Shown: positions 1 to 64,000 of the stretch, in pieces
How the letters are laid out: the number at the start of each line of letters is the position of its first letter
How positions within the stretch are numbered: the stretch's first letter is position 1
Assembly: GCA_019247515.1 (NCBI GenBank)
Contig: JAFAOS010000252.1
Location: 138-64,137, forward strand
Direction of reading: 5' to 3'
Length of the DNA stretch: 64,000 nucleotides
Source: Chloroflexota bacterium
GTDB taxonomy: Bacteria; Chloroflexota; UBA6077; CF-72
The notes under the pieces: model-generated
Databases searched by the model: none
What the model was told of the DNA's origin: nothing
What the model saw: the letters and a program-made list of their open reading frames with translations, nothing else
Translations under genes and position numbers: made by a program

Positions 1-37
1 AGCTTGGAGACGACGTCGTTGTGACCGTCGAAGATTG

Positions 38-1162
38 TCAGTGCCACAGTTCTGCGGACGCGATCCGCGCGCCCTCCACCAGCGATTCGAACTTCGCCCA
101 CATCACGCTCGGGTGTACGCGCTGGGTCGATTGGTTTTGCGCGAAGCCGCAGTCGGTGCCGGCGATGACGTTCTCCTTACCGACCAGGTTCGCGTAGCGG
201 ATGATGCGGTCGGCCACCAGCCGCGGGTGCTCCACCGTCGTCAGATGGTGGGTGACGATGCCGGGGATCAGGCTCTTGCCCTCCGGCAGCTTGTGGTCCT
301 GCCAGACGCGCCACTCGTGCTCGTGGCGCGGATTGGCGGCCTCCAGCGAATACGCGCCGGCCCTCACCTGCAAGATCAGGTCGACCAGTGCCTCCATTGG
401 CGCATCGGCGACGTGCGGCACGTGCCAGCTGCCGAAACAGACGTGGTAGCGCACGCGATCCTCAGGAATCCCGTCCAGGGCGTGGTTGAGCGCGTCGACG
501 CGCAGCTGCGCCCATTGTCGGTACCGCTCTGGACTTTGCTGGACCAGGTAGTCGTACATATTGGCGAGCACCGCATCGTCGACCTGCAGCAGGAAACCGG
601 CGTCGATGATCGCGTGATACTCCTGTTTCAGCGCATCCGCGATGGCATACACGTACTCGCGGTCGCTGGAGTAGTACTCGTTGCGCGAGTCATAGCCGGT
701 GCTCGCGGGCGCGACGGCGGTGAAAAATGCCTCGGTCCCGGATGGCACCGCCGCTTTCAGGTTGTCCAGGTCGCGCTGGATGAGTGCCTGACCCGAGTAC
801 GTGATCGGGCCGACGCAGACTTCGGTCGGCGCGCCGGTCAGCGCGCGCGGCATTTCCTGAGCGAAGAATTCGGGAAACCGCTCGCGGTCACGCCCGAGCC
901 AGTTGAGCGGAATCAGCTCGTCGGGACGAATCTCGAAGCCGGTGATGCGCTCGAGGACGTAGGCCGCCCAGCTCGACTTGCCAAATTCGCCGTCGTTGAC
1001 GACGTCGAGTCCAATGGCAACCTGCTGACGGACGATCTCGGCGACCGATTGGCGCAGCAAGCTGTCGTGTGCGGACGCATTGCTTGCATCCAGCAGGGCG
1101 GCCGGGCGCGGCAGGCTTCCGGTATGTGTCGTCAGAATGCGTTCGGTGCTCCGTCTCATCAC
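38..1162 (-). CDS. Cobalamin-independent methionine synthase II family protein (MetE C-terminal domain only)
   Basis: N-terminal ILTTHTGSLPRP, DGEFGK, zinc-ligand motifs HVCFG and GTDCGF; 374 aa half-size form. Confidence 0.9.
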   Translation of the reverse strand: MMRRSTERILTTHTGSLPRPAALLDASNASAHDSLLRQSVAEIVRQQVAIGLDVVNDGEFGKSSWAAYVLERITGFEIRPDELIPLNWLGRDRERFPEFFAQEMPRALTGAPTEVCVGPITYSGQALIQRDLDNLKAAVPSGTEAFFTAVAPASTGYDSRNEYYSSDREYVYAIADALKQEYHAIIDAGFLLQVDDAVLANMYDYLVQQSPERYRQWAQLRVDALNHALDGIPEDRVRYHVCFGSWHVPHVADAPMEALVDLILQVRAGAYSLEAANPRHEHEWRVWQDHKLPEGKSLIPGIVTHHLTTVEHPRLVADRIIRYANLVGKENVIAGTDCGFAQNQSTQRVHPSVMWAKFESLVEGARIASAELWH

Positions 1163-1263
1163 TCCACTTTCTCTGGCTCTCGCCGCCGATCAACTGTACT
1201 TCGCGTTGGCCAGCGATTGCCCAACGCTTGCCGTCTCGGACCTGAGCGTGTTTGCATAGCTGC

Positions 1264-1524
1264 GTGTCCGCCGAGCCCACCCTCACCAGAATCAACATTG
1301 AATACTGCGGCGAGTGTGGAGATGCTCCCGTCGCCCTGAAGGCGACCGAAGAGCTGCTGACCGCTTACGAGGATCGTATCTCGCAGATCACCCTGATCCC
1401 GTCGTGGAATGGCGTGTTCGAGGTGGTCATGGATGGCAAGCTGATCTTCTCGAAGACGCGTCTGGGGCGGCACGCGCACGCCGGTGAGCTGGTCAAACTC
1501 GTGGGCGAGCGCCTCGAGCGCTAA
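1264..1524 (+). CDS. Rdx family (SelT/SelW/SelH-like) redox protein, Cys form
   Basis: INIEYCGEC (CxxC) and GVFEVVMDGKLIFSK; start at GTG 1264 inferred. Confidence 0.85.
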   Translation: MSAEPTLTRINIEYCGECGDAPVALKATEELLTAYEDRISQITLIPSWNGVFEVVMDGKLIFSKTRLGRHAHAGELVKLVGERLER

Positions 1525-1555
1525 TCGAATCCCAACGCCACTGAGGAGTCGACGA

Positions 1556-2233
1556 ATGGCTGACAAGATCGACGTTGAGTTCTATTTCGAGCCGGTGTGC
1601 GGCTGGGCGTGGCGCACGTCCATCTGGATGCGACGTGTGGCCAGGGAGCGGCCGATCAACGTCAACTGGAAGCTGTTATCGCTGGCGGCGATCAACAATC
1701 CTGAGGACTGGACGAAGGACCCGAACACCGGTCACGTTCACGCGGCGGGGCTGAACCGCACGCTGGTGCTCGCGCGCCGCAAGGCGGGCAATGACGCCAT
1801 GGACCGGCTGTTCGTAGCGTATGGCAATGCGATCTTCGGTACGCGTGAGCTGCTGACCTGGGGTCAGCGCCCCAACCCGACACTGCGCGCCGAGCTCGCC
1901 GATCCCGATTATCGCGCGTTGCAGGCAAAGTGCCTGGAGACGGCTGGACTGCCGAAAACGCTGTACGAGGAGGCGATGTCCGACGAGTCGACCCACGAGG
2001 AGTGGATGGCAGAAAACGCCGAAGCCGTCGAGCGCCTCGGCGCCTTCGGCACCCCGACAATCGCCCTGAAAGGCTCCGACATCGGCATTTTCGGCCCCGT
2101 GGTCGACCCGGTGCCCAGCGGAGCCGAAGCCCTGGCCCTGTGGGACAGCGTCTACCAGACGCTCCACGCCCCGTACCTCTACGAAATCAAACGCAACCGC
2201 CCCCGGAGAACAAACGTACAATTCTCCGACTGA
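1556..2233 (+). CDS. DsbA-family / Rv2466c-like thioredoxin-fold protein
   Basis: VEFYFEPVCGWAWRTS, FGTPTI, IFGPVV, YEIKR; GAGGAG RBS upstream of ATG 1556. Confidence 0.85.
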   Translation: MADKIDVEFYFEPVCGWAWRTSIWMRRVARERPINVNWKLLSLAAINNPEDWTKDPNTGHVHAAGLNRTLVLARRKAGNDAMDRLFVAYGNAIFGTRELLTWGQRPNPTLRAELADPDYRALQAKCLETAGLPKTLYEEAMSDESTHEEWMAENAEAVERLGAFGTPTIALKGSDIGIFGPVVDPVPSGAEALALWDSVYQTLHAPYLYEIKRNRPRRTNVQFSD

Positions 2234-2242
2234 CTCTAGTAT

Positions 2243-2747
2243 TTTGATACGCGTGTTTATGCACGCCGCTACACTTGAGGTTTGACGCGTGTTTATGCAC
2301 GCCGCTACAGTTGAGGTTTGACGCGTGTTTATGCACGCCGCTGCGCGGCGGAGGGGTTCCACCCCTCTACCCCGCTGGCGTGGCCGACACGGATCGACCA
2401 CAGTTGTCAGCCACGTGTTCGACAAGAGGGGGAGCTCCGCTCCCCCCGGAAACCCCCACGGGGCTTCGCCGATGCGTGCCATCGTGACCTCGGTATCAGA
2501 TCTCTTTGTCACCCTGGTCGGTGACCGAGGTGGTCGGTCAACTTGTGTGGTGAGCGACCGAAGGTCCGGATGGTCGCGGCCGCCGAAGGCCGTGGGGACT
2601 GGGGAGCGGAGCTCCCCAGCGTAGCGCTTCCGAGCTGAAAACTGTGGTCGACTGCAGTCGGCCAAGCTAGCGGGGTAGAGGGGCAGCGCCCCTCCGCCGC
2701 GTAGCGGCGTGCCAAAGCACGCTCATAACCTCAAGTGCAGCGACGTG
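2243..2747. repeat. Long palindromic element (family C) with terminal 36-bp tandem units, copy 1
   Basis: Three direct units tttgacgcgtgtttatgcacgccgctacagttgagg (2243, 2281, partial 2317); ~150-bp imperfect inverted arms; inverted unit copies at 2701-2747; near-identical element at 19989-20370. Confidence 0.85.
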
Positions 2748-2797
2748 TTGGACCTCGCTTGACGTGAGTCGGTCAGGGCGACATACAGTTGGCCGCT

Positions 2798-4627
2798 ATG
2801 TGGAACGCTCGTCCAACTCGCCGACAGATGCTGGCCTGGCTTGGCGTCGGCTCTATCGGCATCCCGCTCCTGGCGGCTTGTAGCACCGCGGCGCCGGCCG
2901 CGGCGCCGACTGGTGCACCCGCCGCGGCCCCGACCGTCGGCGCGGCGCCCAAGCCGACCTCGCCACCGGGCGCCGCGGCCACCAGTGCTCCCGCCGCGGC
3001 AGCCACCAGTGCTCCCGCCGCGGCGGCCGGTGCGCCGACGGCCATCACCGCGCCCGCTTCCGGCAAGGTGGTCGTCGGTGGGGTGACGCTGCCCACGTAC
3101 GCGCCTTACGCCGGCGCCAGGCCGGATTCACCGGGCTCGCCTGATGGCATGATCGACAATGGCTACAAAGCTTACCCGGCCACGCGTGCCAAATCAGTGA
3201 CAACCACCCCAGGCGACGGCAGCGACATCAACATCATGACCTACACGGGCGGAGCGGTGCCGCCGGCCGTCGACAGCAATCCGGGCTGGCAGCAGGTCAA
3301 CAAAGAGGTCGGCGCCAACCTCAAGGTCAACATGACGCCGTTCGCCGACTATTTCGGCACCAAGCTCCAGGTGACCATCGCCGGCGGCGAGCTGCCGGAC
3401 CTGTTCTTCATCATTGCCGACCCGGGCATTACCCTGGTGCCAGAGTTCTTCAATGCCAAGGTCGCCGACCTGACCCCCTTCGTCAGCGGCGACGCCGTCA
3501 AGGACTACCCCAACCTCGCCGCGATTCCGACCCGCGCCTGGAAAACCACCATCTTCGACGCCAAGATTTACGGCGTCCCCGTCCCGCTCCGACCGTATTT
3601 CTGGTGGTACTGGGTCCACCAGGAACTCCTCGATCAGGCTGGTTTGAAGCAGCCGACCAACGCCGACGAGATGAAACAGCACCTCACCCAGTTCACCCAG
3701 CCCAACTCGGGCCTGTGGGGCATCGGCGTCGAAGCTGGCCCGATCTACGCGTACGGCTTGTGGATGGGTCTGTTCTCGTCGATCTTCGGCGCACCGAACA
3801 ACTGGGCGGTGGACCCCGCCTCGGGCAAGTTCACCGCCACCTTCGAAACCGACCAGTACAAGCAAGCCACGCAGTACGTCAAGGACCTGTACACCGCGGG
3901 CGTCTTCCACCCGGACTCCAGCAACTACAACACGATCAGCGCCCGCGACGCTTTCCAGGCCCGCAAGTTCGCCTACCGCTACGACGGCCTGGAGATGTAT
4001 GGCTGGCGCAAGCCGCCGGTCCAGTTGACGCCGCCACCCAACATCCAGCTGGTCAAGCCGTTTGGCGCCAGCGGTGGACCTGGCATGTACTGGTTCGGGC
4101 GACCGAACTTCGGCTACGTGGTCATGCCCAACACGCTCTCGCAGGATCGCATCAAGATGCTGCTGCGAGTCCTGAATTACCTTGCCGCGCCATTCGGCAC
4201 CGAAGAGGACCTGCTGTTGCGGTTCGGCGTCCAGGATGTCGAGTGGACCGCCGACGCCAACGGCAGTCCGCAGTTCACCGACAAAGGCATGACGGACTTC
4301 ATGCCCTGGCGGAACATCGTGGCGCCCGCCCCCGTCGCGTATCTGCCGGTCACGGTTCCCGAGTTTCCGACGCTGCTGCAGCAATGGGAAATGGAGCTGG
4401 CGGCGGTCGGCGTAGAGGACGCCAGCGTGGGACTCGTCTCGCGCACGTACGCCCAGAAGGGCGCAACCGCGAATCGCACGCTCGGCGACGGTTTCGACGA
4501 CATCGTCACCGGCCGGCGGCCCTTCAGCGACTATGACGGGTTGGTGAAGGACTGGCTCGATGCCGTGGGGACTACGGCCAAGATGGAGTATCAGCAGGCG
4601 TACACCGCGGCGCAATCAAAGGCATAA
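2798..4627 (+). CDS. Extracellular solute-binding protein (ABC family 1), Tat lipoprotein
   Basis: TRRQML twin-arginine signal, LAAC lipobox, Pro/Ala/Thr linker, GELPDLF and GKIYGVP-like motifs. Confidence 0.85.
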   Translation: MWNARPTRRQMLAWLGVGSIGIPLLAACSTAAPAAAPTGAPAAAPTVGAAPKPTSPPGAAATSAPAAAATSAPAAAAGAPTAITAPASGKVVVGGVTLPTYAPYAGARPDSPGSPDGMIDNGYKAYPATRAKSVTTTPGDGSDINIMTYTGGAVPPAVDSNPGWQQVNKEVGANLKVNMTPFADYFGTKLQVTIAGGELPDLFFIIADPGITLVPEFFNAKVADLTPFVSGDAVKDYPNLAAIPTRAWKTTIFDAKIYGVPVPLRPYFWWYWVHQELLDQAGLKQPTNADEMKQHLTQFTQPNSGLWGIGVEAGPIYAYGLWMGLFSSIFGAPNNWAVDPASGKFTATFETDQYKQATQYVKDLYTAGVFHPDSSNYNTISARDAFQARKFAYRYDGLEMYGWRKPPVQLTPPPNIQLVKPFGASGGPGMYWFGRPNFGYVVMPNTLSQDRIKMLLRVLNYLAAPFGTEEDLLLRFGVQDVEWTADANGSPQFTDKGMTDFMPWRNIVAPAPVAYLPVTVPEFPTLLQQWEMELAAVGVEDASVGLVSRTYAQKGATANRTLGDGFDDIVTGRRPFSDYDGLVKDWLDAVGTTAKMEYQQAYTAAQSKA

Positions 4628-4636
4628 GGAGAGGTC

Positions 4637-6067
4637 ATGTCGAGCACCGATCACTTTCAGACCGGCCGGCCGGTCGTGCTGCGCAATGGCATCGTCCTGA
4701 CCATGGACGACGGTCACCGCGTCCTGCGCGGCGCCGACGTCCTGATGGTTGGCGAGCGCATCGCCGAGGTCGGCCCGAATCTGACGGTGCCCGACGGCAC
4801 GACGGAAATCGACGCTAGCGACGGCATCGTCATGCCCGGCATGGTCGATACCCACCGTCACATGTGGCAAACGGCGATGCGCGGCTACGGCGCGGACTGG
4901 ACGCTGACCCAGTATTTCGTGTGGTACTACCTGCAGTGGGGCAAAGTGTGGCGTCCGCAGGATGTGTACGCCGGCAATCTGTTGTCGGCGATCGAGGCGC
5001 TCGACGCCGGCGTGACGACGACGGTGGACTGGTCGCACGGGCTGCAGACGGTCGAGCACGCCGACGCCGCCGTCGATGCGTTGCAGGCGGTGCCGGGACG
5101 ATTCGTTCTTGCCTACGGCAACATCCAGCAAGGTCCGTGGGAATGGTCGGCGCGCCCTGAGTTCCGCGATTTCGTGAAACGGCGCATGTCCGGCGGCAAC
5201 GACATGCTCGGCTTTCAGATGGCGTTCGACGTGCCGGATTCGGACGAGTTCCCGGAGCGCGCCGCGTTCGAGGTGGCGCGTGACCTGGACGTGGCGGTGA
5301 CGACGCATGCCGGCGTTCGCGGCGCGACGTCCGACAAGGGCATTCGCATGATGTACGACAACGGCTTCATGACGCCGCGCAACGTGTACGTCCACGCCGC
5401 CTCGCTGTCCGACGATGCCTACCAGCGCATCGCGGCCAGCGGCGGATCGGTCTCCGTTTCGACCGAAAGCGAGCAGAGCGCGGGCCAGGGCTACCCGCCC
5501 ACGTGGCGGCTGCGGCAGCACAATATTCCGGTGTCGTTGTCGATGGACACCAGCGTGTGGTGGAGCGGCGACCTGTTCTCGGCGATGCGCGCGACGCTGA
5601 GCGCCGACCGCGCCAGGGAGCACCTCGAGGCGCACACCCGCGATGAAACCGTGACCAATCACGCCCTGCGCGCGGAGCGGGTCGTGGCGTGGGCGACGCG
5701 CGGCGGCGCGCAGGCGCTGGGCCTGGACTCCGTCATCGGCAGCCTGGAGAAAGGCAAAAAGGCGGACGTGGTGCTGATCAAAAACGCCAGCTCGCCGGTG
5801 ATGTTCCCGCTGCTCCACCCGTACGGCCACGTCGTCTTCCAGGCGTCACGCGGTGACGTGCACACCGTGATCGTGAACGGCCGTGTGGTGAAAGCCAGTG
5901 GCAACCTGGTCGACATTGACCTGTCCGCCGCCCGCCGTGCGGTGTACGAGACGATTCTGTACCTGCAGTCGCAGCTTGGCGACGAGGCGTGGGTGGAAGG
6001 CATGCACCCGGAGATTCCCGAGACAAGGGTGCTGGACAATCCGTATACGTACACGTATCGGTCATGA
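4637..6067 (+). CDS. Amidohydrolase family protein (MTA/SAH-deaminase-like)
   Basis: MPGMVDTHRH metal motif, GSLEKGKKADVV; AGGAGAGG RBS. Confidence 0.9.
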   Translation: MSSTDHFQTGRPVVLRNGIVLTMDDGHRVLRGADVLMVGERIAEVGPNLTVPDGTTEIDASDGIVMPGMVDTHRHMWQTAMRGYGADWTLTQYFVWYYLQWGKVWRPQDVYAGNLLSAIEALDAGVTTTVDWSHGLQTVEHADAAVDALQAVPGRFVLAYGNIQQGPWEWSARPEFRDFVKRRMSGGNDMLGFQMAFDVPDSDEFPERAAFEVARDLDVAVTTHAGVRGATSDKGIRMMYDNGFMTPRNVYVHAASLSDDAYQRIAASGGSVSVSTESEQSAGQGYPPTWRLRQHNIPVSLSMDTSVWWSGDLFSAMRATLSADRAREHLEAHTRDETVTNHALRAERVVAWATRGGAQALGLDSVIGSLEKGKKADVVLIKNASSPVMFPLLHPYGHVVFQASRGDVHTVIVNGRVVKASGNLVDIDLSAARRAVYETILYLQSQLGDEAWVEGMHPEIPETRVLDNPYTYTYRS

Positions 6068-6175
6068 AGATTGTCGCCACCGTCGAACGGTGGGTGGCCA
6101 CAACGTGAGTGAGCTAGCGCCCTCTGGGGAACGCAGGTCCAGTAAATCCACCTACGGTGGAGCCCTTCATCAACC
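6066..6175 (+). repeat. Family A MITE-like element, degenerate copy
   Basis: Shares ggccacaa, ggaacgcagg and tccacctacggtggagccct with copies at 10190, 27633 and 37791. Confidence 0.75.
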
Positions 6176-6183
6176 CACAAAAT

Positions 6184-6241
6184 GGGGGTCGTAGGGGTCC
6201 CCCCTACCTCTCGACATGACCCAAGGTATCCCCACCGATGG
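6184..6241. repeat. Family B repeat (gggggtcgtaggggtc...cccctacc)
   Basis: Matches 10349-10420 and 10523-10595; internal hairpin gtagggg/cccctac. Confidence 0.75.
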
Positions 6242-6604
6242 TCAGGTGGCGATGTCAGGATATGGCAGGCTCCAGTGCTGGAGCCTCACCGCGTATTCCT
6301 TCTGGAACGCCAGCGGCTCCGCATAGTCGCGTTCGAACAGGGCGATATACAGTGTGAGCGTCAGGAACGGGTGAGCGCCGAGCTCGAAGAGCTTCACGTA
6401 GTCGTGGCTACCCAGCGCCTCCCGCTCCTCATCCGTAAACGACAGCCAGCTGGTTTTCTCGAGCGTGGGCAGGTTCAACACGAGGTTGGCCCGCTCACGC
6501 TCCCACCATGCCACGGTCCCCCGCGGATCGTTGCGGTAGCGCTCCACCAGCTCCGGATCGCGGTCGACCGTGTACAGGAACTTGTCGAGGAGGTACTTGC
6601 TCAC
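6242..6604 (-). CDS. Small subunit (LigA-like) partner of extradiol dioxygenase
   Basis: LTDEEREAL-like and LFELGAHPFL motifs; start overlaps the stop of the upstream LigB-like gene. Confidence 0.7.
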   Translation of the reverse strand: MSKYLLDKFLYTVDRDPELVERYRNDPRGTVAWWERERANLVLNLPTLEKTSWLSFTDEEREALGSHDYVKLFELGAHPFLTLTLYIALFERDYAEPLAFQKEYAVRLQHWSLPYPDIAT

Positions 6605-7464
6605 GCGGGCGACCCATCCGGATACCAGGTGAAGTACGCCTCCATTGTGTGGAACAGGTCCAGCGAATCCACGTAGTCCGCCTTCACGTTATCGCCGGCG
6701 ACACCCATCATCAGCAGGAAGTCCATGAAGCCGTGCGTGGCGTTGCCAGGAATCCACAGACTGTCCAGCGTCACCTCGCGGAGTGCGCCGTCGACATCCG
6801 AGCGCGCGATCCAGTCCACGGCTTTGCGGTCGAACTCCGGGTCTGGCCCGTGTGGGCCGAACTGGCGTGGACCGCCCAGCTCCAGCGACAGATGTCCGGT
6901 GCCGATGATCGCCACCCGCTGCTCGCTCGGCCACTCTTCCACCAGCCGGCGCAGCAAGCGCCCTAGCTCCACGAAGCGCTTCGGCTGTGGCAGCGGCGGC
7001 GCGAAGATGTTGGTGTAGACCGGCACGATCGGCAGGTCGGCCTCGGGCCGCAGCGTGATGATTGGACAGGTGACGCTGTGGTCGATGCGTAGCTCGTTGC
7101 TGAAGGCAAAATCAAACCCCGCATCCAGACCCTGACGCAGCAGGAAGGTCGAGAGCTCTTCGTGTCCGCGCAAGCACATCCGCGGCAGACCGAACTCGCG
7201 CTCCTCGTTGTAATAGTTGGCGTCGTAGAACGGCGCTTTGCCGATGAGGAACTGGGGCATGTTGTCGAGCCACAGCTGGTGGAAGTGGTCGGAGCCGACC
7301 ATGAGCAGGACGTCGGGCCGCGCGCGGGTCAGCGTCTCGCGAAATGCGGTGATCTTGGCGACCCATTCGTCGGCGAAGGGCGGCCGCGTCTCGGGAGGCG
7401 AAGTGCTGGCGCGGTAATAGAAAGGATGATGGGTAGAGGCGATGACCGCGGCGACGGTAGCCAC
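6601..7464 (-). CDS. Class III extradiol ring-cleavage dioxygenase (LigB family)
   Basis: STHHP, GSDHF, IDHSV, GTGHLSL, PEFDR motifs; GTG start at 7464 inferred. Confidence 0.85.
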   Translation of the reverse strand: MATVAAVIASTHHPFYYRASTSPPETRPPFADEWVAKITAFRETLTRARPDVLLMVGSDHFHQLWLDNMPQFLIGKAPFYDANYYNEEREFGLPRMCLRGHEELSTFLLRQGLDAGFDFAFSNELRIDHSVTCPIITLRPEADLPIVPVYTNIFAPPLPQPKRFVELGRLLRRLVEEWPSEQRVAIIGTGHLSLELGGPRQFGPHGPDPEFDRKAVDWIARSDVDGALREVTLDSLWIPGNATHGFMDFLLMMGVAGDNVKADYVDSLDLFHTMEAYFTWYPDGSPA

Positions 7465-7542
7465 AGGCGAGTTGCGTCCTCCTGTTCCGCCGGCAGTGTA
7501 GCGGTGCGGCGAGGTACGCTGCAGCGTGGAATTCGAGGCGAA

Positions 7543-8433
7543 ATGTCGGTAGTTCTGATCACTGGATGCAGCAGTGGTTTTGGCGAGCTGATCGCCAGAA
7601 CGCTCGCCACACACGGCCATCGGGCGTATGCCAGCATGCGCGGCGTCTCGGGGCGGAATGCCGAAGCCGCCCGCCGCCTGACGGAGTGGGCCGCGAGCGC
7701 CCACGTGCCCCTGAGCGTTGTCGAGCTCGACGTCACCAGCGACACGTCGGTGCGCGAGGCCGTCGAGCATATTCAGTCGACTGACGGGGACGTCGACGTG
7801 GTGGTCAACAACGCAGCCTCGAGCTCACGCGGCCCGCTGGAGGCCTTCAGTATCGCCCAGATGGCGGCGCTGCTGGACGTCAATGTTCTCGGCGGCATGC
7901 GCGTCAACAAAGCCGTGCTGCCGGCGATGCGCGCCCGCGGCGCCGGACTGATTATCTGGGTCTCGAGCACCCTTGGCCGGGTGCTGGTCGGGGGCGGTCT
8001 GTATCCGGCGAGCAAGTGGGCCGTCGAAGGCTTCGCGGAATCGCTCCACCATCAGGTGGCTCCATTCGGGATCGAGGTCGTGATTCTGGAGCCCGGCTCG
8101 TTTCCCACCCCGTCGACCTCCAATGCGATGCGCGCGGAAGACCAGGCGATCACCGACGCCTATGCGGCGGTTCCGACGCCCGCGCGCAATCGCCAGCTAC
8201 CCACGGACGGCAGCTATCAACCGCCCGACCCGCAGGAAGTCGCCGATGCGGTCCTCGAGATCGTGCAGATTCCGGCCGGGCAGCGCCCGCTGCGCCGGGT
8301 CGTCGGACCGCAGCATACCGATGGCGTGCCAGCGTACAACCAGGCCTACGAGCAGCTCCGGCAGCACATGGCGGAAGTCCTGCGGCGTCCCGATCAGGCC
8401 GTCACCTGGGGTCCGGCGTCCGACAGGAGATGA
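7543..8433 (+). CDS. SDR family oxidoreductase
   Basis: LITGCSSGFG, VVNNA, YPASK (YxxxK), LEPG. Confidence 0.9.
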   Translation: MSVVLITGCSSGFGELIARTLATHGHRAYASMRGVSGRNAEAARRLTEWAASAHVPLSVVELDVTSDTSVREAVEHIQSTDGDVDVVVNNAASSSRGPLEAFSIAQMAALLDVNVLGGMRVNKAVLPAMRARGAGLIIWVSSTLGRVLVGGGLYPASKWAVEGFAESLHHQVAPFGIEVVILEPGSFPTPSTSNAMRAEDQAITDAYAAVPTPARNRQLPTDGSYQPPDPQEVADAVLEIVQIPAGQRPLRRVVGPQHTDGVPAYNQAYEQLRQHMAEVLRRPDQAVTWGPASDRR

Positions 8434-8448
8434 CCGGCGCGCCCTGAC

Positions 8449-9513
8449 TCACGCGTGTCGGCCGACCTGGTCGCGCGCCTGCGCGGCTCCCTGGACCATC
8501 GCCCGCAATTTGGCGTACGCCGTCTCGCGCCCCAGGTACTTCATGCCGCAATCCGGCGCCACCACCAGCTGGGTGGCGGGCACGTACTCGAGTGCCGCCG
8601 CGATCCGCGCGGCGACCGTCTCGGGTGACTCGACTTCGGACGTGCCGAGATCGAGCGTGCCCAGCACGATCCGCTTGCCCGCCCTGGCCAGCGGCGCAAG
8701 CGTCTGCAGGTCCAGGTGTGGCTGGGCGGCCTCGATCGAGACCTCGTCGACTGGACTCTCGGCCAGCTCTTCGAGATAGGCGTAGCGGTTCGCGTTCTTG
8801 CCCCCGACCAGCGCGGCGTAGCCAAAGCACATGTGCAGCGCGCGGGTGCCGGTGGCGCCTTCGAAGGCTTTCGAGACGACCTCCACGCCAAACGCGCGGG
8901 CTTTGTCGGGCGCGTTGCGGAACCACGGCTCGTCGATCTGCACCACGTCGGCGCCGGCCGCGTACAGCTCTCTGATCTCGGCGTTGGCGGCCTCGGCGTA
9001 GGCCAGGGCCAGCGCGCGCGGATCGCGATAGTAGTCGTCGACGGCTTGCACGGACATGCTGAACGGACCTGGCAGGGTGATCTTGATGCGGCGCTCGGTA
9101 TTGGCGCGCAGGAACTGCAGGTCGCGCACCTCGACCGGCGCGCGGCGCCGGATCGGACCCACTACACGGGGGACCAGCGTCGGCCGCCCGGTGGTGCCGC
9201 CGATCTCGGCTGGATGCTCGGGGTCGAGGCCGTCCAGAGCCGTTGCGAAGCGATTCGAGTAGCTCTCGCGGCGCATCTCGCCGTCGGTGATGACGTCGAG
9301 GCCGAGCTGTTCGAAGGCGCGGATGGCCAGCAGGGTCGCGTCGTCCTGGGCTTGCGTCAAATACGGCTCCAGGACACGCCAGACCTCGGCCACGCGGACG
9401 CGCGGCACACCGCGCTCCCTCAGCTTGTCGCGGTCGATGAGCCAGTCAGGCTGCGGGTAACTGCCGACCACCGTGGTTGGAAACAGCTCAAAGGTGCCGC
9501 CGCTCACGTGCAC
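8449..9513 (-). CDS. Cobalamin-independent methionine synthase-like protein (half-size MetE), second paralog
   Basis: PTTVVGSYPQP, TDGEMRRESY, VQIDEP, HMCFG, APDCG. Confidence 0.9.
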   Translation of the reverse strand: MHVSGGTFELFPTTVVGSYPQPDWLIDRDKLRERGVPRVRVAEVWRVLEPYLTQAQDDATLLAIRAFEQLGLDVITDGEMRRESYSNRFATALDGLDPEHPAEIGGTTGRPTLVPRVVGPIRRRAPVEVRDLQFLRANTERRIKITLPGPFSMSVQAVDDYYRDPRALALAYAEAANAEIRELYAAGADVVQIDEPWFRNAPDKARAFGVEVVSKAFEGATGTRALHMCFGYAALVGGKNANRYAYLEELAESPVDEVSIEAAQPHLDLQTLAPLARAGKRIVLGTLDLGTSEVESPETVAARIAAALEYVPATQLVVAPDCGMKYLGRETAYAKLRAMVQGAAQARDQVGRHA

Positions 9514-9535
9514 AGGCTACTCTGTCTGCGAACAG

Positions 9536-10153
9536 ATGAAGGTTGGGGTTGTCTCAGACGTCCACAACAACGTCGAGGCCCTGACCTACGCGCTCGACCA
9601 CCTGCGCGACTGCGACCTGGTCCTCGGGCTCGGCGACCTGGTGAGCGACTACCACGTCGACCCGCGCATCCTGCAGGTTGCGCGCGAGCGCGGGCTGGTC
9701 AGCATCGCCGGCAACCACGAAAAGAGCATCCTGCTGCATCCTGGCTCGCAGATCCGGTCGACGCTGTCCGCTGATACGCTGGACTTTCTGCGCCAGCTGC
9801 CGGCCGCGCGCGAGATCGACCTGGATGGTCGCTGCGTGCACGTGGCGCACGGCGCGCCCTGGGACGACCCGAACGACTATCGCTGCGCGTATGTGCTCGA
9901 GCGCGACCTGGTAACGCTGGGCCGCGTGGCCGCGACTACGCGGGCCGAGGTGGTGTTGCTCGGCCATACGCATCGGGCGATGACGGTGCGCACGGAGGGC
10001 ACCCTGGTCATCAACCCGGGTTCGTGCGGCGAAGCGCGCGACGCGGCGCAGCGGCTGACCTTCGCCCGCCTGGACGCCGCCGCGGGCGTCGCCAGCGTGT
10101 TCCTGGTGAGGCCCGGCCTGGAGCCCGAACGGCTGCTGCAGGCGGACTTCTAG
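9536..10153 (+). CDS. Metallophosphoesterase family protein
   Basis: SDVHNN, LGDLV, GNHE, HG, GHTH, NPGS motifs. Confidence 0.9.
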   Translation: MKVGVVSDVHNNVEALTYALDHLRDCDLVLGLGDLVSDYHVDPRILQVARERGLVSIAGNHEKSILLHPGSQIRSTLSADTLDFLRQLPAAREIDLDGRCVHVAHGAPWDDPNDYRCAYVLERDLVTLGRVAATTRAEVVLLGHTHRAMTVRTEGTLVINPGSCGEARDAAQRLTFARLDAAAGVASVFLVRPGLEPERLLQADF

Positions 10154-10189
10154 CGGTCAGCCGATGCCAAACCGGTCTCCGACCAGAAG

Positions 10190-10345
10190 ACCTGACGGGT
10201 CGTCGAAAAAGTCTGCTTCTCCTCAGAGTGTCAGAGAAGAACTATTTGGCACGCGAAACGTCACGGCCACAAAACGTCAGCTAGCGCGCTCTGAGTCACG
10301 CAGGCTCAGCAATTCCACCTGCGGTGGAGCCCTCGACATCAACCA
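10190..10345 (+). repeat. Family A MITE-like element
   Basis: gaaaaagtctgcttctc...agagaagaa...ggccacaaa...cgcaggctca...ttccacctgcggtggagccct. Confidence 0.8.
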
Positions 10346-10348
10346 CCC

Positions 10349-10635
10349 TGGGGGTCGTAGGGGTCTCCCCTACCCATCGACACGGCCCAAGCTGTCGGCG
10401 ACCAACCGCGGGTGGCTGAACGCTAATCTCGCTTCCGCATCGGCGCGTCGGGAATCGTCAACCAGCCGTGGGCGGTAGCGGCGCAACTCGCCGCGGGCCG
10501 CGAGCTACACCATCGCTCTCCGTGGGGGTCGTAGGGGTCTCCCCTACCCCTCGACACGGCCCAAGCTGTCCGCCACCAACCGCGGGTGGCTGGACCCTAG
10601 TCTCGCTTCCGCCTCGGCGCGTCGGGAATCGCGAA
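10349..10635. repeat. Direct duplication (~110 bp, period ~174) of a family B repeat plus the 3' end of the MFS gene
   Basis: 10349-10460 matches 10523-10635, including a second copy of the codons for IPDAP(M/R)RKRD-stop. Confidence 0.8.
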
Positions 10636-12048
10636 CGCCAGCGGCGCCGCCAGCAGGATCGGCACGGCCAGCCAGCCGAAGATCGTCGCCAGGCCCAGCG
10701 CCTGATCAGAAAACAGTGTCAGCGCCACCACCATCGCGGCGATGCTGATCACGCCGCCCGTCAGCCGGAACATGTTCCGAATGCCAGTCAGCGCCGCCGC
10801 GCGGTCCGGCGCCATGTCGATCGCCGCGTTGCTCGACGACGGCGTCGACAGGCCGTTGCCCACCGCGCTGAGCAGCAGGACAGACGCCAGGAACCAGAAA
10901 CCGCCAAAACTTACCGGACCAACCTGCACCTGGGTTTGAGCCTGGCCCAGGATCACCAGCATGACCGCCACCAGCGCCATCCCAAGCAACATCGGAATCC
11001 GGTACCCGAGCTTGATGATGTAGACGCTGGTCAGGATCGACGTGATGACCATGACAATCGCGCGCGGCGTCAGCACCGCCCCGCTCAGGAACGGATCGAG
11101 CCCGAAGACGAGCACCGCGTAGGTCGGCAGGAACGAAAAGAAGCCGAAAACGGCCGCCCCGAAGAGCAGGTTGTAAATGTTGACGGCCACGTACGGTCGC
11201 TGGGCCACCAGGCGGTACTCCATCACCGGGTCGGCGGCGCGCTTGATCCACCGCAGAAACGCCACGAACAGGGCGACGCTGACGCCCAGGCCGAGCCACA
11301 CGAACGGACCGTGCCACAGGCTCGGGTCGTCGCCAGCCGCCGTCAACGACAACAGCAGCAACGTGATCGCCGAGCCGTACAGCGCCAGCCCAGGCACGTC
11401 GATGTGGCGCGCCGCGCGTTGCACGCGTCGTTCGTGCAGGATCAGGCCGACGCCGACCACCACCGCCGCGCCGATCGGCACATTGATGATGAACATCTCG
11501 CGCCAGGTCCAGTGCTCGAGGATGAAGCCGCCCAGATTCGGACCGATGATGCTGCCAATGGGCTGCATGCTCGTGAGCAGACCAATCGCCTGCGCGCGGC
11601 GCAGCGGGTAATGCTCGGCGACGATGCCCACCGACGACGGCACCAGTCCGCCGCCGCCCACGGCCTGCACCCCGCGCGCCACGATCAGAAACCAGATGTT
11701 CGGTGCGATTGCGCACAGCAGCGAGCCGAACGTGAAGATGCCAACACAGAACAGGAAGACTCGCTTGCGGCCGAACGAGTCGCTCAGCTTGCCCGAGAGC
11801 GGCAACATGATGAGCTGCACGAGCTGATACGCGGTCAGCGTCCAGGCGACCAGGGCCAGCGACGTGTCAAAACTGACGACGAGCTGCGGAATCGCAACCG
11901 CGACGATGGTGTAGTCGATCGAGCTCATCAGCGCCGCCAGTGCCGCGAGCGCGAACAGCAGGTGGCCGAAGGCGGCGGTCTGGGAACTGGCTAGCGGCGC
12001 GGCGGCAACACCCGCTGTTTTGGTGGTGACCTGCGCCGGGGATGCCAT
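10597..12048 (-). CDS. MFS transporter, DHA2 (EmrB/QacA-like)
   Basis: GKLSDSFGRKRVF, RGVQAVGGG, GPNLGG, WREMFIINVPIG. Confidence 0.9.
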   Translation of the reverse strand: MASPAQVTTKTAGVAAAPLASSQTAAFGHLLFALAALAALMSSIDYTIVAVAIPQLVVSFDTSLALVAWTLTAYQLVQLIMLPLSGKLSDSFGRKRVFLFCVGIFTFGSLLCAIAPNIWFLIVARGVQAVGGGGLVPSSVGIVAEHYPLRRAQAIGLLTSMQPIGSIIGPNLGGFILEHWTWREMFIINVPIGAAVVVGVGLILHERRVQRAARHIDVPGLALYGSAITLLLLSLTAAGDDPSLWHGPFVWLGLGVSVALFVAFLRWIKRAADPVMEYRLVAQRPYVAVNIYNLLFGAAVFGFFSFLPTYAVLVFGLDPFLSGAVLTPRAIVMVITSILTSVYIIKLGYRIPMLLGMALVAVMLVILGQAQTQVQVGPVSFGGFWFLASVLLLSAVGNGLSTPSSSNAAIDMAPDRAAALTGIRNMFRLTGGVISIAAMVVALTLFSDQALGLATIFGWLAVPILLAAPLAFAIPDAPRRKRD

Positions 12049-12108
12049 AGACCTCGATACGTCGCCTGCTCAATATTCAGGGTACGACATCGGTCCGTCG
12101 CTAAAAGA

Positions 12109-13107
12109 TCAGAGGCGGTCCAGGTTCACCGCCGTCGGCGGGGTTGCACCCTTCAGGACCGCGACGATGTTGTCGGAGGCGAGCGTCCCCATGCGAATAC
12201 GCGTGGCGACCGTGGCGCTGCCGATGTGTGGCACCACGATCACGTTCGGCAAGGTGAGCAGCGGATCGTCACGCGGCATGGGCTCCGGGTCGGTGACGTC
12301 CAGTGCCGCGCCCGCGATCTCGCTGTCGCGGCAGGCCTCATAGACCGCGCGCTGGTCGATCAATCCTCCGCGCGCCACGTTGATCAAGTACGCGGTTTTC
12401 TTCATCAACTTGAATTGCGCGGTGGAAAGCATGTGCCGTGTCGCGGGTGTGAATGCGGCGTGGAGCGTGACGAAATCGCTCTCGCGCAGCAGCGCTTCCA
12501 GATCCACGAAGCTCACGGGCGCCTGGGCCTCCAGCTCCGGATGGCGATGGGCGCTGTAATACAGCACCCGCATATCGAAGCCCAGCGCCCGCCTGGCCAC
12601 CTGCCAGCCAATGGCGCCGAGACCCACGATGCCCAACGTGCGGTGGTGCACGTCCTGGCCAAGCAACACGTTGGGATTCCAGCCCTGCCACTGGCCGTCT
12701 TTGACGTGATCGATGGCTTCGCCGATACGTCGGCCGACCGTCAGTATCAGCGACCACGTCAGGTCAGCGGTAGTTTCCGCCAGCACGCCCGGCGTATTGC
12801 AAACGACGACTCCACGTCGGGTGCACGCCTCGACGTCGATATTGTCGTACCCGACTCCGTATTCGGCGACCACCCGCAACGCTGGCGCGGCGTCGAGCAA
12901 TTCCTGGTCGACGCGCTCGGTGATGCTCGCGAGCAGGCCATGCACGCCGGCGACCTTCGCCAACAGCGTGTCGCGAGACATCGGCTCTTCGGCTGCCCAC
13001 TGCTCCACGTCCAGCCCGGCGTCGTGCAGCGGGCGCGTCGAGCCATCAGGGAAGCGGCGCGTGACCAGGACCGTTGGACGCGAGTCGGCGCGATTGAACG
13101 TCGTCAT
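12109..13107 (-). CDS. D-glycerate/glyoxylate reductase-type D-2-hydroxyacid dehydrogenase
   Basis: VGYDNID, NTPGVL, GIVGLGAIG, NVARG, LDVTDPEP, PHIGSAT. Confidence 0.9.
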   Translation of the reverse strand: MTTFNRADSRPTVLVTRRFPDGSTRPLHDAGLDVEQWAAEEPMSRDTLLAKVAGVHGLLASITERVDQELLDAAPALRVVAEYGVGYDNIDVEACTRRGVVVCNTPGVLAETTADLTWSLILTVGRRIGEAIDHVKDGQWQGWNPNVLLGQDVHHRTLGIVGLGAIGWQVARRALGFDMRVLYYSAHRHPELEAQAPVSFVDLEALLRESDFVTLHAAFTPATRHMLSTAQFKLMKKTAYLINVARGGLIDQRAVYEACRDSEIAGAALDVTDPEPMPRDDPLLTLPNVIVVPHIGSATVATRIRMGTLASDNIVAVLKGATPPTAVNLDRL

Positions 13108-13110
13108 GCG

Positions 13111-14076
13111 TCAGAACCACAGCGACTTGTCGACTACGTTCACCAGCGGCTCACCTTTCAGGAAGCGCTGACTGTTGTCGAGCAGGATGGCCAGCCGCCG
13201 GTCGTCCAGATACGGTCCGAAGCCGGCGGTGTGCGGAGTCAGGAGCACATTCGGCGCGTCCCACAACGGGTGATTGGCCGGCAGCGGCTCTTCTTCGAAG
13301 ACGTCCAGTCCAGCGCCGGCAATTCTGCCGGACTGGAGGGCGTCCACCAGGTCGTGCAGCCGAGTGGTCTTGCCGCGTCCGATGTTGATGAAGAACGCGG
13401 TTGGTTTCATTCGCGCGAAACGCGCGGCGTTCATCAGGTCTTCGGTCTCCGGCGTGTGCGGAATGGTCAGGATGACGAAATCCGCTCGCGGCAGCAGCTC
13501 GTCGAGATGCTCCGGGGTGTGCAGCTCGGCGACACCGGCCGGGCGATCGTGCTGGCGAGCGTCGACGCCGATGACACGCATGCCAAACGCCGCGCATTTC
13601 GTCGCCGTTTCCGCCCCGATACCGCCCACACCCACAATCAACGCGGTGGACTCCGGCAGGTGCACCACTCCGGTGTCGAGCCTGTCGGGCGCCCATTCAT
13701 GACGTAGCTGGTGCGGAATGTAGCGGTGAAAACCACGCGCGAGTGCCAGGACGAACGCCATGATGTGCGCGGCGATGTGCTCGTTGAAGATGCCGCGCTG
13801 GTTGGTGACCACCACCGGGTGTTCGATGAGCTCGGGGTAATAGAACCCGGCAGGCGGAGCAATAGCCGGCGCCTGGAGCCATTTCAGCTGTCGCGCTTGC
13901 CGCAGCACGTCGGCCGGCAAGGCGCCGAAGGCCGCGTCGGCGTCGACGATCTGCTTGCGCGCGTCTTCGGGCGTTTCCGCGACGACGACGTCAAACGCAG
14001 GCAGCCTCTGGGCCAGAGTCGCGGCCCAGCCACGGGTGATCTCGGTCTGGGGCGGCAGAAACACAAACTTGGGCAT
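13111..14076 (-). CDS. D-2-hydroxyacid dehydrogenase
   Basis: IVGVGGIG, NIGRG, GLDVFEEEPLP, TPHTAG. Confidence 0.9.
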   Translation of the reverse strand: MPKFVFLPPQTEITRGWAATLAQRLPAFDVVVAETPEDARKQIVDADAAFGALPADVLRQARQLKWLQAPAIAPPAGFYYPELIEHPVVVTNQRGIFNEHIAAHIMAFVLALARGFHRYIPHQLRHEWAPDRLDTGVVHLPESTALIVGVGGIGAETATKCAAFGMRVIGVDARQHDRPAGVAELHTPEHLDELLPRADFVILTIPHTPETEDLMNAARFARMKPTAFFINIGRGKTTRLHDLVDALQSGRIAGAGLDVFEEEPLPANHPLWDAPNVLLTPHTAGFGPYLDDRRLAILLDNSQRFLKGEPLVNVVDKSLWF

Positions 14077-14123
14077 GGCTGCTGATCAGGGTAGCGCTCG
14101 ACGGCGCGTTAAAATCAACGTCC

Positions 14124-14687
14124 ATGCGACTCTGGAAGCTCGGCCATGTGCTGCTGCGTGTCAGCGACGAGGAGCGCGCACGCTGGTTCTACTGCGATGT
14201 TCTCGGCCTGAAGGTCGCTGAGCGCGATCCCGACCACGGTGGCCTGTTCACCACCCTCGGCGATGGCTTCCATACGCTTGACTTCGCCAGGCACCCGGCC
14301 GGCGAGCAGGCGCAGAAACCCGGTCGCGATCAGCTCGGGCTGATCCACATCGCGTTCCAGGTCGAGCACTACGCCGACCTGCGCGACGCCTACGTCAACC
14401 TCGTGCGCAACGGCATCACCGTCGAGCGTGCCACCGATCACGAAAATCAGCGCAGCCTGTATTTTCGCGATCCAGATGGCAACGGCCTGGAAATCTACTA
14501 CGAGTTCCCGTGCGCCCTGCAGATCTTTCCGAACGGTCGCAACGACGTCGATACGGCGCTGGAAGTCGGCGGACCTGAGGACCCGGTGCCCGCCTGGTTG
14601 CAGGAGACGTGGCCCGGCCCGGAGCTCCAGGCGCGCATCGAAGCGGTGCGCCAGCAGGCAGGCACGGCCTCGGCTGTGGCAAGCTGA
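14124..14687 (+). CDS. VOC (glyoxalase/catechol dioxygenase-like) family protein
   Basis: LGHVLLRV, FYCDVLGL, GLIHIAF, SLYFRDPDGNGLEI. Confidence 0.85.
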   Translation: MRLWKLGHVLLRVSDEERARWFYCDVLGLKVAERDPDHGGLFTTLGDGFHTLDFARHPAGEQAQKPGRDQLGLIHIAFQVEHYADLRDAYVNLVRNGITVERATDHENQRSLYFRDPDGNGLEIYYEFPCALQIFPNGRNDVDTALEVGGPEDPVPAWLQETWPGPELQARIEAVRQQAGTASAVAS

Positions 14688-14695
14688 GCGGCGAG

Positions 14696-15844
14696 ATGAC
14701 AGGACCATCACCGCGCACGTTCAACTTTGGCGCTGGCAACCCTGATCCCGGCGTCTTCCCGTCGCGGGACCTCGGCGAAGCCGCCCGCCGAGCGCTCACC
14801 CGCATGGGCACCGAGCTCGCGCACTACCCCGAGGCGCGCGGGCTGCCCGAGCTGCGCGGAGTGGCGCAGCAGCGCTTCGAGCGCAACCACCACGTCCGCC
14901 CGCCGCTCGAGGACATCGTCATCACCAACGGCGCGATGCAGGGTCTGCAGCTCAGCGCCCAGGGGCTGGCCCGTCCGGGCGACGCGGTGATCATGGAGGA
15001 GTTCGAATACAGCGGCACGATCCGAGTCTTCAAACAGTGCGGCCTGGAGCTGGTGCCGGTGCCGGTCGACGAGCACGGCATGCGCATCGATGCGCTCGAA
15101 ACCATCCTGGAACAACGCATCGCCAGCGGCAAGCGCCCGGCGTTCATCTACACGACCGCCAGCTACCAGAATCCCACCGGGACGAGCCTGCCGCTCGAGC
15201 GTCGACGGAAGCTCCTGGAGCTGGGACGCAGGCACTCGGTGCTGATTGTCGAAGACGACACCTACGGCGACATCAGCTTCGAGCCGCTGCAAGTGCCGGC
15301 GATTTACGCGCTCGCCAACGCGGGCGAGGTCATGTACATCGGGTCGTTCTCGAAGATCCTGGGGCCGGGCATCCGTCTCGGGTTCTTCATCGCCACCGAA
15401 GCGATCATCGCCCGGCTGATGCCGTGGAAGATGGACGGCGGCACGTCCATGCTCAGCCAGCTGGTCGCGGCCGAGTACTTCAAGGACCACCTCTGGGACC
15501 ATATCGAGGAAGGTCGGCAGGCGGTCAAGGACAAGCGCAACGTGCTGCTCGATGCGCTGGAGGGCGAATTCGGCACGGTGCCCGGCATGCGCTGGAGCCA
15601 GCCGGATGGTGGCCTGTTCGTATGGGTCAAACTGCCGGAGGACGTGGATCGCGTTCGGTTGCAGGAGCTGGCCGTGGCGCGCGGCATTACGTACGCCACC
15701 GGCCAGGCGTTCCACGCGCTGAATTCGGATGTCGCGTATTTGCGACTGGCCTTTGGCTGGATCGACAAGGACGACATCACCGAAGGCGTCCGCCTGCTGG
15801 CCGAATGCGTCCGCGAGGCAATGCCGGCGACCGTCGCTTCTTGA
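14696..15844 (+). CDS. PLP-dependent aminotransferase (class I, 2-aminoadipate transaminase-like)
   Basis: ITNGAMQGL, YQNPTG, IVEDDTY, GSFSKILGPGIRLG. Confidence 0.9.
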   Translation: MTGPSPRTFNFGAGNPDPGVFPSRDLGEAARRALTRMGTELAHYPEARGLPELRGVAQQRFERNHHVRPPLEDIVITNGAMQGLQLSAQGLARPGDAVIMEEFEYSGTIRVFKQCGLELVPVPVDEHGMRIDALETILEQRIASGKRPAFIYTTASYQNPTGTSLPLERRRKLLELGRRHSVLIVEDDTYGDISFEPLQVPAIYALANAGEVMYIGSFSKILGPGIRLGFFIATEAIIARLMPWKMDGGTSMLSQLVAAEYFKDHLWDHIEEGRQAVKDKRNVLLDALEGEFGTVPGMRWSQPDGGLFVWVKLPEDVDRVRLQELAVARGITYATGQAFHALNSDVAYLRLAFGWIDKDDITEGVRLLAECVREAMPATVAS

Positions 15845-16644
15845 GCGACGTGCGTGTTGACCAGGTCACCCGGCCGGAGGACCCGCGGGTGGCTGACCTG
15901 GTGCGCTTGCTGAACCAGACGTTTCCGGATCCGAACTCGGTGCTCGGTCTGGACCGCATTCAGCAATTTCTCTCGGACAATTCGACCGGCGCTCCGCGAC
16001 AGTTCCACGTCCTGCTGGCCGAGCGGCCCAACACGTTCACGAAAAAGTCTGCTTCTCTCCAGAGAAGAATTGCCGGCACCTCGCAAGGTGGCGGCCACAA
16101 TGGCTTCGGACTGGTGGGCGCCAGCATCTTCAGCTACGTGGCGGGCTCCAACTGCGGGTTTTCGGAGTACCTGCTGGTGGAGCCGGCACTTCGCCACCAG
16201 GGGCTGGGCCGCATCTTGTTCGATCGGCGCCAGGCTGTATTGAACGCCGACGCGGTGCGCCATGGGCAGCCCGCGTGCAACGGAGTGTTCATCGAAGTCG
16301 ACAGTCCGTGGCGGACGCCGGCGGAATTGCTCGCCGCGGAAAGTTTTGACCCGCTGGAGCGGCTGCGCGTCTTCGCGCACCTCGGCTTCCGGCGCGTCGC
16401 CGTGGCGTACGTCCAACCGCCGCTCGGCGCGGACAAGAGCGCGGTGGAGCACATGGACCTGCTCTTCGCGCCATGGGCTCCAGAAACACTTGCGAGTGAT
16501 TCGATCCCGGCGGAGTGGGCGCTGGCGACGCTCGAGACGATCTGGTCGGCATGGACTCCAGAGCTAGCTGGTAGCTACCTGGTGCAGCTCCGCGGGCAGA
16601 TTCACGGTCCGTCGGTGTCGCTGGTCGATCCGTTGGTCGCCTGA
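15841..16644 (+). CDS. GNAT family N-acetyltransferase carrying an in-frame repeat insertion
   Basis: EYLLVEPALRHQGLGRIL motif A, FAHLGFRR, YVQPPL; TTG start overlaps the upstream stop. Confidence 0.75.
   Translation: MSDVRVDQVTRPEDPRVADLVRLLNQTFPDPNSVLGLDRIQQFLSDNSTGAPRQFHVLLAERPNTFTKKSASLQRRIAGTSQGGGHNGFGLVGASIFSYVAGSNCGFSEYLLVEPALRHQGLGRILFDRRQAVLNADAVRHGQPACNGVFIEVDSPWRTPAELLAAESFDPLERLRVFAHLGFRRVAVAYVQPPLGADKSAVEHMDLLFAPWAPETLASDSIPAEWALATLETIWSAWTPELAGSYLVQLRGQIHGPSVSLVDPLVA
16032..16100 (+). repeat. Family A element fragment inside the GNAT coding sequence
   Basis: tctgcttctctccagagaagaattgccggcacctcgcaaggtggcggccacaa matches the reverse complement of ~37878-37931 with about 4 mismatches. 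Confidence 0.85.
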
Positions 16645-17609
16645 CGCTCCGCTGCATTCGTCGCGCGTGTCAATCGCGCACCCCAGTCGCGGATGTGGTC
16701 AATCAGCTCCGGCGGCCGCACCACCTCGAAGTCGGCGCCGATCGCGCCCAGCGTCAACACGGGCCAGTCCAGGTTGTCGACCGTCATGCGTAGCCGACAC
16801 GACCCGTCGTCCACGTCCTCCACGGTCGCCCACTGGCCCACCCGCCCGCGCACGCTCGCGCCCGATGCGTGGACCAGTGCTTCAATCCGCCGTCGGGTCG
16901 GCAGGTTCTGAATGCCGGCGCGCACGAAGCTCACCGCGTCGGCGGCTGGCAGCTCGCGCGGCTGAAAGCGCATGCCAGTGGTGCGCAGACTCTCGAGGCG
17001 GTCCAGACGAAAGCTTCGCCAGTCATTGCGCCCGAGATCGAAGGCAACCAGGTACCAGCGCTGGCCCAGCGAGACCAGTCGGTGCGGCTCGACGTGGCGC
17101 GTGCTGCGCTCGGCGCTCTGCGCCGTGTAGGCAAAGCGCAGGCGTTCTTCGTCGCGACACGCCTGGGCGATGGTCGTGAGCACGCCGGCGTCGACGTTGG
17201 GACCACCGCTCCACACAACTGGCCCGTTGGTCATGGCCCGCAGCGCATCGACGCGGTGGCGCAAGTGGGGCGGCATGATGCGCGCGACCTTGGCCAGCGC
17301 GCGCACCGAGGACTCCTCGATGCCGGCGATCGCGCCCTGGGCCGCGGCGCGCAGGCCGATCGCCAGGGCCACCGCCTCGTCGTCGTCCAGGACCAGCGGC
17401 GGCAGCGCCGCCCCCGCTGCCAGCTGATAGCCGCCGTCGATGCCGCGGCGCGCCTCGACGGGATAGCCAAGCTCGCGCAGACGGTCAACATCCCGCCGCA
17501 AGGTGCGCGGCGAGACGTCGAGCCGCTCGGCCAGCTCGTCGCCAGGCCAGAAGCGATGCGTCTGCAGCAAAGACAGCAGCCGCAAGGTGCGCGAGCTGGT
17601 ATTGGCCAT
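16602..17609 (-). CDS. YafY-family HTH-WYL transcriptional regulator
   Basis: LAERLDVSPRTLRRDVDRLRELGYPV, GGYQL, VEPHRLV, RWYLVA, WRSFRLDR. Confidence 0.92.
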   Translation of the reverse strand: MANTSSRTLRLLSLLQTHRFWPGDELAERLDVSPRTLRRDVDRLRELGYPVEARRGIDGGYQLAAGAALPPLVLDDDEAVALAIGLRAAAQGAIAGIEESSVRALAKVARIMPPHLRHRVDALRAMTNGPVVWSGGPNVDAGVLTTIAQACRDEERLRFAYTAQSAERSTRHVEPHRLVSLGQRWYLVAFDLGRNDWRSFRLDRLESLRTTGMRFQPRELPAADAVSFVRAGIQNLPTRRRIEALVHASGASVRGRVGQWATVEDVDDGSCRLRMTVDNLDWPVLTLGAIGADFEVVRPPELIDHIRDWGARLTRATNAAERQATNGSTSDTDGP

Positions 17610-17694
17610 GGTTCTGGTACCGAGTTTGTAGCAGGATCAGGCCAGAAACTGTCCGCTAGGCGGCTTGCTCGGGCGGTCCGGGGGATGAGTCGGT

Positions 17695-18051
17695 TCAGAG
17701 CCCGATCGCCAGCGGGTGCCGCGGCTCGTACAGGCCCATCTCGCCGCCGCCGGGGATTTTCAGCGTTGTCAGACGGCCGAAGCCGGCGTCGGTCACCACG
17801 CTCGTGAATTCCACGCCGCGTGCTTCCAGGTCCTTGACCGTCGCCGCGATGTCGTCGCACATCAGGTACAACTCCTGCCGACCGCTGTCAGACGGCTCGG
17901 TGGGGTGAATGCCGAGCTCGCCCGGCGGCAGCTTGAAGATCAGCCAACCGCCGTGCGCGTCGACGTACGGATAGCCCAGCACGTCACGGAAAAAGGCGCG
18001 CGCCCGCTCGGCGTCTTCGGCGTAAATGATGGAGTGGACACCAACGATCAT
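17695..18051 (-). CDS. VOC family protein
   Basis: HSIIYA, RAFFRDVLG, GWLIFKLPP, LYLMCDDI, LYEPRHP. Confidence 0.85.
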   Translation of the reverse strand: MIVGVHSIIYAEDAERARAFFRDVLGYPYVDAHGGWLIFKLPPGELGIHPTEPSDSGRQELYLMCDDIAATVKDLEARGVEFTSVVTDAGFGRLTTLKIPGGGEMGLYEPRHPLAIGL

Positions 18052-18712
18052 GGACGCAAGTCTGCCACCTCGCGCTGACCCGAGCATCGAGGCCGCCGTC
18101 GGCCAGGCCAGAGCGGCCCTTGCGCGCTTCGGCCTGCTGCTGTTCTCGGATCCGGCGCTGCCAAGCCTGGTCGGCGTGATCGTGGATGAGCCCCTGCGCA
18201 GCTCGTGGTGGGGCCACCCGCGCGGACACGTCATCTATGCGGCGATGAACCGTCTCGAAGACGATCCCGACGTGCTGTCGAGCAAGCTGATCGCCGGCAA
18301 GGTGACGTACGTTCATCGCAACCTGTGGCCAGCGGTGTACGCGGCCGGTACCGGCCGGGAGGCGTGGCAATTGAACAATCTCTCGGCGGGAGCGCGCTGG
18401 CTGCTCGAGGAGACGGACGCCCATGGCGCGGTCCAGACTGACATGGCGGTGCCGCCTCGAGAAGTGCGAGCCGACAAGCGCACCGCCGACTTCGCCCGCG
18501 AGCTGGAACGTCGAGTGCTGGTCCACGCGACGGAGTTCCACACGCCCAGCGGCGCGCACGCCAAGCTGCTCGAAACCTGGCAGCGCTGGGCGGCGACTGT
18601 CAAGTTTCGGCCGCCAGCACTCTCCGCCGCGGAAGCACGTGCCGAACTGGAAGCCGCCGCCGCGCGCCTCCCAGCCGATGGCGCATTAGTCCGGCTCCCG
18701 TGGCGCCGATAA
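18050..18712 (+). CDS. Hypothetical protein (possibly AlkZ-like/winged-helix related)
   Basis: Coding-like ORF with SWWGHP and KLIAGKVTYVHR; start uncertain. Confidence 0.55.
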   Translation: MDASLPPRADPSIEAAVGQARAALARFGLLLFSDPALPSLVGVIVDEPLRSSWWGHPRGHVIYAAMNRLEDDPDVLSSKLIAGKVTYVHRNLWPAVYAAGTGREAWQLNNLSAGARWLLEETDAHGAVQTDMAVPPREVRADKRTADFARELERRVLVHATEFHTPSGAHAKLLETWQRWAATVKFRPPALSAAEARAELEAAAARLPADGALVRLPWRR

Positions 18713-18714
18713 AC

Positions 18715-18780
18715 GCTGCACATCAGGCAATGGGCGTGCATAAGCAGACGCTAGAGCTAACCATGTGCAGCGGCGTACGC
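18715..18780. repeat. Degenerate family C terminal units
   Basis: cgctgcacatcagg, gcgtgcataagca and tgtgcagcggcg match the ends of the 19989-20370 element. Confidence 0.55.
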
Positions 18781-18804
18781 TGTCGACACACTGGGAGGTC
18801 GCTC

Positions 18805-19968
18805 ATGCCTGAAGCCGTCATCGTGGCTGCTACACGTTCGCCGATCGGCCGCGCCAACAAGGGTCATCTCGTCGACGTCCGACCCGACAACCTGGCCGCG
18901 CACGTGGTCTCCAGAGTCATGGACAAGGTGCCGCAACTGTCGGCCGACATGGTCGAGGACCTGCTGTGCGGCTGCGGGCTGCCGGGCGGCGAGCAGGGCT
19001 TCAACCTGGCTCGCGTCGTCAGCATCCTGAGTCGGGTCAATTCGCCGGGCGTCACCGTCAATCGCTACTGCTCCAGCTCGCTGGCCACGACGCGCATGGC
19101 CGCGCACGCGATCAAGGCCGGCGAGGGCGACGTGTTCCTGTCTGTCGGCGTCGAGTGCGTCTCGCGCTTCGGCAACGGCACCTCCGATCCGCGTTCTGCC
19201 CGCAACCCTCGGCTGGAGCCGGGCAACGCCGAGGGCTATCCAGACATCTACATCTCGATGGGCCTGACCGCCGAGAACGTCGCCGAGCGCGAGGGCATTT
19301 CGCGCGAGGAGATGGACCAGTATGCGGTCAAGAGCCAGACCGCCGCGGTCGCCGCCCAGGAGTCGGGGTTCTTCGATCGCGAGATCGTGCCCGTGCCGCT
19401 GCCGAATGGCGAGGTCTTCTCTCGCGACGACGGCCCGCGGCCGGGCACGACGATGGAGGTACTCGCCACGCTCAAGCCGGCGTTTCGCGAGGACGGCGCG
19501 GTGACGGCCGGCAACTCGTGTCCGCTCAACGACGGCGCCGCGGCGGTGGTGTTGATGTCTGATTCGCGCGCCCGCGACCTGGGCGTGCAACCCCTGGCGC
19601 GCGTCATTGCCACGGGCGTCTCGGCGCTGGAGCCCGAGATCATGGGCCTGGGCCCGGTCGACGCCTCGCGCCAGGCCCTCAAGCGCGCTGGCATGACCAT
19701 GGACGACATCGACGTGGTGGAGATCAACGAGGCCTTTGCGGCGCAGGTCATCCCGTCGGCCAGGAAGCTCGGCGTCGATCCGCTGTCGGACAAGCTCAAT
19801 CCACACGGCGGGGCGATTGCGCTGGGCCACCCGTTTGGGATGACCGGGGCGCGCATCCTGTGCACGCTGCTCAATGACCTGACCACCATGGACAAGACGG
19901 TGGGCCTGGAGACGATGTGCGTCGGCGGCGGTCAGGGGATGGCGATGATCATCGAGCGGCTCACCTAA
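18805..19968 (+). CDS. Acetyl-CoA C-acyltransferase (thiolase)
   Basis: TVNRYCSSS, NDGAAA, EINEAFA, GGAIALGHP, CVGGGQG; GGGAGG RBS. Confidence 0.95.
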   Translation: MPEAVIVAATRSPIGRANKGHLVDVRPDNLAAHVVSRVMDKVPQLSADMVEDLLCGCGLPGGEQGFNLARVVSILSRVNSPGVTVNRYCSSSLATTRMAAHAIKAGEGDVFLSVGVECVSRFGNGTSDPRSARNPRLEPGNAEGYPDIYISMGLTAENVAEREGISREEMDQYAVKSQTAAVAAQESGFFDREIVPVPLPNGEVFSRDDGPRPGTTMEVLATLKPAFREDGAVTAGNSCPLNDGAAAVVLMSDSRARDLGVQPLARVIATGVSALEPEIMGLGPVDASRQALKRAGMTMDDIDVVEINEAFAAQVIPSARKLGVDPLSDKLNPHGGAIALGHPFGMTGARILCTLLNDLTTMDKTVGLETMCVGGGQGMAMIIERLT

Positions 19969-19988
19969 GTGCTCGCCGCATCCGGCTC

Positions 19989-20370
19989 TTGAGCATGTTT
20001 ATGTACGCCGCTGCGCGGCGGAGGGGTTCCACCCCTCTACCCCGCTGGCGTGGCCGACAAGGATCGACCACAGTTGTCAGCGGCGTGTTCGACAAGAGGG
20101 GGAGCTCCGCTCCCCCCGGAATCCCCCCACGGGGCTTCGCCGAATGCTGAGATCTGCACGGCGGTCAAGATGCTCCGGCCGCCGAAGGCCGTGGGGACTG
20201 GGGAGCGGAGCTCCCCAGCGTAGCGCTCCCTCGCTGAAAGCTGTGGTCGACTGCCGTCGGCCACGCCAGCGGGGTAGAGGGGCAGCGCCCCTCCGCCGCG
20301 CAGCGGCGTGCATAAGCATGCTCAGAACCTGATGTGCAGCGGCGCGCATAGGCAGGCGTCGCAGCTCGAG
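19989..20370. repeat. Long palindromic element (family C), copy 2
   Basis: Arms nearly identical to 2320-2715 with a shorter, different core; 36-bp units at the right end; between convergent genes. Confidence 0.85.
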
Positions 20371-20373
20371 AGT

Positions 20374-21330
20374 TCAGAGAGGCTTGTGGAGGATGACCGA
20401 GGCCGGCTCCAGCTTGAAGCCGAGCTCCAGGTTGATGTGCAGCATCGGCGCGTTGGTCGCATCGTTTTCGGCGCGGATTTCGACGAAGCCGTGCTGCCGC
20501 GCATAGTCGATCGTCAGCAGTTTCAACGCGAGGGCGAGGCCGCGGCCGCGGTAGGCGGCGTCCACGCCGGTGAAGCCGACGTGGAGGATGCCAGGACGTC
20601 GCGAATCCCGGCGGAGCCGGCTGATCGCGACCATGCGCGTGCCGTCGAGCGCCAGAAAGCTGCCTCCGTCGAGCGCGGTTTCGGGGTTCAGCTCGACGGC
20701 CAGGAACTGATCGAACAGCAGCGAGCCCTCGGGGTCGTAGCCGGGCTCGTCCCGGTAGATGCGTTGCTCGAACTCGTAGAGGTCCCGCGCGAAGTGGTCG
20801 CCCCGTCGCTGGCGCTCGTCCGCGAGCGTCACCACGGACAGCCCCTGATCGGCGACTCGGCGGGTCGCCGACGGCAGGCGCTCGAGCTTGCCCTCAGCGA
20901 CCTCCAGGGCCGCATCCCAGCGACGGTGCGCTTCCTCGAACCCGCGGTGTTGGAGAAAGGCAACGCTCCATGGACGCACTTCTGAGGCTTCCGCGCTGAT
21001 CTGACGCGGATTCCAGTTCGCGACGACGTGGTCGAGCAATCCTGAATACAGGCATGCGCCGACGCCCTGGCGTTGAAAGTCCGGGTCCACATTCAGGCGC
21101 AGGTAGAACTTTTGCGGGTGATACGCCCACCAGCCATGCCCAAGCTCGCCCCAGCCGACCACCAGGCCGTCGCGCTCGGCGGCGAGCCCGTAGCGCAGCA
21201 GGCGCGGATTCCAGCTGGCGTCGCGCTCGCGGTACCAGTCTGGACCGCGGCTCTCGGCGGGATCGATCGCCGTGCCGATCGCCGCCAGCCGCTCGTAGTC
21301 GGCTGGCTCGACCGGTCGGAGTCTGGTCAC
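20374..21330 (-). CDS. Tandem GNAT family N-acetyltransferase
   Basis: Two motif A copies, VDPDFQRQGVG and TGVDAAYRGRGLA; NAPMLHINLELGF. Confidence 0.88.
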   Translation of the reverse strand: MTRLRPVEPADYERLAAIGTAIDPAESRGPDWYRERDASWNPRLLRYGLAAERDGLVVGWGELGHGWWAYHPQKFYLRLNVDPDFQRQGVGACLYSGLLDHVVANWNPRQISAEASEVRPWSVAFLQHRGFEEAHRRWDAALEVAEGKLERLPSATRRVADQGLSVVTLADERQRRGDHFARDLYEFEQRIYRDEPGYDPEGSLLFDQFLAVELNPETALDGGSFLALDGTRMVAISRLRRDSRRPGILHVGFTGVDAAYRGRGLALALKLLTIDYARQHGFVEIRAENDATNAPMLHINLELGFKLEPASVILHKPL

Positions 21331-21337
21331 GGTGCGT

Positions 21338-22987
21338 TCAGTCGTCGCGGCCGTAGTGGAGGCGGCGGTAGGGCACGGTGATGACGTTGCGCGAAATGCG
21401 CGCGTCGATGACCATGACGCCCTTGTTCGCCAGCCAGTCGGCGGCGGCAGTGCGCACGTCCTCGACGTGCGTTGCCAGACAGCCGCGACCACCGAACGAG
21501 CGCGCGACCGCGCCCAGGTCCGGCGTCGGGATCGTCGCCAGATCGAACTGCCGGTCGTGGGCTTTCATCTTGTGGTACTCGGAGCCGAGGGCCTGGTCGT
21601 TCAGCACGGTGACCAGCAACGGCATGTCGTAGCGGACGGCGGTTTCGAGTTCGGCCAGGTGCATCATCGTGCTGGCGTCGCCGTCCACGAGCAGGGTGGG
21701 CTGATTGCCGGTGGCGACGATCGCGCCCATCGCGGCGGGCAGCATCTGACCAATGCAACCGAAGAAATGTCCGGCGACGACGCGGCGCCCGGGCGCGTTG
21801 AACAGCATGGTGGTAAAGCCAGTGCTCGCCCCGCTGCCCATGACGAGTTGCACGTCGGTTGGCAGGCTCTGGTCGAGTGTCAGACACACCTCTCGCGGAT
21901 CGACGCGGTCGGCTTCGATCGGGAACTCGGCGGTATCCGCGTGGTGGTTGACCAGCCGCTGCTCGACTTCGGGAGTGCGGTAGCCGGCGCTGGTGAACGA
22001 CCGCTCTGCAAGCCGCGCGTCCAGACTCTCGACACCGAGTCGGGCATCCGCCTGGACATAGCAGTCCGCGGCTTTGGCGCCACTCATCAGCACGTGGGGC
22101 TTGGTGTCGATGTGGATGAAGCGCGCGTTGGGATACAGGTAGCCGTGCTCGGTGGTGTAGCGGTTCAGGCTGGCGCCGACGCCGATGACGCAGTCGGCCT
22201 CCTGGAACAGCTCCATCGCCGTGCTGCTGCCGTAGAAGCCGGAGATACCCACGTAATAGGGTTCCTCCGACAACCAGTTCTTGGCCATGAGCGTGGTGGC
22301 GATCAGCGCGCCCATGCGCCGCGCCAGGCGCACGACCGCTTCACCGGCGCCGGAGCGGATGGCGCCGCGACCGACGATGATCAGCGGTTTGCTGGAGCCC
22401 GCAATGATGTCGACGGCTCGCGCCAGGCTGTCCGGATTGGGCTGAATGCGGTTGGAGCCCAGGATCGCCGACGAGGGCACGTATTCCTCGTCGTCGTCCA
22501 TCGTCTTCTGCTGGGTGTCCATGGGGGCGCTGAGCAGGATCGGTCGCGATTCGAGTTTGGCCCGGTAGAACGCCTTGCGCACCGCGTCGTAGGCGGTGTC
22601 CGGTGACAACACTCGCACGAAGCCGGCTTCGCAGGCTTCGGCAAAGCGCGACTGATCGAAGCGCTGGACATATTCCTCGTCGTCTGTTGGCGACTCGCCG
22701 ACGAAGGCGACCAGGCCAGATTGGGCGCGCGCGGCGGTGACGAGCGCGGTGGCCAGCTGGGTGACGCCCGGTCCGCAGGTGGCCGTGCACACGCCGGGCG
22801 AGTAGGTGACGCGCGCCCAGCCGTCGGCCATGCCCAGGCCGGCGCCTTCGTGGCGTACTTCGAGCAGCTGCACGCCGAGGTCGTGCAGGGCCTCCATCCA
22901 GTACATGTTGCCATCGCCCATCATGCCGAAGACCGACGTCGTGCCCTCGGCGGCGAACGCCTTGGCGAGACCCTCAAAGACCTTCAT
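21338..22987 (-). CDS. Thiamine pyrophosphate-binding protein (acetolactate synthase-like superfamily)
   Basis: RHEGAGLGMADG, TCGPGVT, DGDAS...LND ThDP motif. Confidence 0.9.
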   Translation of the reverse strand: MKVFEGLAKAFAAEGTTSVFGMMGDGNMYWMEALHDLGVQLLEVRHEGAGLGMADGWARVTYSPGVCTATCGPGVTQLATALVTAARAQSGLVAFVGESPTDDEEYVQRFDQSRFAEACEAGFVRVLSPDTAYDAVRKAFYRAKLESRPILLSAPMDTQQKTMDDDEEYVPSSAILGSNRIQPNPDSLARAVDIIAGSSKPLIIVGRGAIRSGAGEAVVRLARRMGALIATTLMAKNWLSEEPYYVGISGFYGSSTAMELFQEADCVIGVGASLNRYTTEHGYLYPNARFIHIDTKPHVLMSGAKAADCYVQADARLGVESLDARLAERSFTSAGYRTPEVEQRLVNHHADTAEFPIEADRVDPREVCLTLDQSLPTDVQLVMGSGASTGFTTMLFNAPGRRVVAGHFFGCIGQMLPAAMGAIVATGNQPTLLVDGDASTMMHLAELETAVRYDMPLLVTVLNDQALGSEYHKMKAHDRQFDLATIPTPDLGAVARSFGGRGCLATHVEDVRTAAADWLANKGVMVIDARISRNVITVPYRRLHYGRDD

Positions 22988-23006
22988 ACCCGCCGATGCT
23001 ATCGAA

Positions 23007-23120
23007 CCCCCTCTCCCTCTGGGAGAGGGCAGGGGTGAGGGCTACGTGCGAGCCGAACAGTGCTGCCGTGATAGGTAGCCCTCACCCGCGCTAAAGCGCG
23101 ACCTCTCCCAGAGGAGAGGT
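23007..23120. repeat. REP-like palindrome pair (ccctctccc...gggagaggg family)
   Basis: Hairpins ccctctccc-tct-gggagaggg and acctctcc-caga-ggagaggt joined by ggtgagggctac/gtagccctcacc; half copy at 35888-35930. Confidence 0.8.
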
Positions 23121-23141
23121 GACTCTCCATTATGCGTCCCC

Positions 23142-24770
23142 TCAGCCGCGGAGCAGCTCGTACCACTCGGCTCGCCGCGACTGGTCCACCCGTGCGCCGA
23201 TGAGCGTGGGCGCGCGCGCGGCGAGCGCGTCGGTCAGCGCGTGGCGAAAATCCTCCAGGCACTCGACGTCGATGCCCCTGCCACCGAACGCGTCGGCGAT
23301 CCTGGCGCAGTCGACGTCAGGCAGACGCGCGCCGACGGGGTGCAGGTTCTGGCGGAGCTGCTTGGTTTCGATTTGCGCCAGCGCCCCGTCCACCCACACC
23401 ACGTAGATGGGTGCGACGTGCTGCTCGACTGCCACGCTGATCTCCGAGGCGCGCATCAGCAGCGAGCCGTCGCCCATGAAGGCCACCACCGGCTCGCCCG
23501 GGTACGTCAGGCACAGCGCGTTGGCCGCGGGCAGCGCGTACCCCATCGTCGACAGGCCGTGGGCGGTGAAGTAGCGGCCCGGTGCGGAGGCCGACCACAG
23601 ATAGGACGCCAGCGGCTTGCCGAAGCCCGCGTCGACCGCGACCCGCGTCTCGGATGGCAGGAGCGAGCGCGCCAGGCGCAGTGCGCTGGCGATGGTAAAT
23701 CCGCCGTCGTCGAGGTGGAAGGGCGTGGCAAGCTGCGATCGATAGCTGGCGACCTCAGCCTCCGACCATTTTGAAGTGGGTCCAGACGCGGCGCACGCGA
23801 GCGCCGTCAACGCCGCGCGCGTCGGGCCGACGAGCTGAATTGTGGTGGGGGCGAAGCGCTGGGTATCGGGGCGCTCGTTGACCGCGATCAGCGGCGCGGA
23901 GTAGCGCCAGGCGCCGTTGAAGAAGTCCGTCGCGTCCAGGCCGACCGTCAACAGCAGGTCGCTGCGCGACAGCAGCTCGGTCTCGAGATTGCCGTTCATG
24001 AAGGCGCCGGCGAACCACTCGGATTCAGCCGCGAGGATGCCCATCGCCGACGGGCTGGTGAACATCGGCGCGTGGAGGGTCGTTCCGAGGTGCTCCAGGG
24101 CGGCGCGGGTTGGCGCATCCGCCGGACAGTTTCCGCCGACGATCATCGCGGGCCGCGCCGCGCGTGAGAGCTGCTCCGCGACGTCGGCGGGCAGCGGCTG
24201 AGTGTCCGCGCCCGCGACCAGCGTGCGGGTGTGCGATCCCAGCTGCAGCAAGGGCCAGGCGTCCAGACTGTCGATCGCCGCGGCGCTGGCGACGTCCTCG
24301 CGCAGCTCGAACAACACCGGACCAGCCGGCGGCGCCAGAGCCGTCTCGAGCGCTCGCGCCAGTACCTGGTGGATGCGCGGGCTTGCGGTGGTCGTCCACT
24401 TCGTGACCGGCTCGACCAGGCGGTGGGTGTCCAGACCCTGACGGATGATGATCGGCGCGCGCTCGGGGTTGTGCTGGCCAGTCACGACCAGCAGCGGCAC
24501 GCGGTCGAGCCAGGCGTGCGCCAGGCCGTTGATGGCGTTGGTGATGCCGGGCGCGAGGGTGACGACAACCACGCCTGGCAGGCCGGTCGCCTGGGCTTCG
24601 GTCGCGGCCATGAGCACGGCGGCGCCTTCCTCGCGCGCGGCGACGTAGGTAAGCCCGGCGTCGTCGAGCGCGTCGAGCAGCCGCAGGTGGTCTTCGCCGG
24701 GCAAGCCGTAGACGCGCCGCACGCCGGCCGCGCGGAGCACGCTGGCGAAGGCGGCGGCAACGCTCGGCAT
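23142..24770 (-). CDS. Thiamine pyrophosphate-binding protein
   Basis: YGLPGE, AREEGAAVLMA, APGITNA, GLSTMGYALP, MGDGS. Confidence 0.9.
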   Translation of the reverse strand: MPSVAAAFASVLRAAGVRRVYGLPGEDHLRLLDALDDAGLTYVAAREEGAAVLMAATEAQATGLPGVVVVTLAPGITNAINGLAHAWLDRVPLLVVTGQHNPERAPIIIRQGLDTHRLVEPVTKWTTTASPRIHQVLARALETALAPPAGPVLFELREDVASAAAIDSLDAWPLLQLGSHTRTLVAGADTQPLPADVAEQLSRAARPAMIVGGNCPADAPTRAALEHLGTTLHAPMFTSPSAMGILAAESEWFAGAFMNGNLETELLSRSDLLLTVGLDATDFFNGAWRYSAPLIAVNERPDTQRFAPTTIQLVGPTRAALTALACAASGPTSKWSEAEVASYRSQLATPFHLDDGGFTIASALRLARSLLPSETRVAVDAGFGKPLASYLWSASAPGRYFTAHGLSTMGYALPAANALCLTYPGEPVVAFMGDGSLLMRASEISVAVEQHVAPIYVVWVDGALAQIETKQLRQNLHPVGARLPDVDCARIADAFGGRGIDVECLEDFRHALTDALAARAPTLIGARVDQSRRAEWYELLRG

Positions 24771-24817
24771 GCCCGTTAGTGAACCATGGCGCTTCGAGTC
24801 CATACACTGGTGTGGCC

Positions 24818-26008
24818 GTGACCGATCGTGCGCTCCAGGGTGTCACCGTCCTCGAGCTGGGCCAGATCTACAACGTCCCCTACTGTGTCCTGCTGCTCGC
24901 CAACCTCGGCGCCGAGGTCATCAAGATCGAGCCGCTCACCGGCGAGCCCGCGCGCCAGCGCGCCGGCGGCCAGGACGCTACGCCGTTCGTCATGCTCAAC
25001 TCGGGCAAGCGCGGCGTGTGCCTCAACCTGAAATCCGACAAGGGCAAGGAGCTGTTTCTGGCTCTGGCGGCTCAGGCGGACGTCGTCGTCGAAAACTACC
25101 GCGCCGGCACGCTCGACAAGCTCGGCCTCGGCTTCGAGGTGCTGCACGCCCTCAACCCACGGCTGATCCTGGCCAGTGGCCGCGGCTTCTCCCGCAAAGG
25201 CCCGCATCGATCGCTGGCGGCGATGGACCTGACCGTCCAGGCCATGACGGGCGTGATGGCCGCCACCGGCTTCGCCGACAACCCTCCCGTCAAAGCTGGG
25301 CCGGCCTTCGCCGATTTTCTCGGCGGCGTCCACCTGCTCGCCGGCATCCTGGCGGCGCTGCTCCAGCGCGAACGCACAGGCCAGGGCCAGCACGTCGAGG
25401 TCGCCATGCAGGACGCGTTGCTGCCGGCGCTGGCCTCCAACCTGAGTGCGCTGATCGACTCGGAGGGTGCTCTGCCGGAGCGGACCGGCAATCGGCACGG
25501 CGGCCTGGCGCTGTGTCCCTACAACACGTACTCGGCGGAGGACGGCTGGGTGGCGATCTTTTGCGCGACGGACCGCCAGTGGCTGTCGCTGTGCGACGTC
25601 CTCCACCGGCCCGACCTGCGCGCGGACCCCACGCTCCAGACCAATCCGGGGCGTGCCAAACGCATGGATGAGCTCGACGGGATTGTGGGCGAGTGGACAG
25701 GTGCGCGCACCCGACGCGAGTGCCTGGCACTGCTCGGACAGGCGGGCATTCCGGCCGCGCCAGTGCTGGCCTTGCACGAAGTTCTGCACGACGAGCAGAT
25801 CGAGGCCAGCGGCATGCTGCGCACCATCCAGCATCCCCGACGCGGCGCCATGCGCGTCTTCGGCAGTCCGATCGATTTGTCGGATTCGCCACGTCCGGAG
25901 CTGGCGACCGCGCCCGGACTCGGCGAGCACACCCGCGGCGTGCTGCGCGACCGGCTCCACCTGTCCGACGCGGACCTCGACGCACTCCAGTCCGAAGGTG
26001 TCATCTAG
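24818..26008 (+). CDS. CaiB/BaiF family III CoA-transferase
   Basis: LGAEVIKIEP, NSGKR, ADVVVENYR, NPRLI, TGQGQHVEV, APGLGEHT; start approximate. Confidence 0.92.
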   Translation: MTDRALQGVTVLELGQIYNVPYCVLLLANLGAEVIKIEPLTGEPARQRAGGQDATPFVMLNSGKRGVCLNLKSDKGKELFLALAAQADVVVENYRAGTLDKLGLGFEVLHALNPRLILASGRGFSRKGPHRSLAAMDLTVQAMTGVMAATGFADNPPVKAGPAFADFLGGVHLLAGILAALLQRERTGQGQHVEVAMQDALLPALASNLSALIDSEGALPERTGNRHGGLALCPYNTYSAEDGWVAIFCATDRQWLSLCDVLHRPDLRADPTLQTNPGRAKRMDELDGIVGEWTGARTRRECLALLGQAGIPAAPVLALHEVLHDEQIEASGMLRTIQHPRRGAMRVFGSPIDLSDSPRPELATAPGLGEHTRGVLRDRLHLSDADLDALQSEGVI

Positions 26009-26010
26009 CG

Positions 26011-27168
26011 TTGGATTTCCAGCTGACGCCGGAGCAGCGCGACCTCCAGCAACTGGTGCGCGACATCGCGCACAGGGAGCTTGCGCCGCTGGCGTCTCGC
26101 TGGGACCGCACCCACGAGTTTCCGTGGGACAGTATCCGCGCGCTCGGCCGCGCCGGCGTGCTGGGACTCACGATTCCGGAGCGGTACGGGGGCGTCGGCG
26201 GCAGCTGGTTCGAAGCGGTTCTGGCGATCGAAGAAGTGGCGCGCGTCTGCTACCAGACGGCCATGGCCGTCCTGGGCGAGCTTGGGGTGCAAACGCAAAC
26301 GATCGTCCATTACGGCACCGACGCCCACAAGGCGCGCTACCTGCCTGCGGTGGGGCGCGGCGAGCTGATCTGCGCGATCTGCATGACCGAACCGGACGCC
26401 GGGTCGGACGCGGGCGCCATCCTCACCCAGGCGACCGCCGCGAAGGACGGCTACACGATCAACGGCAGCAAAGTCCTGATCAGCCGCGCGGACGTTGCGG
26501 GTGTATTTCTCACGTTCGTGCGTTTCGGCGACACCCCGGGCAGTCGGGGTGTTGGCGCCGTGTTGATCGACCGCGGCACGCCTGGGCTCGAAATCGGACC
26601 TGGCGAAGAGACGCTCGGCGGCGAATTGCTGTTTCCCGTCTACTTTCACGACGTGCACCTCTCACCCGAAGCGGTGCTCGTGAAAGAGCATGGTTTTCGC
26701 AAGCTGATGGCTGCCTTCAACGGGCAGCGGTGCCTGAACGCGGCGATCAGCCTGGGCCAGGCGCAGGGCGCGTTCGACGCGGCGGTCACCTACGTGCAGA
26801 CGCGCCGGCAATTCGGTCAGCGCCTGGCGGACTTCCAGGGTGTCCAGTGGATGCTCGCGGACATGGCGATCGACCTGGACGCGGCGCGGCTGCTCATTTA
26901 TCGGGCGGCCTGCAACGCGGGCGCCGGATTGCCAGACCAGGTGGAGGCCGCCAAAGCGAAGGCATTTGCGAATGAGACTGCCATTCACGTGAGCAATCAA
27001 GCCATGCAGCTATTTGGCGGACACGGGTATTTGAAGTCGATGCAAGTCGAGCGCTTCCTGCGCGGCGCGCGGTTTGGCGCGTTGGCCGGCGGCACGCCGC
27101 AGATCCAGCGCAACATCATCGCCGACTCTCTGGTCGGACGCCGGGCTACTGGTCGCGCGCGTGATTGA
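26011..27168 (+). CDS. Acyl-CoA dehydrogenase family protein
   Basis: MTEPDAGSD, INGSK, RRQFG, FQGVQWMLADM, QLFGGHGY. Confidence 0.92.
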   Translation: MDFQLTPEQRDLQQLVRDIAHRELAPLASRWDRTHEFPWDSIRALGRAGVLGLTIPERYGGVGGSWFEAVLAIEEVARVCYQTAMAVLGELGVQTQTIVHYGTDAHKARYLPAVGRGELICAICMTEPDAGSDAGAILTQATAAKDGYTINGSKVLISRADVAGVFLTFVRFGDTPGSRGVGAVLIDRGTPGLEIGPGEETLGGELLFPVYFHDVHLSPEAVLVKEHGFRKLMAAFNGQRCLNAAISLGQAQGAFDAAVTYVQTRRQFGQRLADFQGVQWMLADMAIDLDAARLLIYRAACNAGAGLPDQVEAAKAKAFANETAIHVSNQAMQLFGGHGYLKSMQVERFLRGARFGALAGGTPQIQRNIIADSLVGRRATGRARD

Positions 27169-27622
27169 AGTCGACGAACGATTCGACGTTCCAGCGCCGC
27201 CGGCGACGGTGTGGGAGTTGCTGGCGGACCCCGAGGCGGTGGTCGGCTGTGTGCCGGGCGCGGCGATCGTCGCCGAAAATGACGACGGGTCCCTGGAGAC
27301 CTCGCTCACGGTCAAGTTTGGTCCGGTCGCCGTCGCGTTTCAGGCGCACGCCGAGCTGGACCTGGACCCGGAAGCCATGCAAGGCCGGCTGTCGGCGCGT
27401 GGACGCGACAAGCAGGGCGGTGCGCGATTTCAGGCTTCGGCGACTTTCGGAGTGGCGGCGGACAGGGCGGGCTCGACGGTCACCACCCACGGCGAGGTAG
27501 AGATTTCGGGCCGGCTGGCCTCGATGATCGAAGGCGGCGCCGGCGTCGTTGCGAAACGGATGTCGGCGCAGTTCGCCGACTGCTTACGCGCCCGCTGTGC
27601 CCATGACTTGCCCGGACAGTAG
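27161..27622 (+). CDS. SRPBCC/CoxG-like protein
   Basis: VWELLADPEAVVGCVPGA, VKFGPV, ISGRLAS. Confidence 0.85.
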   Translation: MIEVDERFDVPAPPATVWELLADPEAVVGCVPGAAIVAENDDGSLETSLTVKFGPVAVAFQAHAELDLDPEAMQGRLSARGRDKQGGARFQASATFGVAADRAGSTVTTHGEVEISGRLASMIEGGAGVVAKRMSAQFADCLRARCAHDLPGQ

Positions 27623-27632
27623 CGCGCCCGCC

Positions 27633-28176
27633 TGACAAGTTGCTGAAAGGTTTGCTTCTCGCTAGAGAAGAATGGCCGGCACTGCGAAAGCTGGCGGCTA
27701 CAAATGTCAGCTCACGCCCTCTGACGAACGCAGGTTCAGTGATTCCACGTACGGTGGAGACCTTCAGGCTGTTTCATCCGCGCCCGAGCGCCTGTGGTCG
27801 AGGTTCCCCTGACAGCTTGCTGAAAGGTTTGCTTCTCGCTAGAGAGGAATGGCCGGCACTGCGAAGCTGGCGGCTACAAATGTCAGCTCACGCCCTCTGA
27901 CGAACGCAGGTTCAGTGATTCCACCTACGGTGGAGCCCTTCAGGCTGTTTCATCCGCGCCCGAGCGCCTGTGGTCGAGGTTCCCATGACAGCTTGCTGAA
28001 AGGTTTGCTTCTCGCTAGAGAAGAATGGCCGGCACTGAAAGCTGGCGGCTACAAATGTGAGCTCACGCCCTCTGACGAACGCAGGTTCAGTGATTCCACG
28101 TACGGTGGAGCCCTTCGAGCGGTTTTCATTCGACCTGCTACGGTGGAGCCCTTCGAGAGGTTTCGTCAACCTGCTA
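27633..28176 (+). repeat. Tandem array of three ~177-bp family A units plus a duplicated ~37-bp right end
   Basis: Units start at 27633, 27810 and 27986 and are near-identical; tail 28103-28140 is repeated at 28141-28176. Confidence 0.92.
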
Positions 28177-28218
28177 AGGGACCATCATCTCGGTGCGGAC
28201 GGTCCTGGCCATCCAGCT

Positions 28219-29055
28219 TCAGGCGGCCAGCGGCAGGTCGTCGTACGCGCGGAGCGCCAGACGGTGGGTCGCCTTCGGTCCCAGCTCCAGGCCAAAGCCG
28301 TATGCCGCCACGATGGGCGCCAGCGCGGCGATTGGCAGCGAGCCATGCCGCTCGACAATCAGTCGCGGTCGACCATTGTCGTCCCGCGTGCCGAGGCGCT
28401 GGAAGCCCAGGATGGTGGTGGACATCGGCGCGTGCAGCGGATAGGCGGCGCGCGCCGCGGCTTCGTCCTGGTGGCGCATCAGGACAAAATTGGGTTCGTG
28501 ACCGAACTCCGATTGCAGGCCGGCCGCGGTGAAATGCGCAGGTTCGTCGTCGGCGCCGGTGACGTGGCGCGAGCGGTTGGCCGACGTGATGTACAGGTAT
28601 TCGACGCCAAGCAGGTCCATTGCCCGCCGCAGCAATCCGTTGGACGGACACTCGTAACCCGGCGCGATCACCTGGGTGGTGCGGATGTCGCCGTCGTACG
28701 CGGCCAGATGGTCGGGGACGTGCGCGGCGGCTGGACCTCGGAAGCCGAAGGGCCCGATGCTGAAGAGTCGGTCGATCAGCGCGTCCACGGTGCCGCGCGA
28801 CAGACCGTCCGGCAGACGACTCCAGTCGAACAGGCGCGACACGCGGCAGCGGGTGGTCGTCACGCTGCCAACCTGATCCGCGGGCCGGCCTTTCATCAGG
28901 TTGACGCCGCGGACGACCTCGGCGTCGGGCCGCGTGGTGATTACGTAGAAGTTGCCAAAGGCGTGGCCCACGACCGCGCCGCGCGCGATGGCGATGGCGG
29001 CGCGTTCGGCATCGGCGGGGCGGGACAGATCGAACGTGTCCATGAGTATGGCCAC
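28219..29055 (-). CDS. Divergent YrdC/Sua5-like domain protein
   Basis: MKGRP (KxR) and ITSANRS (SxN) motifs; the PTETVYG region is replaced by AFGNFYV. Confidence 0.6.
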   Translation of the reverse strand: MAILMDTFDLSRPADAERAAIAIARGAVVGHAFGNFYVITTRPDAEVVRGVNLMKGRPADQVGSVTTTRCRVSRLFDWSRLPDGLSRGTVDALIDRLFSIGPFGFRGPAAAHVPDHLAAYDGDIRTTQVIAPGYECPSNGLLRRAMDLLGVEYLYITSANRSRHVTGADDEPAHFTAAGLQSEFGHEPNFVLMRHQDEAAARAAYPLHAPMSTTILGFQRLGTRDDNGRPRLIVERHGSLPIAALAPIVAAYGFGLELGPKATHRLALRAYDDLPLAA

Positions 29056-29086
29056 CCTACCCGCCTGCTCGCGCGCCCACTATGAA

Positions 29087-30265
29087 TCAGTTCACATCGA
29101 CTCGCCGACCCGCGCGGAAAACGGCGGTCACGTTCAGCAGCGCGCCGAGGTCCAGGGTGGGGTCGCCCACCACGGCGAACAGGTCGGCGTCCCGGCCGGG
29201 CTTGACCGCGCCTTTCCGCTCGCCGACGCCGCATGCTTCGGCGCCAACCGAGGTTGCGGCGGCGAGCGCCTCGACGTTCGTCAGACCCGCGCGCGCCAGG
29301 AACGCGACGCCGTACGGCAGGACGTCGTGGGGCTTGCCCGGCGACACGCCCGCGTCGGTGCCGCCGATCAGACGCACTCCGGCCTGGTGCATGTCCTCCA
29401 GAATGGGCAGGAAGCTTTCGGCGAGCGTCGAGATGCCCGGGCGAGTGCTCGGCGCGGTTCCAACCGTTGGCGATACGGCGATCCTCCGCTCGGCAATGCC
29501 TTCGATCAAGCGACGGTCCGGCTGACGTCCGCCGCCGACGCGGAATGAGCAGTGCTCGATACAGTCCACACCCGCGGCTACCGCGTTCGCAATACCCGCC
29601 GGACCGTGCGCGTGCGCCGTCACCGACCGGCCTAGCCGATGCGCTTCTTCGACCGCGGCCTGCAATTCGGCGACCGTGTACTGCGGCTGGCTCGGATTGG
29701 TGCCGGGTGTCATGTGGCCGCCGGTGGCCATGATTTTGATCACGTCCACGCCAGACTTCACCCGAGTCCGGACGCCGCGCCGCACTTCCAGCTCACCATC
29801 CGCTTCGCCGCCCATGAAATGGCAGTGGCCGCCGGTAACCGTGACAGGCGGCCCGGCGGCGATGATCTCGGGTCCGAGCTCCGCGCCACTCCGAAACCAG
29901 TCGCGCAGCGTCACGCCCAGGTAGTTGCGATCGCCCAGGTCACGCACGGTCGTGATGCCGGCGGCCAGCGCCCGACGCGCGGCCAGACGCATGCGCAACA
30001 GCAGAGTCGCATCCGAATCCGCCAGCATCTGTGCCACGGGACGCGGGCCCGCGTCGAAACCGAGGTGGACGTGGGCGTCGATCATGCCCGGCAGGAGCGT
30101 GACGTCCCCGAGGTCCACCACCTCTGCATCCGTCGGTGACTCGATGGGTCCGGACTCAACTCCGGTGATGCGTCCGGCGTCGATCACCACCATCGGCTGT
30201 TGGATCAACCGCGCGCTGACGCCGTCGAACAGTCGCGCCGCGCGTAAGACCTGCGGGCCTGGCAT
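29087..30265 (-). CDS. Amidohydrolase family protein
   Basis: LPGMIDAHVH, GITTVRDLG, IKIMATGG, AHAHG, IEHCS, GTDAG. Confidence 0.9.
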   Translation of the reverse strand: MPGPQVLRAARLFDGVSARLIQQPMVVIDAGRITGVESGPIESPTDAEVVDLGDVTLLPGMIDAHVHLGFDAGPRPVAQMLADSDATLLLRMRLAARRALAAGITTVRDLGDRNYLGVTLRDWFRSGAELGPEIIAAGPPVTVTGGHCHFMGGEADGELEVRRGVRTRVKSGVDVIKIMATGGHMTPGTNPSQPQYTVAELQAAVEEAHRLGRSVTAHAHGPAGIANAVAAGVDCIEHCSFRVGGGRQPDRRLIEGIAERRIAVSPTVGTAPSTRPGISTLAESFLPILEDMHQAGVRLIGGTDAGVSPGKPHDVLPYGVAFLARAGLTNVEALAAATSVGAEACGVGERKGAVKPGRDADLFAVVGDPTLDLGALLNVTAVFRAGRRVDVN

Positions 30266-30912
30266 CAATGCAACGATCGGGCAACGTGAAGCATTTGTTC
30301 GGCCACGAGCTGACCCGTGGCGTCGCCGTGGGCGCGCAGGCCGGCCGCGGCGCTTTCGATGTCCGACGGCCGGTTCTGACTGAGCTTGCGCTTGCCTTCG
30401 AGTCGCGTGATGGGGATCTCGAAGGCGACGATCGCCTGGCCGAGCCGGGCGATGTAGTCTTCGCCAGCGCGCGCGGTGGACCACCGCTCTGGCAAGCCTG
30501 ACTCGAAGGTCTGGACGGTGTCCTCGAGGAGGTTGCGCACGTGGGCCCAGTCGTCGAGCAGAACCGGGGTGCCATAGGCGTGGACCGCGGAGTAGTTCCA
30601 GGTGGGCACGGCCTGCTCTGCCAGGTACCAGTTGGGCGAGATGTACGCGTGCGGGCCCTGGAAGATCACCAGCGCCTCCTCACACTCGCGCTCGGGTTGG
30701 AGTTGGAGAAAGGAGCGCCAGTGGGGGTTGGCGCGCGCCATGTGGCCGCGCAAGGTGCCGTTCGCGCCACGCGTCGAGTCCAGCAAGAAGGGCATATGCG
30801 TCGCAAACAACTCGCCGTCGACCCGCGAGACCAGCGTGGCGAAGCTGTGCTCGCGGATCAGCTCGTGCAGCACCTCGGGGCGCGTTTCGCGGAAGGCAGC
30901 CGGAATGTACAT
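30265..30912 (-). CDS. paiB: PaiB family FMN/heme-binding split-barrel protein
   Basis: MYIPAAF, GHMARANPHW, GPHAYISPNWY, VPTWNY, KLSQNR. Confidence 0.88.
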   Translation of the reverse strand: MYIPAAFRETRPEVLHELIREHSFATLVSRVDGELFATHMPFLLDSTRGANGTLRGHMARANPHWRSFLQLQPERECEEALVIFQGPHAYISPNWYLAEQAVPTWNYSAVHAYGTPVLLDDWAHVRNLLEDTVQTFESGLPERWSTARAGEDYIARLGQAIVAFEIPITRLEGKRKLSQNRPSDIESAAAGLRAHGDATGQLVAEQMLHVARSLH

Positions 30913-30966
30913 CGATCAGATTGAACACGCTCGCGTTGCGCGGCGAGAATACGTCATGGACAAGCG

Positions 30967-32208
30967 ATGATGCAGCGCGAACCCCGGCACGTTCTGGCCA
31001 TCGTCCTGGCTGGTGGCGAAGGCAAACGTCTGATGCCGCTGACCGCCGACCGTGCCAAACCCGCCGTGCCTTTCGGAGGAACGTATCGGCTGATCGACTT
31101 CGCGCTGTCAAATCTCGCCAACGCCGCGATCTTCAAGATCGTCGTCCTGACCCAGTACAAGAGCCACAGTCTCGACCGTCACATTGCGCAGATGTGGCGG
31201 ATGTCGACACTCCTGGGCAACTACGTCGCCACGGTTCCGGCTCAGATGCGCGTTGGCCCGAGGTGGTTCGTCGGCTCGGCAGACGCTATTTATCAGAACC
31301 TGAACCTCATCTACGACGAGCGTCCGACCCATATTTGCGTCCTCGGCGCCGACCACATCTACCGCATGGACATGCGCCAGATGGTCGAGCACCACGTGCG
31401 CTCCGGCGCCTCGTTGACGTTGGCTGGCATTCGCGTGCCGATCGAGCAGGCGCCCGCGTTCGGCATCATCGAGGCCGACGCCAACGGACGGGTGCTCACG
31501 TTTCGCGAGAAGCCGCCCGCGCCGCAGCCGCTGCCCGACGCGCCGCACCAGGCGTACGCGTCGATGGGCGTCTACGTCTTCGACACGGACGCGCTGGTCG
31601 ACGCGGTCACGGCGGACTCGGAACGCGAAGACTCGGTCCACGACGTCGGCGGCAGTCTCGTGCCGATGCTCGTGGAGCGTGGCGAGGCAACCGTGTATGA
31701 CTTCAGCACCAACGACGTGCCCGGCGCGACCGAGCGCGACCGTGGCTACTGGCGTGACGTGGGCGACCTGGACATCTACTACGAGGCGAACATGGACCTC
31801 GTCGCGCCTGACCCGATCTTCAATCTGTACAACCTGCAGTGGCCGATCTACACCTCGCCCAGGCCCCTGCCGCCGGCCAAGTTCGTCTTCGACGAGGAAG
31901 GTCGCCGCGGAATGGCCATCGACTCGCTCATCAGCGTCGGCGTCATCATCTCGGGCGCCACGGTGCGACGCTCGATTCTGTCGCCCGGCGTGTTCGTGCA
32001 CACGGGCGCGACGGTCGAGGGCTCGGTACTGATGGACAACGTGGAGGTCGGCCGGGGCGCGGTGATTCGCAACACGATCATCGACAAAAACGTGCGCGTG
32101 CCCAGCGGCTGGCGCATCGGCGTCGACCCCGAAAGTGACCGTGCCCGCTTTCACGTCTCGCACGGTGGGGTGGTCGCGTTGCGCAAGGGGCAACAGGTGG
32201 GAGACTAG
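30967..32208 (+). CDS. glgC: Glucose-1-phosphate adenylyltransferase
   Basis: [48 protein letters not shown]. Confidence 0.97.
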
Positions 32209-32213
32209 CGGAC

Positions 32214-32576
32214 GTGTTTCCAGGCTGGTTCTGGCGCCGACGCACCGCGGAACGGCGGGCCCAGGCGCTGCTGCGGCGGCTACTTTCGGCGACCGAGCAG
32301 GCCCAGCTGCGCAAGGAAGGATTCCTCGAGGTGCGCAGTCAAGCGGTCAGCGGCCGTACGTACCGCATTCCGAGGCGCGGCTCGCCCGTCGCGGTCCTGG
32401 AGCCCGACGGCAAGGTCAAATACCTCTGCCTGCAGCCCGAAACGCCGGTCGCCAGAGGCGAGCTGGTGGTGATTCACAAGCTTCTGCTGGAGGGCGCCGA
32501 ACGCGACTACTGGCTGAAAGCCAATCGCGTCGGCCGACCGATGGGCCGCGGCTTCGGGCGGCGGCTGCTCGGTTGA
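32214..32576 (+). CDS. Hypothetical protein (120 aa, basic)
   Basis: Clean ORF directly after glgC with GRTYRI...LCLQP...KLLLE...AN pattern. Confidence 0.65.
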   Translation: MFPGWFWRRRTAERRAQALLRRLLSATEQAQLRKEGFLEVRSQAVSGRTYRIPRRGSPVAVLEPDGKVKYLCLQPETPVARGELVVIHKLLLEGAERDYWLKANRVGRPMGRGFGRRLLG

Positions 32577-32590
32577 CGGTCAGAAAAAGG

Positions 32591-32620
32591 TTGGCGACAA
32601 GTGCTGCCTGGTGGTAAACT
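32591..32620 (+). promoter_or_regulatory. Putative sigma70-type promoter of ssrA
   Basis: TTGGCG (32591), 18 nt, TAAACT (32615) preceded by TGG, ~18 nt upstream of the mature 5' end. Confidence 0.55.
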
Positions 32621-32638
32621 TTGTGCCCCAGGTCTCAC

Positions 32639-33056
32639 GGGGCCGAGTGGTATCGACAAAGGAGGGAAGCCGAAGAGAGCAGGCCGAGGATGGTACTACG
32701 CCTCGTAAAAATGTACCGCCAAAAGTAACTGGCAACCTTGTTACTATCGCGTCCGGTGAACAGGACGGCAACCCGGCTCTGAGCCCCGTTCCGTTCCGCG
32801 CTCCGGCGCTGCTCGCGGCCTAAGAACCCGCGACAGCCCTCCAGGCAAGGCTTCGTAGTCTGGTCCGGTTGTAACCCCCACGAGGCTGGCTTCGCGAGAC
32901 TGTCGCGGTAGCGAAGCGAGATCCAGCGGCTGGCTCCACTGACGGTCTGTCGGGCCGCTCGTCAGTGAGCAAGATTCAAGCGACCGACTAAGCCTGTAGA
33001 ACTCCACGCCGATCTCGCTTTGGACGCGGGCGTCCGACTCCCCGCCGGCTCCACCA
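32639..33056 (+). ncRNA. ssrA: tmRNA (transfer-messenger RNA)
   Basis: 5' GGGGCCG..GGTATCGAC; 3' CGGCTCC-A-CCA forms the Ala acceptor stem with a G3:U pair; resume context gtaact-GGC; tag ends ALLAA-TAA. Confidence 0.93.
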
Positions 33057-33059
33057 ATC

Positions 33060-33091
33060 AGGGAGGTCCTGTCAAGGACCTCCCTTTTATT
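33060..33091 (+). terminator. Intrinsic terminator after ssrA
   Basis: AGGGAGGTCCT-gtca-AGGACCTCCCT followed by TTTATT. Confidence 0.85.
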
Positions 33092-33119
33092 GTGTCGATT
33101 TCGCCCTGGGCGTCGTCCT

Positions 33120-33682
33120 GGCCGCGTCACTGAGCCAACCCCGCCACCAGAACATGGCCAACAGGCACAGCAGGGCGTCAGAAGAGTGAGTGGCAGGAAG
33201 AGCGTGGCAATGATCGCCAGTTGCTTCATGACGCCGTTCAGCCGGTTCGAGACGGTCGACAGGTGCGTGTCGAGCGCACCACTCAGCAGGTCGCGGTAAC
33301 TGTCCACCAAGGTCGCTGATGCGGATCAGGTGGTCATAGACGTCGCGGAAGTAGCGTTCAGCCTCGGGCGTCATCCCGGGTAGCGGCGCCACCCCGGCCA
33401 GCTGGGTTGCCAGCATGTCACGCGCCGGGGTAATCACCTTGCGCACCCCGATCAGCGAGCGTAGTCGCCGTAGTCCTCGATCTTCGGCCGTTGCCCGAAC
33501 TGTTCGGCATCTTCAACCGCCAGCGGATGGAACGCAAACACGTCGCGCAAAATGGGCAGGGTTTCCTGACCGCTGCCGTGCAGGTCCAGCCAGAATGGCG
33601 TGCCGGCGGCGAGCAGTTCGCGAATGCCCGCTTCGTCGCCGGCGCGCCGGGTGCCGTCGGGGGTGATCAGCACTGCGTCCAT
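33120..33682 (-). pseudogene. corA: Decayed CorA magnesium transporter
   Basis: FWLDL, FHPLAVED..GQRPKIEDY, YFRDVYDHL and SNRLNGVMKQLAIIATLFLPLT lie in different frames with large internal deletions; GMN motif absent. Confidence 0.85.
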
Positions 33683-33803
33683 GCCGCAGATTGTGGCAGC
33701 GGACGCGTCCGGAGCGTTGGCCGATCGCATCCGACCTTGGTCCGATCCAGCGGCGACTTTCGCCCCCTGGGGATTGGCTGCTGTGCTCAGTACAATTCCG
33801 CCG

Positions 33804-35243
33804 ATGACGATCGCGGCACGTGCGTTTCGAGCCGCTCCGCTCGCTGGCTGGTGGGCATGGCCCCGGCCCTTGATCGGCCATCGCTGGTCGCTGGCTCAGC
33901 AGTACCTGGTGGCCAGCCTGATCGTCGTCCTCGCCGGAGTGCTCATCACGGGCGCCTGGATCGGGCACCAGATCGAAACCAGCGTTGTCGAGCGCACCGG
34001 CGGCATCACTGCGCTGTACGTCGACAGCGTCATCGGGCCGCACCTGCAGGCTCTGGCGCTCGACGATCGGTGGCTCACTCCCGACGATGCCGCGGCGCTG
34101 AACGGTCTGGTAGCCGACACTGGCCTCGGCGAGGGCGTGGTGCAGTTCAAGATCTGGTCGCGCGACGGCAGGATCCTGTATTCGACGGACCCCGCGCTCG
34201 TCGGTCAGCAGTTTCCGGTCGACGACTTCCTGCAGCAGGCGATCAACGGCCAGGTGAGCGCGGATATCAGCAACCTGGACGCGCCGGAGAACCGGGACGA
34301 GCGCCAGCACTTCAGCCGCCTGGTGGAGGTCTACGCGCCGGTCCGACAGAACAGCGACGGACGGGTCATAGCCATCAACGAGTTCTACCTGTTGCCCGAC
34401 GCGCTCGATCAGGAGATCCGCGACGCCCAGCTGAGCTCTTGGGCCGTGGTGGCCGGCATCGGCCTGGTGACCTATCTGCTGCTGGCCGGCATTGTCAAAC
34501 GCGGCAGCGACACGATCCGCCACCAGCAGCGCGAGCTGGAGCGACGTCTGGAGCAAAACACGCGTTTGCACGAGCGAGTCCGGCAAGCGGCGGGGCGCAC
34601 GACGGCGCTCAACGAACAGGCGCTGCGGCGGGTCAGCGCGGATTTGCACGATGGGCCAGGGCAAGCGCTGGCGCTCGCGCTGCTGCGTCTGGATGCCTTG
34701 CAAGCGCCATGTGCCGACAATGTGGAGTCCTGCAGGCGTACGCACGCGGATTTCGAAACGGTCCATTCCGCGGTGCGCGACGCGCTGTCGGACCTGCGGG
34801 CGATTTCCGCCGGATTGCGTCTGCCGGAGCTGGAGCGACTGACCGTGGTGGAGGTTGCGTCGCGGGCAATTGACGACCACCAGCGGCGCAGCCGGGTGAC
34901 AGTCCAGCGCCAGCTGGAGTCGCTGCCGGAGCAGGCGCCGCTGGCAATCAAGATCGCCCTGGTGCGGACGCTGCAAGAGGCATTATCGAATGCCACGCGC
35001 CACGGCAGGGGCGCCGATGTGCGCGTCGAGCTGGATGGTGCTGGTGACCGGTTGCGCCTCAAAGTTTCGGATCGCGGACCGGGCTTCGATACGCAACTGG
35101 CGGAACGCTCCGGCGGGCTGGGACTGGCCGGCATGCGCGAGCGCGCGGAGCTCCTGGGAGGACGGTTCGCAGTGGAATCCAGCGTCGGCGCTGGCACCAC
35201 CGTCCAGGCGTGGTGGCCTTTGTCGGTGCCCGTCGGTGCCTGA
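33804..35243 (+). CDS. Sensor histidine kinase (HisKA_3/NarX-type)
   Basis: Two TM segments, ADLHDGPGQ, QEALSNATRH, DRGPGF, GLGLAGMRERA. Confidence 0.92.
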   Translation: MTIAARAFRAAPLAGWWAWPRPLIGHRWSLAQQYLVASLIVVLAGVLITGAWIGHQIETSVVERTGGITALYVDSVIGPHLQALALDDRWLTPDDAAALNGLVADTGLGEGVVQFKIWSRDGRILYSTDPALVGQQFPVDDFLQQAINGQVSADISNLDAPENRDERQHFSRLVEVYAPVRQNSDGRVIAINEFYLLPDALDQEIRDAQLSSWAVVAGIGLVTYLLLAGIVKRGSDTIRHQQRELERRLEQNTRLHERVRQAAGRTTALNEQALRRVSADLHDGPGQALALALLRLDALQAPCADNVESCRRTHADFETVHSAVRDALSDLRAISAGLRLPELERLTVVEVASRAIDDHQRRSRVTVQRQLESLPEQAPLAIKIALVRTLQEALSNATRHGRGADVRVELDGAGDRLRLKVSDRGPGFDTQLAERSGGLGLAGMRERAELLGGRFAVESSVGAGTTVQAWWPLSVPVGA

Positions 35244-35246
35244 CGC

Positions 35247-35924
35247 ATGAGCGATCCCATCCGCGTGCTCGTTGCCGACGATCACCCGCTCTTTCGTGAG
35301 GGGGTCATCACGTCATTGCGGTCGGTGCCTGACATGCAGGTGATCGGCCAGGCGGAAAACGCCGACGAGGCGGTCCGCCTGGTGCGCGAGGAATTACCGG
35401 ATATCGCCCTGCTGGATGTGACCATGCCCGGGGGTGGCATCGAGGCCGCGCGCAAGATCGCATCGGCGTGCCCGGCCACGCGCATCGTCATGCTCACGGT
35501 CTCGGAAGACGAGGACGACCTGCTGGAGGCGATGAAGGCGGGGGCTTCGGGCTACGTATTGAAGGGCGTGTCCGCGCGCGAGCTTGCGGCCGTGGTCCGC
35601 TCGGTCAGTGCTGGAGACGTGTACGTTGCTCCATCGCTAGCATTTGGCTTGTTGCGCGAGATGTCCAGGCCGCGTTCGAGCGACCCGCTGGCCGAGCTCA
35701 GCAGCCGCGAACGGCAAGTCCTGGAGCTGGTCGCCAGCGGACTGAGCAACCAGGAAATCGGACTCAAGCTCGGACTCGCGGAAAAGACGATCAAGCACTA
35801 CATGACGAACATTTTGACCAAGCTCCAGGTGCGCAGCCGCGTCGAGGCGGCCCTGCTGGCCGCGCGCGTCGGCCTCGGCCAGTCCACTCCCACTCCCTCT
35901 CCCTCTGCGAGAGGGCAGGGGTGA
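35247..35924 (+). CDS. NarL/LuxR-family response regulator
   Basis: ADDHPLFREG, LLDVTMP, GYVLK, LSSRERQVL..GLSNQEI. Confidence 0.95.
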   Translation: MSDPIRVLVADDHPLFREGVITSLRSVPDMQVIGQAENADEAVRLVREELPDIALLDVTMPGGGIEAARKIASACPATRIVMLTVSEDEDDLLEAMKAGASGYVLKGVSARELAAVVRSVSAGDVYVAPSLAFGLLREMSRPRSSDPLAELSSRERQVLELVASGLSNQEIGLKLGLAEKTIKHYMTNILTKLQVRSRVEAALLAARVGLGQSTPTPSPSARGQG

Positions 35925-35930
35925 GGGAGA
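35888..35930. repeat. REP-like palindrome overlapping the response-regulator stop codon
   Basis: ccctctccctctgcgagagggcaggggtgaggg matches 23009-23041. Confidence 0.75.
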
Positions 35931-35960
35931 ACTGTCGCCGACGTGGTACAAAATCGCGTC

Positions 35961-36284
35961 ATGCCGACCGTCCGCAACACGAGCAGATCCGCCCAGCCAC
36001 GCCGCGGGCGAGAGGTTCCACGCGCATTCAACTTCCACTGGGGCAGCGGCCAGATCGTCGAAGAAGCGGCCTACACCGGCCGCTACACGGAGCCGACGAT
36101 CCAGCTCCTCGAGTACACCGACCATCCCGGGTCGTTCGGTATCCGCTTCTGCTACTACAACCTCGAAGGCCGCTTCCAGCGTAGCCCGATGATGATCGAC
36201 GGCGACGATTCCTTCGACGGCCTGCGCGACGCCCTCAAAGACACGCCGCGGCTGCGCAACCTGCTACGAAAGCTGGTCTCATGA
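35961..36284 (+). CDS. Hypothetical protein
   Basis: Coding-like ORF whose stop overlaps the next ATG (ATGA). Confidence 0.7.
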   Translation: MPTVRNTSRSAQPRRGREVPRAFNFHWGSGQIVEEAAYTGRYTEPTIQLLEYTDHPGSFGIRFCYYNLEGRFQRSPMMIDGDDSFDGLRDALKDTPRLRNLLRKLVS

Positions 36285-37777
36285 CCGTCCAGCAAGCCGT
36301 CCGCCTCGGGGCGATGACCGGCGAGCGCTACGTCGACAGCTTGCGCGATGGTCGCGAAGTCTGGCTCGACGGCCAGCGCGTGGACGACGTGACCACCCAT
36401 CCCGCCTTCCGCGAGATGGTCCGCGCCCTGGCCGACGTCTACGACAAGCAGAACGCGGAGTATCGCGACGAGATGACCTACGTCGACCCGGAGAGCGGCG
36501 TGCGCACCAGCCTGTCGTGGCTGATCGCCCGTTCGGCGGCGGACTCTCAACGCAAGCGGCGCAACAGTCAGCTGTGGAACCTGCTGACCTGGGGTCAGCT
36601 GGGGCGCAGTCCGGACGTGCTCGCGCCGTTCATCGTCAACCTGATGAATCGTCGCGCTGCGTTTGGCGCTGCCAGCCATCCACGCTGCGACTTTGCCGAG
36701 AACATCGCCGGTTATTACCGCTTCTGCCGCGACAATGACGTGTTCCTGACGCACGCGCTCGGCGACCCGCAGGTCGATCGCAGCCAGCAGCCACAGAACG
36801 AGCGCCGTCAGGTGCCCGAGGACGAAGAGATCGCGCTGCATGTGGTGGAGGAGACCGACGACGGCGTCGTCGTCAGTGGCGGCAAACAACTGTCCACCGC
36901 GGCGGTGTTCAGCAACGAAACCTACGTCTCGCTGTCGCAGACCTTTTACGCGCGCAACGATCCGCGTTTCGTGCTGGCGTTCTCGATCGCGTCGAATTCT
37001 CCGGGGCTGCAGATCCTGGCGCGCGAACCGGTCGGGCGCTGGTTCGGCTCCTGGGGCCACCCGTTCCAGATGCTGGACGAGCAGGACTGCATGCTGTTCT
37101 TCCACCGGGTGCTGGTGCCCTGGGATCGGGTGTTCTTCCTGTACGAGGCTCCGGCGCGGGTCATGGCGTCGAGTGGACCGAGTGGCGCGGAGCTGAATTT
37201 CGCCGGCTGGGCGAACCTGGAGCGCGCGCTGTTCCGCTTCCGCTTGCTGACCGCCGTGGCGACGCTGGTTGCCGAAGCGATCGGCGTCATCGAATTTCGG
37301 GAGGTCGCCTCCAAGCTGGGTGAGATGGTGGCCAACTGCGAGATGCTGCGCCTGACCATGGACGGCATCGAGCATTCCTCTCGGACGACCGCCGGCATGC
37401 CGGGTCAGGGTCCGGTGGCGGTGTGGATGGCGCAGACCACCTGGCGGATGACGGAGTTGCTCCGCGAGATTTGCGGGTCCGGCATCGTGATGCAACCCAG
37501 TGAGAACGACCTGGCGAATCCGGAGATCCGCCCTTCGCTGGAGCGCTTTATGCGTGGCAAAGACGTGGATGTGGAGTACAAATCGCGGCTGTTCCGCGTC
37601 GCGCACGACCTGGCAATGTCGTCGTTCGCGATGCGCCAGGACATCTACGAGTACTGGCACGCCGGCGACCCGAGTCGCAACCGGATCAACCTGCTGCGCG
37701 CGTACGACCAGTCGGACATCACCGAGCGGATCAAAGACATGTGCAGCCGCCCGCTACCACACGGCGAGGTGCCCTGA
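36281..37777 (+). CDS. 4-hydroxyphenylacetate 3-hydroxylase (HpaB) family flavin monooxygenase
   Basis: YVDSLRDGREVW..G..V.DVTTHPAF, LGRSPD, DPQVDRS, DEQD...VLVPWDRVF. Confidence 0.9.
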   Translation: MTVQQAVRLGAMTGERYVDSLRDGREVWLDGQRVDDVTTHPAFREMVRALADVYDKQNAEYRDEMTYVDPESGVRTSLSWLIARSAADSQRKRRNSQLWNLLTWGQLGRSPDVLAPFIVNLMNRRAAFGAASHPRCDFAENIAGYYRFCRDNDVFLTHALGDPQVDRSQQPQNERRQVPEDEEIALHVVEETDDGVVVSGGKQLSTAAVFSNETYVSLSQTFYARNDPRFVLAFSIASNSPGLQILAREPVGRWFGSWGHPFQMLDEQDCMLFFHRVLVPWDRVFFLYEAPARVMASSGPSGAELNFAGWANLERALFRFRLLTAVATLVAEAIGVIEFREVASKLGEMVANCEMLRLTMDGIEHSSRTTAGMPGQGPVAVWMAQTTWRMTELLREICGSGIVMQPSENDLANPEIRPSLERFMRGKDVDVEYKSRLFRVAHDLAMSSFAMRQDIYEYWHAGDPSRNRINLLRAYDQSDITERIKDMCSRPLPHGEVP

Positions 37778-37790
37778 AACTAGCCAGGCA

Positions 37791-38020
37791 AGCAGGTTGA
37801 TAAAAAAGACTCTCGAGGGGCTCCACCGCAGGTGGAATCATTGAGCCTGCGTTCCTCAGTGGGGCGCGAGCTCACGTTTGTGGCCGCCAGCTTTCGAGGT
37901 GGCGGCAATTCTTCTCTGAAGAGAAGCAGATCCTTAGAGGCTACAGGTTGATAAAAAACTCTCCAAGGGCTCCACCGTAGGTGGAATCACTGAGCCTGCA
38001 GATTATTTCACCAACCTGGT
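37791..38020 (-). repeat. Family A element: one full and one partial copy in reverse orientation
   Basis: caggttgataaaaaa..gggctccaccg(c/t)aggtggaatca at 37793 and 37944; inverted terminus ttatttcaccaacctg at 38003. Confidence 0.85.
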
Positions 38021-38965
38021 AAGTGCTGGCCGGACCTCCCTGGCGAAGCGCTCCAGGCTGCGCTCGACCTCGGCGGGTGGTTTGCGACCAAAGCTCACGA
38101 CCAGGCTATCGACGCCCGCCTCGAGATACCTTTGAAACTGCCCGGCGATAGCATCAGACGAGCCGGCGAACGGGGAGCCATCGTCTTCGTCGAACCGTAT
38201 GGTGGTATCGAAGCACACCCGCAGGGCAGCAGGATTGCGCCCCGCGCGCTCCGCTTGTTCGCGAATGCTGGCAATGCACGCGCGGACCTCTTCCGGCGGA
38301 AGGTCGGCCGGCGGTCGGCCGCCAATCGGCAGCCAGCCATCGCCAAAGAGTGCAGTCCGTCGGAGCGCCACGCGCGTGTGGCCGCCCACCCAGATCGGCG
38401 GATGGGGTTTCTGGATCGGATGCGGATGCACGCCGACCGTGTCGAACTGATAGTAACGTCCGGCGTAGCTGGTGACGTCCTCCGTCCAGGCGGACTTGAG
38501 AATCCGCAGTTGCTCGTCAGACGCGCTGCCGCGGTGCTCGTAGACCTCCAGGGGCTGGCCAAGCGCCTCGAATTCCTCGCGCATCCAGCCCACCCCAATG
38601 CCGAGGTCGATGCGACCACCCGAGAGGTTGTCCAGCGTCGCGACCATTTTCGCGGTGAGCAGCGGATGGCGGTACGGCAGGATCAGGACCGCGACGCCGA
38701 GTCGAACACGTCGCGTCATGCCAGCCAGGTAACCCAGCGTGGCCAGCGGCTCGAGATATGGCTGAGTCGGCGACAGACCAAAGTTCCCGTCGACGCTGTA
38801 CGGGTACGCCGAGCTGATGCGTTCAGGCACCACGACGTGGTCCGAAATCCAGACGGAATCGAACCCGAGCCCTTCGGCGGCCTGCGCCAGCCCACCGAGC
38901 GCCCCGAAATCAGCAACCGGACCGCTGGCTGGCAGCGTGCAACCAATTGGCAACGAATCAGGCAT
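38003..38965 (-). CDS. LLM class (F420-dependent type) oxidoreductase
   Basis: AEGLGFDSVWISDH, LPYRHP, LDNLSGGR, GVGWMREEF, PPIWVGG. Confidence 0.9.
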   Translation of the reverse strand: MPDSLPIGCTLPASGPVADFGALGGLAQAAEGLGFDSVWISDHVVVPERISSAYPYSVDGNFGLSPTQPYLEPLATLGYLAGMTRRVRLGVAVLILPYRHPLLTAKMVATLDNLSGGRIDLGIGVGWMREEFEALGQPLEVYEHRGSASDEQLRILKSAWTEDVTSYAGRYYQFDTVGVHPHPIQKPHPPIWVGGHTRVALRRTALFGDGWLPIGGRPPADLPPEEVRACIASIREQAERAGRNPAALRVCFDTTIRFDEDDGSPFAGSSDAIAGQFQRYLEAGVDSLVVSFGRKPPAEVERSLERFAREVRPALTRLVK

Positions 38966-39033
38966 CAGCCAAGGATACGCCGCTGGCTAATTCTGAACCG
39001 CTCTCAACTTGTTCAGAGCGGTAGAGAATTACT

Positions 39034-40278
39034 TTAACCAGCGCTGATCGGCTGATCCTCCACCACCCGCTTCACCGCCGCCAGCAGCCCGGCGCTGGTG
39101 CCGAAGGCCGCCAGCGTCAGCGCGATCGGATCGCCCACCTGGTCCGCGGTCGCGCCCCAGAACGCCGCGCCGATCGCCTGACCACCCTGAAACGTCAACA
39201 AGTACGCGGCGATCGCGCGCGCCGCCAGGCGGCGTGGCGCACTCATCTGGACCGCAATCTGGAAGTTCTGATTGGAGGTCGTCCACGCCGCCCCGCCGAT
39301 GGCCAGCATGACGCACACCACCGGCACCGAGCGGACCCAGGCCAGCACCAGGTACATGAGGGTGAAGATCACCACCGCCAGCATCAACAGAAGGTTGGTC
39401 GCCACGTGCCGGCGTAGCCAGGGCAGCGCAAAGGCGCCGGCGACCGCGCCGGCGCCGACGCACGTAACCAGGAGTCCATAGCCGGTCGCATCCAGCCGCA
39501 GCTCTCGTCGCGCAACCACCGGTAGCAAGCCCCAGAACGCGCTTGCGCACAGCATCCACAACATGCTGCGCACCAGGACGACGCGTTGCGTCTGGGCTTC
39601 CCAGACGTATTGCAGGCCCGCCAGCACCATCCTGGTGAGTGGCTCGGTGGAGGTGCTTGCGATGCGTCCGACTCGCGGCTGCCATCGGAAGACGACCCCG
39701 AGCGTGGCCAGAAAGGACGCGGCATTGATGAGAAAGGCGTAGGCGGGACCGGTCGCCGCCACGACAAAGCCGCCGAGCGCCGGCCCGCTGGCGCGGGCCA
39801 CGTTGTAGCCGGCGCTGTTCATGCTGATGGCGGTGGGGACCTGCGGCCGGTCGACCACGTCGGGAATGATCGCCGCCCAGACCGGGGCCGCCAGGGCGTT
39901 GCCGAGTCCCAGCGCGAAGGTCATGCCCAGCAGCAACCAGGGCGTGACGTCACCCGCTAATGTGAGCAAGCCAAGCACCGCGGCGCACACGAGCATCCAC
40001 GCCTGCGTCGCGAGCGTGAGCCGCCGACGGTCGAGGCGGTCCGCCAGACTGCCCGCCGGGAGTCCGATCAGGAATGCGGGCAGTGTGGTCGCGGTTTGCA
40101 TCAACGCGACCGGCAGCGCGTCGGTGGTCAGCGTCGTCATTAGCCACGCGCCTCCAACGGTCTGCATCCAGGTCCCGATGTTGGAGACGATGTTGGCCAA
40201 CCACAGTTCGCGGAACGTCGGGTTGGTCAGTGGATGCCCGGCGCGGGCCGGTTTCGACGCGGACTCCAGAAGACTCAA
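39034..40278 (-). CDS. MFS transporter
   Basis: FRELWLANIVSNIGTWMQ, GSLADRLDRRR, NVARASGPALGG; TTG start overlaps the upstream stop. Confidence 0.88.
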   Translation of the reverse strand: MSLLESASKPARAGHPLTNPTFRELWLANIVSNIGTWMQTVGGAWLMTTLTTDALPVALMQTATTLPAFLIGLPAGSLADRLDRRRLTLATQAWMLVCAAVLGLLTLAGDVTPWLLLGMTFALGLGNALAAPVWAAIIPDVVDRPQVPTAISMNSAGYNVARASGPALGGFVVAATGPAYAFLINAASFLATLGVVFRWQPRVGRIASTSTEPLTRMVLAGLQYVWEAQTQRVVLVRSMLWMLCASAFWGLLPVVARRELRLDATGYGLLVTCVGAGAVAGAFALPWLRRHVATNLLLMLAVVIFTLMYLVLAWVRSVPVVCVMLAIGGAAWTTSNQNFQIAVQMSAPRRLAARAIAAYLLTFQGGQAIGAAFWGATADQVGDPIALTLAAFGTSAGLLAAVKRVVEDQPISAG

Positions 40279-41306
40279 GGTCCGACGGGTCCGACCACCT
40301 CCCAGGCCAGAATGCCGGATGCGTCCGGCGGCCCGGTGATCACCCGCAGCGCCGCGGGAGCCGCGTGGACCTCCACCGGCGTGACGCCGATCGGCTCGCC
40401 GTCGACGTGGACCGGCAGCGGCCGCCCGCGGCGTTTGCTCACGCGCAGCCACGGCACACGCCGCACGCGCGCCTGCTTGGGGGGTGGCAGCGGACGCCCG
40501 CCAGCGACCATGGCCAGGTGGAGCAGCACGCGCGGGATGCTGGTGTGTCGAAAAACGATGGCGTCGAGCAGGCCGTCGTCGACGCGCGCGTTTGGGGCGA
40601 TGGCGTACGCCGCGCCGACATATGGTCCGTTCGCCACACTCACCATCGGCGCGTGTACGCGAATGGCGCCGCCTGGAAACTCGACCGTCACCCGTGGACT
40701 GCCCAGCCGCCGCAAAAAGCGCCACGTCGCGCGCGCCACACTCAGCCACGAGCCGCCGCTGTCCAGGCGATCGAAATAGCCGAAGAGGCCCGCGTCGAGT
40801 CCGATGCCGGCCGCTTCCAGGAAGTAGCGCTCGCCGACGCGGCCCATGTCCATGGCCAGCACTTTGCCCTCGACGATCGTTCGCGCGGCGAGGGCCAGGT
40901 CGCGCGGGACCCACAGCGTACGCGCCACGTTCATGATGCTGCCCAGCGGCATCAGACCGAGGACGGTTGGCGTCTGGGCCAGGCCGCGAGCGATTTCGTT
41001 GATCGTGCCGTCCCCACCAGCACCGATGACCAGTTCGCGGCCCTCGTCCACCGCGCGCCGGGCCAGCTCCGTGGCGTGCCCGGCGCGCTGGGTTGGCCAG
41101 GCATCGAAGGGCACGTCTTCGGCCCGCAGAGCGGCCTGCACGTCTTCGGCGCTACCCGCGTTGGTGTCGATGCCGAGTTTCTGACCGGCGTGGGGATTGA
41201 AGATCAGCGCCGCTGGCTGTCGCAGCGCGCGGACGTCGAGGTGCGTCCAGCGCGCGGATTGGTCGGGGCCAGAGGGTGGGGTTGCGCTGCGGGTCACTCC
41301 AAGCAA
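40275..41306 (-). CDS. Diacylglycerol/lipid kinase family protein (YegS/BmrU-like)
   Basis: IFNPHAG, GAGGDGTINE, PLGSIMN, DDGLLD, VDGE. Confidence 0.9.
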   Translation of the reverse strand: MLGVTRSATPPSGPDQSARWTHLDVRALRQPAALIFNPHAGQKLGIDTNAGSAEDVQAALRAEDVPFDAWPTQRAGHATELARRAVDEGRELVIGAGGDGTINEIARGLAQTPTVLGLMPLGSIMNVARTLWVPRDLALAARTIVEGKVLAMDMGRVGERYFLEAAGIGLDAGLFGYFDRLDSGGSWLSVARATWRFLRRLGSPRVTVEFPGGAIRVHAPMVSVANGPYVGAAYAIAPNARVDDGLLDAIVFRHTSIPRVLLHLAMVAGGRPLPPPKQARVRRVPWLRVSKRRGRPLPVHVDGEPIGVTPVEVHAAPAALRVITGPPDASGILAWEVVGPVGP

Positions 41307-41371
41307 CGTACTCGATCCCCGGCGATGGCCCTTGACGTTTCGGCCGATCTCTGACTAGAGTCAGAGAATTC

Positions 41372-42307
41372 ATGCCACTGGCCGCCGACGCGCACGACCT
41401 CGGCCGTGTCCGAGCCTTCAATCGCACCGTCGCCGAGCGCATCGGCGCCCTGGACGACAGCTTTCTGGCCCGCGGCCGACCCATGGGCGAATCCCGCGTT
41501 CTCTGGGAAATCGGCCCCGACGGCATCGAGGTCCGCGGCCTGCGCGCGCGCCTCAGCCTCGATTCGGGCTATCTCAGCCGCGTGCTGCGCTCGCTCGAAG
41601 GCCAGGGACTCGTCGTCGTCGAAGCCAGCGCCGACGACGGCCGCGTGCGTTCGGTCCAGTTGACCACCAGCGGTCGCGCCGAGCGCGAAGAGCTCGACCG
41701 CCGTTCGGACGCCGTGGCGTCCAGTTTTCTGGAACCGCTCACGCCGGAGCAGCGGTCCCGCCTGGTCGCGGCGATGACGCGGGTCGAACGCCTGCTGCGC
41801 CTCTCAGAGATCCGCATCGCGCGCGAAGACCCCACCTCGCCTGAGGCGCGCTGGTGCATCGAGCAGTATTTTCTCGAGCTGCAGACGCGCTTCGAGACCG
41901 GCTTCGACCCCACGCGCACCAACTCGGCCGAAGCGCACGAGCTGATGCCGCCCGTCGGCGCGTTGCTGGTTGCCCGACTCAAGGGTGCGCCAGTTGGCTG
42001 CGGCGCGCTGAAGCTTCATGCGCGTGAGCCGGCTGAGATCAAGCGGATGTGGGTCGCCGCTGACGCGCGCGGGCTGGGCCTCGGCCGCCGCCTGCTGGCC
42101 GAGCTCGAGCGCGCCGCGAAAGAGGCCGGGGCCACCGCGGTGCGATTGGAGACCAATCGCGCGCTGACCGAGGCAATCCATCTCTATCAAAGCAGCGGCT
42201 ACCTCGAGGTGCCGGCGTTCAACACCGAGCCCTACGCGCACCACTGGTTCGAAAAGAAGTTCTGTCCAGCTACTCTCCAGAGGGGACCCAGGCGGATTTT
42301 GAGTTGA
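41372..42307 (+). CDS. Bifunctional MarR-HTH / GNAT N-acetyltransferase
   Basis: VRAFNR, LDSGYLSRVLRSL, GCGALK, EIKRMWV..ARGLGLG. Confidence 0.9.
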   Translation: MPLAADAHDLGRVRAFNRTVAERIGALDDSFLARGRPMGESRVLWEIGPDGIEVRGLRARLSLDSGYLSRVLRSLEGQGLVVVEASADDGRVRSVQLTTSGRAEREELDRRSDAVASSFLEPLTPEQRSRLVAAMTRVERLLRLSEIRIAREDPTSPEARWCIEQYFLELQTRFETGFDPTRTNSAEAHELMPPVGALLVARLKGAPVGCGALKLHAREPAEIKRMWVAADARGLGLGRRLLAELERAAKEAGATAVRLETNRALTEAIHLYQSSGYLEVPAFNTEPYAHHWFEKKFCPATLQRGPRRILS

Positions 42308-42401
42308 TCCTGTTCGGCGTCGGCCCTCCAGACGCCATTCGCAGGGTTTTGCACCGTGAAATGGCCGCGCCTCATGCTCGGCGCCTTCGAAACACAGATC
42401 A

Positions 42402-42426
42402 AAGGGCTCCACCGTAGGTGGAATCC
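42402..42426 (-). repeat. Family A core palindrome fragment
   Basis: aagggctccaccgtaggtggaatc identical to the motif at ~37965-37988. Confidence 0.7.
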
Positions 42427-42463
42427 TTCGACGCTGTGCGCCGTAGGCGCGCGAAAGTCTGAG

Positions 42464-43864
42464 TTAGCCGCCTATCCCGAACGCTCCCAGCGCCTGGCTG
42501 CCAAGCAGCACCGCGACCGCGCCCGTCACCAGCACAAACGTCCCCCAGCCGAGAACGCGGTTAATGGGTCCATTGCGCAGCTCACCCGTCAGCCGCCCGT
42601 TGTTGGCCAGGATCAGGATGAAGAGCAGGATCACTGGCAGCAGCATGCCATTCAATACCTGTACCCCGACCAACAGCTCGATCACCGGCACCCCCGGCAC
42701 CAGTGCGACCAGCCCGCTGACCACGACCAGCGCCGTGTACAGGCCCACGAAGATCGGCGCGCGCCGGAAGTCGAGATTGACGCCCTTGCGGAAGCCGAAC
42801 GCTTCACTGACCGAGTAGGCAGTCGCCAGCGGCAGCACGCCGCCCGCGACCAGGCTGGCGCCCAGCAGCCCGATGGCGAAGAGCACCAGCGACGCATCAC
42901 CAGCGAGCGGGCGCAGGGCCTGCGCCGCGTCCTGGGCTGTCTGGATGTCCGTAATGCCGGCGACGTGCAGGGTGGCGGCCGTGGCGATGATGATGAACGC
43001 CGAGATCAGATTGCCGAAGGCCGCGCCGGCGTACGCGTCGATCCGCTCGGGGCCATAGTCGTCGCGCCCGACGCCCTTCTCGACGATGGCGCTCTGTTGG
43101 AACAGCTGCATGTACGGCGTAATCGTCGTGCCGATCAGACCCACGAGCAGGAGCAGGTAGTCCGGATTGGCCTGCACGCTCGGCACAAACGCGCCGCGCG
43201 CGACCGCCCCCCAATCGGGGTGCGCCAGAATTGCCGCGGCCGGGTAGGCGAAGAACGCCAGCGTGAGCAGCAGCAAGAATTTTTCGACACGAATGTAGGA
43301 GCCGGCGATAACCAGGTACCACAGACCCGCCGCCGCGATTGGCACCGAGACATACCTGCTCACCCCGAGCAGTTCGAGGGCAGCGCCGATACCCACGAAC
43401 TCCGTGATCGTGACGCCTCCATTGGCAATCACGATGACGCCGACGGCCAGCAGCGCCCAGCCGATGCCGAACTGCTCGCGGATGAGATCGAGCAACCCGC
43501 GACCGGTGGCGGCCCCCAGTCGCGCGCACATTTCCTGGACCACGGCCAGTGAGATCGTGATCAGCAGCACGACCCACAGCAGGTCGTAACCGAACTTCGC
43601 GCCAACCTGGGAATAGGTCGCGACGCCGCCCGCGTCGTCGCCGGCGGTGGCGGCGAGCAATCCTGGACCAAGAATGGCCAGGATGGCCAGCACGCCGGTC
43701 GGCGGACGGTGGAGGCCGCGCAGCTTGAGGCTGCGGCCGCGAATCGTGACGCGGACGCCCGCGCGGCCCAACGCGCCGCGGCTGAGATACGGCGGCGGCG
43801 CCTGGGTGACCCCGGCGACGGGGACGACCGGTCGCGTCGGCGGCGATTCGCTTTCGACGCTCAC
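42464..43864 (-). CDS. Nramp-family divalent metal transporter
   Basis: GPGLL..DDAGGVATYSQVG, QEMCARLG, GTTITPYMQ; GTG start overlaps the upstream stop. Confidence 0.9.
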   Translation of the reverse strand: MSVESESPPTRPVVPVAGVTQAPPPYLSRGALGRAGVRVTIRGRSLKLRGLHRPPTGVLAILAILGPGLLAATAGDDAGGVATYSQVGAKFGYDLLWVVLLITISLAVVQEMCARLGAATGRGLLDLIREQFGIGWALLAVGVIVIANGGVTITEFVGIGAALELLGVSRYVSVPIAAAGLWYLVIAGSYIRVEKFLLLLTLAFFAYPAAAILAHPDWGAVARGAFVPSVQANPDYLLLLVGLIGTTITPYMQLFQQSAIVEKGVGRDDYGPERIDAYAGAAFGNLISAFIIIATAATLHVAGITDIQTAQDAAQALRPLAGDASLVLFAIGLLGASLVAGGVLPLATAYSVSEAFGFRKGVNLDFRRAPIFVGLYTALVVVSGLVALVPGVPVIELLVGVQVLNGMLLPVILLFILILANNGRLTGELRNGPINRVLGWGTFVLVTGAVAVLLGSQALGAFGIGG

Positions 43865-45105
43865 GAAAAGACCCTGGGCGCCTGGTCGCGCCACGCGGCT
43901 GGGGCGAGCTGCGCCATCGCCATGTCGACGGTGACCGCGCCGAGCAGCCGTCCGTCGCGGCTGGTCACCGGCAGGGCGGCCAGCTGCTCGTCCGCCACGT
44001 GCCGCGCAGCCGTGCGCGCCGGCTCGAGCGCGTCAATGCTGGTGACGTCGGTCCGCATCAGCGAGCCGATACGCGTGTCATCCTCGGCCACCGAGAAGTC
44101 GCGCAGGCTGACCACGCCCTCGAGATGGCGCTCGCTTTCCGAATCGATGACGTACAGGTAGTTGGCGAAGTCGGGGGACGCAATGTAGTCCTTCAGGTCG
44201 CGCCGCGCGTCTCCCACACTTTGAGCGGCGCGCACGCAGACGAGCTCATTGGTCATGATGCCGCCGGCGGTATCGTCGGGATAGCGCAGCAGTTCCACGA
44301 TCAGGTCACGCCTGGGCGCGGGCACCTGCGCCAGCAGGCGCTGGGCGCGCGCGGGCGCCAGATATCCGAGCAGGTCGGCGGCGGCCTCGGGCGCCATCAG
44401 GGAGAGCAAGCGCACCGCCCGATCCTGGTCGAGCACCTGGATGACCTGCGTCTGACGCTCGGGCGACATCGTCTCGAGGGTGTCGGCCGCGATCGGATCG
44501 TCGATCAGCGTCAGCAACTCGGCCGCGTGCAGATACGGCAGCGCGTCGAGCAGGCGCGCGATCTCGGCCGGCTGCAAGCGCGTGATCTGGCGATGGTAGT
44601 CGTGCCCCTGCCGCGCGGCGTCGGGATCGCCCCGCAGAAACTCCAGGTCCTTCCAATCGACCAGACGTCGCTCGGCGCCGCGGCCGAGCACGCCGCGCCC
44701 GAGGCGGCGCAGGACTGCCCAGGGGCTGGCGTCCGCGCCCGCCAGCCACAACTGGCCGTCCTGCTCCCGAAACCACAGGTCGTTGGCGCGGAGCGTGTGA
44801 CGCCTGCCTACGTCGACGATCAGCGCGTCCAGGATGTCACGCCTGGCCAGCACGCCGCGCGTGAGCGGCGCCTCGGACCCCGCCTGCACATCGTCGACGA
44901 GGATGCGGCGCCGCCGCCAGTCGATAGACGCCACGTCGCTCCACGCCAGCGCGACGGTCTTGCGTGGGCGGCCAAGTCGAATAAGCAGTTGATCGACGCA
45001 CGGATAATCGCCCGCGGCGAGATCGACAGCCACATCCGTGAGTTGCGCGTGCTGCTCCTGTCGGTCGGTCAACCGGAACCGCAGGAAATCCGACAGCATC
45101 ACCAT
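43861..45105 (-). CDS. MgtE intracellular-domain + CBS pair protein (no transmembrane domain)
   Basis: LLRYPDDTAGGIMT, YLYVID, GVVSLRD, LPV..GRLLGAVTVD. Confidence 0.85.
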   Translation of the reverse strand: MVMLSDFLRFRLTDRQEQHAQLTDVAVDLAAGDYPCVDQLLIRLGRPRKTVALAWSDVASIDWRRRRILVDDVQAGSEAPLTRGVLARRDILDALIVDVGRRHTLRANDLWFREQDGQLWLAGADASPWAVLRRLGRGVLGRGAERRLVDWKDLEFLRGDPDAARQGHDYHRQITRLQPAEIARLLDALPYLHAAELLTLIDDPIAADTLETMSPERQTQVIQVLDQDRAVRLLSLMAPEAAADLLGYLAPARAQRLLAQVPAPRRDLIVELLRYPDDTAGGIMTNELVCVRAAQSVGDARRDLKDYIASPDFANYLYVIDSESERHLEGVVSLRDFSVAEDDTRIGSLMRTDVTSIDALEPARTAARHVADEQLAALPVTSRDGRLLGAVTVDMAMAQLAPAAWRDQAPRVFS

Positions 45106-45327
45106 TTACAGTTTTGTTACCTACGTTGTTACCCGTGCGTCATAAAAGCACGACGCGTGCCACCCGATGCATTGCGGATACTCGAGTGCTCCAGACGGCG
45201 ATGTGGAGGAAGTCAACGAGGGAGTGGAGCGCTCCGCTCAAACCGCTTTGCGAAGTTCCTCCACTCCAGGTCCGCCCCCGTTAGCACATCATCCGGCCGC
45301 GCGCCCAGGGAAAAAGAACGCGGAATG

Positions 45328-45834
45328 TCAGGCGGCTGGGCTGTGCGCGCGCAGCGGCTCCAGGTCGCCCGCGGCCATCTGCACGGCAACGTTGCCGCTG
45401 GTCAGATTCAGCAAGATACGGACGCGACCGCTCGCGCTCAGCTTTCTGTCAAAAATGCCTTCGACCCACTTGAATGGACCCGTCACCACACGCACGTGCT
45501 CACCGTTGCGGAACTCGTGGGCGTTCGAACGCAAGCGCAGCTCGTGCTCTTTGGCGCGGATCGCACCGATCAAGACATCAGGGAGCAATGCTGGCGTGCC
45601 GCCGCGTGGCAAGACATACGCGACGCCTGGCGCAGAACGGATGCGCAACAGATCGTCCGAACCTGGAGTTACCTGAACGAACACGTAACCCGGGAACAGA
45701 ATCGTCGAACTTCCGCCCTTGCGCGCCGACGGACGCGCTGGACTGTAGCATTCAACTCCGCGTGAACTGACGGCTTGCGCAACAAACGTTTCGCGGTGAG
45801 CCTGTGCCCTGAGGACGGCCCAGCGTCTTTCCAT
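45328..45834 (-). CDS. Specialized NusG paralog (RfaH/UpxY/LoaP-like antitermination factor)
   Basis: NGN domain (WAVL, LFPGYVFV, IRSAPGV) and KOW domain (GEHVRVVTGPF, RVRILL); divergent from a polysaccharide operon and not in the secE-rplK context. Confidence 0.88.
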   Translation of the reverse strand: MERRWAVLRAQAHRETFVAQAVSSRGVECYSPARPSARKGGSSTILFPGYVFVQVTPGSDDLLRIRSAPGVAYVLPRGGTPALLPDVLIGAIRAKEHELRLRSNAHEFRNGEHVRVVTGPFKWVEGIFDRKLSASGRVRILLNLTSGNVAVQMAAGDLEPLRAHSPAA

Positions 45835-45959
45835 GAGTTCTCCTGTAAGTGGGCCTCGTTTAGCCTGATCGGTGCGACCGCTGGCTGTCAAGGGCCCAAA
45901 TCAAATCAAAGTCTTGTTAAACACTCACGCACGGCTCTTGCACGCGTCGTAACAGCACA

Positions 45960-45989
45960 TTGACCCAGGCCGTTGAGCGAGTGTAGGGT
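45960..45989 (+). promoter_or_regulatory. Putative sigma70-type promoter of the polysaccharide operon
   Basis: TTGACC, 18 nt, TAGGGT. Confidence 0.45.
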
Positions 45990-46113
45990 TCTAGGAGTCG
46001 TTCGCCTTTCGATGCCGAAGGCGGGACATGGGGGTCAGCGCCGACTACCAGCCCCAGTATCACACACTCCCCGTCTGGAGTGACCCTTTGGAGTTGCCTC
46101 ATCGTGAGGAATG

Positions 46114-46125
46114 GGCGGTAGCATG
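46114..46125 (+). promoter_or_regulatory. ops-like element
   Basis: GGCGGTAGCATG fits consensus GGCGGTAGnnTG (11/12 to E. coli GGCGGTAGCGTG), on the non-template strand at the operon head. Confidence 0.65.
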
Positions 46126-47313
46126 CTCTCCGAACGTCCCGCACACCCCGCACACCCGAGACTGTCGCGCCCGCCCGATCCGCGAGCGCCTGTCGTCGTC
46201 GTTGGCGCGTCGGTCGCAGGTCTGATCGCCGCGCAACGTCTCGCTGAATCGGATATTCCCGTTCAACTGTACGAACGGACTGAACCACCAGGCGTGCGTG
46301 CGCGAACGCTGATCGTGACGCCAGAGCTGAATCGGGCGCTCGGCTTCTCGGCCGAAGCCGCCACCGTGAACAAGGTCCACACCCTGCAGCTGTACGGCAG
46401 ACACCGCTCGGTCGCCATCTCACTCAGAGAGCCCGACCTGATCGTCGAGCGCACCGCGCTCATCGGCATGCTCGCCGCCCGTGCCGAGCGTGCTGGCGTG
46501 CGCCTGGCGTATGGACACGAATTCGCCGCGCTCGAGCCCGACGGCGACGCGGCCTCGGTTGCGGTGCGGCGACGCGGGACGGATTGCCTGGAGCGCATCT
46601 CTGCTCGAGCGGTGCTGGCCGCGGACGGCGTCCGGAGTCACGTCGCACGAACGTTCGACGCCCCGCCGCTGCCCGCGGTGACGGTCCTCCAGGCGCGTGT
46701 CGAACTGCCACGCACGAGCGACCCCGGCGTTGGCAAAGTCTGGTTCCTGCCCAGCGACACGCCTTATTTCTACTGGCTGTGTCCCGAGTCCGCTCGCACC
46801 GCGGCGGTCGGAATTGTCGATGTCAAACCGCGGCAGGCGCGCGCCAAACTTGACCATTTTCTTGCAAGACACGCGCTGGCGCCTTTCGAATATCAGTCGG
46901 CGCTCATACCGCTGTACGCGCCAAACATGCGCGTAACGCGTCGAGTTGGCCGCACCGATGTTCTGTTCGTCGGCGACGCCGCGGGCCAGGTGAAGGTCAC
47001 CACCGTCGGCGGCACGGTCAGCGGTGTCCGCGGCGCCCAGGCTGCCGCGCGCGCAATCGCCAAACGCACCAACTACGGTTGGGAATCTCGGGCCGTCAAC
47101 CGCGAGCTGCGTCTGCACTGGCACATTCGCAACTTGATGAACCGTTTCCGCGACAGGGAATACGACGTGCTTTTGCAAGTCTTCGCTGGCCGGGTGGGTC
47201 GTTTGCTGGAGATTCACAATCGAGATCGACTCGAGCGCGTGTTCTGGTCGATGCTGGCGATCCAGCCGCGGCTCCCGCTGTTGGCAGCGGACGTCCTGTG
47301 GCGCGTCCGATAA
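46123..47313 (+). CDS. FAD-dependent oxidoreductase, geranylgeranyl reductase family
   Basis: VVGASVAGL, AADGVRSHV, YFYWLCP, VGDAAGQVKVTTVGG. Confidence 0.8.
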   Translation: MLSERPAHPAHPRLSRPPDPRAPVVVVGASVAGLIAAQRLAESDIPVQLYERTEPPGVRARTLIVTPELNRALGFSAEAATVNKVHTLQLYGRHRSVAISLREPDLIVERTALIGMLAARAERAGVRLAYGHEFAALEPDGDAASVAVRRRGTDCLERISARAVLAADGVRSHVARTFDAPPLPAVTVLQARVELPRTSDPGVGKVWFLPSDTPYFYWLCPESARTAAVGIVDVKPRQARAKLDHFLARHALAPFEYQSALIPLYAPNMRVTRRVGRTDVLFVGDAAGQVKVTTVGGTVSGVRGAQAAARAIAKRTNYGWESRAVNRELRLHWHIRNLMNRFRDREYDVLLQVFAGRVGRLLEIHNRDRLERVFWSMLAIQPRLPLLAADVLWRVR

Positions 47314-47360
47314 AGCGCTGAACCACCAAATTCGCACGAGTATTTTCGTGCAATCTGACT

Positions 47361-49115
47361 ATGTACATCCTCGGTATCAACGCATATCACGCTGGAGCGT
47401 CTGCTTGTCTGATACGTGACGGCGAGCTGATCGCCGCCGCGGAGGAAGAGCGTTTTCGCCGCATCAAGTACTGCGCAGGCTTTCCTTCGACGGCCATCCG
47501 CTACTGCCTGGCGGAAGGCCGAATCAGTCCGCGCGAGCTTGACCACGTGGGAATCTCGCGCGATCCGCGCGCCAACCTGCACAAGAAATTCGCCTTTGCG
47601 TTGCGCCAGCGTCCGCGTGTCGGCTTCGTCCGGGATCGGCTGCTGAATGCGGCCAGAGTGCAGGATCCGCGCTCCGCGCTGGCGGCGGCGCTCGACGTCC
47701 CGGCGCACCAGCTGAGAGCCACGTTCCACAACGTGGAGCACCATCGCGCGCACATGGCGAGCGCGTTCTACGTCTCACCGTTTCGTCGAGCCGCCATTCT
47801 GTCCGTCGACGGCATGGGCGACTTCGTCAGCACGATGTGGGGCGTCGGTCAGGACGACAACCTGCGCGTGCTGGGCGAAGTCAATTTCCCGCACTCGCTG
47901 GGCATCTTTTACACTGCGGTCTGCCAGTGGCTGGGGTTTCGCAAATACGGCGACGAGGGCAAAGTCATGGGGCTGGCGCCATACGGACAGCCGCGTTACG
48001 TAGATCTGGTGCATCGCATCGTGCGACAGCACCGCGACGGTACGTTCGAGCTGAACCAAGACGCGTTCGTCCATCAGGCGGGCGGCGCCAACATGACCTG
48101 GAACGATGGATCGCCGACGCTCGGCACGCTGTACTCACCGAGATTCCTCGAGTTATTCGGTCCCGCCAGGCAACCTGATCCGCACGGCTGGCGCGATCTC
48201 ACGACTCCAGAAAATCAGTATTACGTCGACGTCGCTGCGTCCCTGCAGGTGGTGCTCGAAGAAGCCGAGCTGGGACTCGTGAAGAACCTCCAGCGCATCA
48301 CCGGTGAAAAGGCGCTGTGCGTTGCCGGTGGAGTCGGCCTGAACAGCACGTTCAATGGCAAAATCCGGCTCGAAGCGCCCGGCTTCGAAGACGTCTTTGT
48401 CCAGCCGGCAGCTAGCGACGCGGGTACCTCGCTGGGTGTCGCCTACTACATCCACCATCAACTGTTGCGGAACCCGCGCAAGTTTGTCATGAGTGTCGCC
48501 GCCACGGGACCGGCCTTTGACGACGCAACCATCACGCAAGTTATCGACCACAACGGGCTGGACTATGAGCGCTTTGATGAAGATCAGCTTGCGCGACTCG
48601 TTGCCCAGTTGATCGAGCAAGGCAACGTGATCGGCTGGTTCCAGGACCGCATGGAGTGGGGACCTCGCGCGCTCGGCAATCGCAGCATTCTGGCCGACCC
48701 CCGACGCGAAGACATGAAGGCCATCCTCAATGCGCGGGTCAAGCATCGCGAGAGCTTTCGTCCATTTGCCCCGTCCATCCTCGCCGAAGCCACCGGTGAC
48801 TACTTCGAGCAGGACTATCCCGACCCGTTCATGACCATGGTCTATACGGTGCGCCCCGAGAAACGTTCGGTGATCCCCGCGGTGACGCACGTCGATGGCA
48901 CGGGTCGGCTGCAGAGTGTCTTCCAAGGAGCTATGCCGCTGTACTGGCAGGTCATCAAAGAATTCGAGTCGCTGACGGGCGTGCCGGTCGTCCTGAATAC
49001 CTCGTTCAACGACAACGAACCGATTGTGTGCACCCCGCAGGAAGCGGTCAACTGTTTTCTGAGGACGCGCATGGACGTGCTGGTGGTGGGTCGCCACGTC
49101 GTGCGCAAGGCGTGA
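47361..49115 (+). CDS. Carbamoyltransferase (NodU/CmcH family)
   Basis: EEERFRRIK, HHRAH, EGKVMGLAPYG, EWGPRALGNRS, HVDGTGR, NTSFN. Confidence 0.95.
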   Translation: MYILGINAYHAGASACLIRDGELIAAAEEERFRRIKYCAGFPSTAIRYCLAEGRISPRELDHVGISRDPRANLHKKFAFALRQRPRVGFVRDRLLNAARVQDPRSALAAALDVPAHQLRATFHNVEHHRAHMASAFYVSPFRRAAILSVDGMGDFVSTMWGVGQDDNLRVLGEVNFPHSLGIFYTAVCQWLGFRKYGDEGKVMGLAPYGQPRYVDLVHRIVRQHRDGTFELNQDAFVHQAGGANMTWNDGSPTLGTLYSPRFLELFGPARQPDPHGWRDLTTPENQYYVDVAASLQVVLEEAELGLVKNLQRITGEKALCVAGGVGLNSTFNGKIRLEAPGFEDVFVQPAASDAGTSLGVAYYIHHQLLRNPRKFVMSVAATGPAFDDATITQVIDHNGLDYERFDEDQLARLVAQLIEQGNVIGWFQDRMEWGPRALGNRSILADPRREDMKAILNARVKHRESFRPFAPSILAEATGDYFEQDYPDPFMTMVYTVRPEKRSVIPAVTHVDGTGRLQSVFQGAMPLYWQVIKEFESLTGVPVVLNTSFNDNEPIVCTPQEAVNCFLRTRMDVLVVGRHVVRKA

Positions 49116-50407
49116 TGCGGATTCTGGTTCTCATCCTCCAGTATCCGCCTGACGTCAACACCTCGGGTGTGCTGATGGGCCAACTGTGCGAGGGATTGGC
49201 CGCCCGCGGCCACCAGGTGTCGGTGTTGACCACTTTTCCGCACTACGAGAAGTTCCGCGTGTGGGACGAGTATCGCGGCAAGCTTCTCGATTCAGACCTG
49301 CGCAATGGCGTGGAGATCACGCGCACGTGCGTGTACGCGAATGGTCGCAAGCAGAACATGCTCAATCGTTTGCTGAGCTATCTGTCGTTCAACGTGCTGG
49401 CGACCGTCGCAGGCTCCACCTCGCGGCAGGATTATGACGTCATCCTGTGCAGCAACGGCTCCTTCTTCAGCGGCGTTGCCGCGACGGTGATCGGGCGCGT
49501 CAAAGGCGCGCCCTTCGTCTATAACGTCCAGGACCTGTATCCCGAGACGCCTGTTCAGAGTGGGCAGATCTCCAACAAACTGGTCATCGGCGCGCTCGAA
49601 CGCATCGAGCGGTTCATGTACGCGCGAGCCGCCCAGGTCAGCGTGATCGCTCCAGCATTTCGCGCCAATCTTCTGGACAAGGGCGTCCCCGCCGACAAAG
49701 TCACCACCATACCGAATTTCGTAGACGTCGATTTCATCCGGCCCTTTCCGAAGACCAACTCCTTCAGCCGCGAGCATGCACTGACCGAGAAATTCGTTGT
49801 CACGCACGCGGGCAACCTCGGTTACGTGTACGACTTTGACGCGTTGCTCGACGTCGCGTACCGAGTGCAGGCCGAGGCGGACATTCAGTTCCTGATCGTG
49901 GGTGACGGTGTGGAACGTGCGCGACTTCAGGAGCGTGCGCGGGCACTCGGCCTGCGGAACGTGCGGTTTTTGCCGTTCCAGCCGCGGCAGACTCTGCCGC
50001 TCCTTCGGGCAGCATCGGATGTCCAGGTCGCGTTGTATCGGCGCGGGTCGGCGCGCTTTTCGATGCCGTCGAAGGTCTACGAGATCATGGCCAGCTGTCG
50101 GCCGGTGCTCGCCAGCGCCGATGCCGGCAGCGACCTGCACCAGCTGGTGACCGGCGTGCGGTGCGGCATCTGCGTCGAGCCGCACAACCCGGAGAAGCTC
50201 GCCGCGGCGCTACTGGCGCTGTATCGAGATCCGGCGCTGCGCACGCGGATGGGGCAGCGCGGCCGCGATGAAGCGGTGCGCGCCTACTCACGCGACGCGA
50301 TCGTCACCCAATACGAGGAGTTGTGCCGCCACGTGGCCGTTTCCCGCGAATGGACCCCCGGGCAAGAGATCGAACGGAATCCGACACGTACGGGAGTTAT
50401 GACTTGA
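49115..50407 (+). CDS. Glycosyltransferase family 4 (WbuB-like)
   Basis: YPPD, TTFPHY, VQDLYPE, HAGNLG, PSKVYEIMA. Confidence 0.9.
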   Translation: MRILVLILQYPPDVNTSGVLMGQLCEGLAARGHQVSVLTTFPHYEKFRVWDEYRGKLLDSDLRNGVEITRTCVYANGRKQNMLNRLLSYLSFNVLATVAGSTSRQDYDVILCSNGSFFSGVAATVIGRVKGAPFVYNVQDLYPETPVQSGQISNKLVIGALERIERFMYARAAQVSVIAPAFRANLLDKGVPADKVTTIPNFVDVDFIRPFPKTNSFSREHALTEKFVVTHAGNLGYVYDFDALLDVAYRVQAEADIQFLIVGDGVERARLQERARALGLRNVRFLPFQPRQTLPLLRAASDVQVALYRRGSARFSMPSKVYEIMASCRPVLASADAGSDLHQLVTGVRCGICVEPHNPEKLAAALLALYRDPALRTRMGQRGRDEAVRAYSRDAIVTQYEELCRHVAVSREWTPGQEIERNPTRTGVMT

Positions 50408-51114
50408 CGCTTACAGACCCGACGACGTTGACATCCGACTCGCGACTCGCAACTGCTGACGCGCGGCTCTTGACCCGTGTCGCGATCCACGTCCCACCCG
50501 AGCCGATTGACCCTCTCCCCAAGCGCCTGTTCGACGTCACCCTGGCGCTCACCATGCTGGTCGTGTCGGCGCCTGTCTGGCTCGCCATCGCCGTTGCGAT
50601 CAAGCTGGACGACGCTGGTCCGGTCTTTTATCGGCAGGAGCGCTGGGGCCGGTGTCAGAAACGCTTCCAGGTGCTCAAGTTCCGCACGATGGTCGCCCAC
50701 TCCGATCGGGACTTCGGCGTGCGTCAAGCGAGTTCGGACGACCAGCGCATCACGCGCGTCGGCCGGCTCCTGCGCGCCACTGGCCTGGACGAGCTGCCGC
50801 AAATCCTGAACATCCTGCTGGGCGACATGAGCTTCGTCGGACCGCGCGCACTAGCCGTCGACGAATGCACGCGCGACGGCATTCCTATTCGCTACGATGA
50901 AACTTACGGCTTCGCCCGCCGCCTCCAGGTCCGCCCGGGCCTGACCGGTCTGGCGACCATCTATTTGCCCAAAGACGCGCCATCCGCCTTGAAGTTTCGC
51001 GTCGACCTGCTATATGTCAGCCGGTTGTCATTCTGGCTAGACCTCCGCCTGGTCGCGCTTTCGTTCTGGATCAGCTTCCGCGGCAAGTGGGAGACCCGGA
51101 CTGGCAAGCTATGA
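50404..51114 (+). CDS. Initiating phosphoglycosyl transferase (bacterial sugar transferase)
   Basis: KRLFD, KFRTM, RITRVGRLLR, LDELPQ, GDMSFVGPR, PGLTG. Confidence 0.92.
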   Translation: MTLTDPTTLTSDSRLATADARLLTRVAIHVPPEPIDPLPKRLFDVTLALTMLVVSAPVWLAIAVAIKLDDAGPVFYRQERWGRCQKRFQVLKFRTMVAHSDRDFGVRQASSDDQRITRVGRLLRATGLDELPQILNILLGDMSFVGPRALAVDECTRDGIPIRYDETYGFARRLQVRPGLTGLATIYLPKDAPSALKFRVDLLYVSRLSFWLDLRLVALSFWISFRGKWETRTGKL

Positions 51115-52004
51115 CCGTCGAAACTGAGCTGCGCCCGCCAGCCACCCTGCCCGTCACCTCCGAACCCGTTTCGGAGCCCGCAACGGAGCTGCCGTTCATC
51201 CACATCCATCCTTCAAAAGGTTGGATCCAGCTCAATCTCCGTGAGCTCTGGGATTACCGCGAGCTTGCGTATCTGCTGGCGTGGCGCGACGTCACGATCC
51301 GGTACAAACAGACCGTTTTTGGAGCCTCATGGGCCATCATCCAGCCGTTGCTGATGATGGTCGCATTTAGCATCTTCTTCGGCCAACTCGCGAAAGTACC
51401 GTCCAACGGAATCCCGTATCCGATCTTCAGCTATACCGCACTCCTGCCCTGGAACTACTTCGCCCAGGCACTGACTCGCTCGTCAAACGTGCTGGTTGGC
51501 AGTACGGCGTTGATTACGAAGGTCTACTTTCCCAGGATGCTGCTGCCAATCTCCAGCGTGCTCTCACCGCTGTTCGACTTCGCCATCGCGTTCGTGGTCC
51601 TGTTGGGGATGATGGTGTACTACCAGGTGTACCCGACACCGGCGATGCTGGCCCTTCCGGTGCTGCTGGCGATGGCGGTGATGTCGTCGGTGGGGACCGG
51701 CATGTGGTTGTCGGCGCTCAACGTCGACTATCGCGACTTCAGCAATATTTTGCCGTTCCTGGTTCAGGTCTGGATGTTCGCCACCCCGGTGGCATTTTCG
51801 AGCACACTCCTCGATGAGCCCTGGCGAACGCTGTATGGGCTGAACCCGATGACCGGCGTGATCGAAGGCTTCCGCTGGGCGTTGCTCGGGCAGGATCCCA
51901 TGTTTGCCCAGATGTTCCTGTCGGCCCTTGTCTCGATTGTGCTGCTGTTGACTGGCGCGTTCTACTACCGCCGTACAGAGCGGACGTTTGCCGACATCAG
52001 CTGA
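51111..52004 (+). CDS. wzm: Polysaccharide ABC exporter permease
   Basis: RYKQTVFG..WAIIQP, KVYFPR, LNPMTGVIEGFR. Confidence 0.92.
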   Translation: MTVETELRPPATLPVTSEPVSEPATELPFIHIHPSKGWIQLNLRELWDYRELAYLLAWRDVTIRYKQTVFGASWAIIQPLLMMVAFSIFFGQLAKVPSNGIPYPIFSYTALLPWNYFAQALTRSSNVLVGSTALITKVYFPRMLLPISSVLSPLFDFAIAFVVLLGMMVYYQVYPTPAMLALPVLLAMAVMSSVGTGMWLSALNVDYRDFSNILPFLVQVWMFATPVAFSSTLLDEPWRTLYGLNPMTGVIEGFRWALLGQDPMFAQMFLSALVSIVLLLTGAFYYRRTERTFADIS

Positions 52005-52018
52005 CTCCACCACGATCG

Positions 52019-53332
52019 ATGACTGACATTTCCGTTCGCGCCGACAACCTCGGCAAGTGGTACCGCATCGGCGAACGCGCTCACGACCGTAATGTGCGCG
52101 AAGCCGTCAACGCGGCGCTCGTCGCGCCATACCGGCTGTTGCGCCGTCGTGAGCGGCCGCGCTTTCGAGGCCGGGTTCCCGCGCCGTCCATCTGGGCACT
52201 ACGCAACGTTTCGTTCGAGTTGCGTCAGGGTGAGCTTCTGGGAATCATTGGGGTTAACGGCGCAGGCAAGAGCACGCTGCTCAAGATCCTTTCGCGCATC
52301 ACCGAACCTACTGAGGGCACGGCTGAAATGCACGGCCGGGTTCGTGCTCTGCTCGAAGTGGGCAGCGGGTTCCATCCTCAGTTGACGGGCCGGGAGAACG
52401 TCTACCTCAATGGCGCAATTCTCGGTATGAAGCGTGCCGAGGTCGCCCGCAAGTTCGACGAGATCGTTGCATTCGCCGAGATCGAGCGCTTCATCGATAC
52501 ACCAGTTCGGTGGTATTCGACAGGAATGTATGCGCGTCTCGCGTTCAGCGTGGCCGCCCACCTGGAGCCCGACGTCCTGATTGTGGACGAAGTGCTGGCG
52601 GTTGGTGATGTTGGCTTCCAACGGAAGTGCATCGCCAAGATGGGCGACGTTGCGGCTGGCGGTCGCACGGTGATCTTCGTCAGTCACATGCTGTTTGCCA
52701 TCGAGCAGCTGACGCACCGCTGTCTGGTGCTCAAGGACGGCACGCTGTGCTTCGATGGCCCAACCTCGGAGGCGCTGCGCATCTACGAGTCTTTCTTGAA
52801 AGACCCCAACGAGCAGGCGGGCACCTACGACGCGCCGCAGAGCGTGGCACACAACCACGTCACCGCTGCGCGCGTGCGCACATCATCTCCCTCCGGCGTG
52901 CACGACTGGGGCGAGCCGATGACCTTCGAGTTCGACCTTCAGATCACAGAGCCCCACAGTAGCTTGTGCTTTTCGTTCCACGTCGTAAACGAGAGCAAAC
53001 AGCCGATTGCCCACTTCTGGCTGTACGATGCCGATGTCCCCTTCCGCCGCGAGCCCGGCGTCTATCGCCTGCAATGCCATATCCCGAGACTCCGGCTCTA
53101 TATGGGGGCGTATACGCTGCAAACGTGGCTCACGGAACGCCGTTCCAACACGGTAGTCGAATCCCTCCAGGACATTTGTCCCTTCGAAGTCACTATGCAG
53201 AGCGTCCAGCGCGACGAATACGCCTGGGAGGTTGGAACGTGCACGTATCTTGAGGACGCGACTTGGCTTCCGGTCGAAAACGTGTGCGACTACATCGATA
53301 TCGATCACCAGGCGGTGCCTGGCGGCCGCTAA
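52019..53332 (+). CDS. wzt: Polysaccharide ABC exporter ATPase with C-terminal Wzt carbohydrate-binding domain
   Basis: GVNGAGKST, LTGRENVYLNG, YSTGMYARLAF, VDEVLAVGD, ~170-aa C-terminal extension. Confidence 0.93.
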   Translation: MTDISVRADNLGKWYRIGERAHDRNVREAVNAALVAPYRLLRRRERPRFRGRVPAPSIWALRNVSFELRQGELLGIIGVNGAGKSTLLKILSRITEPTEGTAEMHGRVRALLEVGSGFHPQLTGRENVYLNGAILGMKRAEVARKFDEIVAFAEIERFIDTPVRWYSTGMYARLAFSVAAHLEPDVLIVDEVLAVGDVGFQRKCIAKMGDVAAGGRTVIFVSHMLFAIEQLTHRCLVLKDGTLCFDGPTSEALRIYESFLKDPNEQAGTYDAPQSVAHNHVTAARVRTSSPSGVHDWGEPMTFEFDLQITEPHSSLCFSFHVVNESKQPIAHFWLYDADVPFRREPGVYRLQCHIPRLRLYMGAYTLQTWLTERRSNTVVESLQDICPFEVTMQSVQRDEYAWEVGTCTYLEDATWLPVENVCDYIDIDHQAVPGGR

Positions 53333-53372
53333 GGGGTGAGTTTCGTAAGGTCCGGGCCCTGTGCAAACGAGG

Positions 53373-53456
53373 GTGTCATCCTGAGCGCCGCAAAGGATCC
53401 GCTACTTCTGCGCCAATTGCGAACGCGGATTGTTCGCCTTCGGCTCAGGATGACAC
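53373..53456. repeat. REP-like inverted repeat (TGTCATCCTGAGC family)
   Basis: Perfect 14-bp inverted repeat gtgtcatcctgagc / gctcaggatgacac. Confidence 0.8.
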
Positions 53457-53759
53457 GCGCTCTTGGATAGGTCCCATGAGTAAACGGGACGCTGCGCCAA
53501 GTCGCCCGTGAGTCCTCTACGGCCGTCGGATCGAAGAAGTGCTCATTTCGCCAGGGCCAGCAGCGTATGGATGGGCACAATATCCACGAATTGGCGCAAC
53601 GCTTCGAGCGTCTGGTCATTCTGACATGAATGAAGCGATTCCATTGGTCGACCGCAGCAACGCTGACTCGATCCGCGTCAATCGGGGGCACGGTCGAGAC
53701 CTACTATCCCGCCTGGCGCGCTTATACAGGTGGCAAGAGGGCGTGAGGGAGCAGATAAC

Positions 53760-56597
53760 TTGAACGGCGAATTGAGATGCTGGTGCGGAAGTAGCACGCT
53801 CCTACCGTGGTCGGACGACTACCAACGCTGCACCTCGTGCCGCTCGTTGGTCTATCGCTACCAACCATCTGAGCTGGTGCTGCGCGCTACGGACAGCGGC
53901 GAGGATTTTTATGGGCGGGACTACTGGTTCACGCACGTGAACGACCTCGCACAGCCCGATATCACCGAGCGCGCCCGGGCGGACCTCATCGAACGCTGCG
54001 TCCACTGGTTACGGGTGTTTCTGCGGTACCAGCAGCCCCCTGCGCGTGTGCTGGAGCTTGGCTGCGGCCACGGGGGTTTTCTAGCGCTCCTGCAGCGGCT
54101 CGGCTTTGAAGTCACAGGACTCGAGCTGAGTCCCTGGGTTGTCGATTACGCCCGGCGCTCTTTCGACATTCCCATGCTCCTGGGCCCCCTCGAGGACCAG
54201 CGGATCGACGATTCGTCACTGGATGCGATTGTCCTCATGGATGTCCTGGAGCACCTGCCCGACCCGGTCGGCACCATGCGGGTGGCGCTTCGGTTACTCA
54301 AGCCGGACGGATTGTTGCTCATTCAGACTCCACGCGCTCCCGAGCGCGCCAGTCATGCGGAACTGGTCGCGAGTGGTGACCGGTTTCTCTCGCAGTTGAA
54401 ACCCTACGAGCACCTGTACCTGTTAGCCGAATCGTCGCTGCGCCGACTGTTCGGCGACCTTGGTGCCGAGTACGTCACGTTCGAACCGGCAATGTTCCCG
54501 TGGTACGACATGTTCGCCGTCGTCAGTCGGGCGCGGCAAGTCGGCTCCGCATGGTCGGACGTAGAACGGAGATTGTTGTCATCGTCCGCGGGGCGGCTCA
54601 CGCTCGCATTGGTGGATGCCAGCGACAAAGCGCGCGATATGGAATCTCGCTTAGCAGAGAGCGAGCGCGATCGTGGAGCGAGATTAGACGCGATCAACCT
54701 ACTGGAAGCGCAACTTGCCCAAAGCGAGCAAGATCGAGCGGCAAGATTGGACTCTATGAAACGGTTGGAGGCGCTCCTTGCCGAGAGCGAGGCGGATCGA
54801 GCGGCGCGTCTGGTGGTGATCGAAGACCAGAGTCGACGTCTTGCGGAGACACGCTCAGAACTCGGCCGCGCTCAGCAGGAAATCGCACGTGTCACGTTGC
54901 TCCGAAGTGGTGCGGGCGCCGAAAAGACGGTGAACCCCTCAGCGCGCCCGCTGACGCGGGTTGACATTGACCTGACCCCGCTTCTCGTCGGCGGCGCGAA
55001 CGGCGGAGCCCGGTTGGTCGCACTCTCGATGCTGCCGCACCTCAGCAGGTTGGCCCCGGAGGTCCACTTCACACTGCTGACCAACGACCTTAACCACGCC
55101 AGCCTTGCCCACCTGGACTCGCCGAACATGTCGCGACAGCTTCTGGGACTACGATCAGCGCCGGCGGTGCCAGTTGCAGTTGCTCCGTACCGGCGCATGC
55201 TGGCGCGCATTCACCGGCGGGCGGACCGGTTTGTACCGGGCCGCCTCAAGCCCCTGGTCCCCCGCGCGGCCGTGAATGCGCCGCCACCGGTCCAGCGGGA
55301 GTCGGACGATGAAGCGGCAACGCCCGACGTCGTGTTCTGCCCATTCACGGCTCCCCATGCGTACGATCCAAGGATTCCGCTGGTCTCGACAATTCACGAC
55401 TTGCAGTACATCTACCACCCGAACTTCTTTTCCGCGGCGGAGCGCGTGGAGCGCGGACGCACTTTCGGGTCCGCCTGCCGACTCGCAGACCGTCTAGTGT
55501 GTGTTTCCGAGTACGTTCGCAGCACGGTTCTGGGCAACGGCGACATAGCGCCAGACCGAGTCATCACGATTCCACTGGGCCTGCTGCAGGACTTGCCGCG
55601 CCCCTTGCCAGAGCAAACCGCACACGTGCTGACAGAATTGAACGTGCGTGCGGGACAATACCTGCTGTTCCCGTCGAATTTCTGGTCGCACAAGAACCAT
55701 CGAATGCTCCTCACCGCGCTTGGCATGTACTTTGCCCGACATCGGCATTCTGCACTGCAGATCGTTTGCACCGGGACACCTGACGGTCAAATGGAGGAGA
55801 TCCGAAGGGCCGCATGCGGCATGCACCTGGACCACGCCGTGATGCTGCCAGGGTTTGTTTCGGACGAACAGCTTGCCGCTCTGTATCAGGGGTGTCTGGC
55901 GGTTATATTTCCATCCCTGTACGAGGGGTTTGGAATGCCTGTGCTGGAGGCGATGGCGTTCAACAAACCCGTACTCTGCAGCAATATCACCAGCCTCCCC
56001 GAAGTCGTCGGCGACGCTGCCCTCACGTTCGATCCGCGCAAGCCTGAAGAAATCGTCAACGCCATAGAGCATATCGAGTTAGAGCCGGATCTTGCTGTCG
56101 ATTTGATGCACCGTGGACAAGCGCGAGCCGGCATGTTTGGCGGGAGCCGCGAATTGGCAGAACGGTACCTGCAGGTCTTTCGCGATGTTCTTGCAGAGGG
56201 AAAGCGCCAACTTGCCGACGGCATGCATGGTATCCACAATGATGGCTGGATTGGGGATCGTGCGCTGATCAGTCACGCGCGCGCGGACCGCCCGCGTGTG
56301 CTGGAATTGCAGCTAAATGCCCCGGACTGGTCACCTTCCTCCAGTACGACGGTGATAGTGGAGGGCAAAGCTGCCAACCTGCACCGGCAATACGCGATCC
56401 CGCGTGGAGAACGGCTGCTCATACGTGAGGTGCTGCCCGCAACTGGCGGCGTCATCGAGTTATTCGTGTCTCCAGCCCTTGCGCCCAGTTCGTTGGGGTT
56501 CAGCTCCGATGGGAGGGAACTTGGATGCCTGTGCGATGTGGCTCGTCTGCTTACCGGCGAGGCAAGTGTCGACCTGAAATCTCTGAACGATGCCTGA
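53760..56597 (+). CDS. Methyltransferase - coiled coil - GT4 glycosyltransferase fusion
   Basis: CWC..CTSC, VLELGCGHG, DVLEHL; 21-aa repeats; TIHDLQ, HKNH, PSLYEGFGMPVLEAM. Confidence 0.88.
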   Translation: MNGELRCWCGSSTLLPWSDDYQRCTSCRSLVYRYQPSELVLRATDSGEDFYGRDYWFTHVNDLAQPDITERARADLIERCVHWLRVFLRYQQPPARVLELGCGHGGFLALLQRLGFEVTGLELSPWVVDYARRSFDIPMLLGPLEDQRIDDSSLDAIVLMDVLEHLPDPVGTMRVALRLLKPDGLLLIQTPRAPERASHAELVASGDRFLSQLKPYEHLYLLAESSLRRLFGDLGAEYVTFEPAMFPWYDMFAVVSRARQVGSAWSDVERRLLSSSAGRLTLALVDASDKARDMESRLAESERDRGARLDAINLLEAQLAQSEQDRAARLDSMKRLEALLAESEADRAARLVVIEDQSRRLAETRSELGRAQQEIARVTLLRSGAGAEKTVNPSARPLTRVDIDLTPLLVGGANGGARLVALSMLPHLSRLAPEVHFTLLTNDLNHASLAHLDSPNMSRQLLGLRSAPAVPVAVAPYRRMLARIHRRADRFVPGRLKPLVPRAAVNAPPPVQRESDDEAATPDVVFCPFTAPHAYDPRIPLVSTIHDLQYIYHPNFFSAAERVERGRTFGSACRLADRLVCVSEYVRSTVLGNGDIAPDRVITIPLGLLQDLPRPLPEQTAHVLTELNVRAGQYLLFPSNFWSHKNHRMLLTALGMYFARHRHSALQIVCTGTPDGQMEEIRRAACGMHLDHAVMLPGFVSDEQLAALYQGCLAVIFPSLYEGFGMPVLEAMAFNKPVLCSNITSLPEVVGDAALTFDPRKPEEIVNAIEHIELEPDLAVDLMHRGQARAGMFGGSRELAERYLQVFRDVLAEGKRQLADGMHGIHNDGWIGDRALISHARADRPRVLELQLNAPDWSPSSSTTVIVEGKAANLHRQYAIPRGERLLIREVLPATGGVIELFVSPALAPSSLGFSSDGRELGCLCDVARLLTGEASVDLKSLNDA

Positions 56598-57489
56598 TAT
56601 CTCAATAGTTACTCCATCGTTCAACCAGGGACGCTTTATCGAGCGCACTATTCGGAGCGTGCTCGAACAAGAGTTCGACGGACGGGCCCTGGAATATGTC
56701 GTCGTCGATGGCGCCAGTACCGATGACACCGTTGAGGTCCTGCAACGATTCGGCAAGCGGCTGAGCTGGGTCTCCGAGCCGGATCGGGGCCAGGCGCATG
56801 CCGTCAACAAGGGGCTGGCCATGACCTCGGGACAGATCATCGGCTGGCTGAACTCAGATGATATCTACTATCCAGGCGCGTTCCGGAGTATCTGGCAATG
56901 CTTCGCCGCGCATCCGGAGGTCGATCTCGTCTACGGTGATGCAAACCATATCGGCACGGATGACGCCGTGCTCGAGCCGTACTACACCGAGCCGTGGGAC
57001 TTCGAGCGGCTCAAAGACGTCTGCTATCTTTGCCAACCAGCAGTGTTCTTCCGGCGCCGCCTGTTTCAGCGTATTGGCGGCATGGATGAGCGGCTGCACT
57101 TCTGCATGGACTACGACTACTGGGTTCGAGCTGCACTGTCAGAAGCGCATTTTGAATACCTGCCAATTACGCTCGCCGGCTCGCGTTGGTACCCGGAGAA
57201 CAAAACGGTCAGTGGCTGGGCCGCCAGTCACGCGGAGATCAACGACGTACTGTTGCGTCGACTTGGCTACGTGCCTGACCGCTGGATCTTCAACTACGCG
57301 CATGTGGTCCTCCGGCAATCACGTCTCCGTGAAGAGGATCGGCTACGCTTTACGATTCTGGTTTCCGCGCTTTCTATGTATGCATCCCTGCGATGGAATC
57401 ACCGCATTACGCCGGGGGTCCTCGGCACAGTCAGGCACTGGGTAGGAGGCACAGTTCGGAGTTCGCTCCAACAGGCGTGGGCGCGGTGA
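56590..57489 (+). CDS. Glycosyltransferase family 2
   Basis: SIVTPSFNQG, VDGASTD, WLNSDD, MDYDYW. Confidence 0.93.
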   Translation: MPDISIVTPSFNQGRFIERTIRSVLEQEFDGRALEYVVVDGASTDDTVEVLQRFGKRLSWVSEPDRGQAHAVNKGLAMTSGQIIGWLNSDDIYYPGAFRSIWQCFAAHPEVDLVYGDANHIGTDDAVLEPYYTEPWDFERLKDVCYLCQPAVFFRRRLFQRIGGMDERLHFCMDYDYWVRAALSEAHFEYLPITLAGSRWYPENKTVSGWAASHAEINDVLLRRLGYVPDRWIFNYAHVVLRQSRLREEDRLRFTILVSALSMYASLRWNHRITPGVLGTVRHWVGGTVRSSLQQAWAR

Positions 57490-58649
57490 AAATCGGGTTC
57501 GACGTGAGCCAGACGGGGCGTCTCAAAGCGGGTTGCGGCTATTTCGCGGATAGTCTCATTCAGCATCTCGTAAAAGAGACCGTGGATGAATATGTGCTCT
57601 ACCCGACTTTCGGCGACAACGTTTGGGATGAAGAATGGCCGACGGCGACGCGCTTCTTTTCTGATAGATGGAACGTCCACCGCGGGCTGGGCCACAGATC
57701 GAGCGAGGACCTTGAAGCATTCTGGCGCAATCCACCTGACGATTTGGATGAGCAGCTCGGGCAACCGGACATCGTGCATGCAAACAACTTCTACTGTCCT
57801 ACCCGATTGCGGAGGGCGCGAATCGTCTACACGTTGCACGACCTGGCATTCACCGTCTATCCTGAGTGGACGACCGAGGTCAACCGAACAGCGTGCTTCA
57901 GCGGCGTCTTCAACGCAAGCCTGTATGCTGATCACATCGTCGCCAACTCCGAATACACGCGACGGCATTTCTTGGAAACGTTTCCGCACTACCCGCCCCA
58001 GCGAATTAGCGTCGTGTACCCTGGCAGTCGATTCACTGGCCCCGCCCAACCGACACGTCCGGCTACACTGCCGTATCTCGAAGCGGGCCAGTTCTGGCTA
58101 ACGGTCGGGACCGTCGAACCACGCAAGAACTACATCCGTTTGCTGCAAGCGTACGCACGTCTTCGTGCCAGTGTTGCCAATTGTCAGCCGCTGGTCCTGG
58201 TGGGCGGTAAAGGCTGGCTAATGCATGAACTGGATGTGTATCTGGAAGAATTTGGACTTCTCGGCAGCGTCGTCTATCTCGGCTACGTGGACGACGAGAC
58301 GCTACAGTGGCTGTACGAGAATTGCCTCGCATTCTGCTATCCGTCTCTTTTCGAGGGCTTCGGCATGCCTGTCGCCGAAGCCATGAGTCTGGGAGCGGCA
58401 ACTATCGTCTCTGACGCCACCTCGTTACCGGAGATCGCCGGCGGAGCTGGACTCCTCGTGGACCCCGAGGACACGGAGCAAATCGCGAGCGCGATGCGTA
58501 CTCTCGCGGAAAATAGCGCGTTGCGGACATCGATACAGCACAAGGTGCTAGAAGCCTGCAAGAGATTCACATGGGAGCGCGCGGCGGCTCGGGTCAGCGA
58601 TATCTATCGGGCTGTGCTCGAGCACCCGGCCTTCGAAAGCCGGGTGTGA
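57486..58649 (+). CDS. Glycosyltransferase family 4
   Basis: TLHDL, GTVEPRKN, PSLFEGFGMPVAEAM. Confidence 0.93.
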   Translation: MKIGFDVSQTGRLKAGCGYFADSLIQHLVKETVDEYVLYPTFGDNVWDEEWPTATRFFSDRWNVHRGLGHRSSEDLEAFWRNPPDDLDEQLGQPDIVHANNFYCPTRLRRARIVYTLHDLAFTVYPEWTTEVNRTACFSGVFNASLYADHIVANSEYTRRHFLETFPHYPPQRISVVYPGSRFTGPAQPTRPATLPYLEAGQFWLTVGTVEPRKNYIRLLQAYARLRASVANCQPLVLVGGKGWLMHELDVYLEEFGLLGSVVYLGYVDDETLQWLYENCLAFCYPSLFEGFGMPVAEAMSLGAATIVSDATSLPEIAGGAGLLVDPEDTEQIASAMRTLAENSALRTSIQHKVLEACKRFTWERAAARVSDIYRAVLEHPAFESRV

Positions 58650-58815
58650 CAGACCGATAACTTGAGACGATCTACGGAATCCCCAGGCCGCCGCTTCAGG
58701 TCGGCCGCGTCGCAATTCCACTCAGAAGGGTACCAGTTGCCAAAGTTGACGAGTTCGACACAAATACCCCAGCAGTGGGCAAAGCCCATCATCAGGTGGC
58801 AAACAGGGCAATACC

Positions 58816-59529
58816 ATGACGCACGACCAATTAGCTGAGCGAATTGCCTCGAAGCAGTGGTATCACATCATAGAAGTCAGTCCAGGACTCAGGACGCCAG
58901 GTCGGTACGATCCAAGTCCGCTCCTCGATACTATGGGGTTTCCGAAGGATTTGACTGGGAAGACCGTACTGGACATTGGGTCGTACGATGGTTTCTTCGC
59001 GTTTGAGGCGGAAAAAAGAGGAGCTCAGCGCGTATTAGCGACGGACCGGCACCCAGCTGATCATGCTGGATTTGCGATCGCGCGCGAACTTCGCGGCTCC
59101 AAGGTGGAATACCAGCCCACCTCAGTTTATGATCTGTCACCGGAAGTTCACGGCACCTTCGACGTCGTTTTGTTCCTCGGAGTCTTGTATCACCTGCGTC
59201 ATCCTCTTCTTGCGATGGACAAGATACACAGTGTCTGTCGGGAGTACATGTTTCTAGAATCACATGTTCTCGACAATGCGTTTGTTTTCGACGGGAACCA
59301 GTACAATTCGGCAGAATTACATCCGAACCTGGTTCAGTCTCCTATCATGCAGTTCTATCCTGGTGATGAGCTGAACCAGGATCTATCGAACTGGTTTGCG
59401 CCAAATATCAAGTGCGTGGAATTGATGCTCGGCTCTTCGGGCTTTCGGCCGAGACTCGTTGGGCAGTGGGCAGATCGAGCCTCCTTTCTGGCGGATAGGC
59501 AGGAATTCGTCCAGCCTTTTTGGTACTGA
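58816..59529 (+). CDS. Class I SAM-dependent methyltransferase (DUF1698/CmoB-like)
   Basis: WYH, GKTVLDIGSYDGFF, FDVVLFLGVLYHLRHP. Confidence 0.88.
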   Translation: MTHDQLAERIASKQWYHIIEVSPGLRTPGRYDPSPLLDTMGFPKDLTGKTVLDIGSYDGFFAFEAEKRGAQRVLATDRHPADHAGFAIARELRGSKVEYQPTSVYDLSPEVHGTFDVVLFLGVLYHLRHPLLAMDKIHSVCREYMFLESHVLDNAFVFDGNQYNSAELHPNLVQSPIMQFYPGDELNQDLSNWFAPNIKCVELMLGSSGFRPRLVGQWADRASFLADRQEFVQPFWY

Positions 59530-59538
59530 CGAAACTGG

Positions 59539-59604
59539 ATGACGATGACAGATGCGAACACGCGAGTCAAGCTTGCGACGGTCTCCACACGGAACTCGAC
59601 GAAG
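59539..59604 (+). pseudogene. 5' stub of an FkbM methyltransferase paralog
   Basis: MTMTDANTRVKLAT matches MTITGANTRVDLAT at 61009, then frameshifts. Confidence 0.65.
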
Positions 59605-59652
59605 TTGGGCGCATCGCCTCGAAGGCCAACCGCGAGTGTGAGGAGGTAACCA

Positions 59653-60825
59653 GTGAATGTGAAAGTTCCACCTGATTGCCTGTTCTATCAGGCCATAGAG
59701 CTACCTGGCATAGGGCTCATCGATGGATCATGGGACCATCGAGAGACCGCGGACGACTATTTAGGCCACGTTGATTTCTCCGGTAGGCGGGTTCTAGACG
59801 TTGGACCTGCCAACGGGTTCTTCTCGTTCGAAATGGAACGTCGCGGTGGAGAGGTCACGGCCCTTGATCTAGGACCGGAGGGTGACTGGGACGCGGTCCC
59901 ACAGCCATATCTCGAATCCACATTCGTGGTTGGGAATCTGAGACAAAATGTACAACGCGCGGAGAATGCGTTTTGGTTCGCACACCGAACACTCAATTCG
60001 AGGGTGAAGCTTCTCTATGGCTCCGTTTATGATACGCCGGCACTGATCTCCCAGGTCGACATTGGTTTAATGGGGAATGTTCTGCAACACCTTCGTGATC
60101 CCTTTCGGGGTATTGAACGAGTTGCGCAAGTTGTTGCAGATACGCTGATCATCACGGAGGCTGTGTGGTATTCAGACGAGGCTTTCTTAACGATGCCAGC
60201 CATGCGCCTGATTCCAAATGCAGACTCGCCGTACTGCAACCACTCCTGGTGGCAAGTGTCACCAAGGCTGGCGATGGAGATTCTCCGTCTACTGGGGTTC
60301 CCACAGTTGTCGCTTAAGTTCCACGAACAGAGGTTCGTTTCGTCTGCGACGGATAGCGAAGCACGATGGGTTACGCATTTCACAGTGACTGGTAAGAGGC
60401 CGTGCAGGCTTGAGGATCACACAACTTCCGGTGGTGAAGTGCGAGTAGTTTTCCCTGATAACGCCTGGTACTCTGAGGAGCGAGGGTCAGTCCATCGCTG
60501 GCGCTGGTCATCCGAGAGTAGCTCCAGCGTATGGATCGACAATCTCGGTACTCGGGATGATCCAGTGTCAATCGCTTGCGGTTTGGCGAGTTTGCAGCAC
60601 GACACGATCGAGCTGCGGCTGAACGGGTCGATGGTGTGGAGCGGACCAGTCGTCGGGTATCCGACAGGGGTATTCACGACATCTGCAGCGCTAAAGCCTG
60701 GGAGGAACATACTAGAGTTCCGTGCTACCAAACCGGCGAGCCGTTCTGCAGGCGATTCACGTCTCCTTAGCTTTGCCGTCTATGATATCGCGCTTTCAAA
60801 GCAGTTGGGGTGGCCGTCAGTGTGA
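59653..60825 (+). CDS. Class I SAM-dependent methyltransferase with C-terminal beta-rich domain
   Basis: RVLDVGPANGFFSFEME, LQHLRDP; C-terminal W..EE..WRWS..D.R.L pattern; AGGAGG RBS. Confidence 0.85.
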   Translation: MNVKVPPDCLFYQAIELPGIGLIDGSWDHRETADDYLGHVDFSGRRVLDVGPANGFFSFEMERRGGEVTALDLGPEGDWDAVPQPYLESTFVVGNLRQNVQRAENAFWFAHRTLNSRVKLLYGSVYDTPALISQVDIGLMGNVLQHLRDPFRGIERVAQVVADTLIITEAVWYSDEAFLTMPAMRLIPNADSPYCNHSWWQVSPRLAMEILRLLGFPQLSLKFHEQRFVSSATDSEARWVTHFTVTGKRPCRLEDHTTSGGEVRVVFPDNAWYSEERGSVHRWRWSSESSSSVWIDNLGTRDDPVSIACGLASLQHDTIELRLNGSMVWSGPVVGYPTGVFTTSAALKPGRNILEFRATKPASRSAGDSRLLSFAVYDIALSKQLGWPSV

Positions 60826-60863
60826 CAAGAAGGACGGAGTCTGTCAATTCCCAAACGGCGATT

Positions 60864-61001
60864 TGCTTTGTGCCAAATGTCAGGTGTCTTGAGCTGATGC
60901 TCAGTTCTTCGGGCTTTCGCCCCCGCCTCGTCGGGCAATGGGGAGATCGAGCGTCGTTTATGGCTGATCGGCTGGAATTTGGCCGGCCTGTTTGGTACTA
61001 A
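60864..61001 (+). pseudogene. 3' fragment of a paralog of the 58816-59529 methyltransferase
   Basis: FVPNVRCLELMLSSSGFRPRLVGQWGDRASF...WY versus FAPNIKCVELMLGSSGFRPRLVGQWADRASF...WY. Confidence 0.8.
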
Positions 61002-61008
61002 GCAGCCC

Positions 61009-62073
61009 ATGACGATCACAGGCGCGAACACGCGAGTTGATCTTGCGACGGCCCTACAGAAGGAACTCAGCGAGGTCATTCAATTTAAGTTAGCGGAGCG
61101 GCTCGACAGCAACCGCGTTGGCCTGCTCGACGTCCTGTACGCCTACAGACTGTTTCTGGGCCGCTGGCCTGAGTTCGACTCGATTGACTCCCTCACAGCG
61201 AAAATAGGTTCTAACGACCTACAGAGCTTTGCGCTCGGGTTCGTCACATCGCCGGAGTTCAAGACCCGGTTTCCGCAGGCTTCCGAGGCCCTCGACATGG
61301 TAGTAATGCGAGAAATGGCGGACGGGACGCATCTACATTTCAATCTCGCAGATCTGCAATCCCTACGCATCTCGACGGGGCTGCATGAGCTACCAATTCA
61401 GGAAGGGATGCTGCGCGTTTTGCGGCCGGGAATGAACTGTGTGGATGCGGGAGCGCACATCGGTATGTACTCCCTGCTGATGGGCAGGACTGTGCGACCG
61501 CCTGTTGCAAGGTGGTGGCGCGGTGGTGGTGGCGGCAAGGTGTACAGCTTTGAGCCGTTTCCGAGAACTTGGCCGCTGCTTCTGCGCAATATCAATGCGA
61601 ATCATTTGCAAAACACGGTGGTCGCGACAAATGCAGCTTGTCACGCCCATCCTGGGCGGGGCCGCATGTTCAAGAATCCCCACGACCCTGGCAATTTGGG
61701 AGAAGTATTCGTCCGAGCGGGTGCATCAGGCGATGCCACCGGAACGGCGGAAGTCGACCTGGTGCGAGTCGACGACGTGGTCCCGAGTTACGTACGGATC
61801 GGTTTAGTCAAAATCGACATCGAAGGGTCTGAGCCCGCCGCGATGGAGGGCATGCAGCGGATCCTGCATCGAGACCGTCCGATCATTTTCACCGAATTCA
61901 ACCCCGGTGCACTGGAATCGATCGGCGACATGACTGCGGCCGAGTATCTCGGGTTCCTCGAGGAGGCCGGGTATCGGTGTCGAGAAGTGGATAACTTCCT
62001 ATTGGATAACGCGACGGAATACGAGTATCAAGAAGGAGACAAGACGACTAACTTGGTCTGCGAGCCGAAGTGA
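61009..62073 (+). CDS. FkbM family methyltransferase
   Basis: VDAGAHIG, YSFEP, VKIDIEGSE, EFNP; N-terminal AYRLFLGR..SPEF domain. Confidence 0.9.
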   Translation: MTITGANTRVDLATALQKELSEVIQFKLAERLDSNRVGLLDVLYAYRLFLGRWPEFDSIDSLTAKIGSNDLQSFALGFVTSPEFKTRFPQASEALDMVVMREMADGTHLHFNLADLQSLRISTGLHELPIQEGMLRVLRPGMNCVDAGAHIGMYSLLMGRTVRPPVARWWRGGGGGKVYSFEPFPRTWPLLLRNINANHLQNTVVATNAACHAHPGRGRMFKNPHDPGNLGEVFVRAGASGDATGTAEVDLVRVDDVVPSYVRIGLVKIDIEGSEPAAMEGMQRILHRDRPIIFTEFNPGALESIGDMTAAEYLGFLEEAGYRCREVDNFLLDNATEYEYQEGDKTTNLVCEPK

Positions 62074-62261
62074 TGTTGTGCACACGGGAGTTGCTCGGGC
62101 GATCCGCTTAGACAGACACCGGTTTTAGGCGCAGAACAATGGGCGACCTGGCTTTCGAATACTTTGGTATTGCCAAGCGTCCCTGCGAGGCGCAAGGCAT
62201 CGCCGCGGCTCTGGCTGCGGTGACTGTCCACCCTAGACGCCTAACCAGGAAGTGAGGATGT

Positions 62262-63251
62262 ATGAATACAAAGGTGTTGATAACCGGCGCTGGCGGCTTT
62301 ATTGGACATCATTTGACGCGGCTGCTTGTCGAGCGGGGCTATTGGGTACGGGGAGTGGACCTCAAGTACCCCGAGTATGAGGCCAGCGCCGCGCACGAGT
62401 TTAAGCTTCTCGACCTGCGACGCTGGGAGAACACGATACGCGCGACCGAGGGGATCGACGAGGTCTACAATCTCGCCGCCAATATGGGCGGTATCGGTTT
62501 CATCGAGTCCCACAAAGCGGAGATCATGCACGATTCCGCCTTGATCAATCTGCATATGATCGAGGCAGCCAGGACAAACGGTGCCCAGCGCTTCCTGTTC
62601 TCCTCGTCGGCTTGTGTCTACCCCGGCTACCTACAACAAAGTGCCGATGTAACGCCGCTAAAGGAGGACGACGCCTACCCCGCGGATGCTGAAGATGGGT
62701 ACGGTTGGGAGAAGCTGTTCATGGAGCGGCAGTGTCGGCATTACCGCGAGGACTATGGACTCGCAACACGGATTGTGCGTTTCCACAATATCTACGGCGA
62801 GCTCGGCACTTATGACGGCGGTCGCGAGAAATCGCCTGCCGCCATCTGCCGCAAAGTTGCGCTCGCAGGCAACAACGATGAGATTGAGGTCTGGGGAGAT
62901 GGCGAGCAGACGCGGTCGTACTGCTACGTCGGCGACTGTGTAGAAGGAATACACCGCTTGATGCGGAGTGATTACCCGGATCCCCTCAACCTCGGCACCG
63001 ATCGATCGGTCACGATCAACGAACTGGTGGACATTGTTTCGGGGATTGCTGGCAAGTCCATTGAGAAGCGATACGACCTCAGCAAGCCCCAGGGTGTCCG
63101 GGGACGCAACTCGGACAACAGTCGGCTGCGCGCTGTGCTGAATTGGGAACCGAACGTCAGCTTGGAGGTCGGACTGGGACGAACCTACGAATGGATTCGA
63201 GATGAATTGGCCAAGGAAGGCCGATTGCAGTCGACTGTTGTAACGGCTTGA
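62262..63251 (+). CDS. NAD-dependent epimerase, GDP-mannose 3,5-epimerase-like
   Basis: TGAGGFIG, LAANMGGIGFI, SSACVYP, YGWEK, GGREKSPAAICRK, GVRGRNSDN. Confidence 0.88.
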   Translation: MNTKVLITGAGGFIGHHLTRLLVERGYWVRGVDLKYPEYEASAAHEFKLLDLRRWENTIRATEGIDEVYNLAANMGGIGFIESHKAEIMHDSALINLHMIEAARTNGAQRFLFSSSACVYPGYLQQSADVTPLKEDDAYPADAEDGYGWEKLFMERQCRHYREDYGLATRIVRFHNIYGELGTYDGGREKSPAAICRKVALAGNNDEIEVWGDGEQTRSYCYVGDCVEGIHRLMRSDYPDPLNLGTDRSVTINELVDIVSGIAGKSIEKRYDLSKPQGVRGRNSDNSRLRAVLNWEPNVSLEVGLGRTYEWIRDELAKEGRLQSTVVTA

Positions 63252-63354
63252 GCCCGAACAGATTCCTTGCTCTGGCGCGTGCGACAAGTCACGGTGTCGC
63301 GACAGTGTGATAACGAGTCGGCCGTTGGGACGTGTGCGTCGAGGCGATTGCTGA

Positions 63355-64000
63355 ATGCCAGCTATAGACCGAATTGGCCACAAGCGCGAGCCGAGCGTTT
63401 TGATCATGAACGTCGACCTGCCCCAGTTTCCGGGCCGCGCGGGCCACGAGTTTCTGAACACAACCTGCTTGCGGCCACTCGTCGAGCGTTTGGGATTGGT
63501 TTCGCTAATCCATACATCGGAACAGCTCGCACATTCTCGCAAGCTTGAAGAAGCCGGGATTGACCTTTATGCGTGGACCCTGAGCGACTGGTCGGATCAG
63601 CGTCCTGATCGCCCTCCGACCGCCCTGTCTCGGCGCATTTTGAGGCGTGGCCTGCGCGAGTTGCTCAGTTTCCTGGGCAGCCTCGATCTGAGACCGCGTG
63701 ACCTGAGGATTCAGGACTATCAGTTTCGCAACGTTGCGCCCGCGCTCCTCCAGGCTCTCGGAGAGCAGCAATGGCAGGTCGCGGTAGTCATCCAGAGCTC
63801 AATTGCTCAGTGGTTGGACTACCTTCCAAGACTTCCCGCGACGGTATTGGTCCTGCACGACGTGCGATCGCTTCTGTATCAGCGGAGGGCTCGCGCCGCG
63901 GCTTCTTTCGGCCGACGGTTGAGATACTGGCTTGAAGCTCGCCGGTATCGACGTTACGAGCGGAAGTACTGTCAACAAGTAGAGCTCGTTGTGACCGTAT
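63355..64000 (+). CDS. Partial ORF, probable glycosyltransferase (runs off the window)
   Basis: Open frame MPAIDR..SVLIMNVDLPQFPG..VLVLHDVRS to the window end; operon context. Confidence 0.6.
   Translation, partial: MPAIDRIGHKREPSVLIMNVDLPQFPGRAGHEFLNTTCLRPLVERLGLVSLIHTSEQLAHSRKLEEAGIDLYAWTLSDWSDQRPDRPPTALSRRILRRGLRELLSFLGSLDLRPRDLRIQDYQFRNVAPALLQALGEQQWQVAVVIQSSIAQWLDYLPRLPATVLVLHDVRSLLYQRRARAAASFGRRLRYWLEARRYRRYERKYCQQVELVVTV

Follow-up and report, generated by a model that had tools for sequence, protein, structure and literature searches.

A 12-nt element, GGCGGTAGCATG, at the head of a polysaccharide gene cluster in a Chloroflexota genome would work as an RfaH/UpxY-type recruitment-and-pause element for the NusG paralog encoded beside it. 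Judging from sequence comparison, we give this reading a probability of roughly three in four (about 0.77). RfaH and its ops signal are the textbook case of an elongation factor recruited by a signal in the non-template DNA. To our knowledge, nearly all work on this system has been done in Proteobacteria.

The window (the whole 64,000-nt stretch of DNA analysed) had previously been interpreted from its letters alone. That sequence-only reading described a NusG paralog divergent from a gene run of more than 17 kb, and an ops motif on the non-template strand that overlaps the probable first ATG and differs from E. coli ops only at a variable position. All of this was borne out. The paralog, with NGN and KOW-like domains, is transcribed divergently from the polysaccharide genes, and the ORF list shows 15 ORFs in this direction between 46111 and the end of the window, over at least 17.9 kb, which form a putative single transcript (Table 1). 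The first ORF probably starts at one of two ATG codons, 46111 or 46123, and the element overlaps this start. Its core and T11-G12 step equal those of E. coli ops12, GGCGGTAGCGTG (Zuber 2018), and position 10 is free. The full paralog ORF covers 45328-45891, and a start at 45834 agrees with the N-termini of its orthologs. The host also appears to have been rightly taken as non-proteobacterial, the nearest public records being labelled Chloroflexia and Chloroflexota. A third record (47% identity) is labelled Proteobacteria; its genome is placed in the window's own order.

Table 1. Features of the locus, in window coordinates.
Feature	Position	Strand	Basis
RfaH-like NusG paralog, 168 aa + stop, ATG at 45834	45328-45834	-	Pfam NusG NGN, E 3.2e-11
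TGTCAA on + (TTGACA on -), candidate -35 of paralog promoter (inferred)	45886-45891	-	Invariant block in alignment of G000, G005 and G002 intergenic regions
TTGACC-N18-TAGGGT, candidate operon promoter (inferred)	45960-45989	+	Read from sequence; common to G005
5-bp hairpin CCTCA-TCG-TGAGG, ends 4 nt before ops; 3' arm contains GAGG	46097-46109	+	Per-sequence folds
ops-type element	46114-46125	+ (coding, non-template strand of the downstream polysaccharide genes)	Sequence read and pattern scan
First gene, FAD-binding oxidoreductase, ATG 46111 or 46123	46111-47313	+	Pfam FAD_binding_3, E 3e-17
Carbamoyltransferase	47361-49115	+	Pfam Carbam_trans_N and Carbam_trans_C
GT4 glycosyltransferase	49028-50407	+	Pfam
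Initiating sugar transferase (Bac_transf)	50323-51114	+	Pfam, E 1.3e-56
ABC-2 permease (Wzm-like)	51087-52004	+	Pfam
ABC ATPase with Wzt_C domain	52019-53332	+	Pfam
Methyltransferase-GT4 fusion, 955 aa, preceded by 397-nt gap	53730-56597	+	Pfam; ORF list
GT2 glycosyltransferase	56590-57489	+	Pfam
GT4 glycosyltransferase	57393-58649	+	Pfam
Methyltransferase	58816-59529	+	Pfam
ORF with weak methyltransferase match	59653-60825	+	Pfam Methyltransf_11, E 4.6e-5
FkbM-type methyltransferase	60979-62073	+	Pfam
NAD-dependent epimerase/dehydratase	62262-63251	+	Pfam
Co-directional ORF running off the window	63355-63999	+	ORF list; no Pfam match

It is the placement of the ops pattern, not its genome-wide frequency, that is non-random. 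Scanning the window gave one match against 0.04 expected, and at least one match was obtained in 4 of 100 shuffles. For the sense strand of the 276-nt leader the expectation falls to about 0.0003. Over both strands of the 8.3-Mb genome there are 16 matches, compared with 46 for the reversed pattern and with a mean of 24.9 (median 18.5) for 40 composition-matched shuffled patterns, and thus the pattern is not enriched genome-wide. The suspicion that the motif might occur at background frequency is therefore correct for the genome as a whole and incorrect for the site beside the paralog. The other 15 exact copies in this genome were discarded as extra targets: 13 lie in coding-like frames, and the remaining two are either antisense to an ORF or have no sugar genes downstream. 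Matches of our element model R1 on contigs C41 and C94 also look coding. The genome is left with one credible ops-type element, the one next to the paralog. To this extent the module is self-contained, as had been claimed, but relatives also carry distal elements.

Evidence for a strong tie to the paralog comes from the class to which the window belongs. Orthologs of the paralog occur in 24 of 66 class genomes, and 11 of 26 orthologous loci carry the exact element, GGCGGTAGNNTG, at a distance of 73-309 nt from the paralog, against about 0.045 expected; since related genomes are not independent, Poisson figures like this one and the binomial figure given below overstate the case. Without the unpublished genome G049 the element is present in 10 of 25 loci. 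Two more of the 26 loci have a one-mismatch form beside the paralog, and 13 have neither an exact nor a one-mismatch element within 450 nt. One-mismatch matches in G019 and G037 fall inside SIS-domain coding sequence and were dropped. The element-bearing leaders span several families. An unbiased count of 9-mers in the flanks put GGCGGTAGC first, with occurrences in 10 of 11 loci. When 13 elements are aligned, the core GCGGTAGC is invariant in all of them, as are positions 2-9 and 12, while position 10 varies freely and position 11 holds T in 12 elements and C in one. The genes directly downstream are non-homologous across loci, and all are polysaccharide genes: they encode an FAD oxidoreductase (directly after the element in G005 and G002 too), a nucleotidyltransferase, an O-antigen polymerase, a DegT aminotransferase, a GHMP kinase, a GT2, a GNVR protein, a TPR protein with MurJ, or a HAD hydrolase. 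Moreover, one extra G puts the flanks of the aligned elements in different reading frames. Unrelated downstream genes and differing frames rule out that the motif is there because of a coding constraint.

A wider search with model R1 gave 34 matches at E≤0.02, 22 of them leader-type. Seven of the leader-type sites are distal to the paralog. All seven head sugar or polysaccharide genes and six are in paralog-bearing genomes (binomial p 0.011). By genome, the paralog gene adjoins an element in 13 of 24, distal elements occur in 6 further genomes, and 5 of the 24 have no credible element even after the R1 search. Beyond the class the signal is rare. Exact matches number 0 in 12 paralog loci of other Chloroflexota classes, and in a control set of remoter relatives (80 loci, 409 kb) the motif was found in three, namely the G005 record and two Alcanivorax. 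Six of the 34 R1 matches are the same word within a conserved peptide of one class coding sequence. We take this gene to be the one for pyruvate dehydrogenase E1 alpha.

The proposal of an RfaH/ops-type module appears to hold in two respects, as the element is conserved beside orthologs and the protein is closest to RfaH by HMM. Among NusG-family HMMs, the window's protein scores best with the RfaH equivalog of NCBIfam, TIGR01955 (72.9 bits; cut-off 144.5), followed by UpxY NF033644 (49.2; cut-off 100), housekeeping NusG TIGR00922 (40.1; cut-off 135.7) and LoaP NF033641 (29.6; cut-off 125), so that all four scores are below their cut-offs. The RfaH HMM is the best match for 25 of 25 members of the family, with a best E of 1.4e-32 (about 114 bits by conversion). 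The genome's other NusG-family gene lies on contig C322. In the tree, the class paralogs form their own well-supported clade (100/99) outside the proteobacterial RfaH clade (98/89), with a sister link of only 75/67; UpxY, LoaP and TaA were compared by HMM scores instead of being placed in the tree. The best 120 of 2096 homologous proteins belong to this paralog clade only.

Calling the protein RfaH-type is only partly right: it is nearest to RfaH by HMM, but it scores below the cut-off and lacks DNA contacts of RfaH, and its C-terminal domain is predicted as a beta-barrel instead of helical. The side chains with which E. coli RfaH contacts ops, K10, H20, R23 and R73 (Zuber 2018), are Q, A, S and P in the window's protein. 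Three of the four are not conserved: across the family K10 persists in 16 of 25 members, whereas H20 and R23 are variable and 24 of 25 have P in place of R73, as NusG does. E48 is present in 21 of 25 and is T in the window's protein, and F56 and F130 are kept in all 25. The I-F-G of the NusG Rho loop is found in 0 of 25 members, the nearest being I-F-Q in one; the window's protein has L-T-S. A comparison of the residues of the 25 members with the T-less element variant gave no clear pattern. AlphaFold2 models the window's protein as an NGN domain with a KOW-like beta-barrel C-terminal domain (pLDDT 90), and the G025 ortholog also with a beta-barrel (pLDDT 88.5), from alignments of 25 sequences and with a method that cannot exclude a second state of this domain. 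As both folded members are given a beta-barrel, the class paralogs may lack the ops-triggered fold switch on which the ops dependence of RfaH rests. In Foldseek, NusG and active RfaH (8phk, 6c6s) both match the window's model over its full length.

As regards the leader, the candidate operon promoter would put ops about 118 nt into the transcript. A consensus promoter scan of the paralog-operon intergenic region reported no promoter, including the two candidates of Table 1. Terminator-like sites on both strands of 45800-64000, which includes the operon, number 13 against 14.5 in shuffles. No RNA runs covering 45300-48300 are listed, and the four read sets that contain the locus are marked 'DNA?', their kind being guessed; these are metagenomes labelled as rock, root and rhizosphere. 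Per-sequence folds place a hairpin of varying stem sequence at the matching position before most elements of the class. Measured against local background, these hairpins give a combined p of 0.002 over 9 lineages; the window's own is weak, 0.58 of background windows being at least as stable. Some lineages have, in addition, an outer helix and conserved linkers (GAG...GTCGAA; GCGAG...GTTGCGAT) that frame hairpin and element. MAFFT did not align the variable stems, and for this reason R1 describes the element by sequence only, in place of a covariance model that includes the hairpin structure; support for the hairpin accordingly rests on the per-sequence folds. Rfam returned nothing in the leader when 45300-46700 was scanned (JUMPstart RF01707 unmatched at E≤1), neither JUMPstart nor another family in 13 leader loci at E≤10, and, in 20 loci of other paralog clades, only one unrelated ALIL element at the gathering threshold.

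These hairpins could also be taken to mean that the element is read as RNA, the upstream hairpin and GGCGGUAGC in the nascent transcript binding the paralog in the manner of LoaP, or binding another RNA-binding factor. The framing helix and linkers would fit such a role, as would the absence of most RfaH DNA-contact residues from the paralogs. In addition, the best PDB sequence match is 8f5g, listed as 'NusG-RNA complex' (E 4.5e-6), with RfaH close behind (1.3e-5). We nevertheless regard an RNA ligand as unlikely. The invariant core repeats the E. coli non-template hairpin base for base, LoaP gives the weakest of the four HMM scores, and the window's own hairpin is weak. Besides, what is described as important in the similar hairpin region of Bacteroides is the duplex DNA and the pause hairpin, and not an RNA ligand for the factor (Saba 2024, PMC11685472).

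Could the element be independent of the paralog? It might serve polysaccharide operons as a pause site or as a signal for translation start, for instance as a consensus pause that couples the loading of ribosomes at the neighbouring start codon, or be the site of another regulator, and co-occurrence would then reflect shared cluster inheritance. A likely start codon (ATG or GTG) does occupy positions 10-12 in G000/G005 and G015/G020, and other lineages have an ATG immediately before the element. In several loci, however, the element is far upstream of start codons (104 nt in G056, 57 nt in G025), and its invariant bases are the central ones, which the consensus pause leaves free (Zuber 2018). 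One genome, G048 (82% complete), has a typical element with no paralog detected, against 21 of the 22 leader-type sites located in the 24 paralog-bearing genomes. The element also stays beside the paralog across three different gene arrangements. We hold this explanation to be very unlikely. That a GC-rich 12-mer landed here by accident or as a coding artefact is scarcely credible: the genome-wide count at or below background and the copies inside class coding sequence speak for it, and the count of exact elements in orthologous loci, the flank 9-mer count, the unrelated downstream genes and the frame-shifting G speak against it.

We return to a recruitment-and-pause element for the neighbouring paralog. 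From the presence, placement and conservation of the element, its association with the paralog and the family features of the protein, we infer the following course. RNA polymerase transcribing the leader would pause at the T11/G12 step, and the single-stranded non-template GCGGTAGC would form a small hairpin through C3:G8 and possibly G2:C9. In E. coli, C3-G8 are the bases that RfaH requires for recruitment and not for pausing, and T11/G12 is the pause step (Zuber 2018). The RfaH-like paralog would load at this non-template hairpin and stay on the polymerase, helping it to complete the cluster of at least 18 kb. Processivity could come from anti-pausing, from competition with housekeeping NusG and possibly from KOW-ribosome coupling. 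The hairpin that closely precedes the element may be a nascent-RNA pause hairpin, as in Bacteroides opsX. Since the factor is predicted to be constitutively beta-KOW and its gene usually lies no more than 300 nt from the element, it is probably targeted by the DNA signal together with local supply in cis. Rho was found in 0 of 11 genomes of the window's family. As the factor persists there, its benefit cannot be anti-Rho alone, and in this family it is probably not anti-Rho.

It is tempting to go further and propose that reading the GCGGTAGC hairpin is an older property of a deep NusG-paralog clade, which did not arise in Proteobacteria together with the RfaH fold switch. Here it would be read through other residues, in a constitutively beta-KOW cis factor lacking H20, R23 and R73, and related words elsewhere would be variants of one ancient NusG-paralog/polysaccharide-operon code, operating in this family even without Rho. 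We offer this idea tentatively and would sooner bet against it. Related words are found beside other paralog clades, GGCGAAGC in Acidobacteriota and GGCGGAGC in Xanthomonadales-type loci. YGCGNAGCR of Bacteroides can be grouped with them as a possible variant of one code.

What is gained is an exact RfaH core signal conserved across a Chloroflexota class beside a distinct paralog clade, one without most of the known RfaH DNA contacts and predicted not to fold-switch. This provides a natural test of the order in which DNA recognition, autoinhibition and trans-action evolved, and of how the ops hairpin gets read, questions raised by Wang et al. (2020) and in a recent preprint (PMC13015549). It also yields an annotation rule for the class: a leader GCGGTAGC marks polysaccharide operons under putative NusG-paralog control. 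RfaH hits have been reported to span 23 phyla (Wang 2020), and UpxY/opsX of Bacteroides was added in 2024 (Saba 2024, PMC11685472).

Several known systems resemble parts of this one. JUMPstart (RF01707) is likewise a stem-loop associated with ops in the 5' leaders of polysaccharide genes, but it is listed as gamma-proteobacterial (Weinberg 2010) and left the leaders studied here unmatched. Plasmid PrfaH/ActX is also an RfaH-type factor encoded in cis with an ops-like site, which lies in the leader of the factor's own operon; it differs in belonging to enterobacterial conjugation plasmids, in having the element upstream of its gene and in targeting a transfer operon (PMC11880322). Closer are the predicted monomorphic beta-RfaH homologs (bioRxiv 2026, PMC13015549), which share the AlphaFold2 beta C-terminal domain, the position beside a long target operon, the lack of some ops-binding residues and the lost Rho loop. 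Those homologs are described as ops-independent in an E. coli reporter, whereas the gene here comes with an ops core that is strictly conserved; the string 'chloroflex' occurs 0 times in the main text of that preprint.

UpxY/opsX of Bacteroides capsule operons also pairs a locus-linked NusG paralog with a polysaccharide operon. Its leader element, of about 40 bp, has an upstream hairpin and a non-template hairpin with GCG..AGC stems, with a start codon nearby in some classes, as here (PMC11685472). The assumption of the sequence-only reading that other cis-encoded paralogs use no such consensus is outdated, as UpxY reads the related non-template hairpin 5'-YGCGNAGCR (Saba 2024, Nat Commun, PMC11685472). 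The loop in the Chloroflexota element is RfaH-type (GGTA between C3 and G8) and not UpxY-type, and the paralogs remain below the UpxY cut-off. They are mostly one per genome, against eight for UpxY, and usually lie upstream of or divergent from the element and not downstream (PMC11685472).

With RfaH/ops of E. coli and other Proteobacteria, the system shares a two-domain NGN + KOW paralog, the 8-nt core, the T11-G12 step and free position 10, an element located in the leaders of long operons for surface polysaccharides, F56 and F130, the lost Rho-binding loop and the best-scoring HMM. At the level of sequence, the RfaH-type 12-nt element, GGCGGTAGnnTG, is present on the non-template strand of the target leaders. 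Unlike RfaH, the paralogs are below the family cut-off, form a separate clade, do not conserve H20, R23 and R73, and are predicted to have a beta-barrel instead of a helical-hairpin C-terminal domain; in the window's family they also occur where Rho was not found. The RfaH gene stands alone (Wang & Artsimovitch 2021) and acts in trans on several operons, whereas the paralog gene here adjoins its target, and RfaH ops is said to have no pause hairpin (Saba 2024, PMC11685472), whereas a hairpin precedes the element here. In summary, our results point to an RfaH/UpxY-type system known in kind, in which the phylum and the variant would be new.

The ops-type element of the window lies between the gene for an RfaH-like NusG paralog and a sugar cluster read away from it (Table). 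The paralog starts at an ATG at 45834, giving a protein of 168 aa whose N-terminus aligns with the N-termini of its orthologs. According to Pfam, the cluster encodes an FAD-binding oxidoreductase, a carbamoyltransferase, an initiating sugar transferase, a Wzm/Wzt-type ABC exporter, three GT4 glycosyltransferases (one a methyltransferase fusion), one GT2, three methyltransferases, one weak methyltransferase-like ORF and one epimerase; the last ORF, truncated by the window end, has no Pfam match. ATG codons at 46111 and at 46123 put the element across the probable start codon of the leading cluster gene. The biggest gap among the co-directional ORFs precedes a 955-aa methyltransferase-GT4 fusion and could contain an internal promoter or processing site; the terminator scan reported no terminator-like site in it. 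Other neighbours of the paralog encode a MarR-GNAT fusion, an Nramp transporter and a protein with MgtE_N and CBS domains, and no link between them and the element is evident.

Table. Coordinates of the features discussed (window positions unless a genome, contig or locus is named)
Feature	Position	Strand	Remark
Ops-type element GGCGGTAGCATG	46114-46125	+	
NusG-paralog ORF	45328-45891	-	Pfam NusG NGN, E 3.2e-11
Co-directional ORFs	46111 to window end	+	15 ORFs
Biggest gap between cluster ORFs	53333-53729		397 nt
MarR-GNAT fusion	41372-42307	+	Pfam
Nramp transporter	42464-43894	-	Pfam
MgtE_N and CBS domain protein	43861-45105	-	Pfam
Two elements in the G015 cluster	L143, C92: 7752 and 14016		
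Weak c-di-GMP-II riboswitch match	L047: 2671-2784	-	~700 nt upstream of G056 paralog
Alcanivorax element GGCGGTAGCGTG, exact	L102 and L117: 3104		~100 nt past RfaH-like gene
G-K-G-G-S-M-H peptide sites	G000:C94:1106-1134; also G036 (two), G019, G008, G001		coding

Further information was obtained by comparing the paralog loci of the class. Paralog matches are present in 24 of its 66 genomes, at 26 loci (E<=1e-14; the unpublished genome G049 is among the 24). The exact word GGCGGTAGNNTG occurs 73-309 nt from the paralog at 11 of these 26 loci (10 of 25 without G049), against 0.045 exact matches expected in the paralog flanks at the own-genome rate, kin not being independent. The motif is thus conserved in orthologous leaders, which the sequence-only reading had proposed to scan. 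Eight of the 11 exact copies lie just downstream of the paralog on its strand, one lies upstream on the same strand, and two (the window's own genome, G000, and G005) show the divergent arrangement of the window. At the equivalent place, G002 and G041 carry the one-mismatch elements TGCGGTAGCTTG and GGCGGTAGCCCG, respectively. Element-bearing loci come from eight lineages or more, whose flanking sequences are unrelated, and when every 9-mer of the flanks was counted, blind to ops, GGCGGTAGC ranked first, occurring in 10 of 11 loci. As a control, 80 loci from remoter relatives (409 kb) were scanned, and three had the exact motif: the G005 record and two from Alcanivorax, in which it follows an RfaH-like gene at a distance of about 100 nt. 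It is absent from all 12 paralog loci examined in other Chloroflexota classes.

Coding constraint was rejected as the source of the motif, because the first gene past the element differs among lineages: FAD oxidoreductase (G000, G005, G002), nucleotidyltransferase (G030), O-antigen polymerase (G042), the paralog itself followed by DegT aminotransferases (G021), GHMP kinase (G015), GT2 (G041), GNVR chain-length protein (G056), TPR protein and MurJ flippase (G025), or HAD hydrolase and epimerase (G047). These first genes are polysaccharide-related in every lineage listed, and the next start lies at a distance ranging from overlap up to 104 nt. The G015 cluster has two elements, one ahead of two genes leading into the paralog and the other past it, and in G025 (L219, C214) a second paralog, a fragment at the contig end, has its own element. 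The riboswitch match upstream of the G056 paralog scores 32.1 bits (E 0.0044), short of the gathering score of 53.5.

Over the genome as a whole, the word occurs at background frequency. The own genome (8.3 Mb, 65.9% G+C) holds 16 matches on both strands, compared with 46 for the reversed pattern and a mean of 24.9 for 40 composition-matched shuffled patterns, so the word is not enriched genome-wide; the window has one match against 0.04 expected. Thirteen of the 15 other copies fall in coding-like frames, and the remaining two either run antisense to an ORF or have no sugar genes behind them. The element at 46114 is the only credible one in this genome, which has two NusG-family genes, a housekeeping one on contig C322 and the window paralog. 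The proposal of a self-contained module holds in that sense for the own genome, but relatives also have distal elements.

These were found with R1, a 32-nt model made from the alignment of 13 elements (A4) and scanned over the 66 class genomes; the 13 proximal sites that trained it are matched by construction. The 34 hits at E<=0.02 were sorted by inspection. Fourteen adjoin a paralog, including a new site at the G025 fragment and the G049 site, and one (G015) is in a paralog's cluster, 5.5 kb upstream. Seven are distal and intergenic, with co-directional sugar genes downstream (the genes past them encode SIS, HAD and epimerase, Wzz and P-loop kinase-like proteins). Two are ambiguous, four are other coding or antisense sites, and six are near-copies of the ops word encoding the conserved peptide G-K-G-G-S-M-H, in a gene that we take to be pyruvate dehydrogenase E1 alpha; such coding sites give false hits in ops scans of high-GC genomes. 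Leader-type sites reside in paralog-bearing genomes in 21 of 22 cases, and distal ones in six of seven (p 0.011 for random placement among genomes), the exception being G048, 82% complete, where no paralog was detected. Among the 24 paralog-bearing genomes, 13 have a proximal element and six more a distal element only; G014, G037, G043, G045 and G050 have no accepted element, G045 and G050 showing, past the paralog, the T-less variant GGCGGAGC[GT]TG. The unpublished G049 is counted in the 24 paralog genomes, 11 exact proximal loci, 14 proximal model hits and 44 Rho-positive genomes; the unpublished G038, among the 66, is Rho-positive with no paralog found.

The 13 aligned elements show no variation at positions 2-9 (GCGGTAGC) or at position 12; 12 of them have G at position 1, and 12 have T at position 11 (the other has C), while position 10 is free. 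The eight ops sites of E. coli all share GCGGTAGC (Saba 2024, PMC11685472). According to Zuber 2018, C3 to G8 of E. coli ops are required for RfaH recruitment and not for pausing, the C3:G8 pair closes a small non-template hairpin displaying G5 and T6, and the pause is driven by the T11/G12 step. In most class loci a hairpin of variable sequence ends 3-8 nt ahead of the element. Its stability is above average in 10 of 12 loci relative to 32-nt windows of the same loci (combined p 0.002 on nine lineages), the window's own 5-bp stem being no better than background. UpxY is described as reading a ~40-bp opsX with two hairpins, one for pausing and one, YGCGNAGCR, in the non-template strand (Saba 2024), and by analogy the hairpin ahead of the class element may be the counterpart of the opsX pause hairpin.

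TIGR01955 (RfaH) is the best HMM for all 25 members of the paralog family, and the own protein scores 72.9 bits, below the cut-off of 144.5 (UpxY 49.2, NusG 40.1, LoaP 29.6). Numbered by alignment to E. coli RfaH, F56 and F130 are retained in 25/25 and E48 in 21/25 (T in the own protein). The ops-contacting residues, which the sequence-only reading had singled out, are mostly not conserved: H20 and R23 vary, R73 is replaced by P, the NusG state, in 24/25, and K10 is K in 16/25 (Q in the own protein). For the window protein, AlphaFold2 run on the 25-sequence alignment predicts a C-terminal domain folded as a beta barrel (pLDDT 90), a second state being possible, and also for the G025 member with K10 and E48 (pLDDT 88.5). 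By Foldseek the model matches NusG and active RfaH over the full length, and autoinhibited RfaH over the NGN domain only.

A maximum-likelihood tree was built from 77 rows: 25 class paralogs, 43 specialised paralogs and the unplaced NusG-like L095 from other phyla, E. coli RfaH and seven proteins taken as housekeeping NusG (E. coli, own genome, G027, G010, other records), leaving out G049 and the duplicate L055. The class paralogs are monophyletic (100/99) and fall outside both the Acidobacteriota/Xanthomonadales-type/Desulfobacterales/Lentisphaeria paralog clade (100/95) and the proteobacterial clade containing E. coli RfaH (98/89); their link to proteobacterial RfaH and an Anaerolineae group is weak (75/67). 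From this position, the class paralog did not come by recent transfer of proteobacterial rfaH. The distribution is patchy, with the paralog in 3 of 9 genomes of the window's genus (own genome counted) and 14 of 39 of its order (query the window protein, E<=1e-15). Over 401 genomes of the phylum (unpublished G221 included), paralogs of the class clade score 182 bits or more against the family profile, second-tier paralogs of other classes 103-175 and housekeeping NusG about 91-102. The closest public ortholog (81% identity) is on a 1.66-Mb contig of an 'uncultured Chloroflexia bacterium', followed by a 'Chloroflexota bacterium' (55%) and a 'Proteobacteria bacterium' (47%); the last title (L055/G016) is probably a mislabel, as G016 groups in the window's order. 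Record titles and this grouping of genomes are the basis for assigning the window to Chloroflexota. In a large protein collection 2096 proteins match the profile at E<=1e-5. Among the best 120, organism names are mostly Chloroflexota/Chloroflexi (one Isosphaeraceae, one Dehalococcoidia), NCBI labels are 'NusG family protein' or 'hypothetical protein', and many entries carry the JGI label 'transcriptional antiterminator RfaH'; automatic pipelines thus already name such proteins RfaH.

The Rho-binding I-F-G loop is present in none of the 25 members, the nearest being I-F-Q in one. Rho (TIGR00767) is above cut-off in 44 of 66 class genomes and was found in none of the four genomes of family f11 and none of the 11 of the window's family, f1 (57-93% complete, own genome included), three of which carry paralog and element. 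Since Rho was not found in 11 of 11 genomes, opposing it is unlikely to be the purpose of the factor in f1.

Elements also accompany other paralogs. At Acidobacteriota-type loci (L057-L129) a hairpin (CTCAC...GTGAG type) followed by GGCGAAGC(T) lies on the paralog's strand ~70-120 nt upstream; the 8-mer occurs at 31 of 36 loci, at that position in 25 of these, and resembles the opsX core YGCGNAGCR (Saba 2024). Rfam returned no family for it at the gathering threshold. Four of six Xanthomonadales-type loci (L097, L098, L118, L130) show a hairpin and then GGGCGGAGCC, ~250-370 nt past the paralog, and their T-less core is the one following the paralog in G050 and G045. The Alcanivorax element has a hairpin and a GGTAG repeat before it and, by eye, a gene with a MarR-like N-terminus after it; with its gammaproteobacterial RfaH-like gene it repeats the cis layout of the Chloroflexota class.

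Literature searches, covering few subscription journals, on the Chloroflexota paralog/ops system and on GGCGGTAG with NusG found no earlier description, nor did one on NusG paralogs, Acidobacteria and polysaccharide antitermination. Wang et al. 2020 report RfaH matches in 23 of 117 phyla, ~95% within Proteobacteria, with 'Chloroflex' absent from the main text; in the order they propose, Rho binding was lost and polymerase binding became tighter first, and DNA recognition and autoinhibition arose later, together. A 2026 preprint (PMC13015549) describes AF2-predicted monomorphic beta-RfaH homologs which adjoin long operons, are without some ops-binding residues and act independently of ops in E. 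coli. RfaH genes stand alone, whereas loaP, taA and upxY adjoin their targets (Wang & Artsimovitch 2021 review).

In summary, the finding of an ops-type element beside an RfaH-like NusG paralog holds up. The class paralog should not be filed as RfaH: its HMM score is below the cut-off, and its contact residues, tree position and gene placement differ from those of RfaH. Any function of paralog and element we infer from sequence. The most fitting description of the class system is that of an RfaH/UpxY-type variant, in which a distinct, mostly locus-linked paralog clade is paired with an ops-type element, its core identical to that of E. coli ops and preceded, like Bacteroides opsX, by a hairpin.
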